A DNA stretch of 64,000 nucleotides, taken from NCBI GenBank assembly GCA_016720805.1, contig JADKJZ010000002.1, forward strand, positions 92,664 through 156,663, given 5' to 3'. The stretch is from Gemmatimonadota bacterium (GTDB lineage: Bacteria > Gemmatimonadota > Gemmatimonadetes > Gemmatimonadales > GWC2-71-9). Each line of letters opens with the position of its first letter. The stretch's first letter is position 1. Shown one piece after another: positions 1-64,000 of the stretch. A program made the position numbers and the translations under genes. The notes below the pieces were generated by a model. That model was not told the DNA's origin and ran no database searches. It saw only the letters and a program-made list of their open reading frames with translations.

Positions 1-605
1 GACTTCGCGGCCGGCGAGTGCGACTGGAAGACGCCACCGATCCCCGCGCCGGCGTCGAAGCCGACGAAGTGCGGCATCGTCGGGGTCGCGCCCCAGCCGA
101 AGAGCTCGCCCACGAAGCGTGTGATGGCGTCGCCGTCGACGGCATACATCTCGAGGCTGCAGAGCGCGCCTGCCGGCGGCTTCGGATTGGTGCCGAACGG
201 CATCTCCATGCGCGGTGGCTTCGCCGCGAGCATTCCCGACGTGAGGCCGTAGATGGTGCCGGAAGGATCGGTGAATCGTGCCAACTGGGTGCCCATCGGA
301 CCAGCCCACGGCGCGCGCTCGGCGCTGCCGCCGGCCGCGACGACTTGAGCAAGCGTTGCCGCGACATCGGCACAGTCGATGAAGGGCACCACCGCCTGGA
401 AGCCCTCGGGGAGATTGGTGCGAAGCACGACGGACGGTCCGGCCGGCGGTGCGGCGGCGATGAGTTCCGCGCTGAGCGCCTGCATCGGCCAGCCGAAGAC
501 GCCCGCGTAGAAGGCATGCGAGGCGGCGAGATCCTTCGCGGCGATCGAGACCATCGCGATCGGGTGGGCGCCGGTGCCGTGCGGAATGGGAGGCAGGGAA
601 CTCAT
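1..605 (-). CDS. VOC/glyoxalase-fold protein (two tandem modules); C-terminus runs off the window
   Basis: My own reverse translation from ATG (complement of 603-605) gives MSSLPPIPHGTGAHPIAMVSIAAKDLAASHAFYAGVFGWPMQ... and later ...CSLEMYAVDGDAITRFVGELFGWGA. The frame stays open to position 1. It is absent from the ORF track because there is no stop in the window. Confidence 0.7.
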   Translation of the reverse strand, partial: MSSLPPIPHGTGAHPIAMVSIAAKDLAASHAFYAGVFGWPMQALSAELIAAAPPAGPSVVLRTNLPEGFQAVVPFIDCADVAATLAQVVAAGGSAERAPWAGPMGTQLARFTDPSGTIYGLTSGMLAAKPPRMEMPFGTNPKPPAGALCSLEMYAVDGDAITRFVGELFGWGATPTMPHFVGFDAGAGIGGVFQSHSPAAK

Positions 606-626
606 CGAGCGTGCTCCGGTCGAGGG

Positions 627-1103
627 TCAGGGCCGCTTGGCAGGCGGCAGAGGGAGTTGCGCCACCATCTCGATCTCGATCGATGCGCCACCGGGGAGCT
701 TGGCGACCTGCACCGTGCTGCGGGCGGGCCGCGCCGCGCCGAGGCGCTGGACATACACCGCGTTCATCTTCTCGAAGTCGGCGAGGTCTGTCATGAAGAC
801 CGTCACCTTGACCACGTCGGTCATTCGCGCGCCCGCGGCGGTGAGGACCGCCTCCAGGTTGTCGAAGACGCGCTGTGCTTCCGCGACGAGTCCGCCCTCT
901 ACCAGCTTTCCCGTCGCCGGATCGCGCCCGGTCTGGCCGGCGGTGAAGAGCATCCCGTTGCTGATGACGCCCTGCGAATAGGGGCCGATCTGCTTCGGCG
1001 CGCCCTCGGTGAAGACGACCCGCGGCGCGCCCTGCGCCGGGAGTGCCATCGGGGCGAGGGCCAGGGCGAGTACGAGGAAGCGGGCGGGCGCGCGCGACAT
1101 CAC
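627..1103 (-). CDS. RidA/YjgF family reactive-intermediate deaminase with N-terminal signal peptide
   Basis: 158 aa. Signal-like MMSRAPARFLVLALALAPMALPAQG, then the RidA core GPYSQGV...LFTAGQTG...VKVTVFMTD...ARSTVQVAKLPGGASIEIE. The start overlaps the stop of the upstream gene (GTGATG). Confidence 0.85.
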   Translation of the reverse strand: MMSRAPARFLVLALALAPMALPAQGAPRVVFTEGAPKQIGPYSQGVISNGMLFTAGQTGRDPATGKLVEGGLVAEAQRVFDNLEAVLTAAGARMTDVVKVTVFMTDLADFEKMNAVYVQRLGAARPARSTVQVAKLPGGASIEIEMVAQLPLPPAKRP

Positions 1104-2035
1104 TTCGCCGGGGTGATGATGATCCGGCGATACTCGATCACGCCGTGGTCGCCTTGCAGGTAGAGCGGGCCGGGCTTCGCCTCGTCCGCATCAAGCGCGC
1201 CGCCCGTGAAGCCGGGAATTTCCCGCTCGCAGATGATCGTCTTGCCGTTGAGGACGACGGTCACGGTGCGGCCGACGAGCGTGATGTCGAAGCTCTGCCA
1301 CTCACCCGGCTGCTTCGCCGCGTTCTGGTTCGGCGTGATCATGCCGTAGATGGCGCCGAGGCCGTCGATCTGCGGCTCCGCCGACGGCGTATCCTCGATC
1401 TGCACCTCGTACCGGCCGCGCAGGTAGACGCCGCTGTTGCTGCCCGGCGGGTAGCGGAACTCGACGTGCAGCTTGAAGTCGCCGAAGGTCCGTGTGGTCA
1501 CCAGGTCGGCGCCGGCCTTGGCATTGCGGAGAATGCCCTGCGCGAGCGTCCACTGGCTCGGGCTCTCGCCGAGCGGCTTCCACTCGGTGAGCGTCGTGCC
1601 GCCAAGCAGGGCGATCGGTGCCCCCCAGACGACGGGCGTGGTGCGGCGCAGCGTCGGCGCCCGCCCGCCGCGAAAGGTCATCGGCGTGCCGTTGCCGAAG
1701 GAGACTGTGCCGCTGATCGAATCACCCACCACCCGGCCGACGAAGGTGTTGTCCCCCTCGGCGTCATTCCACTGTGGCGGAATCACGAAACGGAATTCCC
1801 CGGTGGCGGGCGTGAACTCGACCTTGGCAATCGGACGGGCGCTGCCGGCCAGCAACATCACCTCGCCCACCAGCATGCTGCGGCCACTGTGCCGGACCTC
1901 GAGCCACGCCGAGGTGTGCCGACCGGGGACGGCGACGGTCATGTCCCAGCGGCCGATCAGCGGCGCGCGGGACTGGGCGGTGAGCGGGGAGACCACCAGC
2001 GTGGCGGTGAGAGCGAGCAGGGTCGGACGGGTCAT
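1100..2035 (-). CDS. DUF1080 (3-keto-disaccharide hydrolase-like, concanavalin-fold) secreted protein
   Basis: 311 aa. Signal MTRPTLLALTATLVVSPLTAQS. C-terminal half has the typical DUF1080 pattern: FGDFKLHVEFRYPPGSNSGVYLRGRYEVQI...GAIYG...WQSFDITLVGRTVTVVLNG...PLYLQGDHGVIEYRRI. Confidence 0.8.
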   Translation of the reverse strand: MTRPTLLALTATLVVSPLTAQSRAPLIGRWDMTVAVPGRHTSAWLEVRHSGRSMLVGEVMLLAGSARPIAKVEFTPATGEFRFVIPPQWNDAEGDNTFVGRVVGDSISGTVSFGNGTPMTFRGGRAPTLRRTTPVVWGAPIALLGGTTLTEWKPLGESPSQWTLAQGILRNAKAGADLVTTRTFGDFKLHVEFRYPPGSNSGVYLRGRYEVQIEDTPSAEPQIDGLGAIYGMITPNQNAAKQPGEWQSFDITLVGRTVTVVLNGKTIICEREIPGFTGGALDADEAKPGPLYLQGDHGVIEYRRIIITPAK

Positions 2036-2056
2036 CGAGTGCCTCGGGGAGAGCGG

Positions 2057-2650
2057 TCAGTGCTTGGGGCGCGGGGTCGGTCGGAGCGAGGGAATTCGTT
2101 CCTGGCGGTCGCAGCAGGCAATCAACTCGGCAAGCCGCTTGGCACGTGTCTGGGCACGCTTGGCCGTGACCACCCAGTGGGTGCTGGTGCGCCGATACGA
2201 TGGTGCCGCCGCTTGAAAGTACGCCCAGGCGCGCCGCTCGCGCCGAAAAGTGGCCAGGTCGTCGGCCGACAACTCGCTCGCGGCGCGCTCGAACGAGTAG
2301 ATCCCCGTCCGCTCGGGAGTGCGAGCCTCGAAGGCCGCCAGGCCCGCCGGCTGCATCCGCCCGGCCGCCTGCAGCCGCTCGACATGGGCCACATTCACCA
2401 GACTCCAGATCGATCGTGCGCGACGCGGCGTGAAGCGGATGGCATAGGCGTCCGCGTCGAGTGAGCGACGCACCCCATCGATCCACCCCACACAGAGCGC
2501 CTCGTCGAGCGCCTCGGCGTACCCGATCCCGCTCGACAACGCGTGGGCCTTCGCAATCCGGACCACGAGGTGGTCGGTGGTCGCGTGGTGCGTGCGCAAC
2601 CAGCGACGAAACGCCGCCGCACTCGCGAAGTGGGTCGGTGCGGCCGTCAT
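2057..2650 (-). CDS. YdeI/OmpD-associated family protein
   Basis: Trimmed to MTAAPTHFASAAAFRRWLRTHH..., whose ATG overlaps the upstream stop (ATGA at 2647-2650). Family-typical WIDGVRRSLDADAYAIRFTPRRARSIWS...ERL..AGRM.PAG. Confidence 0.7.
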   Translation of the reverse strand: MTAAPTHFASAAAFRRWLRTHHATTDHLVVRIAKAHALSSGIGYAEALDEALCVGWIDGVRRSLDADAYAIRFTPRRARSIWSLVNVAHVERLQAAGRMQPAGLAAFEARTPERTGIYSFERAASELSADDLATFRRERRAWAYFQAAAPSYRRTSTHWVVTAKRAQTRAKRLAELIACCDRQERIPSLRPTPRPKH

Positions 2651-3033
2651 TCCGAGGACCGCGACTTCGGCTCCAGTCCGGGCGGCGCCAAGCATCGCCA
2701 CGCCTCGGTCAGGATCGTGCGCAGTTCGCGGGCCGTCACCGCCTCGAGACGGAGCAGCACCGCAGGGTACCCGTTGTAGTGCGGCTCGGTGAAGAACTTT
2801 TCGGGCTCGGTGGCGATCAGGAAATCCTTGTCCATCAGGTTGGCAACGCGGACAGCGACCACCCTGGGCTGCGGCACTCGCGGCTTCTTCGGCTGGACGC
2901 GTTCCATCCAGACCCAGACAAAGCCTCTTGCCTTCCCCTTCTTCTGCCGGACCGCGAAGGCGAAGCCGGTCTGTGCCTCCTCCGTCTCCGGCAGCGCGCG
3001 TGCGATCCGCCGGACGTCAGCCTGCGTGGCCAT
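2647..3033 (-). CDS. MmcQ/YjbR-like protein
   Basis: 128 aa: MATQADVRRIARALPETEE...FAFAVRQKKG...FFTEPHYNGYPAVLLRLEAVTARELRTILTEAW. The pattern resembles the YjbR family. Confidence 0.6.
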   Translation of the reverse strand: MATQADVRRIARALPETEEAQTGFAFAVRQKKGKARGFVWVWMERVQPKKPRVPQPRVVAVRVANLMDKDFLIATEPEKFFTEPHYNGYPAVLLRLEAVTARELRTILTEAWRCLAPPGLEPKSRSSE

Positions 3034-4399
3034 CTGCCGTGCTCGGCTGAAGTCGCAGGGAGATCAGCATCATCAGCAGCATCACCGCCGTCGCGGCGCG
3101 GTACGCCACGCTCAGCCCGGCGAGTCCCCCACCGGCACGGTCGGCGAGGAAGGAGAGAACGGCCACCACCATCAGGTTGCCGATCGCGATCCCGATGTTC
3201 ACCAGCGCCTGGGCGGCACTGCGTTCGCGCACCGTGACTTCATTGAGCACCAGGGTGCGCAGTGTTCCGCCGACCACGATGCCGACACCGGTGCCGATGA
3301 AGAGCGTCGCGAGCATGTACATCCAGAAGTGCGCGGCGAAGACGCCGATCAGTCCCGAGCCGATGCCGAGCGTGCCGAAACCCCAGAGCATCACGGCGCG
3401 AGCGCCGAGCTTGTGCTGGATCCGCCCGAAGCCGGCCGAGGCGACGGCGGAGCAGAGCACCAGCGGTAGCAGCAGCAAGCCGGCCTTCTTCGAGGGCGTA
3501 TTGAAGGCGGCCACCGCGATCGACGTGATGAAGATGACGCTCCCCATCCCGAAGCCGGCGCCGACACAGAGAGCCCAGGTGGTGCGCAGCTGGCGGGTGA
3601 CGAAGAGCGTGAGCGGGACGATCGGCTGCGCGGCGCGTCGTTCGATGAGCAGGAGCAGCGGCAGGGCGACCGCGGAGGTGGCCAGCAGCATAGGCCAGAG
3701 CGTCTGGCCGAGGGCGGTGTCCAGTGCGCGATTGATGCCGAGGGTCAGCGTCGTCAGCATCAACGCCAGCGTCGTGATCCCGGCGTAGTCGAAGGGGGGA
3801 TGGTCGACCTGCTCGACGCGCGAGGGCAGAGCGCGGGCACTCATCACGAAGACCACCGCCGCGATGGGCAGGTTGATCAGGAAGATCCACTGCCAGCTGG
3901 CGACCACCAGCAGCAGCGAGGCGACCACCGGCCCGACCAGGAAGGCCATCCCGAACGTGGCACCGATCAGGCCGAGGATCTTGCCACGCTCCGCCGGCGG
4001 AAAGGTGTCGCCCACGACGGCACTCGCGGTCGGCGTGATCCCGCCGGCGCCCATCCCCTGCACGGCCCGGCCGACGAGGAGCATCCCGAAAGTCGTCGAG
4101 CGCGCCACCAGGAGAGAGCCGATCGCGAACGCGGCGATGTCGAGCAGGTAGATCGCGCGTCGGCCAAAGCGGTCGCTGAGGTTGGCCATCAACGCGGTGC
4201 TGCTGAGCGAGCAGAGCGAGAAAACGATGGTAACCAGGCCGATCTGCCGATTGTCGACCCCGAACGCCGCGCGGAGGGCGGGGATCGCCGGCGCCACCAC
4301 GGCGGCGTCGAGTGCCGCCATGAAGACGCCGACGAACAGCACCGTGAGAATCCGGCGACGGGCGGCGTCTTCGTCGGTGGGCAGGACAATGTCAGGCAT
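3017..4399 (-). CDS. MFS transporter, DHA2/EmrB-like drug:H+ antiporter type
   Basis: 460 aa and hydrophobic throughout. MFS motif-A-like LSDRFGRRAIYL; multi-TM profile similar to 14-TM DHA2 proteins. Confidence 0.85.
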   Translation of the reverse strand: MPDIVLPTDEDAARRRILTVLFVGVFMAALDAAVVAPAIPALRAAFGVDNRQIGLVTIVFSLCSLSSTALMANLSDRFGRRAIYLLDIAAFAIGSLLVARSTTFGMLLVGRAVQGMGAGGITPTASAVVGDTFPPAERGKILGLIGATFGMAFLVGPVVASLLLVVASWQWIFLINLPIAAVVFVMSARALPSRVEQVDHPPFDYAGITTLALMLTTLTLGINRALDTALGQTLWPMLLATSAVALPLLLLIERRAAQPIVPLTLFVTRQLRTTWALCVGAGFGMGSVIFITSIAVAAFNTPSKKAGLLLLPLVLCSAVASAGFGRIQHKLGARAVMLWGFGTLGIGSGLIGVFAAHFWMYMLATLFIGTGVGIVVGGTLRTLVLNEVTVRERSAAQALVNIGIAIGNLMVVAVLSFLADRAGGGLAGLSVAYRAATAVMLLMMLISLRLQPSTADGHAG

Positions 4400-4433
4400 C
4401 CGGCAAAGGTAGCGTCCACCGCTCCGTCCCGCC

Positions 4434-4970
4434 CTACGCCGCGGCGACCGAGTCGTCGCGGCGCTTCCGGGAGAGTCGCCACGCCGTGCCGAGGGTAAAG
4501 AGGAGCCCGACCGGCAGCGGCTCGAGGAAGGTGTACGCGATGTTCACCAGCGGCTTCTGGTACTGGACCCGGAACTCGGCCATTTCCTTCGTCCGCTTGG
4601 CGATCTCCGCCTCGCTGGCCCCACTCGCCCGCGCCTGCTCGACGCTGTGGGCCGCAAACTTGTCGCCGAAGTCCGGCGCCAGCTTGTAGTAGATGAGCTC
4701 CCAGGTCGCGACGTAGCAGACGGTCGCGACGAGGGTGATCAGGAGCCCGACCCGGAAGGCATGTCCGAATGTGATCCGGCCGTCCGGGCTGCCGTCGCGA
4801 TACGACCGGACGCCGAAGTAGACCATCAGGAAGGCGGCCACCATCGTGGTGTAGCCGACCAGCATGCCGTAGTCGAAGCCGATCGCATCCATGAACGGCA
4901 GGGTCAGGAGCATCATCGCCGACAGCATGGCGCCGGCGATCAGGCCGTAGGTCAACACGAACTTCCGCAT
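4434..4970 (-). CDS. DUF4199 membrane protein
   Basis: 178 aa: MRKFVLTYGLIAGAMLSAMMLL...YFGVRSYRD...ITFGHAFRVGLLITL... Typical DUF4199 layout. Sits downstream of the membrane LuxR gene. Confidence 0.75.
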   Translation of the reverse strand: MRKFVLTYGLIAGAMLSAMMLLTLPFMDAIGFDYGMLVGYTTMVAAFLMVYFGVRSYRDGSPDGRITFGHAFRVGLLITLVATVCYVATWELIYYKLAPDFGDKFAAHSVEQARASGASEAEIAKRTKEMAEFRVQYQKPLVNIAYTFLEPLPVGLLFTLGTAWRLSRKRRDDSVAAA

Positions 4971-5094
4971 TCCGACACTCGGGGGTTGGAGGACGGCGGA
5001 TTCTATTGGTTTGCGGCGCCGGGCGCGTCACCCGAAAGGATGATTTCCGGCGATTTTGGCCGAAATCACCCGGAAAGGTGACGGAATCGGGGGG

Positions 5095-5535
5095 TCACGG
5101 GATCAGGCGGAGTTCCTGCCCGAGTTGGACGGCCTGGGTCCGGCGCTGCGCGCCGAGCTTCGCGAAGACCCGGCTCGAGTGAGTCTTGACGGTGTTCTCG
5201 CTGACGTGGACCCGCTCGCCGATCTCCTTGTTGCTCAGGCCCGCGGCGATCAGCTCGAGGATCTCGAGTTCGCGGGGGGTCAGGCCGAGGGAGGCGACCT
5301 TGCGGTCGTCGCGGACGAAATCCCTGGGTGCCGGGACCAGAACCTCCTGCACGACCACCGTGGGCTTCGGCCCCGTCACCCGCCGGCCGAGCCAGATCCC
5401 GAACGCGGCAAAGAGCGCGGCGACGAGGCCGCCGTAGATCTGCACGGAGTGGTCGAGCACCAGCCAGCGGTACTCGACCGCTTGGAGGGCGGCGATGAGG
5501 AGGCCGCCGAGGAGGCCGTAGCGGAGGATGGTCAT
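5095..5535 (-). CDS. Membrane-anchored LuxR-family HTH transcriptional regulator
   Basis: 146 aa. Two N-terminal hydrophobic helices, then the LuxR/GerE HTH: LTPRELEILELIAAGLSNKEIGERVHVSENTVKTHSSRVFAKLG. Confidence 0.85.
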   Translation of the reverse strand: MTILRYGLLGGLLIAALQAVEYRWLVLDHSVQIYGGLVAALFAAFGIWLGRRVTGPKPTVVVQEVLVPAPRDFVRDDRKVASLGLTPRELEILELIAAGLSNKEIGERVHVSENTVKTHSSRVFAKLGAQRRTQAVQLGQELRLIP

Positions 5536-5633
5536 GGTGATGCTACAATCTACCGTGGATTTGAGCGGCGTCGACCGGGAATCGGCGGTCCCGCTTGGTA
5601 GCTTCCCTTCCTCCCCAACCCCTGGTGATTCCG

Positions 5634-6086
5634 ATGTCTTCCACCCGTTCTCGCCTGCTCCCGCTCATCGCTTTCGTGGCCACCGCCTCGCTCGCCGCGG
5701 CCTGCTCCTATGGCACCACCGCGCCGTCCACTGCGCCGCAGGCGTCGGCCGCACCGGCGGTGCCGGCCCGCCCCGCCGAGGTGACGGCAGCGGCCATCGC
5801 CGAAGGCGACTCGCTCTATGCCGGCGGATCCTGCACGCGGTGCCACGGCGCCAAGGGCATCGGCACGCCGCGTGGTCCGAGCCTCGTGACTGGGCCGTGG
5901 TTGCAGCACAGTGGCAGCTACGCGGAGATCGTCGGTACCATCACCAACGGCGTGCCGCGCGCGTCGATCAAGGACACGACCCACCGCTTCCCGATGAATG
6001 CCCGCGGTGGCCCGATGAACCTCACCGACCCGCAGGTGAAGTCGATGGCCGCCTATGTCTGGTCGATTTCGCGAGCGAAGCGCTAG
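5634..6086 (+). CDS. c-type cytochrome (class I), probable lipoprotein
   Basis: Trimmed to MSSTRSRLLPLIAFVATASLAAAC (lipobox-like). Haem motif CTRCH, with a downstream Met candidate in FPMNARGGPMN. Confidence 0.8.
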   Translation: MSSTRSRLLPLIAFVATASLAAACSYGTTAPSTAPQASAAPAVPARPAEVTAAAIAEGDSLYAGGSCTRCHGAKGIGTPRGPSLVTGPWLQHSGSYAEIVGTITNGVPRASIKDTTHRFPMNARGGPMNLTDPQVKSMAAYVWSISRAKR

Positions 6087-6093
6087 CGCAGGA

Positions 6094-6581
6094 TCAGTGT
6101 CGGCGCTGGCGGAGCGCCTCGTACACCGCCACGGCCACGCTGGTGGAGAGATTGAGCGAGCGCACCAGTGGCGAGTGAATCGGCAGGGCGAGGAAGCGCT
6201 CGGGATGGCGGGCGTGCAGGTCGTCGGGGAGTCCGCCGGTTTCGCGTCCGAAGATGAGGACGGTGCCTCGCCCGTCCGCAGTGGCGAGTGGGGCATCCCA
6301 GAACAGTCGCGTCGATTTGGTCGAGAAGAACCACGGCTCCCCAGCGAGGGGAGCTCCCGCGCGAACGTCTCCCAGTCCGGCCAGACGCGGAGGTCGACAT
6401 GCTCCCAGTAGTCGAGCCCCGCCCGCTTCACCTCCCGTTCGTCCAGCGAGAAGCCGAGCGGCTCGATCAGGTGCAGCGTGGCGCCGGCGGCGAGACAGGT
6501 CCGTCCGGCGTTGCCGGTGTTCCAGTGAATCTCGGGGTGCACCAGCACGACATGCAGTGCGGCCGGCGGCGTCTCGCTCAC
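6094..6581 (-). pseudogene. trmL: tRNA (cytidine/uridine-2'-O)-methyltransferase TrmL, split by a 1-nt frameshift at a C4/G4 run (authentic or sequencing error)
   Basis: N-terminal frame: VSETPPAALHVVLVHPEIHWNTGNAGRTCLAAGATLHLIEPLGFSLDEREVKRAGLDYWEHVDLRVWPDWETFARELPSLG. Shifting the frame at 6339-6342 (CCCC) gives EPWFFSTKSTRLFWDAPLATADGRGTVLIFGRETGGLPDDLHARHPERFLALPIHSPLVRSLNLSTSVAVAVYEALRQRRH*, with the stop at 6094-6096. The GTG start overlaps the upstream stop (GTGA at 6578-6581). Confidence 0.8.
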
Positions 6582-7021
6582 CGAGGCCGGCTGGTGAAGA
6601 TCTTGTTCACGATGCGCCACTCACCCCGCACGCGCAGCAGGTTGAGATAGTCGACGTACACCGACTTCGGATACGTCTCGGTCACCTTCACCGAGGCAGC
6701 GTTGTCGGTGATGTCGACCGCCGTGATCCGGAGGGTCCCCTCCTCTTCCTTTCCCGCGTTGGCCACGAAGCCCTTCTGCCACTCCGCCTGCGTGAGCTGG
6801 CCGATGGTGCCATCGCGTTTGATGAAGAGGAGTTTCGCCTCGGGCCAGAAGGCGGCCTGCAAGGATGGCACGTCGTTGAACTTGAGCCCGTGGAGGTAGC
6901 GCTCGACCACGGCGCGGACGGCCGCCTGATCGGACGGCGCGCTCGCGGTCTGTTGTGCGGCGAGCGCCACGGGCGCGGTGATGACGGCCGCGAACAGGAG
7001 GAGCCCAGGTGTCAGTCGCAT
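6578..7021 (-). CDS. Secreted NTF2/SnoaL-like fold protein
   Basis: Trimmed to MRLTPGLLLFAAVITAPVALAAQQ (signal peptide). Then AVRAVVERYLHGLKFNDVPSLQAAFWPEAKLLFIKRDG...ASVKVTETYP...YLNLLRVRGEWRIVNKIF. Confidence 0.7.
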   Translation of the reverse strand: MRLTPGLLLFAAVITAPVALAAQQTASAPSDQAAVRAVVERYLHGLKFNDVPSLQAAFWPEAKLLFIKRDGTIGQLTQAEWQKGFVANAGKEEEGTLRITAVDITDNAASVKVTETYPKSVYVDYLNLLRVRGEWRIVNKIFTSRPR

Positions 7022-7052
7022 GACCGGCCTCGTGGTGCAGGGTGTGGGGAAA

Positions 7053-8285
7053 TCACTTGGCGACGACGGCACGCGCGAGCCGTCCCTGGATGGCACGGAA
7101 CGGCAGCTGCTTGCCGCCGGCGATGTTCCAGCCATTGAAGACGACGACCATGTCGAGGTCGGGGAAGGCCACGGGAAGTTGGCCGCCGAATCCCGACCCG
7201 GCCCAGACGAACTTGGCCGGGTCGAGCGGGTCGGGGTGAAGCCACCACTTCAGGCCGTACCGTGAAGCGTTCGGCCCGGAACCGGTCGCGACGGCCGGCG
7301 TCACGGACTGGCGCACCCAATCGGCCGACACCACGCGCTGATCGCGCCACGTCCCCTGCTGCAGGAAGAGCTGCCACACGCGCGCGAGGTCGCTGGCCTC
7401 GAGGTAGAGGCCGCCCTCGGTGTCGGCGGTGCCCGACGGCGTGCGCTTCCAGAACCAGCGCGAGATGCCGAGCGGCCGGAAGAGGTGGGCCGCGCCGTAT
7501 TCCTCGATGTCCTTTCCGGTCGCCTGACGGAAGATGTGCGCGAGCAGCGCGCTCTCGCCGCTGCTGTAGTTGAACTGCGTCCCGGGTTCGCGCATCATCG
7601 GTCGGTCGATCGTAAAGCGGATCCAGTCTGCGCTCTCCTCGAGCGCCGTCGCGGTGTTGCGCGGATCGGTGTACGGCAGCGACTCGTTCCAGTCGAAGCC
7701 GCCAGTCATCGTCAGCAGGTGGCGCACCGTCATGTGCCGCTTGCGGTCGTCGATGTTGGCGACCTTCGTCGTGTCGAAGAATGAGAGCACTGGCGCATCG
7801 ATGCTGGGAAAGTCACCGCGCGTGACCGCGGTCCCGATGATCACCGAGGCGACGGTCTTGGTCACCGACTGCAGCGTGTGCAAGTCGCCGCGGCGGTAGA
7901 ACGGATGCCACCACGTGTTGTAGTAGTTGTACGGCCCGGTGAGGTCGTGCGCGTTGAGCCCGCCGGGAATCTTGGCCAGCGAGCCGTACGCGGCTTCGTA
8001 GTCGACCGGGTAGCTCTTGTCGTAGGCGACCCGCCCGTGGCGGATCACCAGCATCCGGTCGATGTTGCCGTAGCGCCCCGAGCGGATCTCGGCGTCGATC
8101 GAGTCGAGCACCGCCGCGTTGAGGCCGACCTTGGCCGGCGTGGTGCGCGGCCACTCGGTGCGCACGGGTGCCGCCTGGGCGGACACCTCCTGGATTCCAG
8201 CACTGGCGAGCAGGACCGCGAGGAACATCCGGCGGATTGAAGGCAGGCGCACGCGGACTCCAGGAAGAGGATGGGGGTGAATCAT
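7053..8285 (-). CDS. Beta-lactamase-fold serine hydrolase (class C / PBP-like), secreted
   Basis: Start at MIHPHP... (ATGA overlap with the upstream stop at 8282-8285); MFLAVLLASAG at 8228 is an alternative start. SxxK motif SVTK, plus YSSGE and a downstream G-rich region. About 410 aa. Confidence 0.8.
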   Translation of the reverse strand: MIHPHPLPGVRVRLPSIRRMFLAVLLASAGIQEVSAQAAPVRTEWPRTTPAKVGLNAAVLDSIDAEIRSGRYGNIDRMLVIRHGRVAYDKSYPVDYEAAYGSLAKIPGGLNAHDLTGPYNYYNTWWHPFYRRGDLHTLQSVTKTVASVIIGTAVTRGDFPSIDAPVLSFFDTTKVANIDDRKRHMTVRHLLTMTGGFDWNESLPYTDPRNTATALEESADWIRFTIDRPMMREPGTQFNYSSGESALLAHIFRQATGKDIEEYGAAHLFRPLGISRWFWKRTPSGTADTEGGLYLEASDLARVWQLFLQQGTWRDQRVVSADWVRQSVTPAVATGSGPNASRYGLKWWLHPDPLDPAKFVWAGSGFGGQLPVAFPDLDMVVVFNGWNIAGGKQLPFRAIQGRLARAVVAK

Positions 8286-8674
8286 TTCGCGGCGTCGGTC
8301 GGATTGCCAAGCGTCTGGTTGAGGGCGACCGCCTCGCGCACCAGGTTGCGCACCGTCGGCGCCGTGATGGTCATTCCTTGGCGGAGTTCCAGCGTCGCCA
8401 TCTCGTACTTGCCGCCAGGCTTCAGGCGTGGCTCGATCTCGGTGAGTCGCTGCCCGCGCCAGAAGCCGAAGAGCACCCGCTCCTCCTCGGCACGGATGAG
8501 CAGCACCGGGCCGTTGGCGAGATAGACGATGTGACCCCACTTGATGACTTCCTCGAGTGGCGCCGCGCGCTGGACGGCAGCGCGCAGCGACTCGACCACC
8601 GTGCGGCGCCAACCGCGGAGCGCCGCAACGTAGGCGTCAGGGTTCGCGGCGGGGACCACCTTCTTCATCGCCAT
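8282..8674 (-). CDS. DUF1801 (YdhG-like) domain protein
   Basis: 130 aa: ...ESLRAAVQRAAPLEEVIKWGHIVYLANGPVLLIRAEEERVLFGFWRG... Confidence 0.7.
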   Translation of the reverse strand: MAMKKVVPAANPDAYVAALRGWRRTVVESLRAAVQRAAPLEEVIKWGHIVYLANGPVLLIRAEEERVLFGFWRGQRLTEIEPRLKPGGKYEMATLELRQGMTITAPTVRNLVREAVALNQTLGNPTDAAK

Positions 8675-8845
8675 GGAGATACTCCCGAGGGGGCCTGCGG
8701 AAGCTACCAGCGCATGACGGCCTGGGGGCGGGGAGGTTTCGGCAACCAGGAAAGGTCATCCTCTCGCAGGGGATGCCGGACACCGTCCCGGGGCGCGGCG
8801 TGGAGCGGCCCCCTCGATGCCGGGAACCGCCCCCTAGAGTGGCGC

Positions 8846-9379
8846 TCAGGCGGCCGCGGCGCCAGCCCGACGGATCACGCGCACACCGAGGGTGCGCTGA
8901 ATCCGGGCCAGGTGGTGCCACGGATGCCGCATCGGATGGTCCTCGATGATGTACTGCACCGTGACCGGGGCATCGTAGCTGAGCGAGAACGGCACCGCGC
9001 GGTCGAGGTCGGCATCGGAGAGGCCCCGGACCTCGCGGGCCGCCGCCGCGCTGTTCTGTGCGAGCAGCGAGAGCGCGGCCTCCTTGGTCACGCCGGCGTG
9101 TTCCGCCGCATGCGCGGCGTTGATGCCGGCGACCACCTCCCATGTGACGTCGCTGATCACGTCGTGGGCGAGTGCCGCCCGGACCACGTCGAGTTCGATC
9201 GGGTACATGTTGGCGACATGGTGCACGATCACCCCGACGGTCCGGCCGTCGGGACGAACCGGCGTGGACCACTGTTCGGGTGTGAGATCCTGGGCGACGG
9301 CGGCGAGCAGGGCGGCGCCCTCCTCGATCCGGTCGGCGAGTTGGTTGGCGCGAGTCGACATCTGGTCCTCGGCGTGCAT
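8846..9379 (-). CDS. DinB-family (four-helix bundle) protein
   Basis: 177 aa. Contains His residues positioned as in DinB_2 proteins (VGVIVHHVANMY...AAHAAEHAG...IEDHPMRHPWHHLARI). Confidence 0.7.
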   Translation of the reverse strand: MHAEDQMSTRANQLADRIEEGAALLAAVAQDLTPEQWSTPVRPDGRTVGVIVHHVANMYPIELDVVRAALAHDVISDVTWEVVAGINAAHAAEHAGVTKEAALSLLAQNSAAAAREVRGLSDADLDRAVPFSLSYDAPVTVQYIIEDHPMRHPWHHLARIQRTLGVRVIRRAGAAAA

Positions 9380-9589
9380 GGTGAAGCGATCCGGCAGAGT
9401 GCCGGGTCGACGTCAGGGTATGCGCAGCCACCGAGCGGGGAGCGACATGGTGCGTGGGGTGTCGACCATGCGTTGGTGTCGAAGGCGCGCCACGCCTCGT
9501 TCCGCCGTTGCTTGCCTGCGATTACCGGCCGTTCCATACTTCCCCGCTCCACGGCGCAATGCACCCTTCCTGACGAGCGAGTACCCACC

Positions 9590-10312
9590 ATGGCGACCGA
9601 GACCACGATCGGCATCGACGAGGATCGGCGCCGCGCCCGCGCGGAGCATCAGGCACTCCTCCGACGCATCATCGCCGTCTACGACTCGCCGATCATCCGG
9701 GCCTATTGCACCATCCGCTTCCTCATCATCAACATCGACATTCTGCAGATCATCGGCCTCGGGATGCGCGACAAGCGACGGGTGCTGGAAATCGGCTGCG
9801 GCTTCGGGCTGTTCGGGCTCTACTTCGCTTCTCGCAACCCGGCGTTGCTCTACCACGGCTTCGATATCGATGCCGGACGGATCGCGATGGCCCGTGAGGC
9901 GGCCAAACGGCTGGGGCTCACCAATCTCCGCTTCGAGGTTGGGGATGCCTGCACCGACTTGCCGCTGGACGCGAGCTATGATTGCGTGGTGATGATGGAC
10001 TTGTTGCACCACTTGCCGGACAGCGGCAAGGCACGGCTGCTGCAGGCGACCGTTCCGCGGCTGGAGCCGGGTGGACGCCTCGTGATCAAGGAGATCGCGC
10101 GGCGTCCCGCCTACAAGCGCTGGTTCACCTGGCTGCTCGACGTCGCGATGACGCAGAGCTTCGACATGTGGTACCGACCGGCGGAGACCTATCGTGCCCT
10201 CGTGGCGCCAGAGCTCACGATGGAGACCTATCCGATCGCGGACTGGCTACCGTATCCCCATGTCGTGTACCTCTTCACCCGCCCGGAGGGCGCTCAGGAC
10301 CCGGCGGCCTGA
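9590..10312 (+). CDS. Class I SAM-dependent methyltransferase
   Basis: Only the last 240 aa of the 714-aa track ORF look real. ATG at 9590. Motif I VLEIGCGFGLFGLYFA, acidic loop GFDID, motif post-II VVMMDLLHHL, and GGRLVIKE. The 3' end overlaps the convergent radical-SAM gene by 19 nt. Confidence 0.85.
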   Translation: MATETTIGIDEDRRRARAEHQALLRRIIAVYDSPIIRAYCTIRFLIINIDILQIIGLGMRDKRRVLEIGCGFGLFGLYFASRNPALLYHGFDIDAGRIAMAREAAKRLGLTNLRFEVGDACTDLPLDASYDCVVMMDLLHHLPDSGKARLLQATVPRLEPGGRLVIKEIARRPAYKRWFTWLLDVAMTQSFDMWYRPAETYRALVAPELTMETYPIADWLPYPHVVYLFTRPEGAQDPAA

Positions 10313-11480
10313 CTGGCGTCCCGCGCCTCGTCGGCGCTCGAGGCCCCACCCTTGGCCTTGGGACCATCCTGCTCGAGGTTGATCGGCACCCGTTCCGAGG
10401 GATGAAGCGGGAGCGCCCGACTCCACACCTTCCCGCGCACCAGCGCCTGCACCAGCGGAATCGGCTGATAGGCGATGCTCGACCACATGAAGACCTCGGT
10501 CGTGCAGTGGCATTCCTTGTTCGCGATCGAGGCGCGGAGCCGCTTCGCCTCCTCCGAATGCCAGATCTCGGGGAAGGTGTTGTTGCGCAGGTTGCCGATC
10601 GGCGCGTGAATCTCGCAGACACCGACATCCCCGTTCGCGTACACGACCCCGGAGATCCGACCCGCCTTGCACGGGATCACCTGTCGGTTCTGCTTGACGG
10701 TTTCCACCTTGCCCCACTGCAGCATCGGCTCCATCAGGAGCCGCGCCGCCCGACCTCCCGCGGCGCCCAGAGCCGCCGGATGTACTCGTAGAGCTCCTCG
10801 TACAGCGCCAGGCTCGGTCCCACCAGCGTCGGATTCTTCCGGTCGCCGCGGATGATCGCGAGGTTGTGGTGGTCCATCTGCGGACACCGTTCATACAAGT
10901 AGGTCGTCAGCTTCCGGATCTCGTCCATGTTGACGTCGGTGGCCGTCGAGATGGAGTGGATGCGCAGCCGCGGGTCGGACTTCTGCAGCTCGACCAGCGC
11001 GTCGTACGTCTCCATGGCATGCTGGAAGGCGTGGCGCGCGACGCGGAAGTTGTCGTGAAATTCCGGCATGCCGTCCAGCGAGATCTCGGCGACGAACAGC
11101 TTGAGGCTCGGCTCCTTGAGGACCTCGGTGATCGCCGCGATCGTCCGGGCCGTGAAGTAGCCGTTCGTCGGGACGTAAATCTCCTTCACCCCGTTGTGCT
11201 GGATGAACTGCCGGCAGATCTCGCCGAATTCCGGGCGAAGGAACGGTTCCCCGCCGGAGAGATTCAGGTTCTCGATCTTCCCCAGCGAGCGCGAGAGGGC
11301 AAAGAGCTCGTCCTTCGTCAGGTCGTTCTTCTGGTTCAGGGCGGTCCAGTAGAAGCAGTGCTCGCACTTCATGTTGCAGATCGAGTTGATGAACAGCACC
11401 AGAAATGGCGGGCTATCCATGTCGCGATAGGAGTAACTCGTCAGCCGGGCATGACGCGCCAGGCGCTGGATCGGGTTCAT
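10294..11480 (-). pseudogene. Radical SAM enzyme with C-terminal SPASM/twitch-like Cys cluster, apparent frameshift near 10745-10770 (authentic or sequencing error)
   Basis: N-terminal frame ([10 protein letters not shown]...) has the CxxxCxxC motif CNMKCEHC, plus GGEPFL and a TIM-barrel-like core, and ends ...[17 protein letters not shown] second frame continues ...[44 protein letters not shown]...NKECHC. That fits the Cx12Gx4C and CxC pattern of auxiliary-cluster domains. Confidence 0.75.
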
Positions 11481-11561
11481 CGACACCCTCGGGGGGATGG
11501 TTGAGCTGCTTGAGGGGAGCAAGGGCCGGGCCAGACGCTCACCCGCATCGGTGAATATGCA

Positions 11562-11607
11562 CCGAGGGACCCCGGGACGCGCCCTCTGGCGGGCCGGGGT
11601 CCCTCGG
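11562..11607 (-). terminator. GC-rich hairpin downstream of the repeat-lipoprotein gene
   Basis: Perfect 14-bp inverted repeat: ccgagggaccccgg (11562-11575) and ccggggtccctcgg (11594-11607), 18 nt after the stop at 11625. No clean U-tract. Confidence 0.45.
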
Positions 11608-11624
11608 TTGCGACATCGGGGCGG

Positions 11625-14600
11625 TCAGGGAGTGCGATACAGCGTCAGGACGCCACTCTGGGTCGGCGAAATGCTGACCGTCCCGTTGGCAGTCGCCGTG
11701 ACACTGGGGAGCGTGCTCCGCGTGCCGGACGAATTGGTCATTTCGACCCCGTAGGTGCCGACGCGCATGCCCCCGACGGTGTAGGTGCCCGGGGCATCGA
11801 TGTGCAACACCACGGCCATCCCCGCTCCAGGATTGGTGAACGCCACCGGACGGACCGAGCCGCTCAGGCTGGTGGCCGCCACCCGGGTCGCGCCGGCCCG
11901 CACGTAGCGGAAGTACTGGCGCAGCGACTTCGTCAGCGCCCCCATCACCGGCCGGCCGCCGCTGATGTAGTAGTACTGGGCGCCGTTGTCGTTGGTCGGG
12001 TAGGCGAGCGTGTACTGCTGCCACGCCGACACGTTGCCGAGCGTCAGGTCTGCGTAGAGATCCTCGACACCGCTCCCGATATGCTCGAGCATTGCGGTGC
12101 CGAGGCCGAGCTGCGCCGCGCGCGTCTTGATGCCGACCACGTTGGCGTCGGAGACGCCGGCATAGCGGTGGTAGGCGACGTCCGTGAGGTAGGTGAGCGC
12201 ACCCGGGACGGCCACAATCTGATTGAGATAGGCCACGGCGTTGCCCATGTTCATCACCGACGGCGCAATGAAGTCGGGATGGAAGCCTGCCGCGGCGAGG
12301 CGCGCACCGGTCGTGGCGATCAGGCCGCCAATGCCGGTCCCGGTCCGGATGGTGTTGTTGTCCGGCTCGAGAATCACTTCGACCGCGTTCGGCACGAAGC
12401 CGTACTGGCTCTGCATGTGCTGGAAGGTGGCCAGGATCAATTCGGCGTATTCGGCCGCCGATTGCTGTGCCGTCGAGTTGCCGAAGGAGACGTAGTTCAA
12501 GTTGACGTACAGCGCCTCACCGCGCGCCGCGAGCCGCGTCCGCATCGGCAACACCGTCGATTCGATCGACTCATCCAGCTTCGACCACTTGAAGCCCGAA
12601 CCATTGGCGCTGTTCGGATCGGCGTTGTCGTTGACCCAGGCATAGCGCTGCGCGTTGTACTGCGCGGAGGTGATCGTGCCGGCACGGTACTGCGCGTAGT
12701 AGTCGACGGTATTTTCCGCGCCGCTGGCAATCTCCAGGCGGAGACGGTTGATGCCGAGGTCGTTGGCGGCGAGATCCATCAGTTCCGTCTGATATCCCGC
12801 GAACCCCGGCTCCGCCTGCCCGACCTGCGTGGTGGCTTCCCATCCCGTCATCAGCTGGAAGCGGATGGTCGTGTCCACGGTGATGGTCGCCGGCGCGGCG
12901 ACGGCGGTGTAGGCCACCGATCGGGTCGCCGTGGCGCCGGCCGTGACCGTCGCGGTCTGCGAACTCGGTGCCGGGGTGTAGCTGGTCCCGCCCGACGTCA
13001 CGGTGCTCGAGGTGATGGTGTACGTGCCGGGCGTCAATGCGGTGATGGTCTCGGTCGCAGTCACCGAGTGGCTGTAGCTGTTCGGTCCGGTCACCGTGAT
13101 GACGGAATTGGCGCCACCCGGGAGCCCGCTCACCGTCACCGTCAATTGCCCGGTGGTGGGTGCCGGCACGGCGTAGGCGATGCTGCTGCTGCTGCTGCCA
13201 CCCGCCGTGATCGTGGCGGCCTGCGAAGTCGGGGTGGCGAGGTAGGTGACACCACTCGCGACCACCGACGTCGCGGCGACGGTGTAGCTGCCCGGCAACA
13301 ACCCGGTGATCGTCTCATTGGCCGTGACGGCATGGCTGTAGCCGTTCGGTCCGGTCACCGTGATGGCCGCATTCGCGCCACCCGGGAGCCCGCTGATCGT
13401 TACCGACAACTGTCCGGTGGTCGGCGCGGCCACGGCATAGGCGACGGCACCGGTACCGGTGGCGCCTGCCGTCACGGTCACGACCTGCGAAGTCGGTGCG
13501 GGCAGATAGCTCACACCGCTGAGTACGACCGGTGTGGCGGTGACGGTGTAGCTCCCCGGTGCCAATCCCTCGAGGGTCGTCGTCGCGGGGACCGCGCGGC
13601 TGAAGCCGTCCGGTCCGGTGACGGTGATTGCCGCCGCGGCGGGGGCGGGGACGCCGCTGACCGTCAGCGTCAGGCTGCCGGTGGTCGGGCTCGGCGCTGC
13701 GTAGCTGAAGGCGGTGACCGTGCGAACGCCGGCGGTGATCGCCGCCGCCTGGGCGGTAGGCGTCGGGAGATAGCTGACGCCACCGACCGTCACGGCGCTC
13801 GCGGTGACGGTGTATCCACCGATCGGAAGCGCGTTGATCGTTTCGGAGGTCGTGACCTGACGGCTGTATCCGTTCGGGCCGGTCACCGTGATCGCGGCCG
13901 CCGCACCACCCGGGAGGCCGTTGATGTCGACCGCCAGCTGCCCCATGCTGGGGGTGGGCGCGACATAGAGGACCGAGACGGCGACCGTGGTGCCCCCGAC
14001 GACGGTGGCAACCTGCGACGCCGGGCCAGCCAGATAGTTGACGCCGGTGACCGTGACGGGACTGGCGGCAACAGTGTAGCTGCCGGGCGTCAGGCCGTCG
14101 ATCGTGGTCGAGGCGGTGACCTGGAACGGGGTGCCATCGGGGCCGGTCACCGTGATGGCGGCGGCCGCGGGAATCGGGAGGCCGGCGATGGTCATCTGAA
14201 GCTGTCCCAACGTCGGCGAGGGCACGCTGTAGGCGACGTTGGCGGTGGCGCTCGCACCGGCGACGATGGTGACGGTCTGGGACGACGGAGACGGCGTGTG
14301 GCTGAGGCCGTTGACGAGCACGGCGACGGAATTGACGGTGTAGGAGCCCGGCGCCAATCCATCGATGACGGATGTCGCGTTCACGAGGCGTGCGTAGCCA
14401 TTCGGTCCGCTCACGGCGATCGCCGCCGGCGCACCGCCGCCGAGACCGGTGACCTGGAGGTTGAGTCCTCCAGTCACCTGGGTGGACGGTGGTGCATAGG
14501 TCACGGCAACCGCGGCGACGTTGCCGCCGGTGACCGTGATCACCTGCGAGGCCGGGGTCGGGATATGTCGCGCGCCCTCGACCGCCACCTCGCTGGCCGC

Positions 14601-15395
14601 CACGGTGTAGCTGCCGGGGGTCAGCTGCTCGAGCTGCGACGAGGCCGTCAGAGTCGCTGCGAAGTTGTTGGGGCCGCTGATCGTGATCGCGGCCATCGCG
14701 CCAGTCGGGAGCCCGCTGGTGGTGACCGAGAGCGCACCGCTCGCCGCCACGACCCGGCGATACTGCACGACGCCGGTCCGCATTTCGGCGGTCACCACGA
14801 CGACCGATTGACTCGCCGGTTCCGCCGCGTAGGTCTCGCCATCGATCGTGACGGGATTGGCCGCGATCAGATAGGTGCCGGCAATGAGGCCAGCCGCGGA
14901 GGTGGTCGTCGTCAGGTTCTGGTAGAAGCCGCTGGGGCCGGAGACGGCGACCGCGCCATTCACGCCGGCCGGCAGCCCTTCGACGGCCACCGTCAGGCTG
15001 CCGGAACGCGGTGCCCCCGGATGGTAGTCGACGTGGGCGCTTGCCGTGCCGCCGCCGTTGACGGTGATGGTCTGAAACGCCGGGCTGGCCAACAGGGTGA
15101 CGTCGGCGGCGTCGACGTCCTGCGCCGCGAGCTGGTACTCGCCCGGCGTGAGGCCGGAGAGCATGCGGCTCGAGGTGAGGGTATCAATCCGGTTTGGTCC
15201 GATGACGATCAGGCGACCTGCCACACCCGCCGGCAACCCGGAGAGCGACAACTCGAGGGCACCGGTCGGCGCGGGACCCGTCAGGCCGCCACTGTCGGTC
15301 TCGCCACACGAGGCGGTCAGCAACAACGCCAGAAGAACGCGCCACCCGAGGGTGGTACGGGAAGATTTGGAGGAAATCGGCGTCATGTTCGTCAT
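11625..15395 (-). CDS. Cell-surface lipoprotein: nine tandem Ig-like repeats fused to a C-terminal GH30-like glycosidase-fold domain
   Basis: 1256 aa. Lipobox-like LLALLLTASC. The repeats cover aa 45-835. The last 421 aa align by eye to GH30 landmarks: VTVD..IRFQ.M.GWE, LGINRLRLE, EVILEPDN, FIAPSVMN, VAYHRYAG, AMLEH, SAWQQY, LRQYFRYVRAGATRV, plus a terminal beta-sandwich. Confidence 0.85.
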   Translation of the reverse strand: MTNMTPISSKSSRTTLGWRVLLALLLTASCGETDSGGLTGPAPTGALELSLSGLPAGVAGRLIVIGPNRIDTLTSSRMLSGLTPGEYQLAAQDVDAADVTLLASPAFQTITVNGGGTASAHVDYHPGAPRSGSLTVAVEGLPAGVNGAVAVSGPSGFYQNLTTTTSAAGLIAGTYLIAANPVTIDGETYAAEPASQSVVVVTAEMRTGVVQYRRVVAASGALSVTTSGLPTGAMAAITISGPNNFAATLTASSQLEQLTPGSYTVAASEVAVEGARHIPTPASQVITVTGGNVAAVAVTYAPPSTQVTGGLNLQVTGLGGGAPAAIAVSGPNGYARLVNATSVIDGLAPGSYTVNSVAVLVNGLSHTPSPSSQTVTIVAGASATANVAYSVPSPTLGQLQMTIAGLPIPAAAAITVTGPDGTPFQVTASTTIDGLTPGSYTVAASPVTVTGVNYLAGPASQVATVVGGTTVAVSVLYVAPTPSMGQLAVDINGLPGGAAAAITVTGPNGYSRQVTTSETINALPIGGYTVTASAVTVGGVSYLPTPTAQAAAITAGVRTVTAFSYAAPSPTTGSLTLTVSGVPAPAAAAITVTGPDGFSRAVPATTTLEGLAPGSYTVTATPVVLSGVSYLPAPTSQVVTVTAGATGTGAVAYAVAAPTTGQLSVTISGLPGGANAAITVTGPNGYSHAVTANETITGLLPGSYTVAATSVVASGVTYLATPTSQAATITAGGSSSSSIAYAVPAPTTGQLTVTVSGLPGGANSVITVTGPNSYSHSVTATETITALTPGTYTITSSTVTSGGTSYTPAPSSQTATVTAGATATRSVAYTAVAAPATITVDTTIRFQLMTGWEATTQVGQAEPGFAGYQTELMDLAANDLGINRLRLEIASGAENTVDYYAQYRAGTITSAQYNAQRYAWVNDNADPNSANGSGFKWSKLDESIESTVLPMRTRLAARGEALYVNLNYVSFGNSTAQQSAAEYAELILATFQHMQSQYGFVPNAVEVILEPDNNTIRTGTGIGGLIATTGARLAAAGFHPDFIAPSVMNMGNAVAYLNQIVAVPGALTYLTDVAYHRYAGVSDANVVGIKTRAAQLGLGTAMLEHIGSGVEDLYADLTLGNVSAWQQYTLAYPTNDNGAQYYYISGGRPVMGALTKSLRQYFRYVRAGATRVAATSLSGSVRPVAFTNPGAGMAVVLHIDAPGTYTVGGMRVGTYGVEMTNSSGTRSTLPSVTATANGTVSISPTQSGVLTLYRTP
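12891..15263 (-). repeat. Nine in-frame tandem coding repeats of about 264 nt (88 aa)
   Basis: Consensus G(Q/S)L(S/T)(V/L)T(V/I)SGLPGGA(N/A)AAITVTGPNGYS..VT..ETI..L.PGSYTV.A..V...GV.Y...P.SQ...I.AG......AY..P.PTT. Repeats 5-9 are much more alike than repeats 1-3. Confidence 0.85.
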
Positions 15396-15896
15396 CGTCA
15401 GTCCAGTTCCATTGGGATGCAGCCCAACGACGAGCCTCGTCGTCGGACGTCCCCCGCGTCTCGCGAAGGGGGAATCCCGCTGGCGGCTGGGCGGGCTGCC
15501 ACACCGTCGATACGGCGCTGGCGGACAGCTCCCTGGCTCTGCGACTCCGGGTCGCCCCGGGTGTGCTCTGTGCAGCGGTATGTCACCTGCGCCGGGCTGT
15601 TCTCCCGGTCCTGGTGTTTAGAAACTGCAAGGGAGAGGCCACAGTCGCCTCCCGCGCGTACATATCCAATAAGCCGTTGTTTTATAACGACTTATACGAC
15701 TGCATATCGGCGACTGCCATTCAGAGTATCGGCAGGCTATCTCACAAATAGACAGTGCACCACCGGCCGGCGCCTGCCTGGAGGCATCCGGCCCCTCACG
15801 CGGCAAGGTGCCGAGTGGGGGCGGTAAGGTACTGCATGGTGCAGAGTTGGCTGGAAGCGGGTCGCGGCAGGACGGGGCGGGATACTGCGGGGGTGG

Positions 15897-17390
15897 TTAC
15901 TGGGTCGCGGGTCGCCGTTTGAGGATGCGCACCTCACCGCCGCCAATGCTGGCCGGAACCTGGTGCGCGATGGTATAGGCGGAGTCGAGGTAGCTGGCGA
16001 GTGCCGGGGCCGTGGACTCCAGCCGGATGGGAAAGGTGGTGACCACCCACGTGGTCGCTGTTCCGGCCTCCAGCGCCTGCAGCTCGCCGACCGTGCGCAC
16101 GATCGGCCACTGCTGCCCGAGCCACTGGTTCATCGGGAGTTCCATCATCTCCGTGCCGATGATCGGCTCGGTCGGCGTCCGCGCCTCGGCGAGCCAGGTC
16201 AGGGCGGCGGGGTAGTCCTGTTTCGGCGCCCAGGCGCGAGGCAGCAACAGCAATGACGCCAGCGTGACGGCTGACAGTCCCGCGTCCCCGATCCTGGTCG
16301 CGGCGCGAGGCAGCAGGCGCGCCAGCACCACGAAGCCACCGTGCACAGCCCACTGCACAACGAACGCGGCACCAAAGAAGAAGAACCGCGGCCACATGTT
16401 GTGACCGGTCGAGAGCAGCAGCGCCGCCATCATCAGCAGCGGCAGGACCATCATGATGGCCGCGAGTCGGTGGTGTCGCCACGCATCGTGCAGTCCGGCA
16501 AGCACCACCACGGCCGTGACCGGCAGCACCAGCGCACCGGCTGGCACGCCACGGATCAAGCCGGCAATCGCCTCGGCCAGAAACCACCCCGGGCGCTGCC
16601 ACTCGGCGCCCGTGACCCCCGTCCCGGACGATCCCAGCGCCCCGACGAGTTGGGGGAGGACCGGCGCGTAGAGCATCATCGCCACCGTGCCACCGAGGAC
16701 CAGCGCCACGCCGGGCGCCCAGCGTGCGGTGCCCCGTGGCTGCGCACGCAGCCACAGGAGCCAGCACACCCCGTGACCGGCCACGACGACCAGGGCGGTG
16801 ACGTGCGTCAGCAGCGTCAGCGCCACGACCAGCGCGTAGCTCCAGACCCGACGCCTCGTCGCAGGCGTGTCGCGGAGCATGTCGAGCATCAGGCTGCTGG
16901 AGACCAGGGTGCCGAGCAACAAGCCGGTGTAGCCGCGCGCGTTCTGGGAGAACCAGACGTGGTGGTAGGACACGGCGAGCAGGGCGCCGGACCACCACGC
17001 CTCGCGCGCGGGGATCCAGCGACGGCCGAAGGCCACGGTGGCCCAGAGACTCAACACGCCGAAGATCACGGCGGGAAGTCTGAGCATTGCCGCCGATTCT
17101 CCGCCAATCGCCCGCACGCCGCGGGCGGCGATCGAGAAGAGAAAGTGCTGATTGGTGCTGTCGAAGGTCGTGAGCAGGACACTCCACGGCTGGCGCACGT
17201 ACTCGACCAGCGTCTGGATTTCATCAAACCAGAGGCCGTCGTTGAGGCCGGGGAGGCGGGCGGCAAGGCCGACGATCAGCAGCACGAGGACGGGGATGAG
17301 GGGGAGCGGAGGCGCGGCTGTGGCCGCGGCGTCATGCGACGGCACGATGCGGCGCAGCCAGCGCGCGACCACGACATGCGCGGCCAGCAA
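15897..17390 (-). CDS. GT-C fold glycosyltransferase, PMT_2 / GT39-GT83 (ArnT/Pmt-like) family
   Basis: 497 aa and multi-TM throughout. First-loop acidic motif LNDGLWFDEIQT. The C-terminal soluble region of about 90 aa is probably periplasmic. TTG start as in the track; the true start is uncertain. Confidence 0.7.
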   Translation of the reverse strand: MLAAHVVVARWLRRIVPSHDAAATAAPPLPLIPVLVLLIVGLAARLPGLNDGLWFDEIQTLVEYVRQPWSVLLTTFDSTNQHFLFSIAARGVRAIGGESAAMLRLPAVIFGVLSLWATVAFGRRWIPAREAWWSGALLAVSYHHVWFSQNARGYTGLLLGTLVSSSLMLDMLRDTPATRRRVWSYALVVALTLLTHVTALVVVAGHGVCWLLWLRAQPRGTARWAPGVALVLGGTVAMMLYAPVLPQLVGALGSSGTGVTGAEWQRPGWFLAEAIAGLIRGVPAGALVLPVTAVVVLAGLHDAWRHHRLAAIMMVLPLLMMAALLLSTGHNMWPRFFFFGAAFVVQWAVHGGFVVLARLLPRAATRIGDAGLSAVTLASLLLLPRAWAPKQDYPAALTWLAEARTPTEPIIGTEMMELPMNQWLGQQWPIVRTVGELQALEAGTATTWVVTTFPIRLESTAPALASYLDSAYTIAHQVPASIGGGEVRILKRRPATQ

Positions 17391-17577
17391 GGCGAGGAAA
17401 AGCCAGAGTCCGACTGTGACGTCGGATGCGCCGGGAGCGACCGTTGCATCGCGGAGGACCGTCGCCAGTGTGCCCGGAAGGTTCGGCAGCCGAGACCCCT
17501 GAAGTGTGGGTTATCCTTTTGGCACGCCCAGTATACGCATTCCACGTTGGACCCGACAGGGAAGCCCGGGAGGGTGC

Positions 17578-18945
17578 ATGGTGATGCCGACGCGCGGAAT
17601 GCTCATGCTGCTCCTCGTCCTGCCGAGCTCCGGTGCGCACGCCCTCCAGCAGGCACCACTCGCGTCCCCGGCCGCACGCCAGAGCACGGCCGTGGTCACG
17701 GTCGACACTGCCACGCGCTTTCAGCGGATGAGCGGTTGGGAGGCGAACGCGCAAGCGGGGGAGGCGGAACCGGGGTTTGTCGGCTGGCAGGCGGAACTCA
17801 TGGACCTCGCGGCGAACGATCTCGGCATCAATCGCATCCGGGTGGAGCTCCGCAGCGGTGCCGAGCACCGCGTGGATCACTACGCGCAATTCCGGGCGGG
17901 CACGATGCCGGAACCCGCCTGGGAGGCCGTCCGGTATGCGTGGGTCAATGACAATGACGATCCCGCGACGATCAACCCGGACGGCTTCCACTGGACGGCA
18001 CTCGACGAGCACCTCGATGCAACGGTCGTCCCGCTGCGGGCGCGCCTCGCGGCGCGCGGCGAGACACTCTACCTCAACCTGAACTACGTCTCCTTCGGAA
18101 CCTCCACGGCGCAGCAGGACCCGGCCGAGTATGCGGAGTTGATGCTGGCGGCGTTCCAGCACATGCAGAGCCGGTACGGCTTTGTCCCCGATGCGATCGA
18201 GGTGCTCCTCGAGCCCGAGAACACCGCGTGGCGCGCACCACGCATCGGGCAGGCGATCGCGGCGGCCGGGGCGCGGCTGGCCGCGGCAGGCTTCCACCCC
18301 GACTTCATCGCGCCGTCGGTGATGGACATGGCGAACGCCGTCCCGTTTCTCGATGAGATCGTCCAGGTGCCCGGGGCGCTGACCTACCTCAAGGAGATCG
18401 CCTACCATCGCTATGGTGGCGTCTCCGATTCCAACCTCGCGGCGATCCATGCACGTGCGGTGCAGTACGGGCTGCGGACGTCGATGCTGGAACACATCGG
18501 CAGTGATGCCGAGGATCTGTACAAGGACCTCACCATCGCCCAGGTCTCGGCCTGGCAGCAGTACACCCTCGCCTACCCGACCACCGACAACGGGGCGCAG
18601 TACTACTACATCAAGAACGGACGCCCGGTCGCGGGCCAACGCACCGAGGCCCTGCGCCAATATTTTCGCCACGTGCGGGCCGGGGCGTTTCGAGTGGGGG
18701 CCGCCAGCGACACCCCGCGTGTCCGACCCGTGGCGTTCACGAATCCGGACGGTCGGGTCGTCGTCGTGCTGCACCTGGAGCGCAGCGAAGTGCTCACCCT
18801 GAAGGGGCTGCCGGCGGGTCGCTACTACGTCGTTGCCGTGCCGGCCACCGCCGGCCTGGTCTACGCGACGGATATTCCGACCGGGGGGGACTTCGTCTTC
18901 GCGATGGGACTCCCCAGCATCGTCACGGTCTACCAAGTGCCATGA
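17578..18945 (+). CDS. Secreted GH30-like glycosidase-fold protein (paralogue of the C-terminal domain of 11625-15395)
   Basis: ATG at 17578 is preceded by GGGAGGG. Signal MVMPTRGMLMLLLVLPSSGAHA. 51 of 72 residues were identical to the other paralogue over the first stretch I counted. Same landmarks: EVLLEPEN, FIAPSVMD, IAYHRYGG, SMLEH. Confidence 0.8.
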   Translation: MVMPTRGMLMLLLVLPSSGAHALQQAPLASPAARQSTAVVTVDTATRFQRMSGWEANAQAGEAEPGFVGWQAELMDLAANDLGINRIRVELRSGAEHRVDHYAQFRAGTMPEPAWEAVRYAWVNDNDDPATINPDGFHWTALDEHLDATVVPLRARLAARGETLYLNLNYVSFGTSTAQQDPAEYAELMLAAFQHMQSRYGFVPDAIEVLLEPENTAWRAPRIGQAIAAAGARLAAAGFHPDFIAPSVMDMANAVPFLDEIVQVPGALTYLKEIAYHRYGGVSDSNLAAIHARAVQYGLRTSMLEHIGSDAEDLYKDLTIAQVSAWQQYTLAYPTTDNGAQYYYIKNGRPVAGQRTEALRQYFRHVRAGAFRVGAASDTPRVRPVAFTNPDGRVVVVLHLERSEVLTLKGLPAGRYYVVAVPATAGLVYATDIPTGGDFVFAMGLPSIVTVYQVP

Positions 18946-19051
18946 CGCCCTCCCCGGAGCCCACCGGGGGGAGTACCTTGGGCGTTGTGGCACCCCACGT
19001 GCATCATCAACACCCAGAACTCAGCCTGCCCCGCCGTTGCCGGAGGATTGC

Positions 19052-19945
19052 GTGATCGAAGAGATCGTCGGGGATGCGTCTGCCGCTCTCCCCCGAGCCG
19101 TGAGTGTGGTGATCCCTGCCTTCAACGAGGGCGCCCATGTTGCCGACCAGGTGCGGGCCGTCCAGGCCACGATGGCGACGAGCGGGTGGGAGTACGAGAT
19201 CATCGTGGTCGACGACGGTTCGCGCGATCATACCGCCACCGAGGCCGACGCCACCGGCGCGCGGGTGCTTCGACGGGCCATGAACCGCGGCTACGGCGCG
19301 GCGCTCAAGGTGGGGATTCGGCGGGCACGCTTCGACTGGATTCTGATCACCGATGCCGACGGGACCTACCCGGTGGAGTCCATTCCGGAACTGCTGGCCC
19401 GCGCCGAGCACAACGCAATGGTGGTCGGCGCGCGGCTCGGCAAGTCGGTCCAGATTCCGCTGATTCGCCGGCCGCCGAAGTGGTTCCTGAACCGCCTGGC
19501 GAGTTACCTCGCCGGCCAACGGCTCCCCGACATCAACTCCGGCCTCCGCCTGATGCGGAAGTCGCTGGTCGAGCGCTACGAGTACCTCCTCCCCGACGGC
19601 TTCTCCTTCACCACGACGATCACGCTCGCCGCCGCCTGCAACGGGCACCCCTTCGAGTACATCCCGATCAACTATCACGCACGACTCGGCGAGTCGAAGA
19701 TCCGCGCGCGTCATGCCTACGACTTCACCCTGCTGATTCTGCGGATCATCGTCGTCTTCAATCCGCTCAAGGTGTTCATCCCGGTGGGCGCGATCCTCGC
19801 GGCCCTGGGGCTGGCGAAGTTCGGCTACGACATCACCAAGGACAACCTCTCCGAAAGCGCGGTGCTCGGACTGATCGGGGCGCTGGTCGTCTGGGCGGTC
19901 GGGCTCCTCGCCGACCAGAACACGCGATTCGCCAGCCGCCGTTGA
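19052..19945 (+). CDS. GT2 glycosyltransferase of polyprenyl-phosphate sugar synthase type (DPM1/ArnC/GtrB-like)
   Basis: GTG at 19052 follows GGAGGA. VSVVIPAFNEG...EIIVVDDGSRDHT...ITDADGTYP (DxD-type). Two C-terminal TM helices (LLILRIIVVFNPLKVFIPVGAILAALGL and AVLGLIGALVVWAVGLLA). Confidence 0.8.
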   Translation: MIEEIVGDASAALPRAVSVVIPAFNEGAHVADQVRAVQATMATSGWEYEIIVVDDGSRDHTATEADATGARVLRRAMNRGYGAALKVGIRRARFDWILITDADGTYPVESIPELLARAEHNAMVVGARLGKSVQIPLIRRPPKWFLNRLASYLAGQRLPDINSGLRLMRKSLVERYEYLLPDGFSFTTTITLAAACNGHPFEYIPINYHARLGESKIRARHAYDFTLLILRIIVVFNPLKVFIPVGAILAALGLAKFGYDITKDNLSESAVLGLIGALVVWAVGLLADQNTRFASRR

Positions 19946-20910
19946 AGCCCTGGCTCAAGGCGACCATCAGCGTCGCGCTGCTTGCCCTGCTCCTCGTGCT
20001 GTTGCCGTGGGGACAAGTGCGCGATGCGATCGGTCGACTGCCACCGCGCGTCTGGGCCGGCGTCGCGGCCGGATTCATCCTCGGCCACGCGCTCGGGATC
20101 TTCAAGTGGCGGCTCTTCGTCAATGCGGCCGGTGCGGGACTCACCCGGATCGACGCGACGCTCTGCTATGCCGCTGGTCTCTTCGCCAACCTCTGCCTGC
20201 CCAGCATCGTCGGCGGTGACGTGTTGCGGATCGCCCTCGCGGGGCGACTGACCAAGCGGCCCGAGGCCGCGTTGTGGGGCGGCATCATGGATCGCCTCAC
20301 CGACATGCTGGCGTTGGCGCTGCTGGTGACCGGTGGGGCGTTGATGGCCCGCACGCAGCTCGACGGCTGGACCGGCGAGGTGCTCGGCATCACGCTCATG
20401 GTCGGGGTCGGGCTGGTGGTGCTCGCCCTGCCGCTCACCCTGCGGCGGCCGCTCGCGCGCTGGCCGCGCCGATTGCGGCGCCCGGTCGGTCGCGGGCTGG
20501 TCGGGCTTCGCCAGCTCCGGCGGCGGCCAGGGACCGCGCTCCTCGGGCTCTCCCTCTCGCTGCTGATCCAGGGCAGCTTCGTGCTCCTCAACGCCTGGCT
20601 CGGGCGGAATGTCGGGATCCACGTCGGCCTGGCCGTCTGGTTCCTCGTCTGGCCGCTGGCGAAGATCGCGTCGCTCATGCCGATCTCGCTGGGTGGTCTC
20701 GCCGTGCGCGAGGCCAGTCTGGCCGCCCTGCTGGTGCCCTTCGGGGTACCGGTCGCGTACAGTGTCGTCTGCTCACTGCTGTGGCAATCCGTCCTGATCG
20801 TCGGGGGTCTCTTCGGCGGGCTGGTATGGCTTGTGCTCCATCGTTCGCGTCGCATCAGCTTCGGCGTGAGCCATGGGAACATCAGCGTGACGGAGACGAA
20901 GGGGGAGTAG
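19942..20910 (+). CDS. UPF0104 / LPG_synthase_TM (MprF-flippase-like) integral membrane protein
   Basis: TTG start overlaps the GT2 stop (TTGA at 19942-19945). About 320 aa and multi-TM. Family-like LPSIVGGDVLRI and PISLGGLAVREASL motifs. Confidence 0.7.
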   Translation: MKPWLKATISVALLALLLVLLPWGQVRDAIGRLPPRVWAGVAAGFILGHALGIFKWRLFVNAAGAGLTRIDATLCYAAGLFANLCLPSIVGGDVLRIALAGRLTKRPEAALWGGIMDRLTDMLALALLVTGGALMARTQLDGWTGEVLGITLMVGVGLVVLALPLTLRRPLARWPRRLRRPVGRGLVGLRQLRRRPGTALLGLSLSLLIQGSFVLLNAWLGRNVGIHVGLAVWFLVWPLAKIASLMPISLGGLAVREASLAALLVPFGVPVAYSVVCSLLWQSVLIVGGLFGGLVWLVLHRSRRISFGVSHGNISVTETKGE

Positions 20911-22337
20911 TGAGCGCAGGGGCACATCGGGTGGTCATTCTCGGGGCCGGGCCGGCAGGGGTCGGCGCGGCCTATCGTCTGCGGCAGGATGCCCGAGCCG
21001 AGGTGACGGTGCTCGAGCAGCACGACGTGCCAGGTGGAAACGCCGGCAGCTTCGAGTTTGGCGGCATGCGCGTCGACTTCGGCAGCCACCGCTTGCACCC
21101 GGCCTGCGATCCCGAGATTCTGGCCGACATTCGCGGCTTTTTGGGCGATGACCTCCGTGACCGTCCGCGCCATGGTCGGATCGGCCTGCGCGGCCGGTGG
21201 ATCCATTTCCCGTTGAAGCCGATCGACCTGCTGGTCCGCCTCGACCCGGGCTTCGCGCTCGGGACGCTGCGCGACATGATCAGCAAGCCGTTCCGCGCGG
21301 CGCCCGCGGGCGACAGCTTCGGCGACGTGCTGATGGCCAATCTCGGTCCGACCATCTGCGAGTCGTTCTACTTCCCCTATGCGCGCAAGATCTGGGGTCG
21401 CGAGCCGACGGCGCTCTCCGGGATCCAGGCGCGTCGGCGAGTCTCCGCGGGTTCGTTCCTGAAGCTCGCGCGCAAGGTGCTCTCCGCCGTGCCGGGGCTC
21501 AAGCCACCGGGGGCGGGGCGTTTCTTCTATCCCGCGAAGGGCTTCGGACAGATCACCGAGGCGTATGCCTCCGCCGCGACGACGCTCGGGGCGGATCTGC
21601 GATACGGCCGCCGGGTGACTCGACTGGTCCCCCCTGCCACGGACACGGATCCGTGGGTGATCGAGATGACCTCCGATCAGGGCGCGGAGCGCATCGAGGC
21701 AGATCAGTTGTGGTCGACGATTCCGGTTGCGCTGCTGGCGCGCCTGATCGGCACCGGTGTGCCCGAGACGGTCCACGAGGCCGCCGCGAAGCTCGAATCC
21801 CGGGCGATGTTGCTCATCTACCTCTCGCTGCCGGTGCCGTCGTTCACTGAATACGACGCGCACTACTTTCCGGGCGCGAATATCCGGATCACGCGGCTGT
21901 CCGAGCCGAAGAACTATCCCGGCCTCGGACAACCCCCGGAGCGCACTGTGCTCTGCGCCGAGCTCCCGTGCGGTCCCGGCGATCCGTGGTGGACCATGGA
22001 TGACGCCGCGCTGGGTGCCCTGGTCGCCGAGGACCTCGCGACGGCAGGTGTTCCGCTGCCCGTTGCGCCGACCGCCGTGCTCGTCCGCCGTCTCCCGCAG
22101 GCCTACCCGGTCTACACCACCGGCTACGAGCGGTGGTTCGGCATCCTCGATCAGTGGGTGGAGAGTCTCCCGCGGCTGTTGAGCTACGGTCGGCAGGGGC
22201 TGTTCGCGCACGACAACACTCACCACGCGCTGGCGATGGCGTACGCTGCCTCGGACTGTCTGGATCCGGATGGCTTCGATCAAGTCCGCTGGCGTGCGCA
22301 TCGGGCGATCTTCGACACGCACGTCGTCGAGGATTGA
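20910..22337 (+). CDS. FAD/NAD(P)-binding oxidoreductase (amine-oxidase / protoporphyrinogen-oxidase / UDP-galactopyranose-mutase-like)
   Basis: GTG at 20910 overlaps the preceding TAG by 1 nt and follows GGGGGAG. Dinucleotide fold VVILGAGPAGVGAAYRL...VTVLEQHDVPGGN. C-terminal GRQGLFAHDNTHHALAMA motif. Confidence 0.75.
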   Translation: MSAGAHRVVILGAGPAGVGAAYRLRQDARAEVTVLEQHDVPGGNAGSFEFGGMRVDFGSHRLHPACDPEILADIRGFLGDDLRDRPRHGRIGLRGRWIHFPLKPIDLLVRLDPGFALGTLRDMISKPFRAAPAGDSFGDVLMANLGPTICESFYFPYARKIWGREPTALSGIQARRRVSAGSFLKLARKVLSAVPGLKPPGAGRFFYPAKGFGQITEAYASAATTLGADLRYGRRVTRLVPPATDTDPWVIEMTSDQGAERIEADQLWSTIPVALLARLIGTGVPETVHEAAAKLESRAMLLIYLSLPVPSFTEYDAHYFPGANIRITRLSEPKNYPGLGQPPERTVLCAELPCGPGDPWWTMDDAALGALVAEDLATAGVPLPVAPTAVLVRRLPQAYPVYTTGYERWFGILDQWVESLPRLLSYGRQGLFAHDNTHHALAMAYAASDCLDPDGFDQVRWRAHRAIFDTHVVED

Positions 22338-23866
22338 TGCCCGGCCGTGCACGCATGGCCCGTCGGGCACTCGTACGGGTGGCCAGTCCCGCCGCTGTCC
22401 TCTTCGGGATCGGCATGCTCGCCGCGTTCGGTCACAGCCCCGGAATCGCGTCGCAACGCATCATACCGTCGGAGGAGCGGACGGTCCTGGTCGGCGCAAC
22501 GCTGATCGACGGCAATGGCGGCGCCCCGATGGCTGGTGCCCGAATCGTCATTCAGCACGGGCTGTTCGCCTGCGTCTCCGGCCCGGCGGGGTGCCCGAGC
22601 CGTCCCGGCGACCATGAACTCGATCTGGCCGGGCAGTGGATCACGCCGGGGCTGATCGACACCCATGTCCACCTCCCCTTCGCGGGCCCGCTCTCCGGGT
22701 TGATGCGAGCGCAACGGCTTCGTTTCGCGCTCGGCATCACGACGGTGCGCGACGCGGGCTCACGGTCCACCAACGAACTGCTCGCCGCTCGGACGCTGGC
22801 GGAGCATGCGACATCGCCGATCCCACGGATCGTCGTCGCTTCGCGCGTCGAGGAAGCCGACGCCACGCGCTTGCAGGTGCCGCTTGGGGCACCCGTGGTC
22901 GAGCGATTGGCGGCACTCGGTGTCGAGGCGATCAAGATCAAGCCGCCATTCGACCACGAGATCTGGCGCGAGGAGATACGTGCCGCACGCCGTGCCGGTA
23001 TTCCCGCGTTCGGGCACACCTGGGCGGGGCAGACGGAGGACTTCACCCGCGACGCCATCGCGGAAGGGATCAGCGGCATCAGCCATATCATGGGATTGGT
23101 GCTCGCCGTGCAACCGGCCGGCGCGAAGTTGATCCCGCCGGGGTCGGAGGATGCCTTCTGGCAATGGGAGAAGGCGCTCTGGCTCACCATCGATTCCGCC
23201 CGGGTCGATACCCTGTTCCGCGAGATGATCGCCGCCAACGTCTGGCTCGAACCGACACTGGCGAGCGAGTATCACTTCGGGAGGCCGCTCCTGCCGCCCC
23301 GTCAGACGGAGTTTCTCGATGCGGCGCCGAGCCTGCGTGCGCTGCTGCTGGGCGGAGGCCCGACCGGGTTGCGTCCCGCGCCGGTCTTTCCGGAAGCGTG
23401 GCCGCGGCAGGCGGCGTTCGTGCGCGAATTCGTCCGGCGGGGCGGGATCGTGGTGGCCGGCTCGGATGGGCTCGCGCCGGGCATCGACCTCCACGAGGAG
23501 ATCGCCCTGATTGGCGAGGCGACCGGCTCGCCGATGATCGGACTTCAGGCCGCGACCCGGAATGCCGCGATGGCCCTCAATCACCCTGAGGTCGGGACGA
23601 TCGTGTTGGGGCAAGTCGGGGATGCGGTGATCTATCCGCGGGACCCGCTGGAGACGTCCGGCGGGACCCTCCTGCCCAACCGGGTAATCAAGGGAGGCGT
23701 GTTCTTCGACGGCGATTCGCTGCGCGCGGAATTTCGCGAAGAGTACGACGACCGAGTGCAACTGGCGTGGCGCTCCCGTGGGTGGCGCCTGGCGCAGTGG
23801 AGCGCAGGGATCATCGCGCTGCTCAGTGTGCTCTACCTGCCGCTTCGGGTCTTTCGCCAGCGCTGA
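22337..23866 (+). CDS. Amidohydrolase-superfamily metallohydrolase, membrane-anchored
   Basis: ATG overlaps the preceding TGA (TGATG). N-terminal hydrophobic segment, HxH motif LIDTHVHLP, later GSD and a distal His. C-terminal TM AGIIALLSVLYLPL. Confidence 0.75.
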   Translation: MPGRARMARRALVRVASPAAVLFGIGMLAAFGHSPGIASQRIIPSEERTVLVGATLIDGNGGAPMAGARIVIQHGLFACVSGPAGCPSRPGDHELDLAGQWITPGLIDTHVHLPFAGPLSGLMRAQRLRFALGITTVRDAGSRSTNELLAARTLAEHATSPIPRIVVASRVEEADATRLQVPLGAPVVERLAALGVEAIKIKPPFDHEIWREEIRAARRAGIPAFGHTWAGQTEDFTRDAIAEGISGISHIMGLVLAVQPAGAKLIPPGSEDAFWQWEKALWLTIDSARVDTLFREMIAANVWLEPTLASEYHFGRPLLPPRQTEFLDAAPSLRALLLGGGPTGLRPAPVFPEAWPRQAAFVREFVRRGGIVVAGSDGLAPGIDLHEEIALIGEATGSPMIGLQAATRNAAMALNHPEVGTIVLGQVGDAVIYPRDPLETSGGTLLPNRVIKGGVFFDGDSLRAEFREEYDDRVQLAWRSRGWRLAQWSAGIIALLSVLYLPLRVFRQR

Positions 23867-23890
23867 TCGCTGAGGCAATTGCAGGCGGTA

Positions 23891-25117
23891 TCACTCACGC
23901 ACGAGGGGCGCTGCGTCGGAGGAGAGCCTCGGTCCGGTGTCCGCGCCGGCCGGCGGCAGTTCCGGCGCATCGTAGGTCGGCACCGGCGTCCCGAGCACCA
24001 GTCCGGGAAGGATCGTGTTCAGCAGCGTGTAGACGATCAGTGCGCCGAAGAGCGTCGAGGGCAGTGCGAACTGGTCGCGCAGGATTCCCGCAAGCACGAG
24101 CGTGAAAACCAGTGTCGGCAGCATCGGCACCGCAACGCGGATGCTTCGCCGCGCGGTCTCGCCGAGGGCCGCGCGTCGGTGGAGCATGACGGCCCCCATC
24201 CGAATCGGCAGCACGACCACGGCCAGCCCCACGCCATACAGCAGCGCCTCGAGGGTGAAATCCTCGGCGCGCATCCGCGTCCCGGCCACGAAGAAGTAGA
24301 ACGGGGCGAAGAAGGAGGCGAAGACCTCCACCGCGTGCAGCATCCGCTCGGAGGCCATTGCCGGCAACGCCTCGCGAAAGCGCCGCGCGGCGATGCCCAC
24401 CACGAACGCGCCGACGAGGTAGTACACGCCGAGGGCGCGCGTCGCGTACGCCACCACGACCGCCATCATCAGCAGGAAGGCGAACTCCGACTTCGGGGCC
24501 CAGGGGGCGATCCGCACCGCAAAGAGGCGGAAGATCGGCGGCAGGATCGCGATGAGGCTACCGAGCGCGAGTGTCGCCAGGCCGAAGCGGGCCACGCTAG
24601 TGGACTGCAGCACGACGAAAAGCAGGACCAGCGCCAGGATCTCGGTCGCGATCGCCTTTCCCTTGACCCAGAACTGCTCGTCGGCATCGAGCCCGAAGGA
24701 GGGCAGCGAATCGAGGATGAAGCCGGTCGACGGAATCAGGATCGCGATGGCGAAGAGGATTCCGGGCCGTGGATCAAGCGAAAAGGCGTGCGTGGCGATG
24801 AACGCCACCAACGCGATGAGCCCGACCCGAATGGCGAGGTGCTGGCCGAGGATCACCGCGTGCCGACGCAGCGCGAGCAGGTCGACTTCGAGTCCGGCAA
24901 AGAGGAAGAGCGCAACGATGCCGAAGGACGCCAGCAGGTGCAATGTCTCGTTGTGGTCGAAGAGGTCGAAGCCGATTGCGGCCGCCGTGCCGAGCCCGAA
25001 ACTGGTGACCGCGGTGGGGATCCGCCACCGCAACAGCACGCGTGGCACCACGAACAATCCGAACAACAGGACGACGTAGCCGAGCTCCGAGTCGAACAGG
25101 GTACGAAGGGCGTCCAT
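23891..25117 (-). CDS. Cation:proton antiporter (CPA / Na+/H+ exchanger family)
   Basis: Trimmed to MDALRTLFDSELGYVVLLFGLFVVPRVL... About 408 aa and multi-TM, with a typical Na_H_Exchanger profile. Confidence 0.75.
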   Translation of the reverse strand: MDALRTLFDSELGYVVLLFGLFVVPRVLLRWRIPTAVTSFGLGTAAAIGFDLFDHNETLHLLASFGIVALFLFAGLEVDLLALRRHAVILGQHLAIRVGLIALVAFIATHAFSLDPRPGILFAIAILIPSTGFILDSLPSFGLDADEQFWVKGKAIATEILALVLLFVVLQSTSVARFGLATLALGSLIAILPPIFRLFAVRIAPWAPKSEFAFLLMMAVVVAYATRALGVYYLVGAFVVGIAARRFREALPAMASERMLHAVEVFASFFAPFYFFVAGTRMRAEDFTLEALLYGVGLAVVVLPIRMGAVMLHRRAALGETARRSIRVAVPMLPTLVFTLVLAGILRDQFALPSTLFGALIVYTLLNTILPGLVLGTPVPTYDAPELPPAGADTGPRLSSDAAPLVRE

Positions 25118-25287
25118 GGCGATGTCCGGTCGGAGGATGATGCACGGCACCGGGATGGGTACCACGCGGGGGCAGCCAGCAGAATAGCAGGTGTTACCCG
25201 CCACCGGAGTCCTGCGATCCAGTTGCCCCAGCCCGGCCGCTCGCCTACCATTTTTGACGCAGTCCACCCCCACCCCTGGAAGTCGCC

Positions 25288-27060
25288 ATGCGTCGTGCCG
25301 CTCTCTCCATTGCCAGCGCCCTGCTCCTCGCCGCGCCGTCGCTGTCGGCGCAGCAGCCCACCTTCCCAACCAACGATGCGGTGCTCAAGCGCATCTGGGC
25401 CGTCGGCATGGACAGCTCGAAGCTCGAGCCGCTCGCCGTGGCCCTCTTCGACTCCATCGGCCCGCGCCTCACCGGCAGCCCAGGCATCAAGGCCGCCAGC
25501 AACTGGGCCATCGCCCAGTACAAGTCGTGGGGGATCGACGCCAAACAGGATGTCTACGGCACCTGGCGCGGCTGGCGGCGTGGCGTGTCGCACATCGACC
25601 TGGTCGCACCGCGCGTGCGCTCGCTCGAAGGGACGATGCTGGCATGGAGCCCCGGGACCGGGGTCAAGCCGGTGCGCGCCGAGGTGATCACGCTGCCGAA
25701 GTTTGCCGACAGCACCGAGTTCGTGAAGTGGCTGCCGCAGGCACGCGGGAAGATCGTGATGCTCTCGCCGGCGTGGCCGACCTGCCGCCCGTCGGAGGAC
25801 TGGCTCCGCTTCGGGACGGTGGCGTCGAAGGCGCGGCTCGACACGATGGTGACGGCAATGCAGCGGGAGTGGGCGGTGGACCCCGACAGCAGCAAGCTCT
25901 ACCGCGGCACCGGCAAGTCGATGGGCCTCGGCACCGGCACCCTCGGCATGCGGCTGGAGCAGGCCGGCGTCGTCGGGATGGTGACGTCGCGCAACAAGCT
26001 GAGCGGCTTCGGGTTGCCGCCGGCCGGCCCCGGTCGTGGCGGCGCCGGGGGTCGTGGCGGCGCGGGCGGCGGTGGCGGTGCGCCCGCTGGCGCGGATGGC
26101 AGCATGCGAGGTGGCGGTGCAGCGGCCTCCTTGAGCGCGGGGATTCCGGCCGCGCTCGGCAGCGGCGGCTGGGGTTCGATCGAAATCTTCGAGACCTACA
26201 ACAAGATCGCGCCGGCCGTGACCCTCTCGTGCGAGGACTATGCACTGGTCTGGCGGCTCGCCGAGAGCGGGATGAAGCCGAGGATGCGGATCGAGGCTGA
26301 CGCGACGCTGCTCGGTGAAGTGCCGGCCTTCAACACCATCGCGACGATCCGCGGGACCGAGAAGCCGGATGAGTATGTCATCCTCTCGGCACACTTCGAT
26401 TCGTGGGATGGCTCGTCCGGCGCGACCGACAACGGCACCGGCACGCTGATGTCGATGGAAGCGATGCGGATCCTGAAGAAGGTGTATCCGAATCCGAAGC
26501 GGACGATCATCGTCGGCCACTGGGCCAGCGAGGAGCAGGGACTCAACGGCTCGCGCGCCTTCGCGAAGGACCATCCCGAGGTGATGAAGGGGCTGCAGGC
26601 GCTCTTCAACCAGGACAACGGCACCGGGCGCGTCACCGGGCTGTCGGCGGCCGGCGTGACCAACATCGGGCCGCACCTGAAGGAGTGGTACAGCAAGCTG
26701 CCGTCGTTCTTCACCGACAGCATGAGCCAGAACGCCGTCTCGTGGAGTTTCCGCGACGTGCCGACCGGGAACCCGGGCGGGACCGACGGTGCGGTGTTCG
26801 CCTGTTACGGCACGCCGTCGATCGGGATGAACGCGGTGGGGTGGAACTACGGCGCCTACACCTGGCACACCAACCGCGACACCTACGACAAGGTTGTCTT
26901 CGACGATCTCAAGCACAACGCGACGCTGGCGGCGATGATGGCGTATCTGGCGTCGGAAGACCCGACCTTCATTGATCGCACCAAGTCGCCGGGGACGTGG
27001 CCGGCCGACTGGCCCGCCAACTGCGGCGACGCGCCGCGGAAGACGAAGCCGCGGTACTAG
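25288..27060 (+). CDS. M28-family aminopeptidase with PA-like insert, secreted
   Basis: 590 aa. Signal MRRAALSIASALLLAAPSLSAQQ. Zn-ligand context ILSAHFDSWDGSSGATDNGTG, HWASEEQGLNGS and a C-terminal WHTNRD. Gly-rich insertion at aa ~241-295. Confidence 0.85.
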   Translation: MRRAALSIASALLLAAPSLSAQQPTFPTNDAVLKRIWAVGMDSSKLEPLAVALFDSIGPRLTGSPGIKAASNWAIAQYKSWGIDAKQDVYGTWRGWRRGVSHIDLVAPRVRSLEGTMLAWSPGTGVKPVRAEVITLPKFADSTEFVKWLPQARGKIVMLSPAWPTCRPSEDWLRFGTVASKARLDTMVTAMQREWAVDPDSSKLYRGTGKSMGLGTGTLGMRLEQAGVVGMVTSRNKLSGFGLPPAGPGRGGAGGRGGAGGGGGAPAGADGSMRGGGAAASLSAGIPAALGSGGWGSIEIFETYNKIAPAVTLSCEDYALVWRLAESGMKPRMRIEADATLLGEVPAFNTIATIRGTEKPDEYVILSAHFDSWDGSSGATDNGTGTLMSMEAMRILKKVYPNPKRTIIVGHWASEEQGLNGSRAFAKDHPEVMKGLQALFNQDNGTGRVTGLSAAGVTNIGPHLKEWYSKLPSFFTDSMSQNAVSWSFRDVPTGNPGGTDGAVFACYGTPSIGMNAVGWNYGAYTWHTNRDTYDKVVFDDLKHNATLAAMMAYLASEDPTFIDRTKSPGTWPADWPANCGDAPRKTKPRY

Positions 27061-27085
27061 GCTCGGCAGGGTCGTACGCAGGACC

Positions 27086-27138
27086 AACATGCATGCTGCC
27101 GGCATCCCGCGGATCGGGAAGCCGGCAGCATGCATGTT
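27086..27138. terminator. Bidirectional hairpin between convergent genes
   Basis: Perfect 18-bp inverted repeat: aacatgcatgctgccggc (27086-27103) and gccggcagcatgcatgtt (27121-27138), with a 17-nt loop that is itself partly self-complementary. Confidence 0.6.
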
Positions 27139-27147
27139 CTGGGGTCG

Positions 27148-27654
27148 CTAGCTGGCGCTCCGCACCACTCGCACCGTCACCGACAGCTGCCCCACATGGC
27201 GCATCGCATGTTCGGCGCCGTGGACCAGGCAGCCAATCACCGTTGAGGGGAGTTGTGCCCGGCCCACGCCGCGGAAGTCGCCGAGGGTGGCGGCCGGCGT
27301 GCTGCGCAGCTGGGCCATCGCCGCGTCCACCTGATCCGAGAGCGTTCTCAGGACCGCGGGCACGTCGCCGAGCGAGAGGGGACTGCCTTCGGCGCGCAGG
27401 GCGGTGAACTGTGCCTCGGTGAGTCCCTCACCGCGCGCATAGGTGAAGAGGCGGTCGATCACGCCGCTGATGTGTCGGACGTGAAAGGCGGCCGATGCGA
27501 TGCCCGCTGGCCGCGCATTCCATTCGGCTTCCGTGAGCGAGGGAATCAGCTCCTCGACGCTCTCACGCACCTGCAGCAGGATGTGCGCGACCGGTTGGAG
27601 CACATCCGGGACGCCTGCGATCGGACCGCGTTGCCACCATTCCGTGTCGGCCAT
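27148..27654 (-). CDS. DinB-family protein
   Basis: 168 aa: ...AFHVRHISGVIDRL...CLVHGAEHAMRHVGQL (His triad spacing of DinB). Confidence 0.75.
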   Translation of the reverse strand: MADTEWWQRGPIAGVPDVLQPVAHILLQVRESVEELIPSLTEAEWNARPAGIASAAFHVRHISGVIDRLFTYARGEGLTEAQFTALRAEGSPLSLGDVPAVLRTLSDQVDAAMAQLRSTPAATLGDFRGVGRAQLPSTVIGCLVHGAEHAMRHVGQLSVTVRVVRSAS

Positions 27655-27660
27655 GGGACC

Positions 27661-28017
27661 TCAGTGATTGCTGTGCGTGGACAGGGCGACTGGCGCGAGA
27701 TGCTGCACCGCGCGGAGCAGGGTGCGCGTCCCGCCGAAGAACCCTCCCCAGCCGAAGTAACTGCCGTCGGCGAAGAAGGCGGTCTTGCTGTCGCCGTATT
27801 CGATCTTGACCCAGTTGTTCACGAAGTCGCGCCCCTGCTTGCCGAAGGTGATCCGGTGAACCGCGGTCACCATCACCGTCCCCTTCTTCCCGACGAACTC
27901 CAGCGAGTCGTCGTGGAGCGTCAGCGAGCCTCGGTCATGCATCGCCAGGACGTTCAGGTCGCGCCAGCGGTTCTCTGAGTGAAGAAACCAGACATTGGGA
28001 AAGCTGCGAGTCGGCAT
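27661..28017 (-). CDS. Hypothetical protein (118 aa)
   Basis: Trimmed to MPTRSFPNVWFLHSENRWRDLNVLAMHDRGSLTLHDDSLEFVGKKG... Composition is protein-like, and 3rd-position GC bias is consistent with coding. I did not recognise a family. Confidence 0.5.
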   Translation of the reverse strand: MPTRSFPNVWFLHSENRWRDLNVLAMHDRGSLTLHDDSLEFVGKKGTVMVTAVHRITFGKQGRDFVNNWVKIEYGDSKTAFFADGSYFGWGGFFGGTRTLLRAVQHLAPVALSTHSNH

Positions 28018-28150
28018 GGGGTGTCGTCCGGAATGGGGGACAGGGATGACCCCGGAAGGTACATCACCGTCGCCCTCAGGCGGGTCTTCACCGTATACTG
28101 GGGGATCCCCCAGTTCGCTGATCGCCTGCCCCCGGACCCGAGGTCTGCGC

Positions 28151-29734
28151 ATGGATGGTACGTCCGACGTCGTTCGGTCGCCTGTCGCCCCACCCGCATT
28201 CGCCTTGGCCGGGCTGTGCAGTCTGCTGGCGTGTGCTCCGTCATCGGCCCCGTCGCCTGCGGTGGCGCCGCCACCCAACGTCCTCTTCATTGCCATCGAT
28301 GACCTCCGTCCAACTCTCGGCGCCTACGGCGACCCAGTCGTCAAGACGCCGAACATCGATCGGCTGGCGCGGTCGGGGGCCGTCTTCCTCGAGGCGCACG
28401 CGCAGGAAGCGGTCTGCAATCCCTCGCGCGCCAGCCTCCTGACCGGGCTGCGCCCCGATTCGCTCCGGGTCTGGGACCTGGAGACCGACTTCCGACGCAC
28501 CACGCCCGACGTCGTCACCCTGCCGCAGTACTTCATCCGCAACGGCTACACCGCGGTCAGCGTCGGGAAGATCTATCACAACCTGATCCCCGACTCGCTC
28601 TCCTGGAGTGAGCCGGAGCACAAAGTGGCGGGCTTTCCCTACGATCCCGATGCGGTCTACCATGGGCACGACAACGTGTCCATCCAGGAGATCCGGAAGG
28701 CGGCGCTGATCCGTGCCGGCCGCGAGGCAACCGCCATCGACCAGTTCGGACAATGGTACCTGAAGGCGAATGCCACCGAGGCGGAGGACCTCCCTGACAG
28801 CGTCTATTACGACGGCGCGCAGACCGACTATGCCGTGCGCCGGTTGGCGGCACTCCGCGACGCCGGCCGACCGTTCTTCTTCGCCGTGGGCTACTACCGA
28901 CCGCACCTCCCCTTCAACGCACCGAAGCGCTACTGGGATCTGTATGATCGGAAGGCATTGCCGCTGGCGCCGAACCGGACGGTGCCGGCGGGCGCGCCCG
29001 GCATGGCCGTCAACACCAATCGGGAGCTGCGTGGCTACGCCGACTTCGCCAACGCGCAGGACGCCGCGGAGGGCACGCTCGATTCGGCGGACGTGCGCCG
29101 CCTGACGCACGGTTACTACGCCTCGATCAGCTACGTCGACGCGCAGGTCGGTCGGTTGCTGGACCAACTCGACGCGCTTGGCCTCACCAAGAACACCATC
29201 GTGGTGCTCTGGGGCGACAACGGCTTCAAGCTCGGCGAGCACAACGGCTGGGCCAAGATGACCAACTACACCATCGACACGCATGTCCCGTTGATCATCC
29301 GGGCACCCGGTCAGGTCCGGCCCGGGCTCCGACTGTCGCAGCCGGTCGAGTTGGTCGACATCTACCCGACGCTGGTCGCGCTCGCGGGGCTGCCCGTGCC
29401 GTCGCAGCTGCAGGGCGCCAGCGCCATGCCCTTGCTGGCCAATCCCCAGCGGCCCTGGAAGAGCGCCGTGTTCAGCCAGTACCTGCGCAACGGGATCTGG
29501 GTGGCGAAGGACAGCATCCCGTACATGGGGTACTCGATGCTCACCGCCGACTGGCACTACGTCGCGTGGATGAACTGGACGACACGGCAGTACGTCGCCT
29601 GGGAACTGTATGATCGCCGCGCCGACCCGATGGAGAATGTGAACCTGGCCGGCCGGCCGGAGCACACCGCGTTGCTCGCCCGGCTGGAAGCGGAGCGAGT
29701 GACGGGCTGGCGCGCGGCGCGGCCCGCAGAGTGA
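28151..29734 (+). CDS. Cys-type sulfatase (iduronate-2-sulfatase-like), probable lipoprotein
   Basis: ATG at 28151. LAGLCSLLAC lipobox-like. NVLFIAIDDLRP; sulfatase signature CNPSRASLLTGLRP; GKIYH; later VVLWGDNGFKLGEHNGWAKM. Confidence 0.9.
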   Translation: MDGTSDVVRSPVAPPAFALAGLCSLLACAPSSAPSPAVAPPPNVLFIAIDDLRPTLGAYGDPVVKTPNIDRLARSGAVFLEAHAQEAVCNPSRASLLTGLRPDSLRVWDLETDFRRTTPDVVTLPQYFIRNGYTAVSVGKIYHNLIPDSLSWSEPEHKVAGFPYDPDAVYHGHDNVSIQEIRKAALIRAGREATAIDQFGQWYLKANATEAEDLPDSVYYDGAQTDYAVRRLAALRDAGRPFFFAVGYYRPHLPFNAPKRYWDLYDRKALPLAPNRTVPAGAPGMAVNTNRELRGYADFANAQDAAEGTLDSADVRRLTHGYYASISYVDAQVGRLLDQLDALGLTKNTIVVLWGDNGFKLGEHNGWAKMTNYTIDTHVPLIIRAPGQVRPGLRLSQPVELVDIYPTLVALAGLPVPSQLQGASAMPLLANPQRPWKSAVFSQYLRNGIWVAKDSIPYMGYSMLTADWHYVAWMNWTTRQYVAWELYDRRADPMENVNLAGRPEHTALLARLEAERVTGWRAARPAE

Positions 29735-29753
29735 GCACTCCACACCATCGAGG

Positions 29754-32000
29754 GTGAGCATGCCCCACCGTCGCGTCTCGTTGATCGCACTCGGCCTGGT
29801 CGTCGCGGTGGCTCCCGCCGCCGCGCAGACCGCGGTCCGGGCACCACTCACGATCGAGCGCATCTTCACGAAGCGGGAATTCGCGGCCGCACCGGCCGGC
29901 TGGTCGCCCTGGCTCGATGACGTCCGTGGGGCCACTCGGCTCGTGGCGTCCGGGCAGGCGGGAGGTGGGGTGGATTTGGTCGCCATCACCGCGGCAGGGG
30001 TCCGCTCGGTCATCCTCCCCGCGACCGCACTCGTGCCCCGCGGGGAGACGCGGCAGCTTCGGATGACATCCTATGGCTTTTCGGAAGACCATTCGCGCCT
30101 ACTGATCAATGCGGCTGCCGCCGCTGGAGTGCCGGCCGAGGGGACCTGGTGGGTCATCGATCTCGCCACGCGGCAACTCACGCAGGTGGGCGCGTCGGGG
30201 CTGCCAGGCCGCGTCGTGGCGCCACAGCTCTCGCCGGACGGGAGCCACGTGGCGTATGCCTCGGAACACAACCTCTATGTCGAGGCGGTGGCGACATCGA
30301 CCAGGCGTCAGTTGACTCAGGATGGCGCGCCGACCCGAATCAACGGCGACTCACCGCGACCCTTTGCCGTGGTCAACAACACCAAGGGCTTCCGCTGGAG
30401 CCCCGACGGCACGCAGCTCGCCTACGTCCAGTTCGACATGGCCGGCGTGCAGAGCGTCCTGATGATCAACAACGTGGACTACCTCTACCCGAAGGTCGAT
30501 TCCTTTCAGCACGTGAAGCCGGGGGCAACCCTGCCGGCGAGTCGAGTCGGTGTCGTGTCGATTGCAGGCGGGGCAACGTCATGGATCGGGCTGCCGGGCG
30601 ACCCGCGGATGAACTACCTGACCACGGTCGAGTGGGCAGCGAGTTCGTCGGAACTCACGGTGCAGCAGTTTGATCGGCATCAGAACCGGATGACCGTCTT
30701 TCTGGCGGCCGTGCCGGCGGGCCGCACCACAACGATCGTGAATGAGACAGACCCGACCTTTCTCGATCCGTTCAGCATCGAGTGGATCGACAGCGGTCGC
30801 CACTTCCTCTGGATCACGGAACGCGACGGCTGGCGTCATGTGTATCGGCACGAGCGCGACGGCAGCCATCCGGTGCTGGTGACCCGAGGGGATTTCGACA
30901 TCGCCTCGATCGAGCGGATCGACGAGGCGGGGGGCTGGCTCTACTATATGGCGTCGCCGGACAACGCGATCTACCGAGCGCTGTACCGCACGCGGCTTGA
31001 CGGCAGCGGCCTCCCGGAGCGCATCACCCCAGCCGGGCCGCCAGGGACGCACAGCTACAGCATTTCGCCGTCCGGGCAGTGGGCCTTTCACACCTATTCC
31101 CGCTTCGACACGCCGCCCCGCTCCGAGGTCGTCGCGCTCCCCACGCACCGCGTCGTGCGCACCGTGCAGGACAACGGGGTGCTGCGCGCCAAGCTCGACG
31201 GCGTGGCCCGGGCACCCTACGAGTTTCTCAAGGTCGACATCGGCAACGGCGTGCGCCTCGACGCGTGGTGCGTCAAGCCGCCGGACTTCGACCCGTCGAA
31301 GAAGTACCCGGTGATCTTCCACGAATACAGCATGCCAGGCGGCCAGTTCGTCACCGACAGCTGGAAGGGCGACAACTATCTCTTTTACCTCATGCTGGCC
31401 CAGCGCGGCTTCGTGGTCATGGCGGTCGACTCACGCGGCACGCCATCATTGTACGGCCGGGCGTGGCGCAAGATCATCTACCAGAACCACGGCATCCTCC
31501 CCGCCGATGACATCGCGGCAGCGGCCAAGGTACTCCTGGCCGAGCGGCCGTATCTGGATGCGAAGCATGTCGGCGTCTACGGCTGGAGCGGCGGCGGGTT
31601 GATCAGCATGCTCCTGCTGCTCCGCCATGGCGACGTCTTCCAGGCTGCGGTTCCCGGCGCCTTCATCAGCGATCATCGCTACTACGAGGCCGGCTTCACC
31701 GAGCGCTACCTCGGCCTGCCAGAGGAGTCGCCCGCGGCCTATGACAAGGCGGCCGCGCTGCGATACGCCAAGAACCTCACCGGCGACCTGCTCATGCTGC
31801 ACGGGACGGCCGACGACAACGTGCACTACCAGAACATGGAGCTGATGGTGGATGCGCTCATCGCCACGGGGAAGCACTTTGCCGTGGTGCCTTATCCCAA
31901 TCGCTCGCATGGGATGGCCGAGGGGATCAACACCAAGGCACACCAGCACGACACGATCCTCTGGTTCTTCACGGAGCATCTCCATCCTCGGATGGAGTGA
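29754..32000 (+). CDS. S9B dipeptidyl-peptidase IV family serine peptidase
   Basis: 748 aa. Signal peptide and a beta-propeller N-terminal half. Catalytic GWSGGG, HGTADDNVH and NRSHG. Confidence 0.9.
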   Translation: MSMPHRRVSLIALGLVVAVAPAAAQTAVRAPLTIERIFTKREFAAAPAGWSPWLDDVRGATRLVASGQAGGGVDLVAITAAGVRSVILPATALVPRGETRQLRMTSYGFSEDHSRLLINAAAAAGVPAEGTWWVIDLATRQLTQVGASGLPGRVVAPQLSPDGSHVAYASEHNLYVEAVATSTRRQLTQDGAPTRINGDSPRPFAVVNNTKGFRWSPDGTQLAYVQFDMAGVQSVLMINNVDYLYPKVDSFQHVKPGATLPASRVGVVSIAGGATSWIGLPGDPRMNYLTTVEWAASSSELTVQQFDRHQNRMTVFLAAVPAGRTTTIVNETDPTFLDPFSIEWIDSGRHFLWITERDGWRHVYRHERDGSHPVLVTRGDFDIASIERIDEAGGWLYYMASPDNAIYRALYRTRLDGSGLPERITPAGPPGTHSYSISPSGQWAFHTYSRFDTPPRSEVVALPTHRVVRTVQDNGVLRAKLDGVARAPYEFLKVDIGNGVRLDAWCVKPPDFDPSKKYPVIFHEYSMPGGQFVTDSWKGDNYLFYLMLAQRGFVVMAVDSRGTPSLYGRAWRKIIYQNHGILPADDIAAAAKVLLAERPYLDAKHVGVYGWSGGGLISMLLLLRHGDVFQAAVPGAFISDHRYYEAGFTERYLGLPEESPAAYDKAAALRYAKNLTGDLLMLHGTADDNVHYQNMELMVDALIATGKHFAVVPYPNRSHGMAEGINTKAHQHDTILWFFTEHLHPRME

Positions 32001-32037
32001 CCGCCACGGCGTCGCGCGTGCCTCGGTGCAGTAGGGT

Positions 32038-32250
32038 ATGATGCGGATCCCTGCACAACGAGGCACCATGTCATTCTCGCTCTATTTCGTCGGCGCGCTG
32101 ATCGTGATCGGTGGCGTGGCCTGGGGCATGATCAAGGCCGGATTGCCTACGACGTGGGTGATCATTGCGGCGGTCGTCATGGTGGGCGTCGGCATCCTGA
32201 GCGGCGTGAGCCACACCCGCTCGCGCGACCTCCCGAAGGATCCGTCCTGA
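32038..32250 (+). CDS. Small two-TM membrane protein
   Basis: 70 aa, or 60 aa from MSFSLYF at 32068. Two hydrophobic helices (FVGALIVIGGVAWGMI and WVIIAAVVMVGVGILSGV). Confidence 0.5.
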   Translation: MMRIPAQRGTMSFSLYFVGALIVIGGVAWGMIKAGLPTTWVIIAAVVMVGVGILSGVSHTRSRDLPKDPS

Positions 32251-32265
32251 GCGGCTGAGCGCGTT

Positions 32266-33537
32266 TCATCGCCGCACCGCGGCGAGCAACGCAGCGAACA
32301 GCGTCGGTTCCGCGCGCAGCCGCTCGTCAGCAATCCATTCCGGCTTCACCGTGGCCCCCGCGGCGACCAGCGCTGTCAGGATGCGGATGTAGGGCGCCGC
32401 GCTCGGCCGATCCTCCTTGAGCCAGGCGTGCAGCGCCCAGACCAGCGGTGGCGTTCCGAACTGGGCATCGGGGAGGTCGAGCGGCGCGCCGTGCTGGATC
32501 AGCAGTTCCACCAGCTTCGCGTCGCCTTGATAGGCGGCGACATGCAGCGCCGTCTGCCCCCCCTCGGGCCGTCGCAGGGCCGGATCGACCCCGAGCTTCA
32601 GCAGCAGCCGGATGGCGTCCCGCTGGCCATACCATGCCGCCATCGCCATCATCTCGCCACGATCGGCGGCGGAGACGCTCTTCGGCGGTTCGAACGCCTG
32701 GCGCAACAGGTCGAGGCGACCGAGGCCGGCCGCGTCGGTCGCGGTGACGCGCGCGCCGCGCCCGGCGAGGTGCGCCGCAGCCTCAGGGCAACCATTCATC
32801 AGGCAGTAGCGCACGATGCCCGCGTCCAGCCGTGCGCCGCGCGCCAGGAGGAGGTCAGCAAGAGCGTTCTGGACCCCGGCCGCGCGCGGATGCGAGCTCG
32901 TCACCACGAGGGCAAGCGTCGTGGCGCCGCCGCCGTAGACGTCGGCCTCGGCATCGATCGCGGCGCCGGCATCAAGCAGCCGCTCCGTGATCGCCACGAT
33001 GTTGGCGGGCGTGCGCTGGCGGTAGCTCTCGACGCCGTTCGCGGAGGCGTAGTGGAGCAGTGTGCTCCTGTGCTCGCGGCTGGAACGCGCACCGACGAGC
33101 GCCGGCTCCGCCCGCAGCAGCAGTTCGAGCGTGGCAAGGTCGCCGGCCACGATCGCATCGGCCGCGCGCTCGAAGGTGGCGACCGCCGAGTCCTGCTGCG
33201 CGGCGGCCTCCACATACTGCACCAGCTTCGGCCAGCTGTCGAAGCCGTGCGCGCGGGCGATCACGAACTGCGCCTGCGCAATGGTGGCGTCGTTCGGGCG
33301 GAGCCGCTCGCGGACGAAGTGTATCAGCTGTTGCCCGGGGCGTTCGACGTCGGCAGGGCTCAGCCGGCTGCCGTCGGGCTGGAGTCGCACCAGATCGGCG
33401 ATCCACCGGGTGACCCAGCGCTGCATGGCGGGGTCGCCCTGGCGACACGCCGCGACAAGTTCCTTGGCGCGCGTGCGGTACTGCTCGAGGTCGGGGCGTG
33501 GCGGGAGGGGAAGCGCGTCCTGCGGATTGGGATACAT
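32266..33537 (-). CDS. Ankyrin-repeat protein with conserved N-terminal helical module (paralogue group 1 of 3)
   Basis: 423 aa. N-terminal PRPDLEQYRTRAKELV...AQFVIARAHGFDSWPKL. ANK-like units: STLLHYASANG, TALHVAAYQGDAKLVELLIQHGAPLD. Confidence 0.75.
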   Translation of the reverse strand: MYPNPQDALPLPPRPDLEQYRTRAKELVAACRQGDPAMQRWVTRWIADLVRLQPDGSRLSPADVERPGQQLIHFVRERLRPNDATIAQAQFVIARAHGFDSWPKLVQYVEAAAQQDSAVATFERAADAIVAGDLATLELLLRAEPALVGARSSREHRSTLLHYASANGVESYRQRTPANIVAITERLLDAGAAIDAEADVYGGGATTLALVVTSSHPRAAGVQNALADLLLARGARLDAGIVRYCLMNGCPEAAAHLAGRGARVTATDAAGLGRLDLLRQAFEPPKSVSAADRGEMMAMAAWYGQRDAIRLLLKLGVDPALRRPEGGQTALHVAAYQGDAKLVELLIQHGAPLDLPDAQFGTPPLVWALHAWLKEDRPSAAPYIRILTALVAAGATVKPEWIADERLRAEPTLFAALLAAVRR

Positions 33538-33716
33538 ACGAATCTCCTTTCGGGGCGCCTGGAGTCCGCACTGATCAGGCTGAAAGAAGGTTCGTCGATT
33601 TTTTGGCGACTGCGGTGGGTGGGCACGGCCCTTTACGCGGACTGAATGCGCCCCAGGCGCACTTCAGTGTAGCGCCGAAATTTCCCTGGCACAATGTCAT
33701 GGGCCATGGTAGGCCG

Positions 33717-34106
33717 TCAGGATGCGGTCTCGCGAACTTGCAGCACGTTGCCCTCCGGATCGTGGCCGTCGCACGCCCGGAACCCGCGCGCCTCCCACTC
33801 GTGCTCGGCCGAACGAATCGCTCCACCCAGCGCCCCGGCCACGTCGCGGGCGTGCAGGATGCTCACGACCGGCAGGCAGAGCTTCCAATGCGAGTCCTCG
33901 CGCACCACGATGGTCGTCCGTGCGGCGTGGTCGCGATCCGCCTGCGGCGGGAGCGCGTGGATCACCACTTCGAGTCCGTCGATCGCCAGCACGGCATGGC
34001 TCGACTCCTGGTGCAGGACGGTCATCTGCGCGAGTTCGGCGTAGAAAGTCGTCATACGCGGAACATCATCGACGAACAGCACGACACTCGGGTTCGGGGG
34101 TGTCAT
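33717..34106 (-). CDS. VOC/glyoxalase-fold protein
   Basis: 129 aa: VVLFVDDVPRMTTFYAEL...GFRACDGHDPEGNVLQV. Confidence 0.7.
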   Translation of the reverse strand: MTPPNPSVVLFVDDVPRMTTFYAELAQMTVLHQESSHAVLAIDGLEVVIHALPPQADRDHAARTTIVVREDSHWKLCLPVVSILHARDVAGALGGAIRSAEHEWEARGFRACDGHDPEGNVLQVRETAS

Positions 34107-34110
34107 GATG

Positions 34111-34563
34111 CTACACCCCGAACTGCCGCAGGTGATGGTCGGTGTGCAGCCAGGCCCACCGCATCCAGTTCGCCCGGCTCATCGACCCGAGCACTGGATG
34201 CGCCTCGACCAGCGCTTCGGGCGTCGCGCTCGCGAGGGCCCGAAGGAGCGAGACGGCTCGCTCGAGGTCGGTGGTGAAATTGATGGGGTCGACGGCGGCC
34301 CCCGCGGGGTCGGCGCCGGCCGTGATGCCGCGCGGCATCTGCCGGAGCACGTGGAGCAGCAGGAACTTGCGGAGCGGTGACGGCTTGCCGCGTGGCCTGG
34401 ATGCGAACGGGCGCAGCTTGAGGACGGCCTCGGAGGCGTCCCCGAGGTGCCGCGCCATCTGCTGCCCGTTCATCGTGCCCCACGCCGCCGCATGGGCGGG
34501 CGTCAGGCGTTCGAGGCGCGCGACCAGCTCGTCGCGCACGGCGTCATCAGCGAGATTCTTCAT
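34111..34563 (-). CDS. DUF1569 (DinB-superfamily) protein
   Basis: 150 aa: ...WGTMNGQQMARHLGD... ending WMRWAWLHTDHHLRQFGV, the characteristic DUF1569 C-terminus. Confidence 0.75.
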   Translation of the reverse strand: MKNLADDAVRDELVARLERLTPAHAAAWGTMNGQQMARHLGDASEAVLKLRPFASRPRGKPSPLRKFLLLHVLRQMPRGITAGADPAGAAVDPINFTTDLERAVSLLRALASATPEALVEAHPVLGSMSRANWMRWAWLHTDHHLRQFGV

Positions 34564-34601
34564 CAGGGACCCGGGTCAGAAGGAGAAGAGGGTGCGGGAG
34601 C

Positions 34602-34976
34602 TCACCAGAAACCGTCGTCGTCCCGCGCCTTCACGGCGCGGACGCGCGCCTTGGCAATCTTGCGAATGAGTGCCTCGGGGAGCGGCGCCGAGTATGGCAG
34701 CTGGAGCATCCTCTTGGTGGTCTGGTGTTTCGCCAGCTCCTTCCGGAACGGCTCCAGTCCCGCCTCCATCGGCGTGAAGTTGCAGTGCGCCTTGTGCGCC
34801 GAGAAGGCAAAGAGAAAGCGCGGCTCGACGAAGAACGGCGTGCCCCACTTGATCGCCTCCTCGGCGTCAGGCGCGATCTCCTTCAGGATCGCGTAGAGCC
34901 GCCGCAGGTGCGACCGTCCCGCCGGGGGCGCCACCGCGATGTACTCGGCGATCGTGGTGGCGCGTGCGCGTCCCAT
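34602..34976 (-). CDS. DUF1801 domain protein
   Basis: Trimmed to MGRARATTIAEYIAVAPPAGRSHLRRLYAILKEIAPDAEEAIKWGTPFFV... Confidence 0.7.
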   Translation of the reverse strand: MGRARATTIAEYIAVAPPAGRSHLRRLYAILKEIAPDAEEAIKWGTPFFVEPRFLFAFSAHKAHCNFTPMEAGLEPFRKELAKHQTTKRMLQLPYSAPLPEALIRKIAKARVRAVKARDDDGFW

Positions 34977-34983
34977 TGTGCCC

Positions 34984-35379
34984 TCAGCCCTTCGCCGAGG
35001 CGACGTTGAATGCCACCGCGGCGCGAATGAGCGCGGTGAACGCCTTGGCATCGACCGCCTCGCCTTCGTGAATGTCGATCGCGCGGCGGACGTTGCCGTC
35101 GAGGCTTGAGTTGAAGAGGCCGCCTGGGTCCTTGAGCGACGCTCCCTTCGCGAAGGTCAGCTTGACGGCCTTCTTGTAGCTCTCGCCGGTGCAGATCAGG
35201 CCGGTATGCGACCACACCGGCCCGCCCCACTTCCATTCCTCGACGATGCCCGGATCGGCGGCAAGGATCATCGCGCGAACCGTCGCGAGGGTCTCGCCCC
35301 GCCAGTCACCGAGTTCGGCAATCCGTCCGTCGATCAGCGCGGCGGCGGAGTCGGTGGGCGTGGCTGCACTCTTCTTCAT
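34984..35379 (-). CDS. DUF1801 domain protein
   Basis: Trimmed to MKKSAATPTDSAAALIDGRIAELGDWRGETLATVRAMILAADPGIVEEWKWGGPVWSH... Confidence 0.7.
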   Translation of the reverse strand: MKKSAATPTDSAAALIDGRIAELGDWRGETLATVRAMILAADPGIVEEWKWGGPVWSHTGLICTGESYKKAVKLTFAKGASLKDPGGLFNSSLDGNVRRAIDIHEGEAVDAKAFTALIRAAVAFNVASAKG

Positions 35380-35427
35380 TGGTGATTCTCCCTGAGATGT
35401 GCGACGCATCACACCCGGTACGCCGTG

Positions 35428-36699
35428 CTACCGGAGTCCGCCCCGCTCCTCGACCAGTCGCATCGACTCACGACTCACGAAGATCCGCGCGTGATACTGC
35501 TCGCCCCAGCCGAGTGGCGTGACGCCACGGTATTCGTGGATCGGCCCACCGCCGTGCCCCTCCTCGAGCTGCGCGCGGATCGACGCACGGACGTTCGGGT
35601 CGGCACCACGATCGAGCAGCAGCCGGGTGAATCGCGCCTCGTCGGGCTGCCCGCTGCCGTAGTTGACCCAGAAGTTGCGCTGGGAGACCACGGTTGAAAA
35701 GAGGGAGGTGTAGCCGCCAAAGCCGTCGGCATCGATGGCCGCAGGGACATTCGGGTCCATGCCGCGGTCGAGCAGCCACTCGCCGATTTCCACGTCGTCG
35801 AAGTACGCCGCAATGTGCAGGAGCGTGGCGCCCTCGAGCGGTGTTCCCTGGGCGGTGTACGGGCCTGCTGCGCAGGCCGGTGCCATCGGGAAGATCGCCG
35901 CCTTCGGGAAGGTGCGCGTGAGCAGTTGCGGGTCGCGGAGCAGATGGGCCTCGAGCAGGTCGAGCCGCCCCCGATGGAAGGCCATGATCGGCGTGTCGGG
36001 CGGCTCGAAGCCGTGCTCGACGTACAGCTCCAGGATGCGGTGCTTCGCCGCCGAGTTCCGGCTGTCGGTGCCGAGCAGATGCTCCATGACGGTGGGCTCG
36101 ACACCGTCGGGGCCATCGACGCGGACGCCGAGCGAGAAGAGCACCGCCGTGCCGGCGACGTTCAGCGTGTAGGCCGGGCCGGCGAGTGAATCGTGACTGA
36201 CGGCCGGTCGCCCCGCCAAGTCGTAGATCATTCGCACCGTGCCGGGATGGCCCTGCAGGGCGGCCCGACCGGCGGCCTTCTCCAGGTCGCGCGCACCACG
36301 GGCATGCAGCTGGCGGATCAGCTCGTCGCGACCGAGGTTGGCCGCGTAGCTCATCGGCGGCCCCCAGTTGCTGTCGGGGCGGAGCAGCACCGGCTCATGA
36401 AGCAGGGCCGGATTTGAGTCGACGAGCGAGAGCAGCTTGGCGCGGTCGTCGCGCCAGATCGCATCGACCAGCTCCACCGCGACGACCAGCCTTGGCCAGC
36501 TCGACGCGCGATAACTTTTCGCGAGGACGCGCTGCGCCTCGGCGAGTTTCGCCGCCGCGGGATCGGACGGTTCGGGGTGGAGTTCGCGCCACTCGGCGAT
36601 CGCCGTCGCGTCGCCGGCGTGGATCGCCTTGAGGAATTCCTTGGCCTGGCGATGCAGCTGGTCGAGATCGGGACGGACGGGAAGATCACGGCCGGGCAT
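35428..36699 (-). CDS. Ankyrin-like repeat protein sharing the N-terminal module (paralogue group 2 of 3)
   Basis: 423 aa. VRPDLDQLHRQAKEFLKAIHAGD...AQRVLAKSYRASSWPRL. C-terminal ATLLHIAAYFDDVEIGEWLLDRGMDPN and TRLLLDRGADPN. Confidence 0.7.
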   Translation of the reverse strand: MPGRDLPVRPDLDQLHRQAKEFLKAIHAGDATAIAEWRELHPEPSDPAAAKLAEAQRVLAKSYRASSWPRLVVAVELVDAIWRDDRAKLLSLVDSNPALLHEPVLLRPDSNWGPPMSYAANLGRDELIRQLHARGARDLEKAAGRAALQGHPGTVRMIYDLAGRPAVSHDSLAGPAYTLNVAGTAVLFSLGVRVDGPDGVEPTVMEHLLGTDSRNSAAKHRILELYVEHGFEPPDTPIMAFHRGRLDLLEAHLLRDPQLLTRTFPKAAIFPMAPACAAGPYTAQGTPLEGATLLHIAAYFDDVEIGEWLLDRGMDPNVPAAIDADGFGGYTSLFSTVVSQRNFWVNYGSGQPDEARFTRLLLDRGADPNVRASIRAQLEEGHGGGPIHEYRGVTPLGWGEQYHARIFVSRESMRLVEERGGLR

Positions 36700-36976
36700 G
36701 ACGAACCTCCTTGATGTGCCCGTGGTCCGCTGGCGCCGGGCGAAGGAGGGTCATGGGTACGTCCCGGGGACTGCTCGGCACGCTGCTCAGGTGGACTCGG
36801 TCCTGTCCGCGGACGGGAGGCGCCCTGCGCGCCCTCACAGAAATTACTGCTCGTGCTGTGCGGCCGACAGGGAGGGGGGCGTTCGTTTCATGTGTGCGAC
36901 GTGGCTACCTATCTCGCCCCCCGGGCCGTAGGATTCCCCGTTGCCGCACGCATTCCTCCCCCGGGACCAGGTCGAC

Positions 36977-37901
<925 letters not shown>

Positions 37902-37909
<8 letters not shown>

Positions 37910-38903
37910 ACCAGCCACTCCACGCACCGGCGTCATCTACGACATCGGCTACCAGCACTACGACGGTCCGCGCCTCGGCCGCGCCGGCGCCGTGCGGGCG
38001 CTCTATGTCGAGGGGATCCGGTCGATCTTCGGCATCGGCCGCGGCGGCAAGGCCAAGATTCCGCCGGTGGTGCTCATTGCGATGATGGTGATTCCCGCGC
38101 TGATCCAGAGCGCGGTCACCGGCCTCGCGGGCAACATGATCCAGCTCTTTGCCCACGCCACCTACTTCCGCACCACGGTCTGGCTCTTCGGCCTCTTCTG
38201 CGCCTTCCAGACACCGGAGTTGATCACCAGCGACTCGCAGAGCCGCGTCCTGGCGCTCTACTTCTCGCGCGCGGTCCGCCGGTCGGACTATGTGCTGGCC
38301 CGTGTCGCCGCCCTGGCCACGTCGCTCTTCGTCGTCGCCTTGCTGCCGCACATCGTGCTGCTCGCGGGCACCTGGATGTCGGCCGAAGATGTCGCCGCGG
38401 CAATGCGGACCTCGTTGCCGACCATCCCGCGGATCCTCGCCGGCGCCTTCGCGATCGCGATCCTGCTCTCCACGGTCTCGATCACCATCGCGGCGGTGCT
38501 CAAGCGGCGTCCCTTCGCCACCGCCGCCATCCTCGCCTTCTTCCTGCTCGCCAGCGGATTCGTCACCCCGCTCATCATGCAGCGGCCCGACAAGATGCGC
38601 TACCTCGCGCTGACGTCGCCGATGATCGTCGGCGATGGCGTGACGACGTGGATCTTCGACACCACCTCGGTCAAGCAGAAGGCCGACTCGATCGCGGCGC
38701 TCGACGCGGCGGACGCCAAGGCCCGGCCGCCGAAGAATGCAGCCGACAGCAATGCACAGCTCCGCCGCCGTTTTCGCCGCCGCAACCGCACGGTGCTGCA
38801 GGCCGCGAACCTGCCAGGGACGACCTACCTGGGCACGATGGTGGGCTTCATCGCGATTGCCGGCGTGGTGCTCACGCTGCGCTACCGGAGCATCGAGACG
38901 TGA
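37902..38903 (+). CDS. ABC-2-like transporter permease with long charged extracytoplasmic/loop insert
   Basis: 333 aa. Start overlaps the ATPase stop by 8 nt. IYDIGYQHYDGPRLGR N-terminus, six or so TM segments, and a charged segment KQKADSIAALDAADAKARPPKNAADSNAQLRRRFRRRNR. Confidence 0.7.
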
Positions 38904-39808
38904 CCGTCGAACTCGCGCACGTCTCGAAGTGGTATGGCAACATCGTCGCGGTGAACGATGTCTCGTTCACCCTCACCCCCGGTGTCACCGGATTGCTCGG
39001 CCCGAATGGCGCCGGCAAGTCGACGATCCTCCACATGCTGGTCGGGTTGCTGCGCCCCTCGAGCGGTACCGTGACCGTCAACGGCGTGCCGTCGTGGCAG
39101 CATCCGGAGATTTACCGCACCCTCGGCTTCGTCCCCGAAAGCGAGTCGGTGTACAGCTTCCTGACCGGCTATGAGTTGGTGCGCCTCAACGCCCGGTTGC
39201 AGCAACTGCCCGATGCCGATGCCGCGGTCAAGCGCGCCATCGACCTCGTGGAGATGACCGCGGCGCAGGGCCGGCCGGTGGCGACCTATTCCAAGGGGAT
39301 GCGGCAGCGCATCAAGATCGCCGCGATGCTGGTCCACTCCCCCACGGTGCTGCTGCTCGACGAGCCCTTCAACGGGATGGACCCGAAGCAGCGGCTGCAG
39401 ATGATGGCGGTGCTGCGCCGGCTCGCCGACGCCGGCAGCACCATCCTCGTGTCGTCGCACATCCTGGAAGAAGTCGATCGCCTAGCGGATACCGTGCTGG
39501 TGATCATCGGCGGCCGGCTCGCCGCCTCCGGAACCAGCCGGGTCATTCGGCAGTTGATGACCGACCGGCCGCATACCTTCACCGTGCGGACGAGCGACGA
39601 CCGATTGCTGGCATCGAGCCTCATTCGGCAGGATGTCACGGCAAGTGTCGAGGTGACGCCCGCCGGGCTGAGCATCCGGACGTCGGACTTGGGTGCCTTC
39701 ACGAGAGCGTTGCCCAGACTGGCGCGTGAGTCGAACGTCTCGATTCTCGAGGTGCATCCGGCCGACGAATCGCTCGAGAGCGTCTTCTCCTACCTGGTGC
39801 AGGGGTAA
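38900..39808 (+). CDS. ABC transporter ATP-binding protein (second copy)
   Basis: GTG start overlaps the preceding stop (GTGA at 38900-38903). Walker A GPNGAGKST, signature YSKGMRQR, Walker B LLLLDEPFNGMD. Confidence 0.9.
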   Translation: MTVELAHVSKWYGNIVAVNDVSFTLTPGVTGLLGPNGAGKSTILHMLVGLLRPSSGTVTVNGVPSWQHPEIYRTLGFVPESESVYSFLTGYELVRLNARLQQLPDADAAVKRAIDLVEMTAAQGRPVATYSKGMRQRIKIAAMLVHSPTVLLLDEPFNGMDPKQRLQMMAVLRRLADAGSTILVSSHILEEVDRLADTVLVIIGGRLAASGTSRVIRQLMTDRPHTFTVRTSDDRLLASSLIRQDVTASVEVTPAGLSIRTSDLGAFTRALPRLARESNVSILEVHPADESLESVFSYLVQG

Positions 39809-39811
39809 CCG

Positions 39812-40555
39812 ATGCTCTTCAACCCTGTGCTGGCCGGGCTGACCGTGCGCCAGGCGCTCGCCAAGCGACGCTGGATGATCGTCCTCCTGCTGGCCGCCCT
39901 GCCGGTGGTGATGGCAACGCTGATTCATCTCTACGGTACGGTCGACGACGAACCGCTGCAGATCGTCGCCATTCCGATCATGACGCTGATCTACACCGTG
40001 GTCGTTCCGGTCATCGCGCTGATTCTCGCGAGTTCCTCCTTCGGCGCGGAGATCGAGGATGGCACCGTGATCTACCTGCTGGCGAAGCCGATCTCGCGCA
40101 CGGAGATCGTTCTCACCAAGCTCGTCGTCACGGCCCTCATCTGCATGACGCTGGCCGCCGTGACGACCCTTGGCGCCGGGGTGAGTCTGGTGCGCGGGCT
40201 CGACCCCACCGGATTGGTGCTCGGCCTGACAGCCGGTGCCTCGCTCGGTGCCTTCCTCTACACCGTGATCTTCCTGGCCCTCGGCCTGATCACCAAACGC
40301 GGGATGCTGATCGGGCTGACGTATCTGGTGGTGTGGGAGGGAGCCCTCGGCTCCTTCTTCAAGGGAACCCGGGTGCTCAGCGTGCGGCAGTACATGCTCG
40401 CCGTCGCCGACGCGATCAGCACCGTCAACGCCGAGGTGTTCGTGGCGTTGCTGGCGCCGAAGACCGCCTACATCATGAGCGGAGTGGTTGCGGTGGCGGC
40501 GGTCACCCTCTGCATTCGGAAGTTGCGGACCTTCGAGGTCGGGCAAGCCGAGTAG
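39812..40555 (+). CDS. ABC-2 family transporter permease
   Basis: 247 aa with six hydrophobic segments. Begins 4 nt after the ATPase stop. Confidence 0.8.
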   Translation: MLFNPVLAGLTVRQALAKRRWMIVLLLAALPVVMATLIHLYGTVDDEPLQIVAIPIMTLIYTVVVPVIALILASSSFGAEIEDGTVIYLLAKPISRTEIVLTKLVVTALICMTLAAVTTLGAGVSLVRGLDPTGLVLGLTAGASLGAFLYTVIFLALGLITKRGMLIGLTYLVVWEGALGSFFKGTRVLSVRQYMLAVADAISTVNAEVFVALLAPKTAYIMSGVVAVAAVTLCIRKLRTFEVGQAE

Positions 40556-40585
40556 CGGCGGCACGAGGGACGGACCGAGAACTGA

Positions 40586-40621
40586 ATCGCCGGTGCCGGA
40601 CGCGAGTCCGACACCGGCGAT
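40586..40621. terminator. Bidirectional hairpin between convergent operons
   Basis: atcgccggtg c cggac gcga gtccg a caccggcgat: 10-bp outer stem plus 5-bp inner stem, followed by ctgttctg. Confidence 0.6.
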
Positions 40622-40642
40622 CTGTTCTGCGTGGCGCGATGC

Positions 40643-42754
40643 CTAGCGCGGGATGACGGGCAGCACGATGTGGCTCGGGTGGGCCGCGTCGTGGATCAGT
40701 CGCTGATGCGCCGAGACGAAGGTCGACTCCTTCTCGTTGTTGCCACCGGTGTTCAGGTTCCGGTTGTACTTCGGGAAGAGCGCCGAGGTGATGCTGACCC
40801 GGAGCCGGTGCCCGGGGGCGAACACCTTCGAAGTGAACCAGAGGTCGATCTCGTACTGCTCGACCTGCCCCTTCACCAGCGGGATCACCTTGTCCATCCC
40901 CTTCCGGAAGCGCGCCCGCACAAAGCCGTCCTGCACCCGCTCGGCGTGGCCGTCAGGAAAGACATCGAGCAGCATGACGGCCCAGTCGGTGTCCTTGGCG
41001 TCGCTGGCGGCCCAGATCGTCGCCGTCATCTCGCCGGTGACTTCGAGCGGCTTGGTGAGCGGCTTCGAGGTGAAGACCAGTGCGTCGCGCCGGGTGGCAT
41101 TCAACTTGGTGTAGTCCTCGTTCAGCGACTCTTCGAGCTCGCGCGAATCGATCAGGTACGGCGTCGGGTCGCCGGGGTTGTAGGTGAAGGTGTCGGCCAC
41201 CGCGCCGCGCGGCGGCAGGGTGTCGAGCACGCCGTCGCCCGCACTCGTCTGCGCCCGCCCGCCCGACGAGACATACCACTTCATCGCCCGCGCCCGCTTG
41301 AGCGGCCACTCCTGCTCCTGACGCCAGCTGTTGTCGCCCTGCACGAAGATGTCGACCGGCGGCATCTTCTCGACGCCGTTGTCCCGGCCGAGCAGGAAGT
41401 GGTCGAACCAGCGGATCTGCATGTCGCGGTATTCGTAACGCGCCTGCGGTCCGAAGTCGCCGGCGACGTAATCCACGCCCTTGTGAGCATGGACGCCCAT
41501 GACCAGATGCCACGCCGGGTGATTCTTCACCTTGAGGAGCGCGTTGGTGTAGTCGAGCGGGCCACGCGCGTCGTCGTGCCAACCGGCCAGGGACATCGCC
41601 GGCACCTTCACCTTGTCGATGTAGGTGGTGACGGCGCGCGCGCGCCAGAACGCGTCGAGTGTCGGGTGCGCGATCCAGCGGTCCCAGATCGCGTTGGGGG
41701 CGCACCCCAGGCGCGCCGGCAGCGCGGAGAGCGGGAGGTGGGTGATCGCCTCGCCGATTTCGAGGTCCGCCCCGTTGGTGGCCATGTTCCGATCCCGCAT
41801 CATGCAGGCCCAGCTGATGTTGATCGGGCCGAACGCCATCGCGGCGTACGGGACGATCCGCCAGGGGTCGCTGGTCGCCGCGGAGGGCGCGATCGCCGCG
41901 AGGTGCGGCGGGGCGCTCACCGCAGCGTACCAGGCCAGCCGGCCCTCGTCGGAGTGGCCAATCAAGCCGACCTTGCCGTTGGCGCCTGGGAGCTTCGCCG
42001 CCCACTCGACGGCGTCGTAGCCGTCCTCGATGTCATGGCTGTAGTCGCCGAACTCCTCGATCCTGCCCGTGGACTTGCCGCGCTCGCGCACCAGCTGGCC
42101 GACGAAGATGTAGCCACGCGCAGCCCACCACCGCCCCGGACCAGGGTTGGACGCGCGGTACGGCGAGCGCTGCATGACGACCCCGAACGGCCCGGGCCCG
42201 ACCGGGCGGACGATGTACGTCTCCAGCATGGTGCCGTCACGGACCGGCATCAGCGTCGTGGTGTCGACCACGGTGGCATACTGCGAGTCCGACGCCGGCA
42301 TCTTCCAGATCTGATGGGTCGGCTCGGGGGCGCCGGGGGTCGCCCGGCGAACCAACCGATACCGGCGATCCATCGGCCGGTCGTTGGTGTACTGCACCCC
42401 TTCGAGCGTGTCGCCGTGCCACGCGGCGCGGAGCACCGTGTTGGCGTCCTGTGCCAGCAGGAGGGAGTCGCCCTTGGTCGTCACCTTGGCCACCGTCAGC
42501 ATCGGGGCACCGGTGCGCCGACGCAGGAAGCCGGCGTTGGCCGAGTCGGTGCCGGCGAAGTGCGCGTACGCCATCCGCCGCCATCCCTCGAAGCCGAACT
42601 TCGGCTTGGCGCTCAGGGCGATGTACACGTCCCATTCGCCGGCGAGGACCGGCACGCGGCGGCGCGCCGCGAGGGCGCCCGCGCCGAGCGCGACCAGCAC
42701 GACCAGCATGACGGCCCAGCGGGCACCGCCCCTGCGCGAGGTTCGAATCGTCAT
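40643..42754 (-). CDS. CocE/NonD (S15 X-Pro dipeptidyl-peptidase) family hydrolase with N-terminal extension
   Basis: Trimmed to MTIRTSRRGGARWAVMLVVLVALGAGALA (signal/anchor). Core MPVRDGTMLETYIVRP...VGLIGHSDEG (nucleophile elbow)...AGWHDD... C-terminal jelly-roll with LRVSITSALFPKYNRNLNTG. Confidence 0.8.
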   Translation of the reverse strand: MTIRTSRRGGARWAVMLVVLVALGAGALAARRRVPVLAGEWDVYIALSAKPKFGFEGWRRMAYAHFAGTDSANAGFLRRRTGAPMLTVAKVTTKGDSLLLAQDANTVLRAAWHGDTLEGVQYTNDRPMDRRYRLVRRATPGAPEPTHQIWKMPASDSQYATVVDTTTLMPVRDGTMLETYIVRPVGPGPFGVVMQRSPYRASNPGPGRWWAARGYIFVGQLVRERGKSTGRIEEFGDYSHDIEDGYDAVEWAAKLPGANGKVGLIGHSDEGRLAWYAAVSAPPHLAAIAPSAATSDPWRIVPYAAMAFGPINISWACMMRDRNMATNGADLEIGEAITHLPLSALPARLGCAPNAIWDRWIAHPTLDAFWRARAVTTYIDKVKVPAMSLAGWHDDARGPLDYTNALLKVKNHPAWHLVMGVHAHKGVDYVAGDFGPQARYEYRDMQIRWFDHFLLGRDNGVEKMPPVDIFVQGDNSWRQEQEWPLKRARAMKWYVSSGGRAQTSAGDGVLDTLPPRGAVADTFTYNPGDPTPYLIDSRELEESLNEDYTKLNATRRDALVFTSKPLTKPLEVTGEMTATIWAASDAKDTDWAVMLLDVFPDGHAERVQDGFVRARFRKGMDKVIPLVKGQVEQYEIDLWFTSKVFAPGHRLRVSITSALFPKYNRNLNTGGNNEKESTFVSAHQRLIHDAAHPSHIVLPVIPR

Positions 42755-42755
42755 C

Positions 42756-44183
42756 TTACGCTCCAATGTCCGGAACCGAGGAAGATCGCCGCTGGGCGGC
42801 AACCAGGATGGCAACGCCGACCAGGTTCATCACCAGCACCACCAGACCGATCTTGAGCGCAAAACTCCCCACGCTCTCCACCGGAATGATCGGAAAGACC
42901 GCGACCACGATATACAACAGCGTCATCAACAGGCCGGACAGCGAGGCAACCCGCAGCAGCGGCGAGGGCCGCGGCGTGACGTTCCGCAACCCGAACAACG
43001 GGATCGAGAACATCACCACGTATGCCAGCGCGTAGAAGATGCCGCCCGCGTTGAACAGCAGCTGGAACGCTTCCGCTTGCCCGACGCCGACCTGGCTCAC
43101 CAGCGACAGGACGAACGAGCAGACCGCCACTAGCAGGATCGAGTTCACCGGCGTCCGGTAGCGCGGATGCAGCTTGCTGAACGCCGCCGGTAGCATCCGG
43201 TCCCAGCCGGCCACCATCGGGAGCCGCGTGACTGCGGTGAAGCTGACGCTGACCTGCGCCACGCGCATCGCCAGCGTCATCAGGATCGCGATCGTCACCA
43301 GTGGCCCCGCAATGCCGAACGGCTCGAAGCCCGCCCGCAGCACCTGCGGCATCGGCCCAATCAGGTCGATCTCATTGGTCGGGACATACGCGACGACCGT
43401 CGCCGTGCCGAGGATGAACATGACCGCGATGATCGGGGCGGCGATGTACACCGAGCGACGGATCGCGCTTGCCGGGGCGCGCGTCTCGCCGGCGAGGATC
43501 GCCATGTACTCGAAGCCGCCGAGGGCGCCGAATCCCATCTTCCCGAGGATGTTCAGGTTGAGGAGCGACATCTCGGGGAGCTCGGTCCGGAAGGGGTGGA
43601 ACTCGCCGAGATGTCCGGTCGCCAGCCCGATGAACGGCAACGCGATCAGCACGCCGAAGATGATCAGCATGAAGACGCCGCCGATATTGTGCACCCACTT
43701 GCCTACGGCCAGGCCGATGGTTGCCGCCGTGGCCATCAAGGTGAGGATGATCGCCGACGAAAGCGCGACGAACCAGCTGCTCGACGTCATCCACGCCGCA
43801 CTCGGACCGAGCGCATAGGAGAGGTAGGTCGCGCACTGGATGCCGATCTCCGACGTGAAGACGATCACGTACAGCCAGAGATTCCACGCCAGCAGAAATC
43901 CGATCTTCGGATTGAACCCCAGCTTGGCCCACTGATACAACCCACCTTCCAGCGGCATCAACTGGTTCAGGTAGATCACGACCGCTGCCATCGGCAGGTA
44001 GAAGAGCACCATGGCGGTCAGCCAGAGCACCACGTGCGACGGTCCGAGCTTCCCCGCCACGCCGATCCAGGTAAGGCCGATGATGAAGAGGATCTGGGTG
44101 AGCGCCAGGTCCCGGACGCCAAGCTCCTTCTTGAGCCCGGCGCTGTGCGCCTCGACCCGTGCCTCGTCTTGAGCCAGCGTCAT
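42756..44183 (-). CDS. APC-superfamily amino acid/peptide-derived substrate permease
   Basis: 475 aa, about 12 TM. N-terminal LKKELGVRDLALTQILFIIG, typical of the APC family. Confidence 0.85.
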   Translation of the reverse strand: MTLAQDEARVEAHSAGLKKELGVRDLALTQILFIIGLTWIGVAGKLGPSHVVLWLTAMVLFYLPMAAVVIYLNQLMPLEGGLYQWAKLGFNPKIGFLLAWNLWLYVIVFTSEIGIQCATYLSYALGPSAAWMTSSSWFVALSSAIILTLMATAATIGLAVGKWVHNIGGVFMLIIFGVLIALPFIGLATGHLGEFHPFRTELPEMSLLNLNILGKMGFGALGGFEYMAILAGETRAPASAIRRSVYIAAPIIAVMFILGTATVVAYVPTNEIDLIGPMPQVLRAGFEPFGIAGPLVTIAILMTLAMRVAQVSVSFTAVTRLPMVAGWDRMLPAAFSKLHPRYRTPVNSILLVAVCSFVLSLVSQVGVGQAEAFQLLFNAGGIFYALAYVVMFSIPLFGLRNVTPRPSPLLRVASLSGLLMTLLYIVVAVFPIIPVESVGSFALKIGLVVLVMNLVGVAILVAAQRRSSSVPDIGA

Positions 44184-45568
44184 GCCGTGCGCTCCTTGCC
44201 GAGCCGATCCCAGAGCCTGGTCCAGGCGGCCAGCCCCTCGTGCAGTCGATGGATGCGGAAGAACTCGTTCGGCGCGTGAAAGTCCTCGTCGCCGGTCGAG
44301 AAGGAGAAGAAGACGGTGCCGAGCCCCATGGTGCGCTGGAAGATCTCGGCCACCGGTACCGTGCCGCCCATGCGGACGATCAACGGTGGCGTGCCGTACG
44401 TGTCGCGCAACGCGGCCTCAGCCGACGTGAGCGCCGGGTGGTCGCGGGGAATCCGTGCGGCGCGTGCGCCGTGGTCTGCCACCTGCGCGCTGAGCGTGGT
44501 TCCCGCCGGGACGTGTGCCTCGAGGTGGCGCATCACCAGCGCCACCACGTCGTCCGGCGACTGATCCGGCACCAGGCGGCAGGTGATCTTGGCGTGCGCC
44601 TCCGACGGCACCACCGTCTTCTGCCCCGGCCCCTGATAGCCACCCCACATCCCGTTCACCTCGAGCGTGGGCCGCGTCCACTGCCGCTCGATCGTGGTGT
44701 AGCCCGGCTCCCCGACCGCCGCGGGCGCGCCAACCTGCGCCAGGTACGTCGCCTCATCGAACGGCAGCGCGGCAATCTCGGCACGCTCCGCCGCGCTCAG
44801 CTCGACCACCTGGTCATAGAACCCGGCCACCGCCACGCGTCCCTCGGCGTCGTGCAGCGAGGCAATCAGCTGCGCCATCGCATGCAACGGATTGGCGACG
44901 CTGCCACCATGGCGCCCGGAGTGCAGGTCCTTCGACGCGCCGCGGAGCGTCAGTTCGAGCCCGCAGAGGCCACGGTTGGCAATCGTGATCGACGGTTCGT
45001 CGATCCGCCACATCGCGCCGTCGGCGGAGATGACCACGTCGGCGGCGAGCAGGGCGCGGTTCGCCTCGACAAACTCCTCGAGGTGGCTGCTGCCGACCTC
45101 TTCCTCACCCTCGAGCATGAACTTCACGTTGAGCGGCAACCGCCCATCCACGGCGAAGAACGCCTCGGCGACCTTGATCGGGATGAACATCGGTCCCTTG
45201 TCGTCGGAGATGCCGCGGGCGTAGAGGCGGCCGTCGCGCACCGTCGGCTGGAAGGGTGGCGTGGTCCAGAGCTCAATCGGGTCGACCGGCTGCACATCGT
45301 AGTGTCCGTAGACCAGCACGGTCGGCGCACCCTGGGCGCCGAGCCACTCGCCGTAGACGATGCTGTTGCCGGCCGTGGGCATGATCTGCACCGTGAACGG
45401 CCCGGCGGCCTGCAACTTGGCGGCGACCCACTCGGCCGCGGCGTGCATGTCGGCGGCATGCGCTGGGTCGGTGCTGACGCTGGGGATGCTGGCAAACTCC
45501 ACCAGTTCAGCCAGGATCCGGTCGTGCGCCGCGTCGAGGTGCTCGAGCACCGGCATGATGTCTGTCAT
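44180..45568 (-). CDS. M20-family dipeptidase (ArgE/DapE/ACY1/CPG2-like)
   Basis: 462 aa: VLVYGHYDVQPV, RGISDDKGPMF, MLEGEEEVGS, ISADG... Confidence 0.9.
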   Translation of the reverse strand: MTDIMPVLEHLDAAHDRILAELVEFASIPSVSTDPAHAADMHAAAEWVAAKLQAAGPFTVQIMPTAGNSIVYGEWLGAQGAPTVLVYGHYDVQPVDPIELWTTPPFQPTVRDGRLYARGISDDKGPMFIPIKVAEAFFAVDGRLPLNVKFMLEGEEEVGSSHLEEFVEANRALLAADVVISADGAMWRIDEPSITIANRGLCGLELTLRGASKDLHSGRHGGSVANPLHAMAQLIASLHDAEGRVAVAGFYDQVVELSAAERAEIAALPFDEATYLAQVGAPAAVGEPGYTTIERQWTRPTLEVNGMWGGYQGPGQKTVVPSEAHAKITCRLVPDQSPDDVVALVMRHLEAHVPAGTTLSAQVADHGARAARIPRDHPALTSAEAALRDTYGTPPLIVRMGGTVPVAEIFQRTMGLGTVFFSFSTGDEDFHAPNEFFRIHRLHEGLAAWTRLWDRLGKERTA

Positions 45569-46332
45569 CGGCCACCATCAATGGAAAGAACCTGTCCCGT
45601 CACCCAGCGCGCCGATTCCGAGGCGAAGAAGAGCACCCCCGCGGCGATGTCCTCGACGGTACCGAGTCGCTTCAAGGCGATGCTCTCGACGAGCGCCCGC
45701 TGCTTCTCCGGTCCGTACGACTCCCACTGCCGTTCGGTCGTCGGGTTGGAACGGACGAAGCCGGGAGCGACGTTGTTCACGGTGATGCCCCACGGCCCCA
45801 ACTCATGCGCCAACTGCCGGGTGAGCCCGATCTGCGCCGCCTTCGCCGAGGCGTAGGCCTGGATGCCGGTGAGCGAGATGCCGAGGCCGGCGCCGCTGGA
45901 GATGTTGATGATGCGGCCGGACTTCGCCGTTTTCATCCCGGGCGCCACCGCCTGTGCGAAGTGGAAGGCGCCGGTGACGTTCACGTCGAAGATCGCCTGC
46001 CACTGTTCGGGGAGAACCTGTTCCAGTGGTTGTCCGACCTGCCCGAGCACGCCGCCGGCGTTGTTCACCAGAACGTGCACGGATCCCGTCGCCTGCGCGG
46101 CCTCGGTCGCCAGTCGCTCGACTGCGGGCTTGTCGCGCACGTCGACGACCCGCGCGGTGCAGTCACCACCGGCTGCCCGGCAGAGCCGCTCGGTCTCCAT
46201 CACTTCGTCCTCGAGCACGTCGCACGCCCAGACGCTGGCGCCGCGCGTGGCGAAGGCGAGCGCAATCGCCCGGCCGAAGCCGTGTGCCGCACCGGTGACG
46301 ATGGCGGTCCGGCCGCTGAAGTCCTGATTCAC
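45565..46332 (-). CDS. SDR-family oxidoreductase
   Basis: 255 aa: TGAAHGFGRAIA, NNAG, and the S...YASAKAA catalytic pattern. Confidence 0.9.
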   Translation of the reverse strand: MNQDFSGRTAIVTGAAHGFGRAIALAFATRGASVWACDVLEDEVMETERLCRAAGGDCTARVVDVRDKPAVERLATEAAQATGSVHVLVNNAGGVLGQVGQPLEQVLPEQWQAIFDVNVTGAFHFAQAVAPGMKTAKSGRIINISSGAGLGISLTGIQAYASAKAAQIGLTRQLAHELGPWGITVNNVAPGFVRSNPTTERQWESYGPEKQRALVESIALKRLGTVEDIAAGVLFFASESARWVTGQVLSIDGGR

Positions 46333-47375
46333 GTCGTGAGTGCCTCGAGGTTCTCGCGCGCTTGCGGGCGGGTGCCGCGCTCGATCTCCTGGATCATCGT
46401 GACCACCCGCGTCGTCAGCGGCGTGGGCACGCCGGCCGCGGCACCGAGTCGCACCACGATGCCGAGCTGGGCATCGACCTCGGTGGGGCGCTTGCGGATG
46501 GCGAGGTCGCGCCAGATGCCGCTGTGCGTCTTGGCCGAGCGGCGGTTGTGGGCGACCAGCGCATCGAGTGATTGCGTCGCGGCATCCGCCGGGGCGTCGG
46601 GACGGTAGGCCGCCGGGTCGAAGCCGTCGAACGCCATCGGCTGCACCTGGTGCGCGTCGGCCACGGCAAGCATCTCGCGGGCGATGGCAACGTACACGCC
46701 GCGATACTCGGGCATCGCCAGCGCATCGGCGATCGAGTCGTTGGTGAGGGCGGTGACGAACAGCATGGCGCCGTACGCCTCCTTCCCCCAGAGATAGCCC
46801 ATGATGTTGTCGGTGGCGAAGGCGCGTTCGTCGAAGTCGCGCCAGCCGTCGCGGATGGCCAGCACGCGCGGCGAGATCCGCGCGAGGGCGGGGCCGAATG
46901 CCTCACCGACCGTCACGGTCCCCCGGCCGCCGTAGAAGAGCACGCCCGGTTCCAGATAGTCCGCGCCGAAATTGACGAACGCCCCAACGGTGCGCGCCTC
47001 GCCCACGACCTCGGCGATGGTCAACTCGTTGAGGCCGTTCTGCGCCGAGACGACGCAGCCATCGTCCGCAAGGTGGGGGAGGAGCGAACGCACCGCGCCG
47101 GCGGTATGGTGCGCCTTGGTGGCGAGGATGATCGTATCCCACGTCCCGCGCAGCGTCTCCGGCGTGAAAGCCGGCACCGTCGCGGTGAACTCGGCGATCG
47201 GTCCGGTGATCCGGAGCCCGGCGTCGTTGATGGTGGCCACATGGTCGGGGACGTTGTCGACCAGGGTCACCTCGTGCCCGGCCTTGGCCAGGAACGCCCC
47301 CATGGTGCCGCCGATCGCCCCAGCTCCCCAGACGAGACAGCGCGTCCGGGGCGCGGTCACGATGGGCCACCCCAC
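46329..47375 (-). CDS. Ketopantoate-reductase (ApbA/PanE) family oxidoreductase
   Basis: 348 aa. VWGAGAIGGTMGAFLAKAGHEVTLV and downstream K/E motifs. An alternative GTG start at 47360 would give a GTGA overlap with the upstream stop. Confidence 0.8.
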   Translation of the reverse strand: MGWPIVTAPRTRCLVWGAGAIGGTMGAFLAKAGHEVTLVDNVPDHVATINDAGLRITGPIAEFTATVPAFTPETLRGTWDTIILATKAHHTAGAVRSLLPHLADDGCVVSAQNGLNELTIAEVVGEARTVGAFVNFGADYLEPGVLFYGGRGTVTVGEAFGPALARISPRVLAIRDGWRDFDERAFATDNIMGYLWGKEAYGAMLFVTALTNDSIADALAMPEYRGVYVAIAREMLAVADAHQVQPMAFDGFDPAAYRPDAPADAATQSLDALVAHNRRSAKTHSGIWRDLAIRKRPTEVDAQLGIVVRLGAAAGVPTPLTTRVVTMIQEIERGTRPQARENLEALTT

Positions 47376-48067
47376 GCGCCATCAAGCAGTTCTCGCGTCT
47401 CTTCGACGGCGACCTGCCAGAGGGCAAGGACATCCTCATCGGGGCGCTGGTAGAGGCCGCCGTAGTTGCCGTCGGGGATGTAGTCGCGCATCGCGACCGG
47501 GTCGAGCATCCGGACCTTGGCGAGGTCGACCATCGGGCGCTGCGTGGTGGGATACTCCACACCCGGAAGCCGCGTCCAGGGGAAGTTCTCCATCCACGAG
47601 CCGTGCGAGGCCACCGGGTCGATCGCCTGCACCTTGGCCCAGGTCTTCGGGGCATTCCACCAGTTGTGGAAGAGCACCTTGCAGCCTGGATGATCGGCGG
47701 CCCATTCCTGCGCGAACTGCTGCACCGCGCCGTTCCCGCCATGGCCGTTGCAGATCATGATCCGTCGGAAGCCGCTGTGCGCCATCCCGTCGAGAATGTC
47801 GCGCACGATGGCGAGGTGGGTCTCGACCCGGATCGAGATCGATCCCGGATACTCCCGGAAGTACGGCGTCACGCCGTACGAGAGCACCGGAAAGACCGGG
47901 ATGCCGAGCGGTTCGGCCGCGTCAACGGCCACCTTCTCGGGAAGGATGCAGTCGACCGTGAGCCGGAGATAGCTGTGCTGTTCGGTGCTGCCGAGGGGCA
48001 AGACGGCGCGGTCGTCGCGCTTGAGATACGCGTCGACCTGCATCCAGTGCATGTCACTGATGCGCAT
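47357..48067 (-). CDS. Creatininase-fold amidohydrolase family protein
   Basis: Trimmed to MRISDMHWMQVDAYLKRDDRAVLPLGSTEQHSYL...ICNGHGGN...SHGSWMENF (metal ligand pattern of the family). Confidence 0.8.
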   Translation of the reverse strand: MRISDMHWMQVDAYLKRDDRAVLPLGSTEQHSYLRLTVDCILPEKVAVDAAEPLGIPVFPVLSYGVTPYFREYPGSISIRVETHLAIVRDILDGMAHSGFRRIMICNGHGGNGAVQQFAQEWAADHPGCKVLFHNWWNAPKTWAKVQAIDPVASHGSWMENFPWTRLPGVEYPTTQRPMVDLAKVRMLDPVAMRDYIPDGNYGGLYQRPDEDVLALWQVAVEETRELLDGAWGGPS

Positions 48068-48173
48068 GGGGCGTTGGTTCCGGGGGTTGGTCGGGGTGCG
48101 AGGAGAATAGCGCCCCACGAGGCGGAGCGTAAGATACCCGGCCGTCCCGGATTGGTTGCCGCCCCGCATCAGG

Positions 48174-48629
48174 TCAGGAAGTGCGCAGACGCTCCAGCGC
48201 GACGCGCTCAAGCTGCGCGAGTTCGGCGGTGTACACGCGGCGCAGGTACGACGTCGCCAGGATCTTCTCGAACCATCCCAGGATGCCGGGCTTGTCGTAT
48301 TCGGTCGTGATCGTGACCATGGCAGCGTTCGGTCCGCGCGGCTCGACCAGAAAGGTGGTGACGATGCCGGAGGTGAGCGTCTCCCGCAGCTCCGTCCCCG
48401 GCCGCGGCTCGGTGACATCACCGGTGGCGATGTTCAGGCGGCCGAACGCCTTCATCTCGAAGCGGATCTTCGTGCCGGCGCCGCGGCCCCCCTCGAGGAC
48501 GTCGAGCGCCCCGAAGTACTTGGCCGGGAGGATGTGGGGGTGCCCTGTCCGGTAGTCCGCAATGATGTCGTAGACGGCGGCCGCGGGGGCAGGGATCGGG
48601 CGACCTTCCGAGAGGCGAATGTTTGGCAT
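48174..48629 (-). CDS. SRPBCC (polyketide cyclase/START-like) family protein
   Basis: 151 aa: PAPAAAVYDIIADYRTGHPHILP...TFLVEPRG...VTITTEYD. Confidence 0.7.
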   Translation of the reverse strand: MPNIRLSEGRPIPAPAAAVYDIIADYRTGHPHILPAKYFGALDVLEGGRGAGTKIRFEMKAFGRLNIATGDVTEPRPGTELRETLTSGIVTTFLVEPRGPNAAMVTITTEYDKPGILGWFEKILATSYLRRVYTAELAQLERVALERLRTS

Positions 48630-48717
48630 GGCGCGTCAGGGGGTTGAAGGCTGTCGGGACCGCCTCCTCAGGCGGGCTGGGTCTGGGACTCCATTAAGTG
48701 TACTGCGCGGGCGTGGG

Positions 48718-49239
48718 TCAGATCACGACAAGGGGTCGGGCCATCACCAGGTCTCGCTGGTCGTCGTCGCCGAGGGAGAAGGGGAGCTCGCCGACCTCGG
48801 CGAAGCCGTACTTGTGGTAGAAGGCGATCGCCCGCGGGTTGTGTTCCCAGACGCCGAGCCAGGCCACGTCGCAGCGGCGCGCCTGCATCAGCCCGAGCGC
48901 CGCCTCCATCAACTGCTGGGCGACGCCCTGGCCGTGCCATTCGCTCGCCACGTAGAGTCGCTGGATCTCGCCGGGGGTGTTCGCCGCGACGCACGGCGGT
49001 GCCACCTCCCAGCGGAGCTGAGTGAAGCCGATCAGCACGCCGTCTGCCTCAAAGACCAGGGTGGTCATGCGCGGGTCGGCGATCTCCTCGGCCTGGATTG
49101 CCTCGCCGTACCGTTCCCGGGTGTGGTGATCCATGTTCTCGGGTGTGTTCATTGGGCCGAATGCCTCGCGAAAGGTGCGCTCGCCGAGGTGGGCGAGTTC
49201 ACGGGCGTCGCGCGGGGTGGCGTGGCGGATGGTGGGCAT
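48718..49239 (-). CDS. GNAT-family N-acetyltransferase
   Basis: 173 aa. Motif A: RLYVASEWHGQGVAQQLM...NPRAIAFYHKYGF. Confidence 0.9.
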   Translation of the reverse strand: MPTIRHATPRDARELAHLGERTFREAFGPMNTPENMDHHTRERYGEAIQAEEIADPRMTTLVFEADGVLIGFTQLRWEVAPPCVAANTPGEIQRLYVASEWHGQGVAQQLMEAALGLMQARRCDVAWLGVWEHNPRAIAFYHKYGFAEVGELPFSLGDDDQRDLVMARPLVVI

Positions 49240-49377
49240 GGCGAGCGTGACCTGTCAGCGGGAAATGTCGGGCGTCAGCCGACGCGCGCCCAGAATACGC
49301 TGCCCGGGTCATCGCGCGCCACGATGGGCGGCTCGGGGTTGGGCCCCGCTGGTTGCCACCATCATACCCGGCGTTAC

Positions 49378-49393
49378 ATTGTACCGATCGTTC
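49378..49393. promoter_or_regulatory. Half-operator copy (16 nt identical to the palindrome at 50006-50035) in the GNAT/TetR divergent spacer
   Basis: attgtaccgatcgttc is identical to positions 4-19 of the reverse complement of the downstream palindrome. The right arm is degenerate. Confidence 0.45.
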
Positions 49394-49410
49394 CATCGCC
49401 TGGAGAGCCA

Positions 49411-49971
49411 ATGCCCCCCGCCGTACTGAGTCGAGATGAAGTCGTCGCCCGCGTGATGGCGGTGGTCCGCCGACAGGGGTACGACGGTGCCTCGCTTTCC
49501 GAACTCTCGAAGGCCACCGGTCTCGGCAAGTCGAGCCTCTACCACTACTTCCCCGATGGGAAGGACGACATGGTCGGCGCAGTCGTCAGCCACCTCGATG
49601 CTTCCCTCGAGGCGGCGGTGTTCGCGCCGCTCCGCGAGCCTGGCCAGCCAGCGGCCAGGTTGCGCGCCATGAACGAGGTGCTCGAGGGGTTCTATCACGG
49701 CGGCCGCGAGGCCTGCGTCCTCGCGATCCTCGGTGTTGGCGATGCCTCCCGCCGCTTCCATCCCCAGGTGAAGAAGATCTTCCGCAGCTGGATCGACGCG
49801 ATCGCCAGCGCCCTTCGGGACGACGGCCTCCCACGGCACGTAGCCCAGGCGCGCGCCGAGGATGCCGTGGCGCGGATCGAGGGGGCGCTGGTGCTCGCAC
49901 GCTCGCTCGACGAGCCGGCGATCTTCGGGCGGGCGCTGCAGAGTCTTCCGGACGAACTGCTGCGACGCTGA
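49411..49971 (+). CDS. TetR/AcrR-family transcriptional regulator
   Basis: ATG at 49411. HTH GYDGASLSELSKATGLGKSSLYHYFPDGKDDM. Confidence 0.9.
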   Translation: MPPAVLSRDEVVARVMAVVRRQGYDGASLSELSKATGLGKSSLYHYFPDGKDDMVGAVVSHLDASLEAAVFAPLREPGQPAARLRAMNEVLEGFYHGGREACVLAILGVGDASRRFHPQVKKIFRSWIDAIASALRDDGLPRHVAQARAEDAVARIEGALVLARSLDEPAIFGRALQSLPDELLRR

Positions 49972-50005
49972 GGCCGGGCGCCCCTTGCGCGGATTGGGGG
50001 CAGTC

Positions 50006-50035
50006 GGTATTGTACCGAACGATCGGTACAATACC
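50006..50035. promoter_or_regulatory. Perfect 13-4-13 palindrome, candidate TetR operator upstream of the CMD/MOSC/DUF1348 genes
   Basis: GGTATTGTACCGA-acga-TCGGTACAATACC. It lies 29 nt upstream of the ATG at 50064 and 35 nt after the tetR stop. Confidence 0.55.
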
Positions 50036-50063
50036 TTTGCCTACTCAGCCACGGAGAAACACC

Positions 50064-50609
50064 ATGTCCCGGATTCAGCCCGTTCTTCCCTCGACCGCCA
50101 CTGGCTTGCCCGCTGAGCACCTCGCCGCGACCAAGAAGCTCTTCGGGTCGACCCCGAACCTCTTCACGACCGCAGCCCAGTCCCCTGCAACCCTGGCCGC
50201 GATGAACGGCTTCTTCGCCTCGCTCGGCAAGGCCCCTCTGGGCGGGAAGGTCGGTGAGCAGGTCGCCATCGCCGTAGCCCAAGCCAATGGCTGCGAGTAC
50301 TGCCTTTCGGCGCACACCGCCATCGGCGGAATGCATGGCGTCAGTGCCGCCAATCTCGCCTCGGCTCGCCACGGACACTCGGACGACCCGAAGACGCAAG
50401 CCGCCATCACGCTGGCGCTCGAGATCGTCCGCACCAAGGGTCGCGTGTCAGATGCGACGCTTGCGGCTGCTCGCACGGCGGGGTTCACTGACGGCGACAT
50501 CGTGGAGGTGGTGGGCCACGTCGCCCTCAACATTTTCACCAACTATCTGAACAACCTGGCCGAGACCGAAGTGGACTTCCCGCTCGTGGCGATCGAGCAG
50601 GCGGCCTAG
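50064..50609 (+). CDS. Carboxymuconolactone decarboxylase / AhpD-like family protein
   Basis: ATG at 50064 follows ACGGAGAA. CxxC-H motif GCEYCLSAH. Typical AhpD-like repeat. Confidence 0.85.
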   Translation: MSRIQPVLPSTATGLPAEHLAATKKLFGSTPNLFTTAAQSPATLAAMNGFFASLGKAPLGGKVGEQVAIAVAQANGCEYCLSAHTAIGGMHGVSAANLASARHGHSDDPKTQAAITLALEIVRTKGRVSDATLAAARTAGFTDGDIVEVVGHVALNIFTNYLNNLAETEVDFPLVAIEQAA

Positions 50610-50613
50610 CCCG

Positions 50614-51261
50614 ATGGCGCTCACCCTCGGCCAGTTGTGGCGTTACCCGGTCAAGTCGATGGCCGGGCAGCAACTTGCCCACGCCACCCTCACCGACCTC
50701 GGCGTGCCGGGCGATCGACGGATCTGGGTGCGCGGTCCCGAGGGTGTGCGCACTGCGCGGAGACAATACCAACTGCTCGGATTGCGCGGGACGATCAGCT
50801 CTGAGGGCGAGGTGCTGGTCAATGGGCACGCATGGGACTCCCGGGCGGCCGGCGATCTCGTGCGCGCCGCTGCGGGGGAGGACGCCTGGCTCGAACGCGC
50901 ACCGATGGGCCACCAGTTCGACATCTTGCCGTTGCTGGTGGCCACCGATGGGGCAGTCACCGCATTCGGGCGTGACATTCGGCGACTACGGCCCAATCTT
51001 CTGATCAACGGCGTCGAGGGGATGGCCGAGACCACCTGGGAAGGCGCGGAACTCGAGATCGGCGACGCGATCATCGAACTCGACTCGCTCCGCGGACGCT
51101 GTCCGATGACGACGGTCGACCCAGACACGATCACCCGGGATCCCGCTGTGCTCAAGGATATCGGACGACGCTTCGGAGGGAAGCTCGCACTCAACGCGGC
51201 TGTCGGTCGCGGTGGGAATATCACCGTCGGGGACCCCGTCACCCTTCACCGCAGGAGGTAG
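50614..51261 (+). CDS. MOSC domain protein
   Basis: 215 aa: [11 protein letters not shown]...GDRRIW...RPNLLI...[15 protein letters not shown] (conserved Cys). Confidence 0.85.
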
Positions 51262-51266
51262 CACGC

Positions 51267-51728
51267 ATGCGTCCACCTATCCCCCCGTTCGATATCGCCT
51301 CCGCCACGCTCAAGGTGCGCGCCGCGGAGGACGCCTGGAATCGGCGCGACCCCGCCAAGGTCGCGCTCGCCTACACACCGGACAGTCGGTGGCGGAATCG
51401 CTCGGAGTTCATCACCGGCCGCGCCGAGATTGAGGCGTTCTTGACGCGGAAGTGGGCCAAGGAACAGGAGTACCGACTGATCAAGGAGCTGTGGGCGGTC
51501 ACCGGCGATCGCATCGCGGTGCGCTTCGTCTATGAGTGGCGGGACGCCGATGGCCAGTGGTTCCGCTCGCACGGCAACGAGAACTGGCGCTTCGATGCGG
51601 AGGGCTACATGGCCGAACGGCACGCGAGCATCAATGACGTGCCGATCAGCGAGGCGGAGCGGAAGTTCCGCTGGGAGCAGGGCGTGCGACCGGCTGACCA
51701 TCCCGGGTTGAGCGAGCTCGGACTCTGA
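51267..51728 (+). CDS. DUF1348 (NTF2-like) family protein
   Basis: 153 aa: [57 protein letters not shown]...[26 protein letters not shown], the hallmark family pattern. Confidence 0.85.
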
Positions 51729-51759
51729 GCGCCGTCTGGCATGGTGGCGGGTGTTGTCG

Positions 51760-52266
51760 CTAGGTCGGGGACGATCCGACAGCTGCCCCGAGCGCCAGTT
51801 CCACGTCGCCACGCATCGACTCCGGCGTGTCGGTCGGTGCGTAGCGCTTGATCACCGCCCCGTCTCGTCCGACCAGAAACTTCGTGAAGTTCCACTTGAT
51901 CGCCTCGGTGCCGAGCATGCCGGGCCGCTCCTCCTTCAGCAGGCGGAACAGCGGGTGCGTGTCATCGCCATTGACGTCGATCTTCGCGAACATCGGGAAG
52001 GTCACGTCGTAGCTGGTCGAGCAGAAGGTCGTAATGTCGGCCTCGCTCCCGGGTTCCTGCGCGCCGAACTGGTTGCAGGGAAAGCCGAGCACGGTGAGGC
52101 CCTGCGGGCCCAGTGCGCGGTGGAGCGCTTCGAGTCCGGCATACTGGGGCGTGAGGCCGCATTCGCTCGCGGTGTTCACGATCAGCAACACCTTCCCGCG
52201 GTACTGGGCGAGCGTCTGTTCGGTGCCGTCGATGGTGCGCACGGGAATGTCGTAGAGGGTGGTCAT
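51760..52266 (-). CDS. Glutathione peroxidase
   Basis: Trimmed to MTTLYDIPVRTIDG... LLIVNTASECGLTPQY, GFPCNQFGAQEPG, WNFTKFLV. Confidence 0.9.
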   Translation of the reverse strand: MTTLYDIPVRTIDGTEQTLAQYRGKVLLIVNTASECGLTPQYAGLEALHRALGPQGLTVLGFPCNQFGAQEPGSEADITTFCSTSYDVTFPMFAKIDVNGDDTHPLFRLLKEERPGMLGTEAIKWNFTKFLVGRDGAVIKRYAPTDTPESMRGDVELALGAAVGSSPT

Positions 52267-52369
52267 CCCGCAATATCGAGGGGGTGGGGGCCTGCGACCA
52301 CCCTGGCGCACCGATGTGGAACTCTGGTGGTAGAATTCCAGTCAGGAAGAACTCGAACCAGGGATCTCG

Positions 52370-54763
52370 ATGCGTCGTCCGGCCTGTCTCGCCCTGTTGG
52401 TCGCTGCCACCGCGTGCGGCGGTGCCGCTCCTGTTGACCCGGTCCCGCCGCCGCCTCCCCCGCCGGGGAGTGCGACCGGACGTCCGATTTTCACCAGCAC
52501 CGCCGTGGGGAGCGGCGGTGGCACCATCCGCTATACCAAGGCAGGTGACCCACTCGATGGTTTGTCCATCACGGTGCCCGCGGGGGCGTACACCGGGGCC
52601 ACGTCGTGGACCCTCGTTGCAGATTCTGCCGCCGTACCGTCCTTGCCGACCGGTTTTTCCCAGGTCGGGCCGACGCTGCTGATCGGGAACGGGCAGGGAT
52701 ACGCCAGCAGCAACATGACGCTCACGATGCCGATGCAACTGGCCGCGACCGAGACGGTGGCACCCTTCTACTTTGACCCCGCCACCAACACCCTCGAAGG
52801 GATTCCGATCGTTGCCGCCACGGAGAACTCCGTGACGCTTGCCACCAAGCATTTCAGCGCCAGCCAGATGGCCATTCCCGGGAGCGGCCCCTCGCTCGGC
52901 ACGGCGCCGGCATCGCTCAGGCAAGCATTCGGCGATATCCATATCGTGTGGGTCAAGACCACCACGGCCTCACTGGTCGGCAGCTGGAGCTCCACGTTCC
53001 GCCCCGGTGTGGACGACTGGGAATTCACCAACTATGGCGATTTTGTCGGGCCGGGTGGCGACTGCGAAGGTATGAGCATCACGGCGATGTTTTATCACTA
53101 TTACTTCCATCCCACCGCCGCGGGGAAGGGGCTGTATCACCAGTTCGACACCACCCTGGTGAATCAATGGGACAACATCCAGGGGATCCGCTTCGCGGGT
53201 GGTGTTCAGGGTGACTACGAGGAGATCTGGGATTCCGGCGTCCGCCAACTGTACACGCTCATCGAGCAGGGAATCGCGGCCGGCATCCAGACGAAATTTC
53301 TGACCTCCACCTGGATTCTCCTCACCCTCAAGCTGACCCAGCAACCGGTCTTGATGGCCTTGCAGGGCACGAGCGGCGGGCACCGGGTCGTGGCCTATGC
53401 CGCGACCTTCGACGGCACAAAGACGGTGGTGTCGTTCGCCGATCCGAATGACCCTGGCGTCGCCAGGACCATGAACTTCGTCTCGGGCGTCGCGACGCCG
53501 GTCTCAATGCAGCAGAATGTCAGCAGCCCGGCGACGGCCTACGGGAAGGTCTGGGCCCTCGGCGTCACGGCGGAAGTCCCGCTTCGGCAAATCAATGCTC
53601 GGTGGCAAGAGTTTGTCGCGCGAACCTCAAGCAGGGACCGCTATCCCGCGACGTACCAGTTGGAGGATTCGCTCACCGTGGATCAGAGCTGGGCGCGCGT
53701 GGTGCCAGGTGACACGGTCTGGACCGGACAAGGACTCACCGTGCGCTTCATGTGCAGCGCGTGTACGGTGCGCGCTGTGGCCGGCACCGACCAGCAATTC
53801 GTCTACTTCTGGGAGGAGGACGGTAGCAGGCCAGTCTCCTCGCTTAACATTCCCGACGGCTTCTCCACCTACTTGATGGTGTTCAAGGCGCTCTCGCCGT
53901 ATCCCGCGAGCGACCCCGGGCAGCTCGGTTTCGTCGACGTCCAGAAGATGACGGTCGGATATCACGTGCTGACCGTCACGGCGCCCGCTGGAATCACCGG
54001 GGCCGTTCCCGCCAAGCTGACGGCTCACCCAGGCGTCCTGGCCAGGGCGCAGTCGATCTATGTCTGGCAGTTCAACGATGGGACCACCCCCGCCACGGTG
54101 ACGGTCACCGGCGATAGCACGGTGACGCATGCCTTTCCCGTTGGTGGGCCCTATACGGTGTCTGTCACCATGCGTGACCCGGTCCGCGCACCAGCCGCGA
54201 CCGGCTTCGGGACGGCCACCGTGCCGGTCACGGCGGCGCCCACCAACTTCGCCTGGCGGTTCACGTCGGCCACGCTGGTCTCGTCGCAGTTGCCGCCTGG
54301 TGGCATCGGCAGCGAGAAGTCCGACACGACGATCTTCAACCTGTTCAACGGCTGGAGCCAGAGTCTCACGAGCACGCCACAGAACTCGTTGCTCTTCCTG
54401 TACAACGTTCCCAGTCCGGCATGTCGCGCGCTCTATCTGGAGCAGTTCCCTCCAGGACAATATGCCCCCGTCCTCGATTCCTCCTTCTCGGGTGTGCTCA
54501 AGGCATTCCTCGGCTCCGACTGTCCGCCAGACCCCTCGTACATTTGGTCGTTGACGATGGGGACGCTCGGGAGCGGGACGCTGATCGCCTCGGCCGTGAA
54601 CATTCCGCAGCCGGATGAGATTTCGCTCCCAGGTGGTTCGCTGAATGCCACGATGTCAGGGCTCACGCTCACCGGCACGCTGATCTGGCCCGTGCGATAC
54701 AGCAGTGGCCTTGCATACCACACCTTCAGTTTCCAGGCGACGCGGGTGTTGCCCCCTCCGTAA
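52370..54763 (+). CDS. Large lipoprotein with C39-like (papain-fold) Cys-His-Asp signature and a PKD domain
   Basis: 797 aa. MRRPACLALLVAATAC lipobox and a poly-Pro linker. GGDCEGMSITAMFYHYYF (Cys232), GGHRVVAYAATFDGTKTVVSFADPNDPG (His338, Asp358). PKD-like YVWQFNDGTTPATVTVTGDSTVTHAFPVGGPYTVSVTMRD (aa ~563-603). Confidence 0.7.
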   Translation: MRRPACLALLVAATACGGAAPVDPVPPPPPPPGSATGRPIFTSTAVGSGGGTIRYTKAGDPLDGLSITVPAGAYTGATSWTLVADSAAVPSLPTGFSQVGPTLLIGNGQGYASSNMTLTMPMQLAATETVAPFYFDPATNTLEGIPIVAATENSVTLATKHFSASQMAIPGSGPSLGTAPASLRQAFGDIHIVWVKTTTASLVGSWSSTFRPGVDDWEFTNYGDFVGPGGDCEGMSITAMFYHYYFHPTAAGKGLYHQFDTTLVNQWDNIQGIRFAGGVQGDYEEIWDSGVRQLYTLIEQGIAAGIQTKFLTSTWILLTLKLTQQPVLMALQGTSGGHRVVAYAATFDGTKTVVSFADPNDPGVARTMNFVSGVATPVSMQQNVSSPATAYGKVWALGVTAEVPLRQINARWQEFVARTSSRDRYPATYQLEDSLTVDQSWARVVPGDTVWTGQGLTVRFMCSACTVRAVAGTDQQFVYFWEEDGSRPVSSLNIPDGFSTYLMVFKALSPYPASDPGQLGFVDVQKMTVGYHVLTVTAPAGITGAVPAKLTAHPGVLARAQSIYVWQFNDGTTPATVTVTGDSTVTHAFPVGGPYTVSVTMRDPVRAPAATGFGTATVPVTAAPTNFAWRFTSATLVSSQLPPGGIGSEKSDTTIFNLFNGWSQSLTSTPQNSLLFLYNVPSPACRALYLEQFPPGQYAPVLDSSFSGVLKAFLGSDCPPDPSYIWSLTMGTLGSGTLIASAVNIPQPDEISLPGGSLNATMSGLTLTGTLIWPVRYSSGLAYHTFSFQATRVLPPP

Positions 54764-54857
54764 GGCGGATGCGCGCTCGGGGCCAAGGTGTGCTCCAGTG
54801 CGCTTCAGGCTCGCGCCTTCTCCGCCACCTCCGGCTCGATTCCGGCGCGCCCCTCCC

Positions 54858-55307
54858 TCAGTCGTCCGGCCAGATGCGCTGCTCGGATCCGGACGCGCCA
54901 AAGGTGAATCGCATGCTGGCCCAGCCCGATACCGCGCAGCCCTGGTACAAGGCAGGCACGAAAATGAGGTCGCGGCTGAACTTCCTGAGTTTGCGCACGA
55001 ATCCAGAGTCGGGCATCCCTGTCACGATCGTGCTGTCGACCTTCCCACGTCGATCGACTCGCATCGTCAACGTGACCAACGAATCGAGGTACTTCTTCGG
55101 TGGTTGCCCCTTGATGATGACCATGGAACGCACGTAGGGTTTCCAGTACACGCCGCGTGTCGTGTCGCCCGGAGCCGGCAGGAAGACCTCTGTGCACTCC
55201 ACCTCCGGCCGACGCGGCGGTCGTTCGCCCGTTTGCACGACCAATTGCCCTGATGCGGGAGTGGCCACAGTGAGCAACGCCGCCAGGGCGAGAAGAAGCC
55301 GAGTCAT
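54858..55307 (-). CDS. Small secreted protein, weak TonB-C-terminal-like pattern
   Basis: 149 aa. Signal MTRLLLALAALLTVATPASGQ. VTLTMRVDRRGKVDSTIVTGMPDSGFVRKLRKFSRDLIFVPALYQGCAV resembles the TonB_C topology. The functional call is weak. Confidence 0.5.
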   Translation of the reverse strand: MTRLLLALAALLTVATPASGQLVVQTGERPPRRPEVECTEVFLPAPGDTTRGVYWKPYVRSMVIIKGQPPKKYLDSLVTLTMRVDRRGKVDSTIVTGMPDSGFVRKLRKFSRDLIFVPALYQGCAVSGWASMRFTFGASGSEQRIWPDD

Positions 55308-55421
55308 CTGGTACTCCGAGGGTGGTGCCTACAATCCTGGCTGCAGGGGTCGGTCGCGCGCCACTGCGCGCGCGGCCCGATTATCATTGCCTCCTTCTCC
55401 AAACCCTTTCCCGAGACTGTC

Positions 55422-55826
55422 ATGACCGCTCCTGCGCTGAACGCGACCAACCTGGGCTGCTCCATCACCTGCACCGACCTCGCGGCCTCGATCCGCTTCT
55501 ACCGCGATGCCATCGGGTTCGCCGTGGCGCAGCAATTCGAGAACGAGGGGAAGGTCGTCGCCGCCGTGATCGTCGCCGGCAACATCCAGATCGTTCTCAA
55601 CCAGGACGACGGCAAGCTCGGCTGGGACCGGATCAAGGGGCAGGGCTGCTACCTGCAGATCAACGTCCCGACCTACGCCGACGTCGACAGCACGGCCGAG
55701 CGGATCAAGGCCAACGGCGGAACGCTGCTGAGCGAGCCGGCCGATCGCCCGTGGGGCGCGCGGATGTTCCAGTTCAAGGATCCCGACGGCTTCAAGCTCG
55801 GGGTGTCGACGCCGCTGGTGGCGTAG
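55422..55826 (+). CDS. VOC/glyoxalase-fold protein
   Basis: 134 aa: ASIRFYRDAIGF...RPWGARMFQFKDPDGFKLGV. Confidence 0.8.
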   Translation: MTAPALNATNLGCSITCTDLAASIRFYRDAIGFAVAQQFENEGKVVAAVIVAGNIQIVLNQDDGKLGWDRIKGQGCYLQINVPTYADVDSTAERIKANGGTLLSEPADRPWGARMFQFKDPDGFKLGVSTPLVA

Positions 55827-55839
55827 GCCCGACGGACCG

Positions 55840-56202
55840 CTAGAGCCGAACGCCCTGGGGTGCGGTGAACGTCGGATCCTCGACGTTCCCCGTGTTCCGG
55901 GTCGCGGCGGGCTCGAAGATCAGCACCTCGACCTCCTCGTCCGCGACCGTGCGGTGTTCCACGCCGCGCGGTACCACGAGGAACTCGCCGGGACCGAGCT
56001 CCACCACGCTGTTCCGGAACTCGACCAGGAAATGGCCGCGCACGCCGAGGAAGAGCTCGTCCTCGTGGTCGTGCTGGTGCCACACGAACGTTCCCTTGAA
56101 CTTCGCGAGCTTGACCTCCTGCCCGTTCAGTTCGCCGACGACCTTGGGGCGCCAATGCTCTGTGATCAGGGCGAACTTCTCGGCGAGGTTGACCTTGTCC
56201 AT
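55840..56202 (-). CDS. Cupin-domain protein
   Basis: 120 aa: FVWHQHDHEDELFLGVRGHFLVEF......GEFLVVPRGVEHR. Confidence 0.85.
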   Translation of the reverse strand: MDKVNLAEKFALITEHWRPKVVGELNGQEVKLAKFKGTFVWHQHDHEDELFLGVRGHFLVEFRNSVVELGPGEFLVVPRGVEHRTVADEEVEVLIFEPAATRNTGNVEDPTFTAPQGVRL

Positions 56203-56259
56203 CGTCCCTCCCAGATGCGCACGTGGCGCTCGGCCTGCGGTGGTCGTCCCAACCTCCGC

Positions 56260-56748
56260 TCAGAACCAGCGACGCACCCGCGCGCGATACGCTCGGTAGT
56301 CCTCGCCGAAGAGTCGCTCGAGATAGCGTTCCTCGCGATGGATCACCCCCACCTGCATCACCGCCAGCACCACCGGCAGGGCAAGCAGTGGCCAGACGCT
56401 GTTCCGCCAGACCGCGATGCCGAGATAGCAGAGCGTGAAGCCGACATACATCGGGTTCCGCGAGAAGCGATACGGCCCGACTGTCACCAGCGCCTTGGTC
56501 GGCTTCCAGGGCTCGGGATGGGTGCGTGCCTTCCGGAAGGCGAGCACGGCCGGGAGTGCAATGAAGCCGAGGAGTACCAGCACGAGCGCACCCGGCATCG
56601 TGGCGCGTCCGGCGACGAGCGGCCACGGCGACCAGCGGTTGAGCAGCAGGCCTGCCAGCAGCGGGACGCCGTAGATGAGCGGCGGCGGGGCGATCACTCC
56701 GGCGGTCCTGGCGCGCGGGGTGTCTGGCGTGTGCGTCCCGGAGGACAT
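56260..56748 (-). CDS. Isoprenylcysteine carboxyl / phospholipid methyltransferase (ICMT/PEMT) family membrane protein
   Basis: Only the last 162 aa of the 352-aa track ORF look real (MSSGTHTP...). GPYRFSRNPMYVGFTL...HREERYLERLFGEDYRAYRARVRRWF. Confidence 0.8.
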   Translation of the reverse strand: MSSGTHTPDTPRARTAGVIAPPPLIYGVPLLAGLLLNRWSPWPLVAGRATMPGALVLVLLGFIALPAVLAFRKARTHPEPWKPTKALVTVGPYRFSRNPMYVGFTLCYLGIAVWRNSVWPLLALPVVLAVMQVGVIHREERYLERLFGEDYRAYRARVRRWF

Positions 56749-56837
56749 CAGTCGTTCACACGCCCGACGGATCAGCCTGCCCTGCAGCGAGGTAGATCCA
56801 TGTCGCCTGACTCCTTGGCGGGCATCCTGCAAAGTGC

Positions 56838-57515
56838 TCAGGATCCACCATGACCGAAATGCCCTTCGACGATCAGTGGATGCAGCCCTGATCCGGAATG
56901 CTGACCCAGACCTTCCGCGACGAGCGTCACGCCGATGAGGAGCAGGAAGCTCAGGGCCAGCATCTTGACCGTGGGATGCCGGTCCACAAAGCCGCTGATC
57001 GCGTCTGCGAAGAAGATCATGAACGAAATGGCAATCAGCAGCGCCGTGATCGCATCTGAGGTCGCGCTGGCGGCATCGACAAAGCGCTGAACGACCACTG
57101 CGGGAGTCGGCACGGCGAGCAGCATGATCTGGATGCCGCTTCCTCAAGGAGGGCGCCCCGAGCGGACATGGCGCCTTCATCGCCGCAGTCATCGGGTTCG
57201 CGGATATCGGCGTGCGGTTCGCGAGCAGGAAGAGACCGGCCGCGAGCAGGATCAGGTCCGTCCGGTGGTCACTGCACCGGCACTGGTGAAGAGCGGGGCC
57301 GTCAGCTTGATGATCCACGCCAGCGAAAAGAGCAGCGCGACCCGCGAAATGACGGCGAGCAGGAGGCCAAGGCGCCGCGCCTTCGATTGCTGGCTCGCCG
57401 GCAACTTGGACGCGAGGATGCTGATGAAGACCAGATTGTCGATCCCCAGCACGACCTCAAGCGCCGTCAGGGTCCCGAGTGCGATCCATGCCTGCGGGTC
57501 AGTCAGCCATTCCAT
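56838..57515 (-). pseudogene. TerC-family membrane protein, decayed: at least two frame changes, a replaced central segment and a non-canonical C-terminus
   Basis: Frame 1: MEWLTDPQAWIALGTLTALEVVLGIDNLVFISILASKLP...APLFTSAGAVTTGRT*. Frame 2: ...DLILLAAGLFLLAN... A third frame: ...GIQIMLL[AVPTPAVVVQRFVDAASA]TSDAITALLIAISFMIFFADAISGFVDRHPTVKMLALSFLLLIGVTLVAEGLGQH, followed by an unrelated tail. The conserved second LDS-type motif is missing. Confidence 0.65.
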
Positions 57516-57628
57516 TCGCCGACGTCGGCGCGCGCCGCAGCCTTCACGCCGCGCGGCGAGGTGGCGATCGCTGAAAGCGTGCATGGCATCGTCGCGCGGT
57601 GACCGATGTCAGCGCCGGGACGGGGCTG

Positions 57629-58021
57629 TTACGGCGCCTTCCCGTCCAGCACCCATGCGCGGCGGATCAACCCGCCCTGCACGAGGTACATCCAGGTTGC
57701 CTGTGTCCGTTCCGGCGGCCCGCCCGTGAAGTGCTCCTGGTCGATAACCAGGTTGCCCTCGACGATCCTCGGCTGCACCGTGATGCGCCAACCGGGCGGC
57801 ATGGGCGGCAGCGACCGGGCGTAGCGGGCGCGGATGCTGTCGCGCCCCTGCGCGATGATCTGACCACCCGGAAAGCGCTCGAAGACGGCGTCCGGCGCGA
57901 CCAGCAGTGCCATCGCATTCGCGTCGCGCGCATTGGCCGCATCGACGAAGCGCTGCACGACCACCTCTGGCGTCGGCACGGCGGCCTGTTGTGCTGACGC
58001 GTTCCCGGCGAGGGAGGGCAA
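57629..58021 (-). CDS. NTF2/SnoaL-like fold protein (probably secreted; signal peptide may lie in another frame up to 58052)
   Basis: 130 aa from a TTG start: ...NASAQQAAVPTPEVVVQRFVDAANARDANAMALLVAPDAVFERFPGG...LVIDQEHF. An upstream ATG at 58050-58052 in the -1 frame encodes MTALCRSTALLALP. Confidence 0.7.
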   Translation of the reverse strand: MPSLAGNASAQQAAVPTPEVVVQRFVDAANARDANAMALLVAPDAVFERFPGGQIIAQGRDSIRARYARSLPPMPPGWRITVQPRIVEGNLVIDQEHFTGGPPERTQATWMYLVQGGLIRRAWVLDGKAP

Positions 58022-58091
58022 GGAGTGCCGTGCTGCGACAGAGTGCAGTCATCTGCGTGGTGGGGTTGGGCATCTCGTTCCTCAGGCGTGG

Positions 58092-58580
58092 TTAGTCGAG
58101 CCGGACAAATTCCATCTCCCAGTTCACTTCCCAGGTGACGCCGCCGTCGACCGAGAAGGCCTGATCCCAACGGGGATGGCCCTCGGGTGAGATGCGCCAG
58201 CTGAAGCGGATTCGAACAGGCACACCGTTGAGCGAATCCTCCGCGAAGAACAGGCCCACGCCATCGGAAAAGCGACCAACCACCGGCGTGTCGAGTGCCC
58301 CCGGGAAACGGCCGTCGAGCCACCAGATCGACCAGGTGCCCGCGGCCGGGTCAAACGAGCGAAGCGCCACCGCGCGGTAGCTCCCCGTCGGCAGGAAGAG
58401 CTGATTGTCCTCGACGTTGCCGAAGCCGCCCAGCGTCTTCTGCGTCGATGACAGTCCGTCGAAGGTCTCCCACTCGGTACACCCGGCCAGGCGCGCCTTG
58501 AGACGGCGATGATGGACGTGCCAGTCGCCGATGACGAAATCGAAATCCGTTGGAGCGGAGGGGTCGAGCGGTAGCGACAT
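58092..58580 (-). CDS. Conserved-looking hypothetical protein (beta-rich, about 162 aa)
   Basis: Trimmed to MSLPLDPSAPTDFDFVIGDWHVHHRRLKARLAGCTEWETFDG...RSFDPAAGTWSIWWLDGR...RIRFSWRISPEGHPRWDQAFSVDGGVTWEVNWEMEFVR. I could not name the family with confidence. Confidence 0.6.
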   Translation of the reverse strand: MSLPLDPSAPTDFDFVIGDWHVHHRRLKARLAGCTEWETFDGLSSTQKTLGGFGNVEDNQLFLPTGSYRAVALRSFDPAAGTWSIWWLDGRFPGALDTPVVGRFSDGVGLFFAEDSLNGVPVRIRFSWRISPEGHPRWDQAFSVDGGVTWEVNWEMEFVRLD

Positions 58581-58675
58581 GAGAACCCCAGGGAGGGAGC
58601 GCTGCAGGGAGGGCCCAGTCGAGGCCCGCGCGTGATGCTGGAATTCTAATGCGCGCGGACCACGGCGTGACGCCA

Positions 58676-60631
58676 CTACATCGTGGAGGCCAATCGCTCC
58701 GACAGGACGTCCATTTTGGTCCCAACCTGATGGAGCAGCTGCGCCCCGGGCGCGCCCCGCTGCTGCATCAGGCCGTACCAGAGGTGCCACGGGCCGACCC
58801 CCTCGCGGCGGCGGGCGTCCGCCTCCGCCGTGGCGGCCGCGATCGCCGCCTCGGCGCCGGCATCAAGCTGCAGCCCCTCGCTCCGGAGCGGATCCGCGTC
58901 GGGGAGGAGCCTCGTGCCGATCAACGCGCGCAGCCGCGGCATGTCGGCGCCGGTGCCGAGGAGGAATGAGAGGAAGGCACCATCGCGGAGGCGGAGCACA
59001 CCGACGAGCAGGTGTTCTGTGGTGATCGCCGGCTGCGCCTGCCGCGCCGCATCGTCCGCGGCCAGTTGCAGCACACGGACCGCCATCTCGTCCATCGGCG
59101 GCGGCGACTGCCTGGTGGCATCGATCTCGGCCAGGATCTCCTCGAGGGTCCCTGCTCCGCAGATCGCCAGGAGTTGACGCACGTCGTCGGATGTCGGGTC
59201 GTGGAAGTACTGGACGTGTCCGCGGGCCGTCGCGCGCGCCGAGCCGTGCCCCGGCCAGTCGTGATCGAGATCGGCTCCGCGGCGCACGAGATATTCGGCG
59301 AGCGGGACCATCAGGTTCCCCACCGCCTCGCGGAGCAGCGGCCACTGGAACGGCGAGTGGTCGATCGGGAAACCCGCGTCAAGGAGTGCATCCATCGCCG
59401 TCCATCGCTGGTTCCATCCGGCGATCTGGAACGCCTCGTACATGATCTCGAGGTCGTCCGCGTCGTGGTGGGGAGGGAGGTGACCCTGGTGCAGTCCCAT
59501 CGCCACCGGATCAGGGCGATTGAGCCGTCCCTCCGGGGTGAGCCGCCCCTTGCCGGCGATGAAGCGCTTGACGCCGGCGACGTCGCCGAGGCCCGCAGCG
59601 ATCCAGAGGGCGCGCCGTGGCGTGACCCGTGCGGCGATGACATCGACCGCCGCTGGGTTCCGGAAGCGGGCGATCGCATGCTCGAGGATCGGAATGCTGT
59701 TCGGGGGCAGCCAGTCGGGGTCGGCGCCGCGATCGAGGCACCACTGCACCGTCTCGGCGAGGAGGCCGGCGTGTGTGTGGGTGCCATCGAGCGGCCAGCC
59801 GAGGAGCTGTTCGTTGAGCTCGCGCTGGATGTCGACGCCGCGCGCGGCGAGCAGGTCGGTGACGCGTCGCGCGTCGGGGGTCGTCGCGTTGCGCTCGGCG
59901 CGGAGTGCCATCGTCCCCAAGGTGTTGCGCCACTCGCGATCCGTCACCGACGGGGTGAGCAGCTCCGGGTAGGCGTCGAGGATCGCCGAGAGGGCCGCGG
60001 CGTCGTGCTGCTGAATCGCCTGCCCCGCCTGCGCTCGTGGGCCACTCTCTCGATCCCACACGTTCTTGTCGTTGCGCCGCCGCGATTCGTCGCCACGTGC
60101 GATCAACTCCTCCCAGCTGGCCCGACGATAGCGCCGCGCGACGACGAGTCGCGCCTCGTCGATCGTGATGGGGGTCGCGAGGATCTCCGGGAGCGGCCGC
60201 GCGAAGAAGCGCGGGACGAAGTGGGCGAGCTCTCGCGCGGCAATGACGTCGCCGCGCTCGTGTCGGGTGACCACGTTCCTGGCCCGCGCCTCGAAGCGTG
60301 CGAGGCCGTCGTCGGCAACGTTGAATCGCGGGGCATGGCGATGCCGTTCGAGTACTTCGAAGTACTCAATCATCCTCGGCCAACTCGTGAAGCCGTATTC
60401 GCGTGCGATCACGTGCTGCACGTCGGCCAACTGGAGCGCCTCGACGCCGGTGTCGCGCAGGGCGGCGGGATGGGCCGCCTGCACGCGACGCAACGCGTCG
60501 GGGTCGCCGGCATGCAACTGCTTGAGGAGCGCCTTGGCCTGCTTGCGCTCGTACTCGAGATGCGGAGTGGCGGGGAGCGGGCGGGCGCTGTGCGCGATCG
60601 GGTCAGCGCGCCTGGGGCTGGTGCCGGACAT
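58676..60631 (-). CDS. Ankyrin-type protein with the shared N-terminal module, fused to a C-terminal double Clp_N repeat (paralogue group 3 of 3)
   Basis: ATG at 60631 is preceded by AAGGAGAT. N-terminal PHLEYERKQAKALLKQLHAGDPDAL...VQHVIAREYGFTSWPRM. C-terminal ITTEHLLVGVLRLRDGAFLSFLLGTGADMPRLRALI and VGPWHLWYGLMQQRGAPGAQLLHQVGTKMDVLSERL. Confidence 0.75.
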   Translation of the reverse strand: MSGTSPRRADPIAHSARPLPATPHLEYERKQAKALLKQLHAGDPDALRRVQAAHPAALRDTGVEALQLADVQHVIAREYGFTSWPRMIEYFEVLERHRHAPRFNVADDGLARFEARARNVVTRHERGDVIAARELAHFVPRFFARPLPEILATPITIDEARLVVARRYRRASWEELIARGDESRRRNDKNVWDRESGPRAQAGQAIQQHDAAALSAILDAYPELLTPSVTDREWRNTLGTMALRAERNATTPDARRVTDLLAARGVDIQRELNEQLLGWPLDGTHTHAGLLAETVQWCLDRGADPDWLPPNSIPILEHAIARFRNPAAVDVIAARVTPRRALWIAAGLGDVAGVKRFIAGKGRLTPEGRLNRPDPVAMGLHQGHLPPHHDADDLEIMYEAFQIAGWNQRWTAMDALLDAGFPIDHSPFQWPLLREAVGNLMVPLAEYLVRRGADLDHDWPGHGSARATARGHVQYFHDPTSDDVRQLLAICGAGTLEEILAEIDATRQSPPPMDEMAVRVLQLAADDAARQAQPAITTEHLLVGVLRLRDGAFLSFLLGTGADMPRLRALIGTRLLPDADPLRSEGLQLDAGAEAAIAAATAEADARRREGVGPWHLWYGLMQQRGAPGAQLLHQVGTKMDVLSERLASTM

Positions 60632-61030
60632 GGGATCTCCTTTCGTGGTGACCCGTGTCCGCCAGATGGGTCCGAAAAGAGGATGAGTTGTCGGGGTGCT
60701 GCGGGACTGCGACGACATCGGAGGGGACCATCCCTTCCCGCGGACCGGAGGCGCTCCGACCAGCGCCTTCGATCAAGCTAGCACGCGGGCCGGAATCGCG
60801 GAAGCGAGGTGGCTTCAGGTGCGCAGTCCCAGCCAGATTGCGCTCCTGCGAGATGGGAATCGTGGTGCAGCATGGCCACCTCCTCGCGAAGCAGCGTGTG
60901 GGACGATGTCCATGGGATGGTGCACGCGAGGCGTGCGACGAGACGGACCATGCCACGTCCCTAGAGAGCAGCCCCTCCCGTCCAACGTGTTCTGGCCGCG
61001 ATCGGGCCGCAGCTCCACCACTACTCTCCT

Positions 61031-63715
61031 GTGAGTCAGCCCGTGCCCTCTGCTGCCCTCCCCTCGCCTCACGCTCCCCTGCATGCCGACGTCCGCCTGC
61101 TGGGGCAGCTCCTCGGTACCACGCTTCGTGAACAGGAAGGCGATGCGCTCTATGCGACCGTCGAGCGCGTCCGGGCCATGGCCAAGGCGGTCCGCGCCGG
61201 ACAGGTGGCGCGTGAGGAGCTTAGCCGCACGCTCCAAGGCCTCTCGGCCATGGACTCGCTGACGATCGCCCGCGCGCTTGCCCACTTTCTGGGCCTCGCC
61301 AACATCGCCGAACAACACCATCGCATCCGACGCCGACGCGACTACCAGCGGGCGCCGGAGCAGGGTCCCCAGCGGGGGTCGCTGGCCGAGAGCCTCCCGA
61401 GGCTGCGCGCCGCCGGTATGCGCGCCGACGCCTTGCACGCGGCGGTGGAGTCGCTGCAGGTGGAACTGGTCCTCACGGCGCACCCGACCGAAGTGGTGCG
61501 ACGCACGGTGCGACGCGCGTATCGACGGATCGCTGACCACCTCGACCAGAGAGATCGACCAGACCTCACCCCGCTCGAGCAGGAGGAGGTGCTCCGGGGT
61601 CTCGCCGCAGAAATCACCGCGCTATGGCTCACCAATGAAGTCCGCCGTGAGGCACCGACGCCTTTCGAGGAAGTGAAGTGGGGGTTGGTCGCATTCGAAC
61701 AGACCCTGTGGGACGCGTTACCCCGCTCGCTCCGTGAACTCGATCGCGTGCTTCAGGCGGCCACGGGGGCAGGATTGTCGCTTGATGCCGCCCCGCTCCG
61801 CTTCGGTAGCTGGATCGGTGGCGATCGTGACGGCAACCCCAACGTCACTCCGCTGGTGACTGCCCAGGCAGTGATGCTGGCCCGGTGGATGGCAACGGAC
61901 CTCTATCGGCGGGAGCTCCAGGCGCTTCGCGGTGAACTCTCGATGCAGCGGGCGAACGATGAGCTGCGTGCCGTCGTGGGCGACGCGCCGGAGCCCTATC
62001 GCGCGCTGCTCAAGCCCGTGGTTGCCCGCCTGCTCGCGATGCGAGATCGCATGACCACGTTGCTTGACTCCGGCGCCCCCTTTGAGCCGGCGGATGCCGA
62101 CTACCCCGATGCCGAGGCGCTCGCGGAACCGCTCCGGCTCTGCTACCGCTCCTTGTACGAGTCGGGTGCCGGCCGGATCGCGGACGGTCGCCTGCTCGAC
62201 ATCCTGAGACGGATTCCGAGCTTTGGCATCTCGCTCGCACGGCTCGACCTGCGGCAGGAAGCCAGTCGTCATACCGACGCGCTCACCGCGATCACCCAGG
62301 CGGCCGGGCTGGGCTCCTACGCCGACTGGGACGAGTCGACGCGGCAGGAGTTCCTGCGCGCAGAGCTGAGCGGGGAGGCGTCCGTCATCGCCGGCGCGTT
62401 CGTCAACGGCGCGACTTACACACCGGAGATCACCGACGTCCTCGACGCCGTGCGCACGGCCGCCACCCTCCCGCGCGATGCGCTGGGCGCCTACGTGATC
62501 TCCATGGCGGCCCATCCCTCCGACGTGCTCGCGGTGCGCGCGTTGCAGGAGGGGGCCGGGCTCACACCACCGCTCCGTGTGGTGCCGCTCTTCGAGACGG
62601 TGGACGATCTTCAACACGCCGCCACGGTCATCGATGGGCTGCTGGTGCTGCCGTGGTATCGCGAACGGGTGGGCCCGACGATCGAGGTGATGGTCGGTTA
62701 CTCCGATTCCGCGAAGGATGGGGGTCGGCTTGCGGCGGCATGGGAACTCTACGCGGCGCAGGAGCGGCTCGTGACCGTCGCCGAGCGGCACGGGGTACGG
62801 CTCACCCTCTTTCACGGCCGCGGCGGCTCGGTCGGGCGAGGTGGAGGTCCGACACACCTGGCGATTCAGTCGCAACCCGCTGGCTCGGTCAACGGCACGA
62901 TTCGCGTCACCGAGCAAGGCGAGATGGTGGACGCCAAGTTTGGCCTGCCAGCGATCGCGGACCGCACCCTTGAGGTGTATACCACGGCCACCTTGGAAGC
63001 CTCGTTGCACCCCGCCGTCGCAATCCCCGAGGCGTGGCGGCTGCGGATGCAAGCGCTCGCCGACACCTCGCGGGCACATTTCCGCAGCATCGTCTACGAC
63101 ATGCCGGAATTCATCGACTACTTCCACGCCGCGACGCCTGAAGGGGAATTGGCCCATCTGCGGACCGGGAGTCGGCCGGCACGTCGGCGTGGCAACGGCG
63201 GCGTCAAGTCACTCCGTGCAATCCCCTGGGTCTTCGCATGGACGCAGACGCGCTTGCAGCTTGCCTCATGGCTCGGCGTGGGGGCCGCGCTCGATCAAGC
63301 CCTGGCAGCGGGGCACGCCGATGAGCTCCGGGCCATGTATCTGGAGTGGCCATTCTTCCGCTCGACCCTCGACCTCATCGCAATGGTCGTGGCAAAGTCG
63401 TCCCCGGAGATCGCAGCGCAATACGATGCCGCCCTGGTGCCCGCGCCGCTGCAGCCGCTCGGCGTGGCCCTGCGCGAGGATCTGGCACGCACCGAGCGCG
63501 TCCTGCGGGAGGTCACCGGGCATTCGCAGCTCCTCGAGGAGAACCCCGTGTTGCGCCGCTCGATTGATGTGCGGAACCCGTACGTCGACCCCATCAACCT
63601 GGTGCAAATCGAGGTGCTGCGCCGGTTGCGGGAAGCTGGGGCCGACCCGGCGCTATTCGAAGCATTTCTGATCACCGTGAACGGCGTGGCGGCGGGAATG
63701 CGGAATACGGGGTAA
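61031..63715 (+). CDS. ppc: Phosphoenolpyruvate carboxylase
   Basis: 894 aa, GTG start. VLTAHPTEVVRRTV, GYSDSAKDGG, FHGRGGSVGRGGGP, and the C-terminal ...GMRNTG. Confidence 0.95.
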   Translation: MSQPVPSAALPSPHAPLHADVRLLGQLLGTTLREQEGDALYATVERVRAMAKAVRAGQVAREELSRTLQGLSAMDSLTIARALAHFLGLANIAEQHHRIRRRRDYQRAPEQGPQRGSLAESLPRLRAAGMRADALHAAVESLQVELVLTAHPTEVVRRTVRRAYRRIADHLDQRDRPDLTPLEQEEVLRGLAAEITALWLTNEVRREAPTPFEEVKWGLVAFEQTLWDALPRSLRELDRVLQAATGAGLSLDAAPLRFGSWIGGDRDGNPNVTPLVTAQAVMLARWMATDLYRRELQALRGELSMQRANDELRAVVGDAPEPYRALLKPVVARLLAMRDRMTTLLDSGAPFEPADADYPDAEALAEPLRLCYRSLYESGAGRIADGRLLDILRRIPSFGISLARLDLRQEASRHTDALTAITQAAGLGSYADWDESTRQEFLRAELSGEASVIAGAFVNGATYTPEITDVLDAVRTAATLPRDALGAYVISMAAHPSDVLAVRALQEGAGLTPPLRVVPLFETVDDLQHAATVIDGLLVLPWYRERVGPTIEVMVGYSDSAKDGGRLAAAWELYAAQERLVTVAERHGVRLTLFHGRGGSVGRGGGPTHLAIQSQPAGSVNGTIRVTEQGEMVDAKFGLPAIADRTLEVYTTATLEASLHPAVAIPEAWRLRMQALADTSRAHFRSIVYDMPEFIDYFHAATPEGELAHLRTGSRPARRRGNGGVKSLRAIPWVFAWTQTRLQLASWLGVGAALDQALAAGHADELRAMYLEWPFFRSTLDLIAMVVAKSSPEIAAQYDAALVPAPLQPLGVALREDLARTERVLREVTGHSQLLEENPVLRRSIDVRNPYVDPINLVQIEVLRRLREAGADPALFEAFLITVNGVAAGMRNTG

Positions 63716-63777
63716 GGCCGCAGGGGCACCGCTCCACCTTGCTCGTCAGCCGGCCCCCGGACGGCCGGTCGACGGGC

Positions 63778-64000
63778 CTAGCGCCGCCCGACCAGGAACC
63801 ACTGCTCCTGACGGGGCCGGAAAAAGTGCCAGCCGTCGTCGTCGAGCCAGGCGTCGTCCTCGAACATCACGAAGAGTTGCTCCCCGTTCCACTCCGGGAT
63901 CGGGGTCTTGGTATTCAACTCAACCGACAGGTACGACCCCTTCCGGAGTCGCTTGCCGTCGGCGCCGGGACGCGCCCCCGAGCGGAAATCGATGCTCGCG
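63778..64000 (-). CDS. Hypothetical protein, C-terminal 73 aa only (N-terminus off the window)
   Basis: My reverse translation gives [73 protein letters not shown], with the stop at 63778-63780. The frame is open to the window edge. Confidence 0.5.

Follow-up and report, generated by a model that had tools for sequence, protein, structure and literature searches.

A conserved gene cluster of a Gemmatimonadota bacterium, predicted to encode an elaborated three-component periplasmic glycosylation module with GH30-fold accessory proteins

The window, i.e. the whole stretch of 64,000 nucleotides of Gemmatimonadota DNA analysed here, carries a cluster of seven open reading frames encoding proteins A to G (Table 1). 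All seven were recovered from the window sequence at the coordinates proposed by an earlier sequence-only reading of this DNA, and their third-codon-position G+C of 0.82-0.89, as compared to about 0.68 for the window, fits the expectation for real genes. The gene junctions described in that reading were also found: the D and E genes overlap in TTGA (19942-19945), the E stop and F start form TAG/GTG with the G at 20910 in common, and F and G overlap in TGATG (22335-22339). The 187-bp spacer from which the B and C genes diverge agrees with the gene calls of a close relative, which place a gap of 204 bp between a GT-C protein of 491 aa and a GH30-like protein of 455 aa; no sigma-70-type promoter was found by consensus scan of this spacer. 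Two further elements were absent from the earlier annotation, namely a radical-SAM/SPASM gene beyond A and, within the 501 bp that separate B from A, a promoter and a riboswitch. In the window, a frameshift splits the radical-SAM gene at the junction GGCTCCTGATGGAGCCG, which forms a TGATG stop/start overlap, and tblastn with the intact radical-SAM protein of locus L016 gave 84% identity in frame -3 (11516-10737) and 76% in frame -2 (10734-10342). The gene is intact (395 aa) at loci L081-L083 of the nearest relatives, where its N-terminal part is 99% identical, and both the Radical_SAM and SPASM domains were detected by Pfam on an intact homologue. The window is also rich in secreted hydrolases, including M28 peptidase, DPP-IV, sulfatase and beta-lactamase-fold proteins.

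Table 1. Features of the cluster, with positions in the window
Feature	Position	Strand	Basis
Radical-SAM/SPASM gene, frameshifted near 10734-10737	10294..11480	-	tblastn, Pfam
Sigma-54-type -24/-12 element TGGCCCGGCCCTTGC, 39-53 nt upstream of radical-SAM ATG	11519..11533	-	pattern match
Protein A, 1256 aa, repeat lipoprotein with C-terminal GH30-like domain (837-1256)	11625..15395	-	sequence analysis
GEMM-I class cyclic-dinucleotide riboswitch aptamer (predicted), 5' leader of A	15478..15577	-	Rfam models, covariation
Sigma-54-type -24/-12 element TGGCCTCTCCCTTGCA, upstream of riboswitch	15626..15641	-	pattern match, alignment
Terminator-like hairpins with T-rich tail, downstream of B	15753..15773	-	consensus scan only
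Protein B, 497-aa GT-C glycosyltransferase, PMT_2/ArnT-like type	15897..17390	-	structure prediction, orthologue alignment
Divergent intergenic spacer between B and C	17391..17577		about 90% identical to L081 spacer
Protein C, 455-aa secreted GH30-fold protein	17578..18945	+	AlphaFold, Foldseek, family profile
Protein D, 297-aa GT2, polyprenyl-phosphate glycosyltransferase type	19052..19945	+	Pfam, NCBIfam, PDB profile matches
Protein E, 322-aa UPF0104/LPG_synthase_TM flippase-like membrane protein	19942..20910	+	Pfam
Protein F, 475-aa FAD protein, amine-oxidase fold	20910..22337	+	profile searches
Protein G, 509-aa Amidohydro_1 protein, start overlaps F stop	22337..23866	+	Pfam, hydrophobicity

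Two divergent transcription units had been proposed; the divergent spacer stands, and the leftward arm comprises at least two and probably three units, as judged by the hairpin after B, the sigma-54 element and riboswitch before A and the sigma-54-like element before the radical-SAM gene. The hairpins showed no enrichment over shuffled sequences, and the block GCACTGTC.ATTTGTGA downstream of B is kept in L081. The sigma-54 pattern occurs three times in the whole window against 2.2 expected, which is not above chance; in the leader of A its GG and TTGC are invariant with fixed spacing in all 20 aligned loci, and the element before the radical-SAM gene also occurs at -53 in L081-L083, with GGCAT/GGCAC-N-TTGC elements upstream of that gene in L016, L025, L027, L043 and L049. 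The riboswitch copy of the window scored 22.3 bits (E 0.0036) with RF03167, which is under the gathering score, and alignable copies reached 45.3, 37.2 and 36.5 bits with RF01051 (gathering score 35). In the predicted helices 86.7% of the cells pair, as compared to 27-44% when the partners were slid, compensatory changes occur in five pairs, and CAGAGCAC is invariant in 20 copies. The leader of A resembles GEMM-I and GEMM-Ib RNAs in aligning to the c-di-GMP-I model with covarying helices. The position equivalent to Vc2 G20 is a cGAMP-type adenine, a change that occurs in cGAMP-sensing or bispecific GEMM-Ib RNAs (PMC6140456), from which the leader differs by a long insertion in P2 of the window copy, its sub-gathering score and its combination with a sigma-54 promoter. 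These motifs indicate that the gene of protein A has its own sigma-54-type promoter and a predicted GEMM-I class riboswitch.

Protein B was placed in GT-C by its AlphaFold model (pLDDT 86), with which the best 39 Foldseek matches in the PDB were all GT-C proteins, ArnT first. Its WFDEIQT motif has W54, D56, E57, I58, Q59 and T60 invariant among 31 orthologues, so that an invariant DE pair follows the first membrane helix. The profile matches that the earlier reading had expected were obtained for Glycos_transf_2, LPG_synthase_TM and Amidohydro_1, but a Pfam search with B itself gave no match, and PMT_2 was reached, weakly, by 18 of the 31 orthologues. Protein D matched Glycos_transf_2 (4e-27); its top NCBIfam matches were AglJ, Dol-P-hexose transferase, PpgS and ArnC, all far under the equivalog cut-offs, and in the PDB ArnC (9e-20) was followed by DPMS and GtrB. 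Two C-terminal hydrophobic segments (232-250 and 269-287) complete it. These best matches support the polyprenyl-phosphate type of GT2, and the reading of D as a processive polysaccharide synthase was rejected on the same grounds. Protein E matched LPG_synthase_TM with 2.7e-30 and 106 bits (cut-off 33), as its description as UPF0104/MprF-flippase-like had implied.

Relatives of B are encoded at 587 genome loci, of which the best 80 were used for synteny. GT2, flippase-like and FAD genes lie directly downstream of the GT-C gene on the same strand in 44 of the 61 loci with enough flank, with the flippase-like gene between GT2 and FAD in most of them and after FAD in a few. Most of these loci belong to Gemmatimonadota, with a few from MAGs that carry Planctomycetota or Scalindua labels, and of the 51 loci testable for the radical-SAM gene, 9 have it next after FAD. 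L081-L083 show the layout of the window without the amidohydrolase, and the cluster proteins are 88-99% identical to their counterparts there, as compared to 81-84% for flanking genes; because the layout recurs and the cluster is more conserved than its flanks, the clustering is not due to chance. The cluster is real and conserved, and these neighbourhoods point to a core of GT-C, GT2, flippase-like and FAD genes, with or without radical SAM. With synteny this strong, B inside GT-C and D outside the processive synthases, the earlier reading is partly upheld. On the other hand, GT2, flippase and FAD genes are absent within 10 kb of the GT-C gene in L001-L004, which hold the closest B orthologues outside the genus, so the pairing of B with D, E and F is not universal. 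Related loci hold further GT-Cs and a decaprenyl-phosphate phosphoribosyltransferase above the NCBIfam cut-off, and by this gene content appear to be envelope-glycan loci using lipid-linked donors. No experimental annotation was found among homologues of the cluster proteins.

The GH30 fold of protein C was supported by its AlphaFold model (pLDDT 88.5), by Foldseek (top 50 all GH30, E 4e-22, TM about 0.7) and by its family profile, which found only GH30 chains in the PDB; E212 (LLEPEN) and E305 (MLEH) are invariant. Protein A, with a lipoprotein-like signal (LLLTASC) and nine tandem repeats of 87-89 aa (residues 42-833), ends in a domain that likewise has the GH30 fold and is 66% identical to C over 382 aa. 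It is 92-96% identical in L081-L083, and A-like proteins lie near the GT-C gene in L001, L003 and L004. Glycoside hydrolases such as PslG and BcsZ are encoded within exopolysaccharide operons, and here likewise a secreted clan GH-A-type glycosidase gene lies beside glycan-synthesis genes; the window proteins differ in their GH30 fold, with about 15% identity to any solved GH30 and with Leu in place of the Asn that normally precedes the putative acid/base Glu. The system is not, as had been proposed, built around the GH30 paralogues, since the recurrent core is GT-C/GT2/UPF0104/FAD and GH30-like genes occur in only 11 of the best 80 loci; they are better described, on this distribution, as a lineage-specific accessory. 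Protein G is an Amidohydro_1 protein with a hydrophobic segment on either side of its catalytic domain, a topology that suggests that the domain is periplasmic. L081-L083 lack it, and relatives only 26-29% identical occur, in a different position, in 8 of the best 80 loci, so that a role as an ArnD-like cytoplasmic deacylase was not upheld and G is probably not a component of the system. It is somewhat unlikely that the GH30-like proteins and the amidohydrolase are all functionally unrelated neighbours, i.e. ordinary secreted hydrolases of a soil bacterium: their sparse distribution and the abundance of secreted hydrolases in the window agree with this, but GH30 proteins are encoded close to the GT-C gene at L081-L083 and at each of the five loci with the closest orthologues, turn up again in distant loci, among them one in a MAG labelled Scalindua, and are more conserved than the flanks. 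For protein G alone this explanation is probably right.

Protein F has an amine-oxidase fold, matched PRK07208 with 5.6e-67, and is by profile searches closest to eukaryote-type UDP-galactopyranose mutase (UGM), as the amine-oxidase/UGM-like label had suggested. Its family profile matched T. cruzi UGM with 3.8e-20 (positions 4-352) as compared to 4e-10 for protoporphyrinogen oxidase, and PF03275 GLF was found in some homologues; the C-terminal third does not align to UGM, and the bacterial UGM model gave 17 bits only. In the alignment the GxH loop is retained (G58-S59-H60 against GGH63), and R177 and R329 align with R182 and R327, the catalytic arginines of A. fumigatus UGM; the loop and both arginines match invariant residues. 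Flippase-like and FAD genes remain adjacent beside the GT-C gene without a neighbouring GT2 in four Planctomycetota-labelled loci (L033, L070, L073 and L077), and this gives a hint that F acts together with E and not on a soluble nucleotide sugar. F could then be a redox enzyme on the lipid-linked sugar, as DprE1 is in the epimerisation of DPR to DPA, with the radical-SAM/SPASM enzyme or another reductase completing an epimerisation or deoxygenation before flipping. F does belong to the amine-oxidase/DAO superfamily, and auxiliary epimerases acting on polyprenyl-P-pentofuranoses are known (PMC11127046), but the best and longest similarity of F is to UGM, not to oxidases, and the UGM loop and arginines are retained. 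DprE1, moreover, has a different FAD fold, and we regard this role as unlikely.

Whether B could be a PMT-like protein O-glycosyltransferase acting on lipoprotein A bears on the acceptor. B has a DE motif in its first outer loop, as PMTs do, the A gene lies next downstream of B and encodes Ser/Thr/Pro-rich inter-repeat linkers, AP(S/T)P(T/S)TG, as candidate sites, and A-like proteins accompany the closest B orthologues. However, an A-like gene is missing from most loci with the cassette, A is transcribed apart from B and under different regulation, and the best structural match is ArnT, whose acceptor is a lipid, with no PMT chain ranking above 35th, which makes this substrate quite improbable. 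Highly improbable is a GpgSDF/HexSDF-type pathway to an aminoglycolipid, in which the GT2 would glycosylate a membrane glycerolipid, the amidohydrolase deacylate the sugar and the UPF0104 protein flip a glycolipid that is the end product, not a GT-C donor: the gpgSDF operon (glycosyltransferase, deacetylase, UPF0104 flippase) makes GlcN-phosphatidylglycerol, with HexSDF cited as a parallel (PMC12713373), and GT2, UPF0104 and amidohydrolase genes form one overlapping string here, but GpgS belongs to GT4 and GpgD to the COG3233 deacetylases (PMC12713373), while the nearest matches of D are ArnC, DPMS and GtrB, the G domain is probably periplasmic, neither the nearest relatives nor the conserved cassette includes G, and the GT-C gene, which has no counterpart there, is the constant partner.

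We favour, with some reserve, the prediction that the locus is an elaborated three-component periplasmic glycosylation module. The class of three-component systems is established, and its members include additional enzymes that modify the sugar and flippases of several families (PMC11127046); GtrA/GtrB/Gtr* and Citrobacter ORF15/MATE/GT136 share the logic of synthase, flippase and GT-C; the flippase there is GtrA, MATE or SMR and here putatively UPF0104, the auxiliaries here are a UGM-like flavoprotein and a radical-SAM/SPASM enzyme, and the locus is not an O-antigen one. The same triad of GT-C, DPM-like GT2 and UPF0104 occurs in archaea, where AglD-type GT2s are fused or adjacent to UPF0104, beside a PMT/STT3-like GT-C (MJ_1079/MJ_1080); this neighbourhood, known from comparative genomics only, is the published basis for predicting UPF0104 as the flippase of AglD-type pathways, and UGM-like FAD and radical-SAM genes are not reported as part of it in the available portion of that source (PMC5898192). 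The earlier statement that no characterised system of this composition was known to the reader needs qualifying by these two precedents; the composition is not wholly unprecedented. The Arn pathway supplies the best solved relative of D and the best structural match of B, but D scored 72 bits against an ArnC cut-off of 529, the locus has no ArnA, ArnB or ArnD homologue or ArnEF-type flippase, and G, periplasmic as it probably is and not conserved, is not an ArnD analogue. GT-Cs of the mycobacterial DPA/arabinan and PpgS-Rv3632-Rv3779 systems likewise work outside the membrane with donors that are linked to lipid, furanoses among them, and the phosphoribosyltransferase homologue of related Gemmatimonadota loci recalls them; D scored 75 bits against a PpgS cut-off of 370, and no UbiA, DprE1 or DprE2 homologue was found in the window.

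In the pathway that we infer from folds and families, gene order and conservation, and riboswitch and promoter motifs, the most likely course is that a sugar is linked to a lipid within the cell, flipped across the membrane and then joined to a glycan or protein of the surface. On the cytoplasmic side, protein D would load polyprenyl phosphate with a sugar taken from a nucleotide sugar, F would prepare or remodel the sugar, our best guess being a mutase that converts the nucleotide sugar from pyranose to furanose, and the radical-SAM/SPASM enzyme may modify it further. E would flip the polyprenyl-P-sugar to the outer face, where B would pass the sugar on to an acceptor outside the cytoplasm. 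This would be a glycan of the envelope or, possibly, the Ser/Thr/Pro-rich linkers of lipoprotein A. The secreted C and lipoprotein A may trim, process or bind the resulting glycan, and control of A by a sigma-54 promoter and a cyclic-dinucleotide riboswitch would tie the system to surface or biofilm physiology.

The locus is best supported as an elaborated form of the three-component glycosylation systems, which are an established class (PMC11127046). In this model protein D, a 297-aa GT2, would make a polyprenyl-phosphate sugar, protein E, a 322-aa UPF0104 protein, would flip it, and protein B, a 497-aa GT-C, would transfer the sugar outside the membrane. In a scan with one genome per species, 587 loci encoded a relative of B, and the best 80 were kept, 61 of them with enough downstream sequence for the cassette to be counted. 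A GT2 directly follows the GT-C in 50/61, a flippase-like protein and an FAD protein lie downstream in 48/61, and all three partners are present in 44/61, so the conserved synteny that the sequence-only reading called for is there. The loci are mostly from Gemmatimonadota, the full cassette is also found in a Scalindua-labelled MAG, and in four Planctomycetota-labelled MAGs the GT-C, flippase-like and FAD genes are present with no adjacent GT2. Of the 51 loci in which this could be tested, 9 have a radical-SAM/SPASM gene after the FAD gene. The cassette is rearranged in the window, with the GT-C running one way and a GH30-like gene, then the GT2, flippase-like and FAD genes, on the other strand. 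A close relative (L081-L083) has, in the orientation of the window, an intact radical-SAM gene (395 aa), protein A (a 1256-aa repeat lipoprotein with a GH30-like C-terminus) and the GT-C leftwards, and the GH30-like, GT2, flippase-like and FAD genes rightwards; the cluster proteins are 88-99% identical between the two, and the flanking genes 81-84%. We conclude that the core consists of GT-C, GT2, UPF0104 and FAD proteins, with or without the radical-SAM gene.

The assignment of B was taken from structure prediction because sequence searches of the PDB, with B alone or with a 31-sequence profile, gave only noise. The AlphaFold model, built on 31 orthologues, was confident (pLDDT 86, pTM 0.86), and the Foldseek matches at ranks 1-39 in the PDB were all GT-C chains (ArnT, STT3/AglB/PglB, ALG9/12, DPY19, AftA/B/D, Emb and Pmt), with ArnT 5ezm on top (E 1.8e-7). 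B has the multi-helix membrane fold of the superfamily and an acidic motif in the first extracytoplasmic loop, WFDEIQT at residues 54-60, directly after the first membrane helix, in which D56 and E57 are invariant among the 31 orthologues. The confident model, the GT-C matches and the invariant pair keep B inside GT-C, which was the point on which the earlier proposal chiefly depended. The PMT_2 match expected for B was absent from B itself, which had no Pfam match at E 0.01 and no NCBIfam match, but appeared weakly in 18/31 orthologues (PF13231, best E 8e-6), and many Gemmatimonadales relatives at 40-47% identity carry PF13231 and the NCBI name 'GT39 family'.

D matched the Pfam GT2 family at 4e-27, and its best solved relatives were ArnC (9e-20), DPMS (4e-15) and GtrB (1e-7). 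AglJ, dolichyl-phosphate hexose transferase, PpgS and ArnC were the best named relatives in NCBIfam, and the models of cellulose and PNAG synthases scored far lower, as was anticipated for a non-processive enzyme. Together with two C-terminal hydrophobic segments (232-250 and 269-287), these matches give D the architecture of the DPM1/GtrB/ArnC-type enzymes. By sequence, D is thus a putative polyprenyl-phosphate glycosyltransferase and the orthologue of no named enzyme, since it scored far under every equivalog cut-off (ArnC 72 versus 529, AglJ 100 versus 325, PpgS 75 versus 370). E matched PF03706 LPG_synthase_TM (UPF0104) over residues 9-286 with 106.3 bits against a gathering cut-off of 33.4, in agreement with its description as MprF-flippase-like. 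Lipid flipping has been demonstrated for the MprF domain only; for GpgF and AglD-C it is a prediction (PMC12713373, PMC5898192). E is a predicted flippase because of the MprF precedent and of the archaeal AglD fusions and GT-C/GT2/UPF0104 neighbourhood that are described in PMC5898192.

Protein F, the 475-aa FAD protein, has the amine-oxidase fold and the FAD Rossmann motif GAGPAG, as the earlier call of an amine-oxidase/UGM-like oxidoreductase implied. A 22-member profile of its family matched UGMs of the eukaryote type best (T. cruzi UGM, 3.8e-20, positions 4-352), followed by protoporphyrinogen oxidase (4e-10), and other flavoenzymes matched in the dinucleotide-binding part only; the similarity to UGM includes the substrate domain, and PF03275 GLF was found on some homologues. 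The invariant H60, R177 and R329 of the family pair with H63, R182 and R327 of A. fumigatus UGM in a manual reading of one HMMER alignment; in the A. fumigatus enzyme these are the histidine of the catalytic loop (GGH) and the two essential diphosphate-binding arginines. The C-terminal third of F, including the UGM C-terminal Tyr/Asn positions, lies outside the alignment, and F scored 17 bits against the cut-off of 304 for the UGM equivalog TIGR00031. Its top NCBIfam match was PRK07208, a 'hypothetical protein' (226 bits versus a cut-off of 380), on which a literature search found nothing. F most plausibly supplies the furanose form of the sugar. The main alternative is that F is a redox enzyme acting on the lipid-linked sugar and not a mutase, in favour of which the flippase-like and FAD genes are tightly adjacent also in loci without a neighbouring GT2.

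The last rightward gene encodes protein G (509 aa), which matched Amidohydro_1 and carries hydrophobic segments at both ends; the segments agree with the proposed membrane anchor and suggest that its catalytic domain is extracytoplasmic. G-like proteins were found in only 8 of the best 80 loci, where they are placed differently and share 26-29% identity with G, and L081-L083 have no amidohydrolase, a cytochrome c gene following the FAD gene there. G is therefore probably a bystander despite its overlapping start, and the role of an ArnD-like deacylase that had been given to it does not hold, in view of its two membrane segments and its lack of conservation. The Arn pathway has the ArnD deformylase at the cytoplasmic face and the SMR-type flippase ArnEF, whereas here the non-conserved Amidohydro_1 protein G and the UPF0104 protein E are found. 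An aminoglycolipid model like that of GpgSDF (PMC12713373) fits superficially, as the genes form a GT2-UPF0104-hydrolase string, but the topology and non-conservation of G and the constant partnership of the GT-C stand against it.

The radical-SAM gene, which lies directly downstream of A, is interrupted by a frameshift and is otherwise 99% conserved; the break may reflect an assembly error, a pseudogene or a gene that is truly split. The protein had no NCBIfam equivalog, the best matches being NirJ/AhbC-like at less than 80 bits against cut-offs of at least 500. Because related loci repeatedly contain sulfatase-like genes, a role as anaerobic sulfatase maturase was weighed; the best 25 NCBIfam matches listed included no such model, and the sulfatase-like proteins seem to have no CxPxR motif in the one representative read. 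A reading as a hopanoid HpnI/J/K/L-like set (GT2, radical SAM, deacetylase, UPF0104) was dropped because the radical-SAM protein is of the small SPASM type and scored 36 bits on HpnH against a cut-off of 225.

GH30 enzymes characteristically have two catalytic glutamates, one at the end of strand 4 and one at the end of strand 7. The model of protein C, the 455-aa secreted GH30-like protein, had a pLDDT of 88.5, and its top 50 Foldseek matches in the PDB were all GH30 (about 15% identity, TM 0.6-0.7), so that C and the C-terminus of A, which is 66% identical to it, have a (beta/alpha)8 barrel with an attached beta-sandwich. The invariant E212 (LLEPEN) and E305 (MLEH) of C lie at strand ends in the model, with Leu in place of the usual Asn before the putative acid/base Glu. 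By sequence only the C-terminal sandwich was recognized (PF17189, 4e-5); the Pfam model of the GH30 catalytic domain matched neither C nor the C-terminus of A, and PDB matches of the family profile covered positions 326-468 only. The GH30-like calls were thus borne out in fold but not in profile membership of the catalytic domain. Each of the five closest orthologue loci has a GH30-like gene near the GT-C, as do a few distant loci, giving 11 of the best 80 among the 587, and we conclude that these proteins are a lineage-specific accessory; a system built around two GH30 paralogues, as the sequence-only reading had it, gives way to one built on the four-protein core. We infer a role of the GH30-fold proteins and the radical-SAM enzyme in the pathway from linkage only.

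De novo clustering of the neighbours of related loci showed further recurrent genes, namely a second PMT_2 GT-C, Gfo/Idh/MocA, SDR and GMC oxidoreductases and a UbiA protein, as well as two families of multi-helix membrane proteins (about 513 aa, in 48 of the best 80 loci, and about 594 aa, in 26), which may be further GT-C-like enzymes. The 594-aa family weakly matches a Leptospira 'putative glycosyltransferase' family. UbiA exceeds the NCBIfam cut-off for decaprenyl-phosphate phosphoribosyltransferase at L058:8754-9701 and in 14 other related loci and co-occurs with the GMC and SDR oxidoreductases, which together suggest a DPA-like lipid-linked pentofuranose pathway in Gemmatimonadota. The related loci are envelope-glycan loci using several lipid-linked donors. 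None of these additional genes occurs in the window, which lacks homologues of the 513- and 594-aa proteins and of the Gfo/Idh/MocA, GMC, UbiA and SDR proteins.

The window has a G+C content of about 68%, and GC3 is 0.82-0.89 in all seven ORFs named in the sequence-only reading, the codon-position pattern of real genes. The three stop/start junctions are as it described, TTGA at 19942-19945, TAG/GTG sharing the G at 20910 and TGATG at 22335-22339. The GTG at 19052 is most likely the start of D, and gene calls in the close relative agree with the resulting length. None of the seven proteins had an NCBIfam equivalog. The flanks of the cluster (7053-9379 and 25288-32000) encode many secreted or periplasmic hydrolases and DinB-family proteins, including a beta-lactamase-fold protein, two DinB_2 proteins, an M28 peptidase, a sulfatase and a DPP-IV/S9 peptidase, which fits a soil Gemmatimonadota genome.

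Positions of features in the window and in related loci (L numbers)
Feature	Position	Strand	Remark
Frameshift in radical-SAM/SPASM gene	near 10734-10737	minus	halves meet at a TGATG stop/start overlap
Second sigma-54-like element	11519-11533	minus	39-53 nt upstream of the radical-SAM ATG
Protein A	11625-15395	minus	lipoprotein-like signal and nine tandem 87-89-residue repeats
Putative GEMM-I class cyclic-dinucleotide riboswitch, leader of A	15478-15577	minus	downstream of the sigma-54-type element
Sigma-54-type -24/-12 element TGGCCTCTCCCTTGCA	15626-15641	minus	window copy of an element type present in all 20 copies
Membrane families of about 513 and 594 aa (examples)	L042:5161-6699, L038:7808-9589		no Pfam match

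The 501 bp between B and A are conserved in L081-L083, and nhmmer extended this to L001-L004; a pattern scan of metagenomes gave 14 more copies (L084-L097), and 20 copies were compared. In all of them a structured RNA lies downstream of the sigma-54-type element. Three homologous copies exceed the gathering score of 35 of the c-di-GMP-I riboswitch model RF01051 (45.3, 37.2 and 36.5 bits). The window copy, which has the same invariant core and a long P2 insertion, reached 22.3 bits on the GGC-variant model RF03167 (gathering score 59; E 0.0036 in a 301-nt search). Rfam searches of 16 kb or of the whole window gave no match to the window copy, and the riboswitch was recognized only when short stretches of collected homologous leaders were searched. 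The helices pair in 86.7% of cells across the 20 copies versus 27-44% with the partners slid, five pairs show compensatory double changes, and 0/500 shuffles reach the observed values, in agreement with the conserved helices of the GEMM-I clan CL00126. All 20 copies have A at the position of G20 in Vibrio Vc2, as do GEMM-Ib riboswitches that sense cGAMP or are bispecific (PMC6140456). Two of the metagenomic copies precede A-like proteins and most precede small lipoproteins beginning MTYTFKLSRR, which from their leaders look like a cyclic-dinucleotide-controlled family. These lipoproteins (about 140-175 aa) share the N-terminus MTYTFKLSRR(L/M)A, a lipobox and a GWLTV.LT.P..DDGAVQ motif.

Equivalents of the second sigma-54-like element were found in L081 (about 15845) and upstream of the radical-SAM gene in L016, L025, L027, L043 and L049, so that the element recurs in several lineages. 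A sigma-70 promoter scan of 10-25.5 kb found none, and a terminator scan was not above chance. A sigma-54 promoter in the spacer between B and C was rejected on manual reading, TGGCACG being present with no -12 GC at the right spacing. Because of the promoter element and riboswitch before A and the second element before the radical-SAM gene, the leftward arm would comprise at least two, and probably three, separately regulated units, and not the single transcription unit assumed earlier.

No homologue among the matches carried an experimental name. The earlier statement that no characterised system has this composition stands in that a literature search found no paper on the cassette, but the three-component logic itself was already established (PMC11127046). 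With the logic known, what appears new would be the use of a UPF0104 protein as flippase, the auxiliary UGM-like and radical-SAM enzymes, the partnership with GH30-fold proteins and the control by a cyclic dinucleotide and sigma-54. A more detailed reading, which we regard as rather unlikely, is that the cassette, with the radical-SAM/SPASM enzyme, both makes and uses a hexofuranose linked to polyprenyl phosphate, or some other sugar remodelled by flavin or radical chemistry, and that the UPF0104 protein flips it. In this lineage the product would then be a glycan or glycoprotein of the cell surface, and a cyclic dinucleotide, possibly 3',3'-cGAMP, would switch its partner, the lipoprotein with the GH30 domain. 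If the hexofuranose reading is true, the system would be for hexoses what the mycobacterial DPA and Citrobacter systems are for pentofuranoses, and its UPF0104 protein would be the first bacterial polyprenyl-phosphate-sugar flippase of that family.

Gemmatimonadota are abundant soil bacteria, and to our knowledge their envelope glycans are essentially unstudied. In this phylum the riboswitch would connect signalling by cyclic dinucleotides to sigma-54 and surface lipoproteins, and the cassette recurs in hundreds of the phylum's genomes (587 loci with a relative of B; the count of 44/61 is from the best 80). Through it one can test whether UPF0104 proteins flip polyprenyl-phosphate sugars in bacteria, which was predicted in 2015 and of which we know of no demonstration, whether a lipid-linked sugar donor is modified by a UGM-like flavoenzyme of the eukaryote type and a radical-SAM/SPASM enzyme, and which role a distant GH30-fold family has next to a pathway of this kind.
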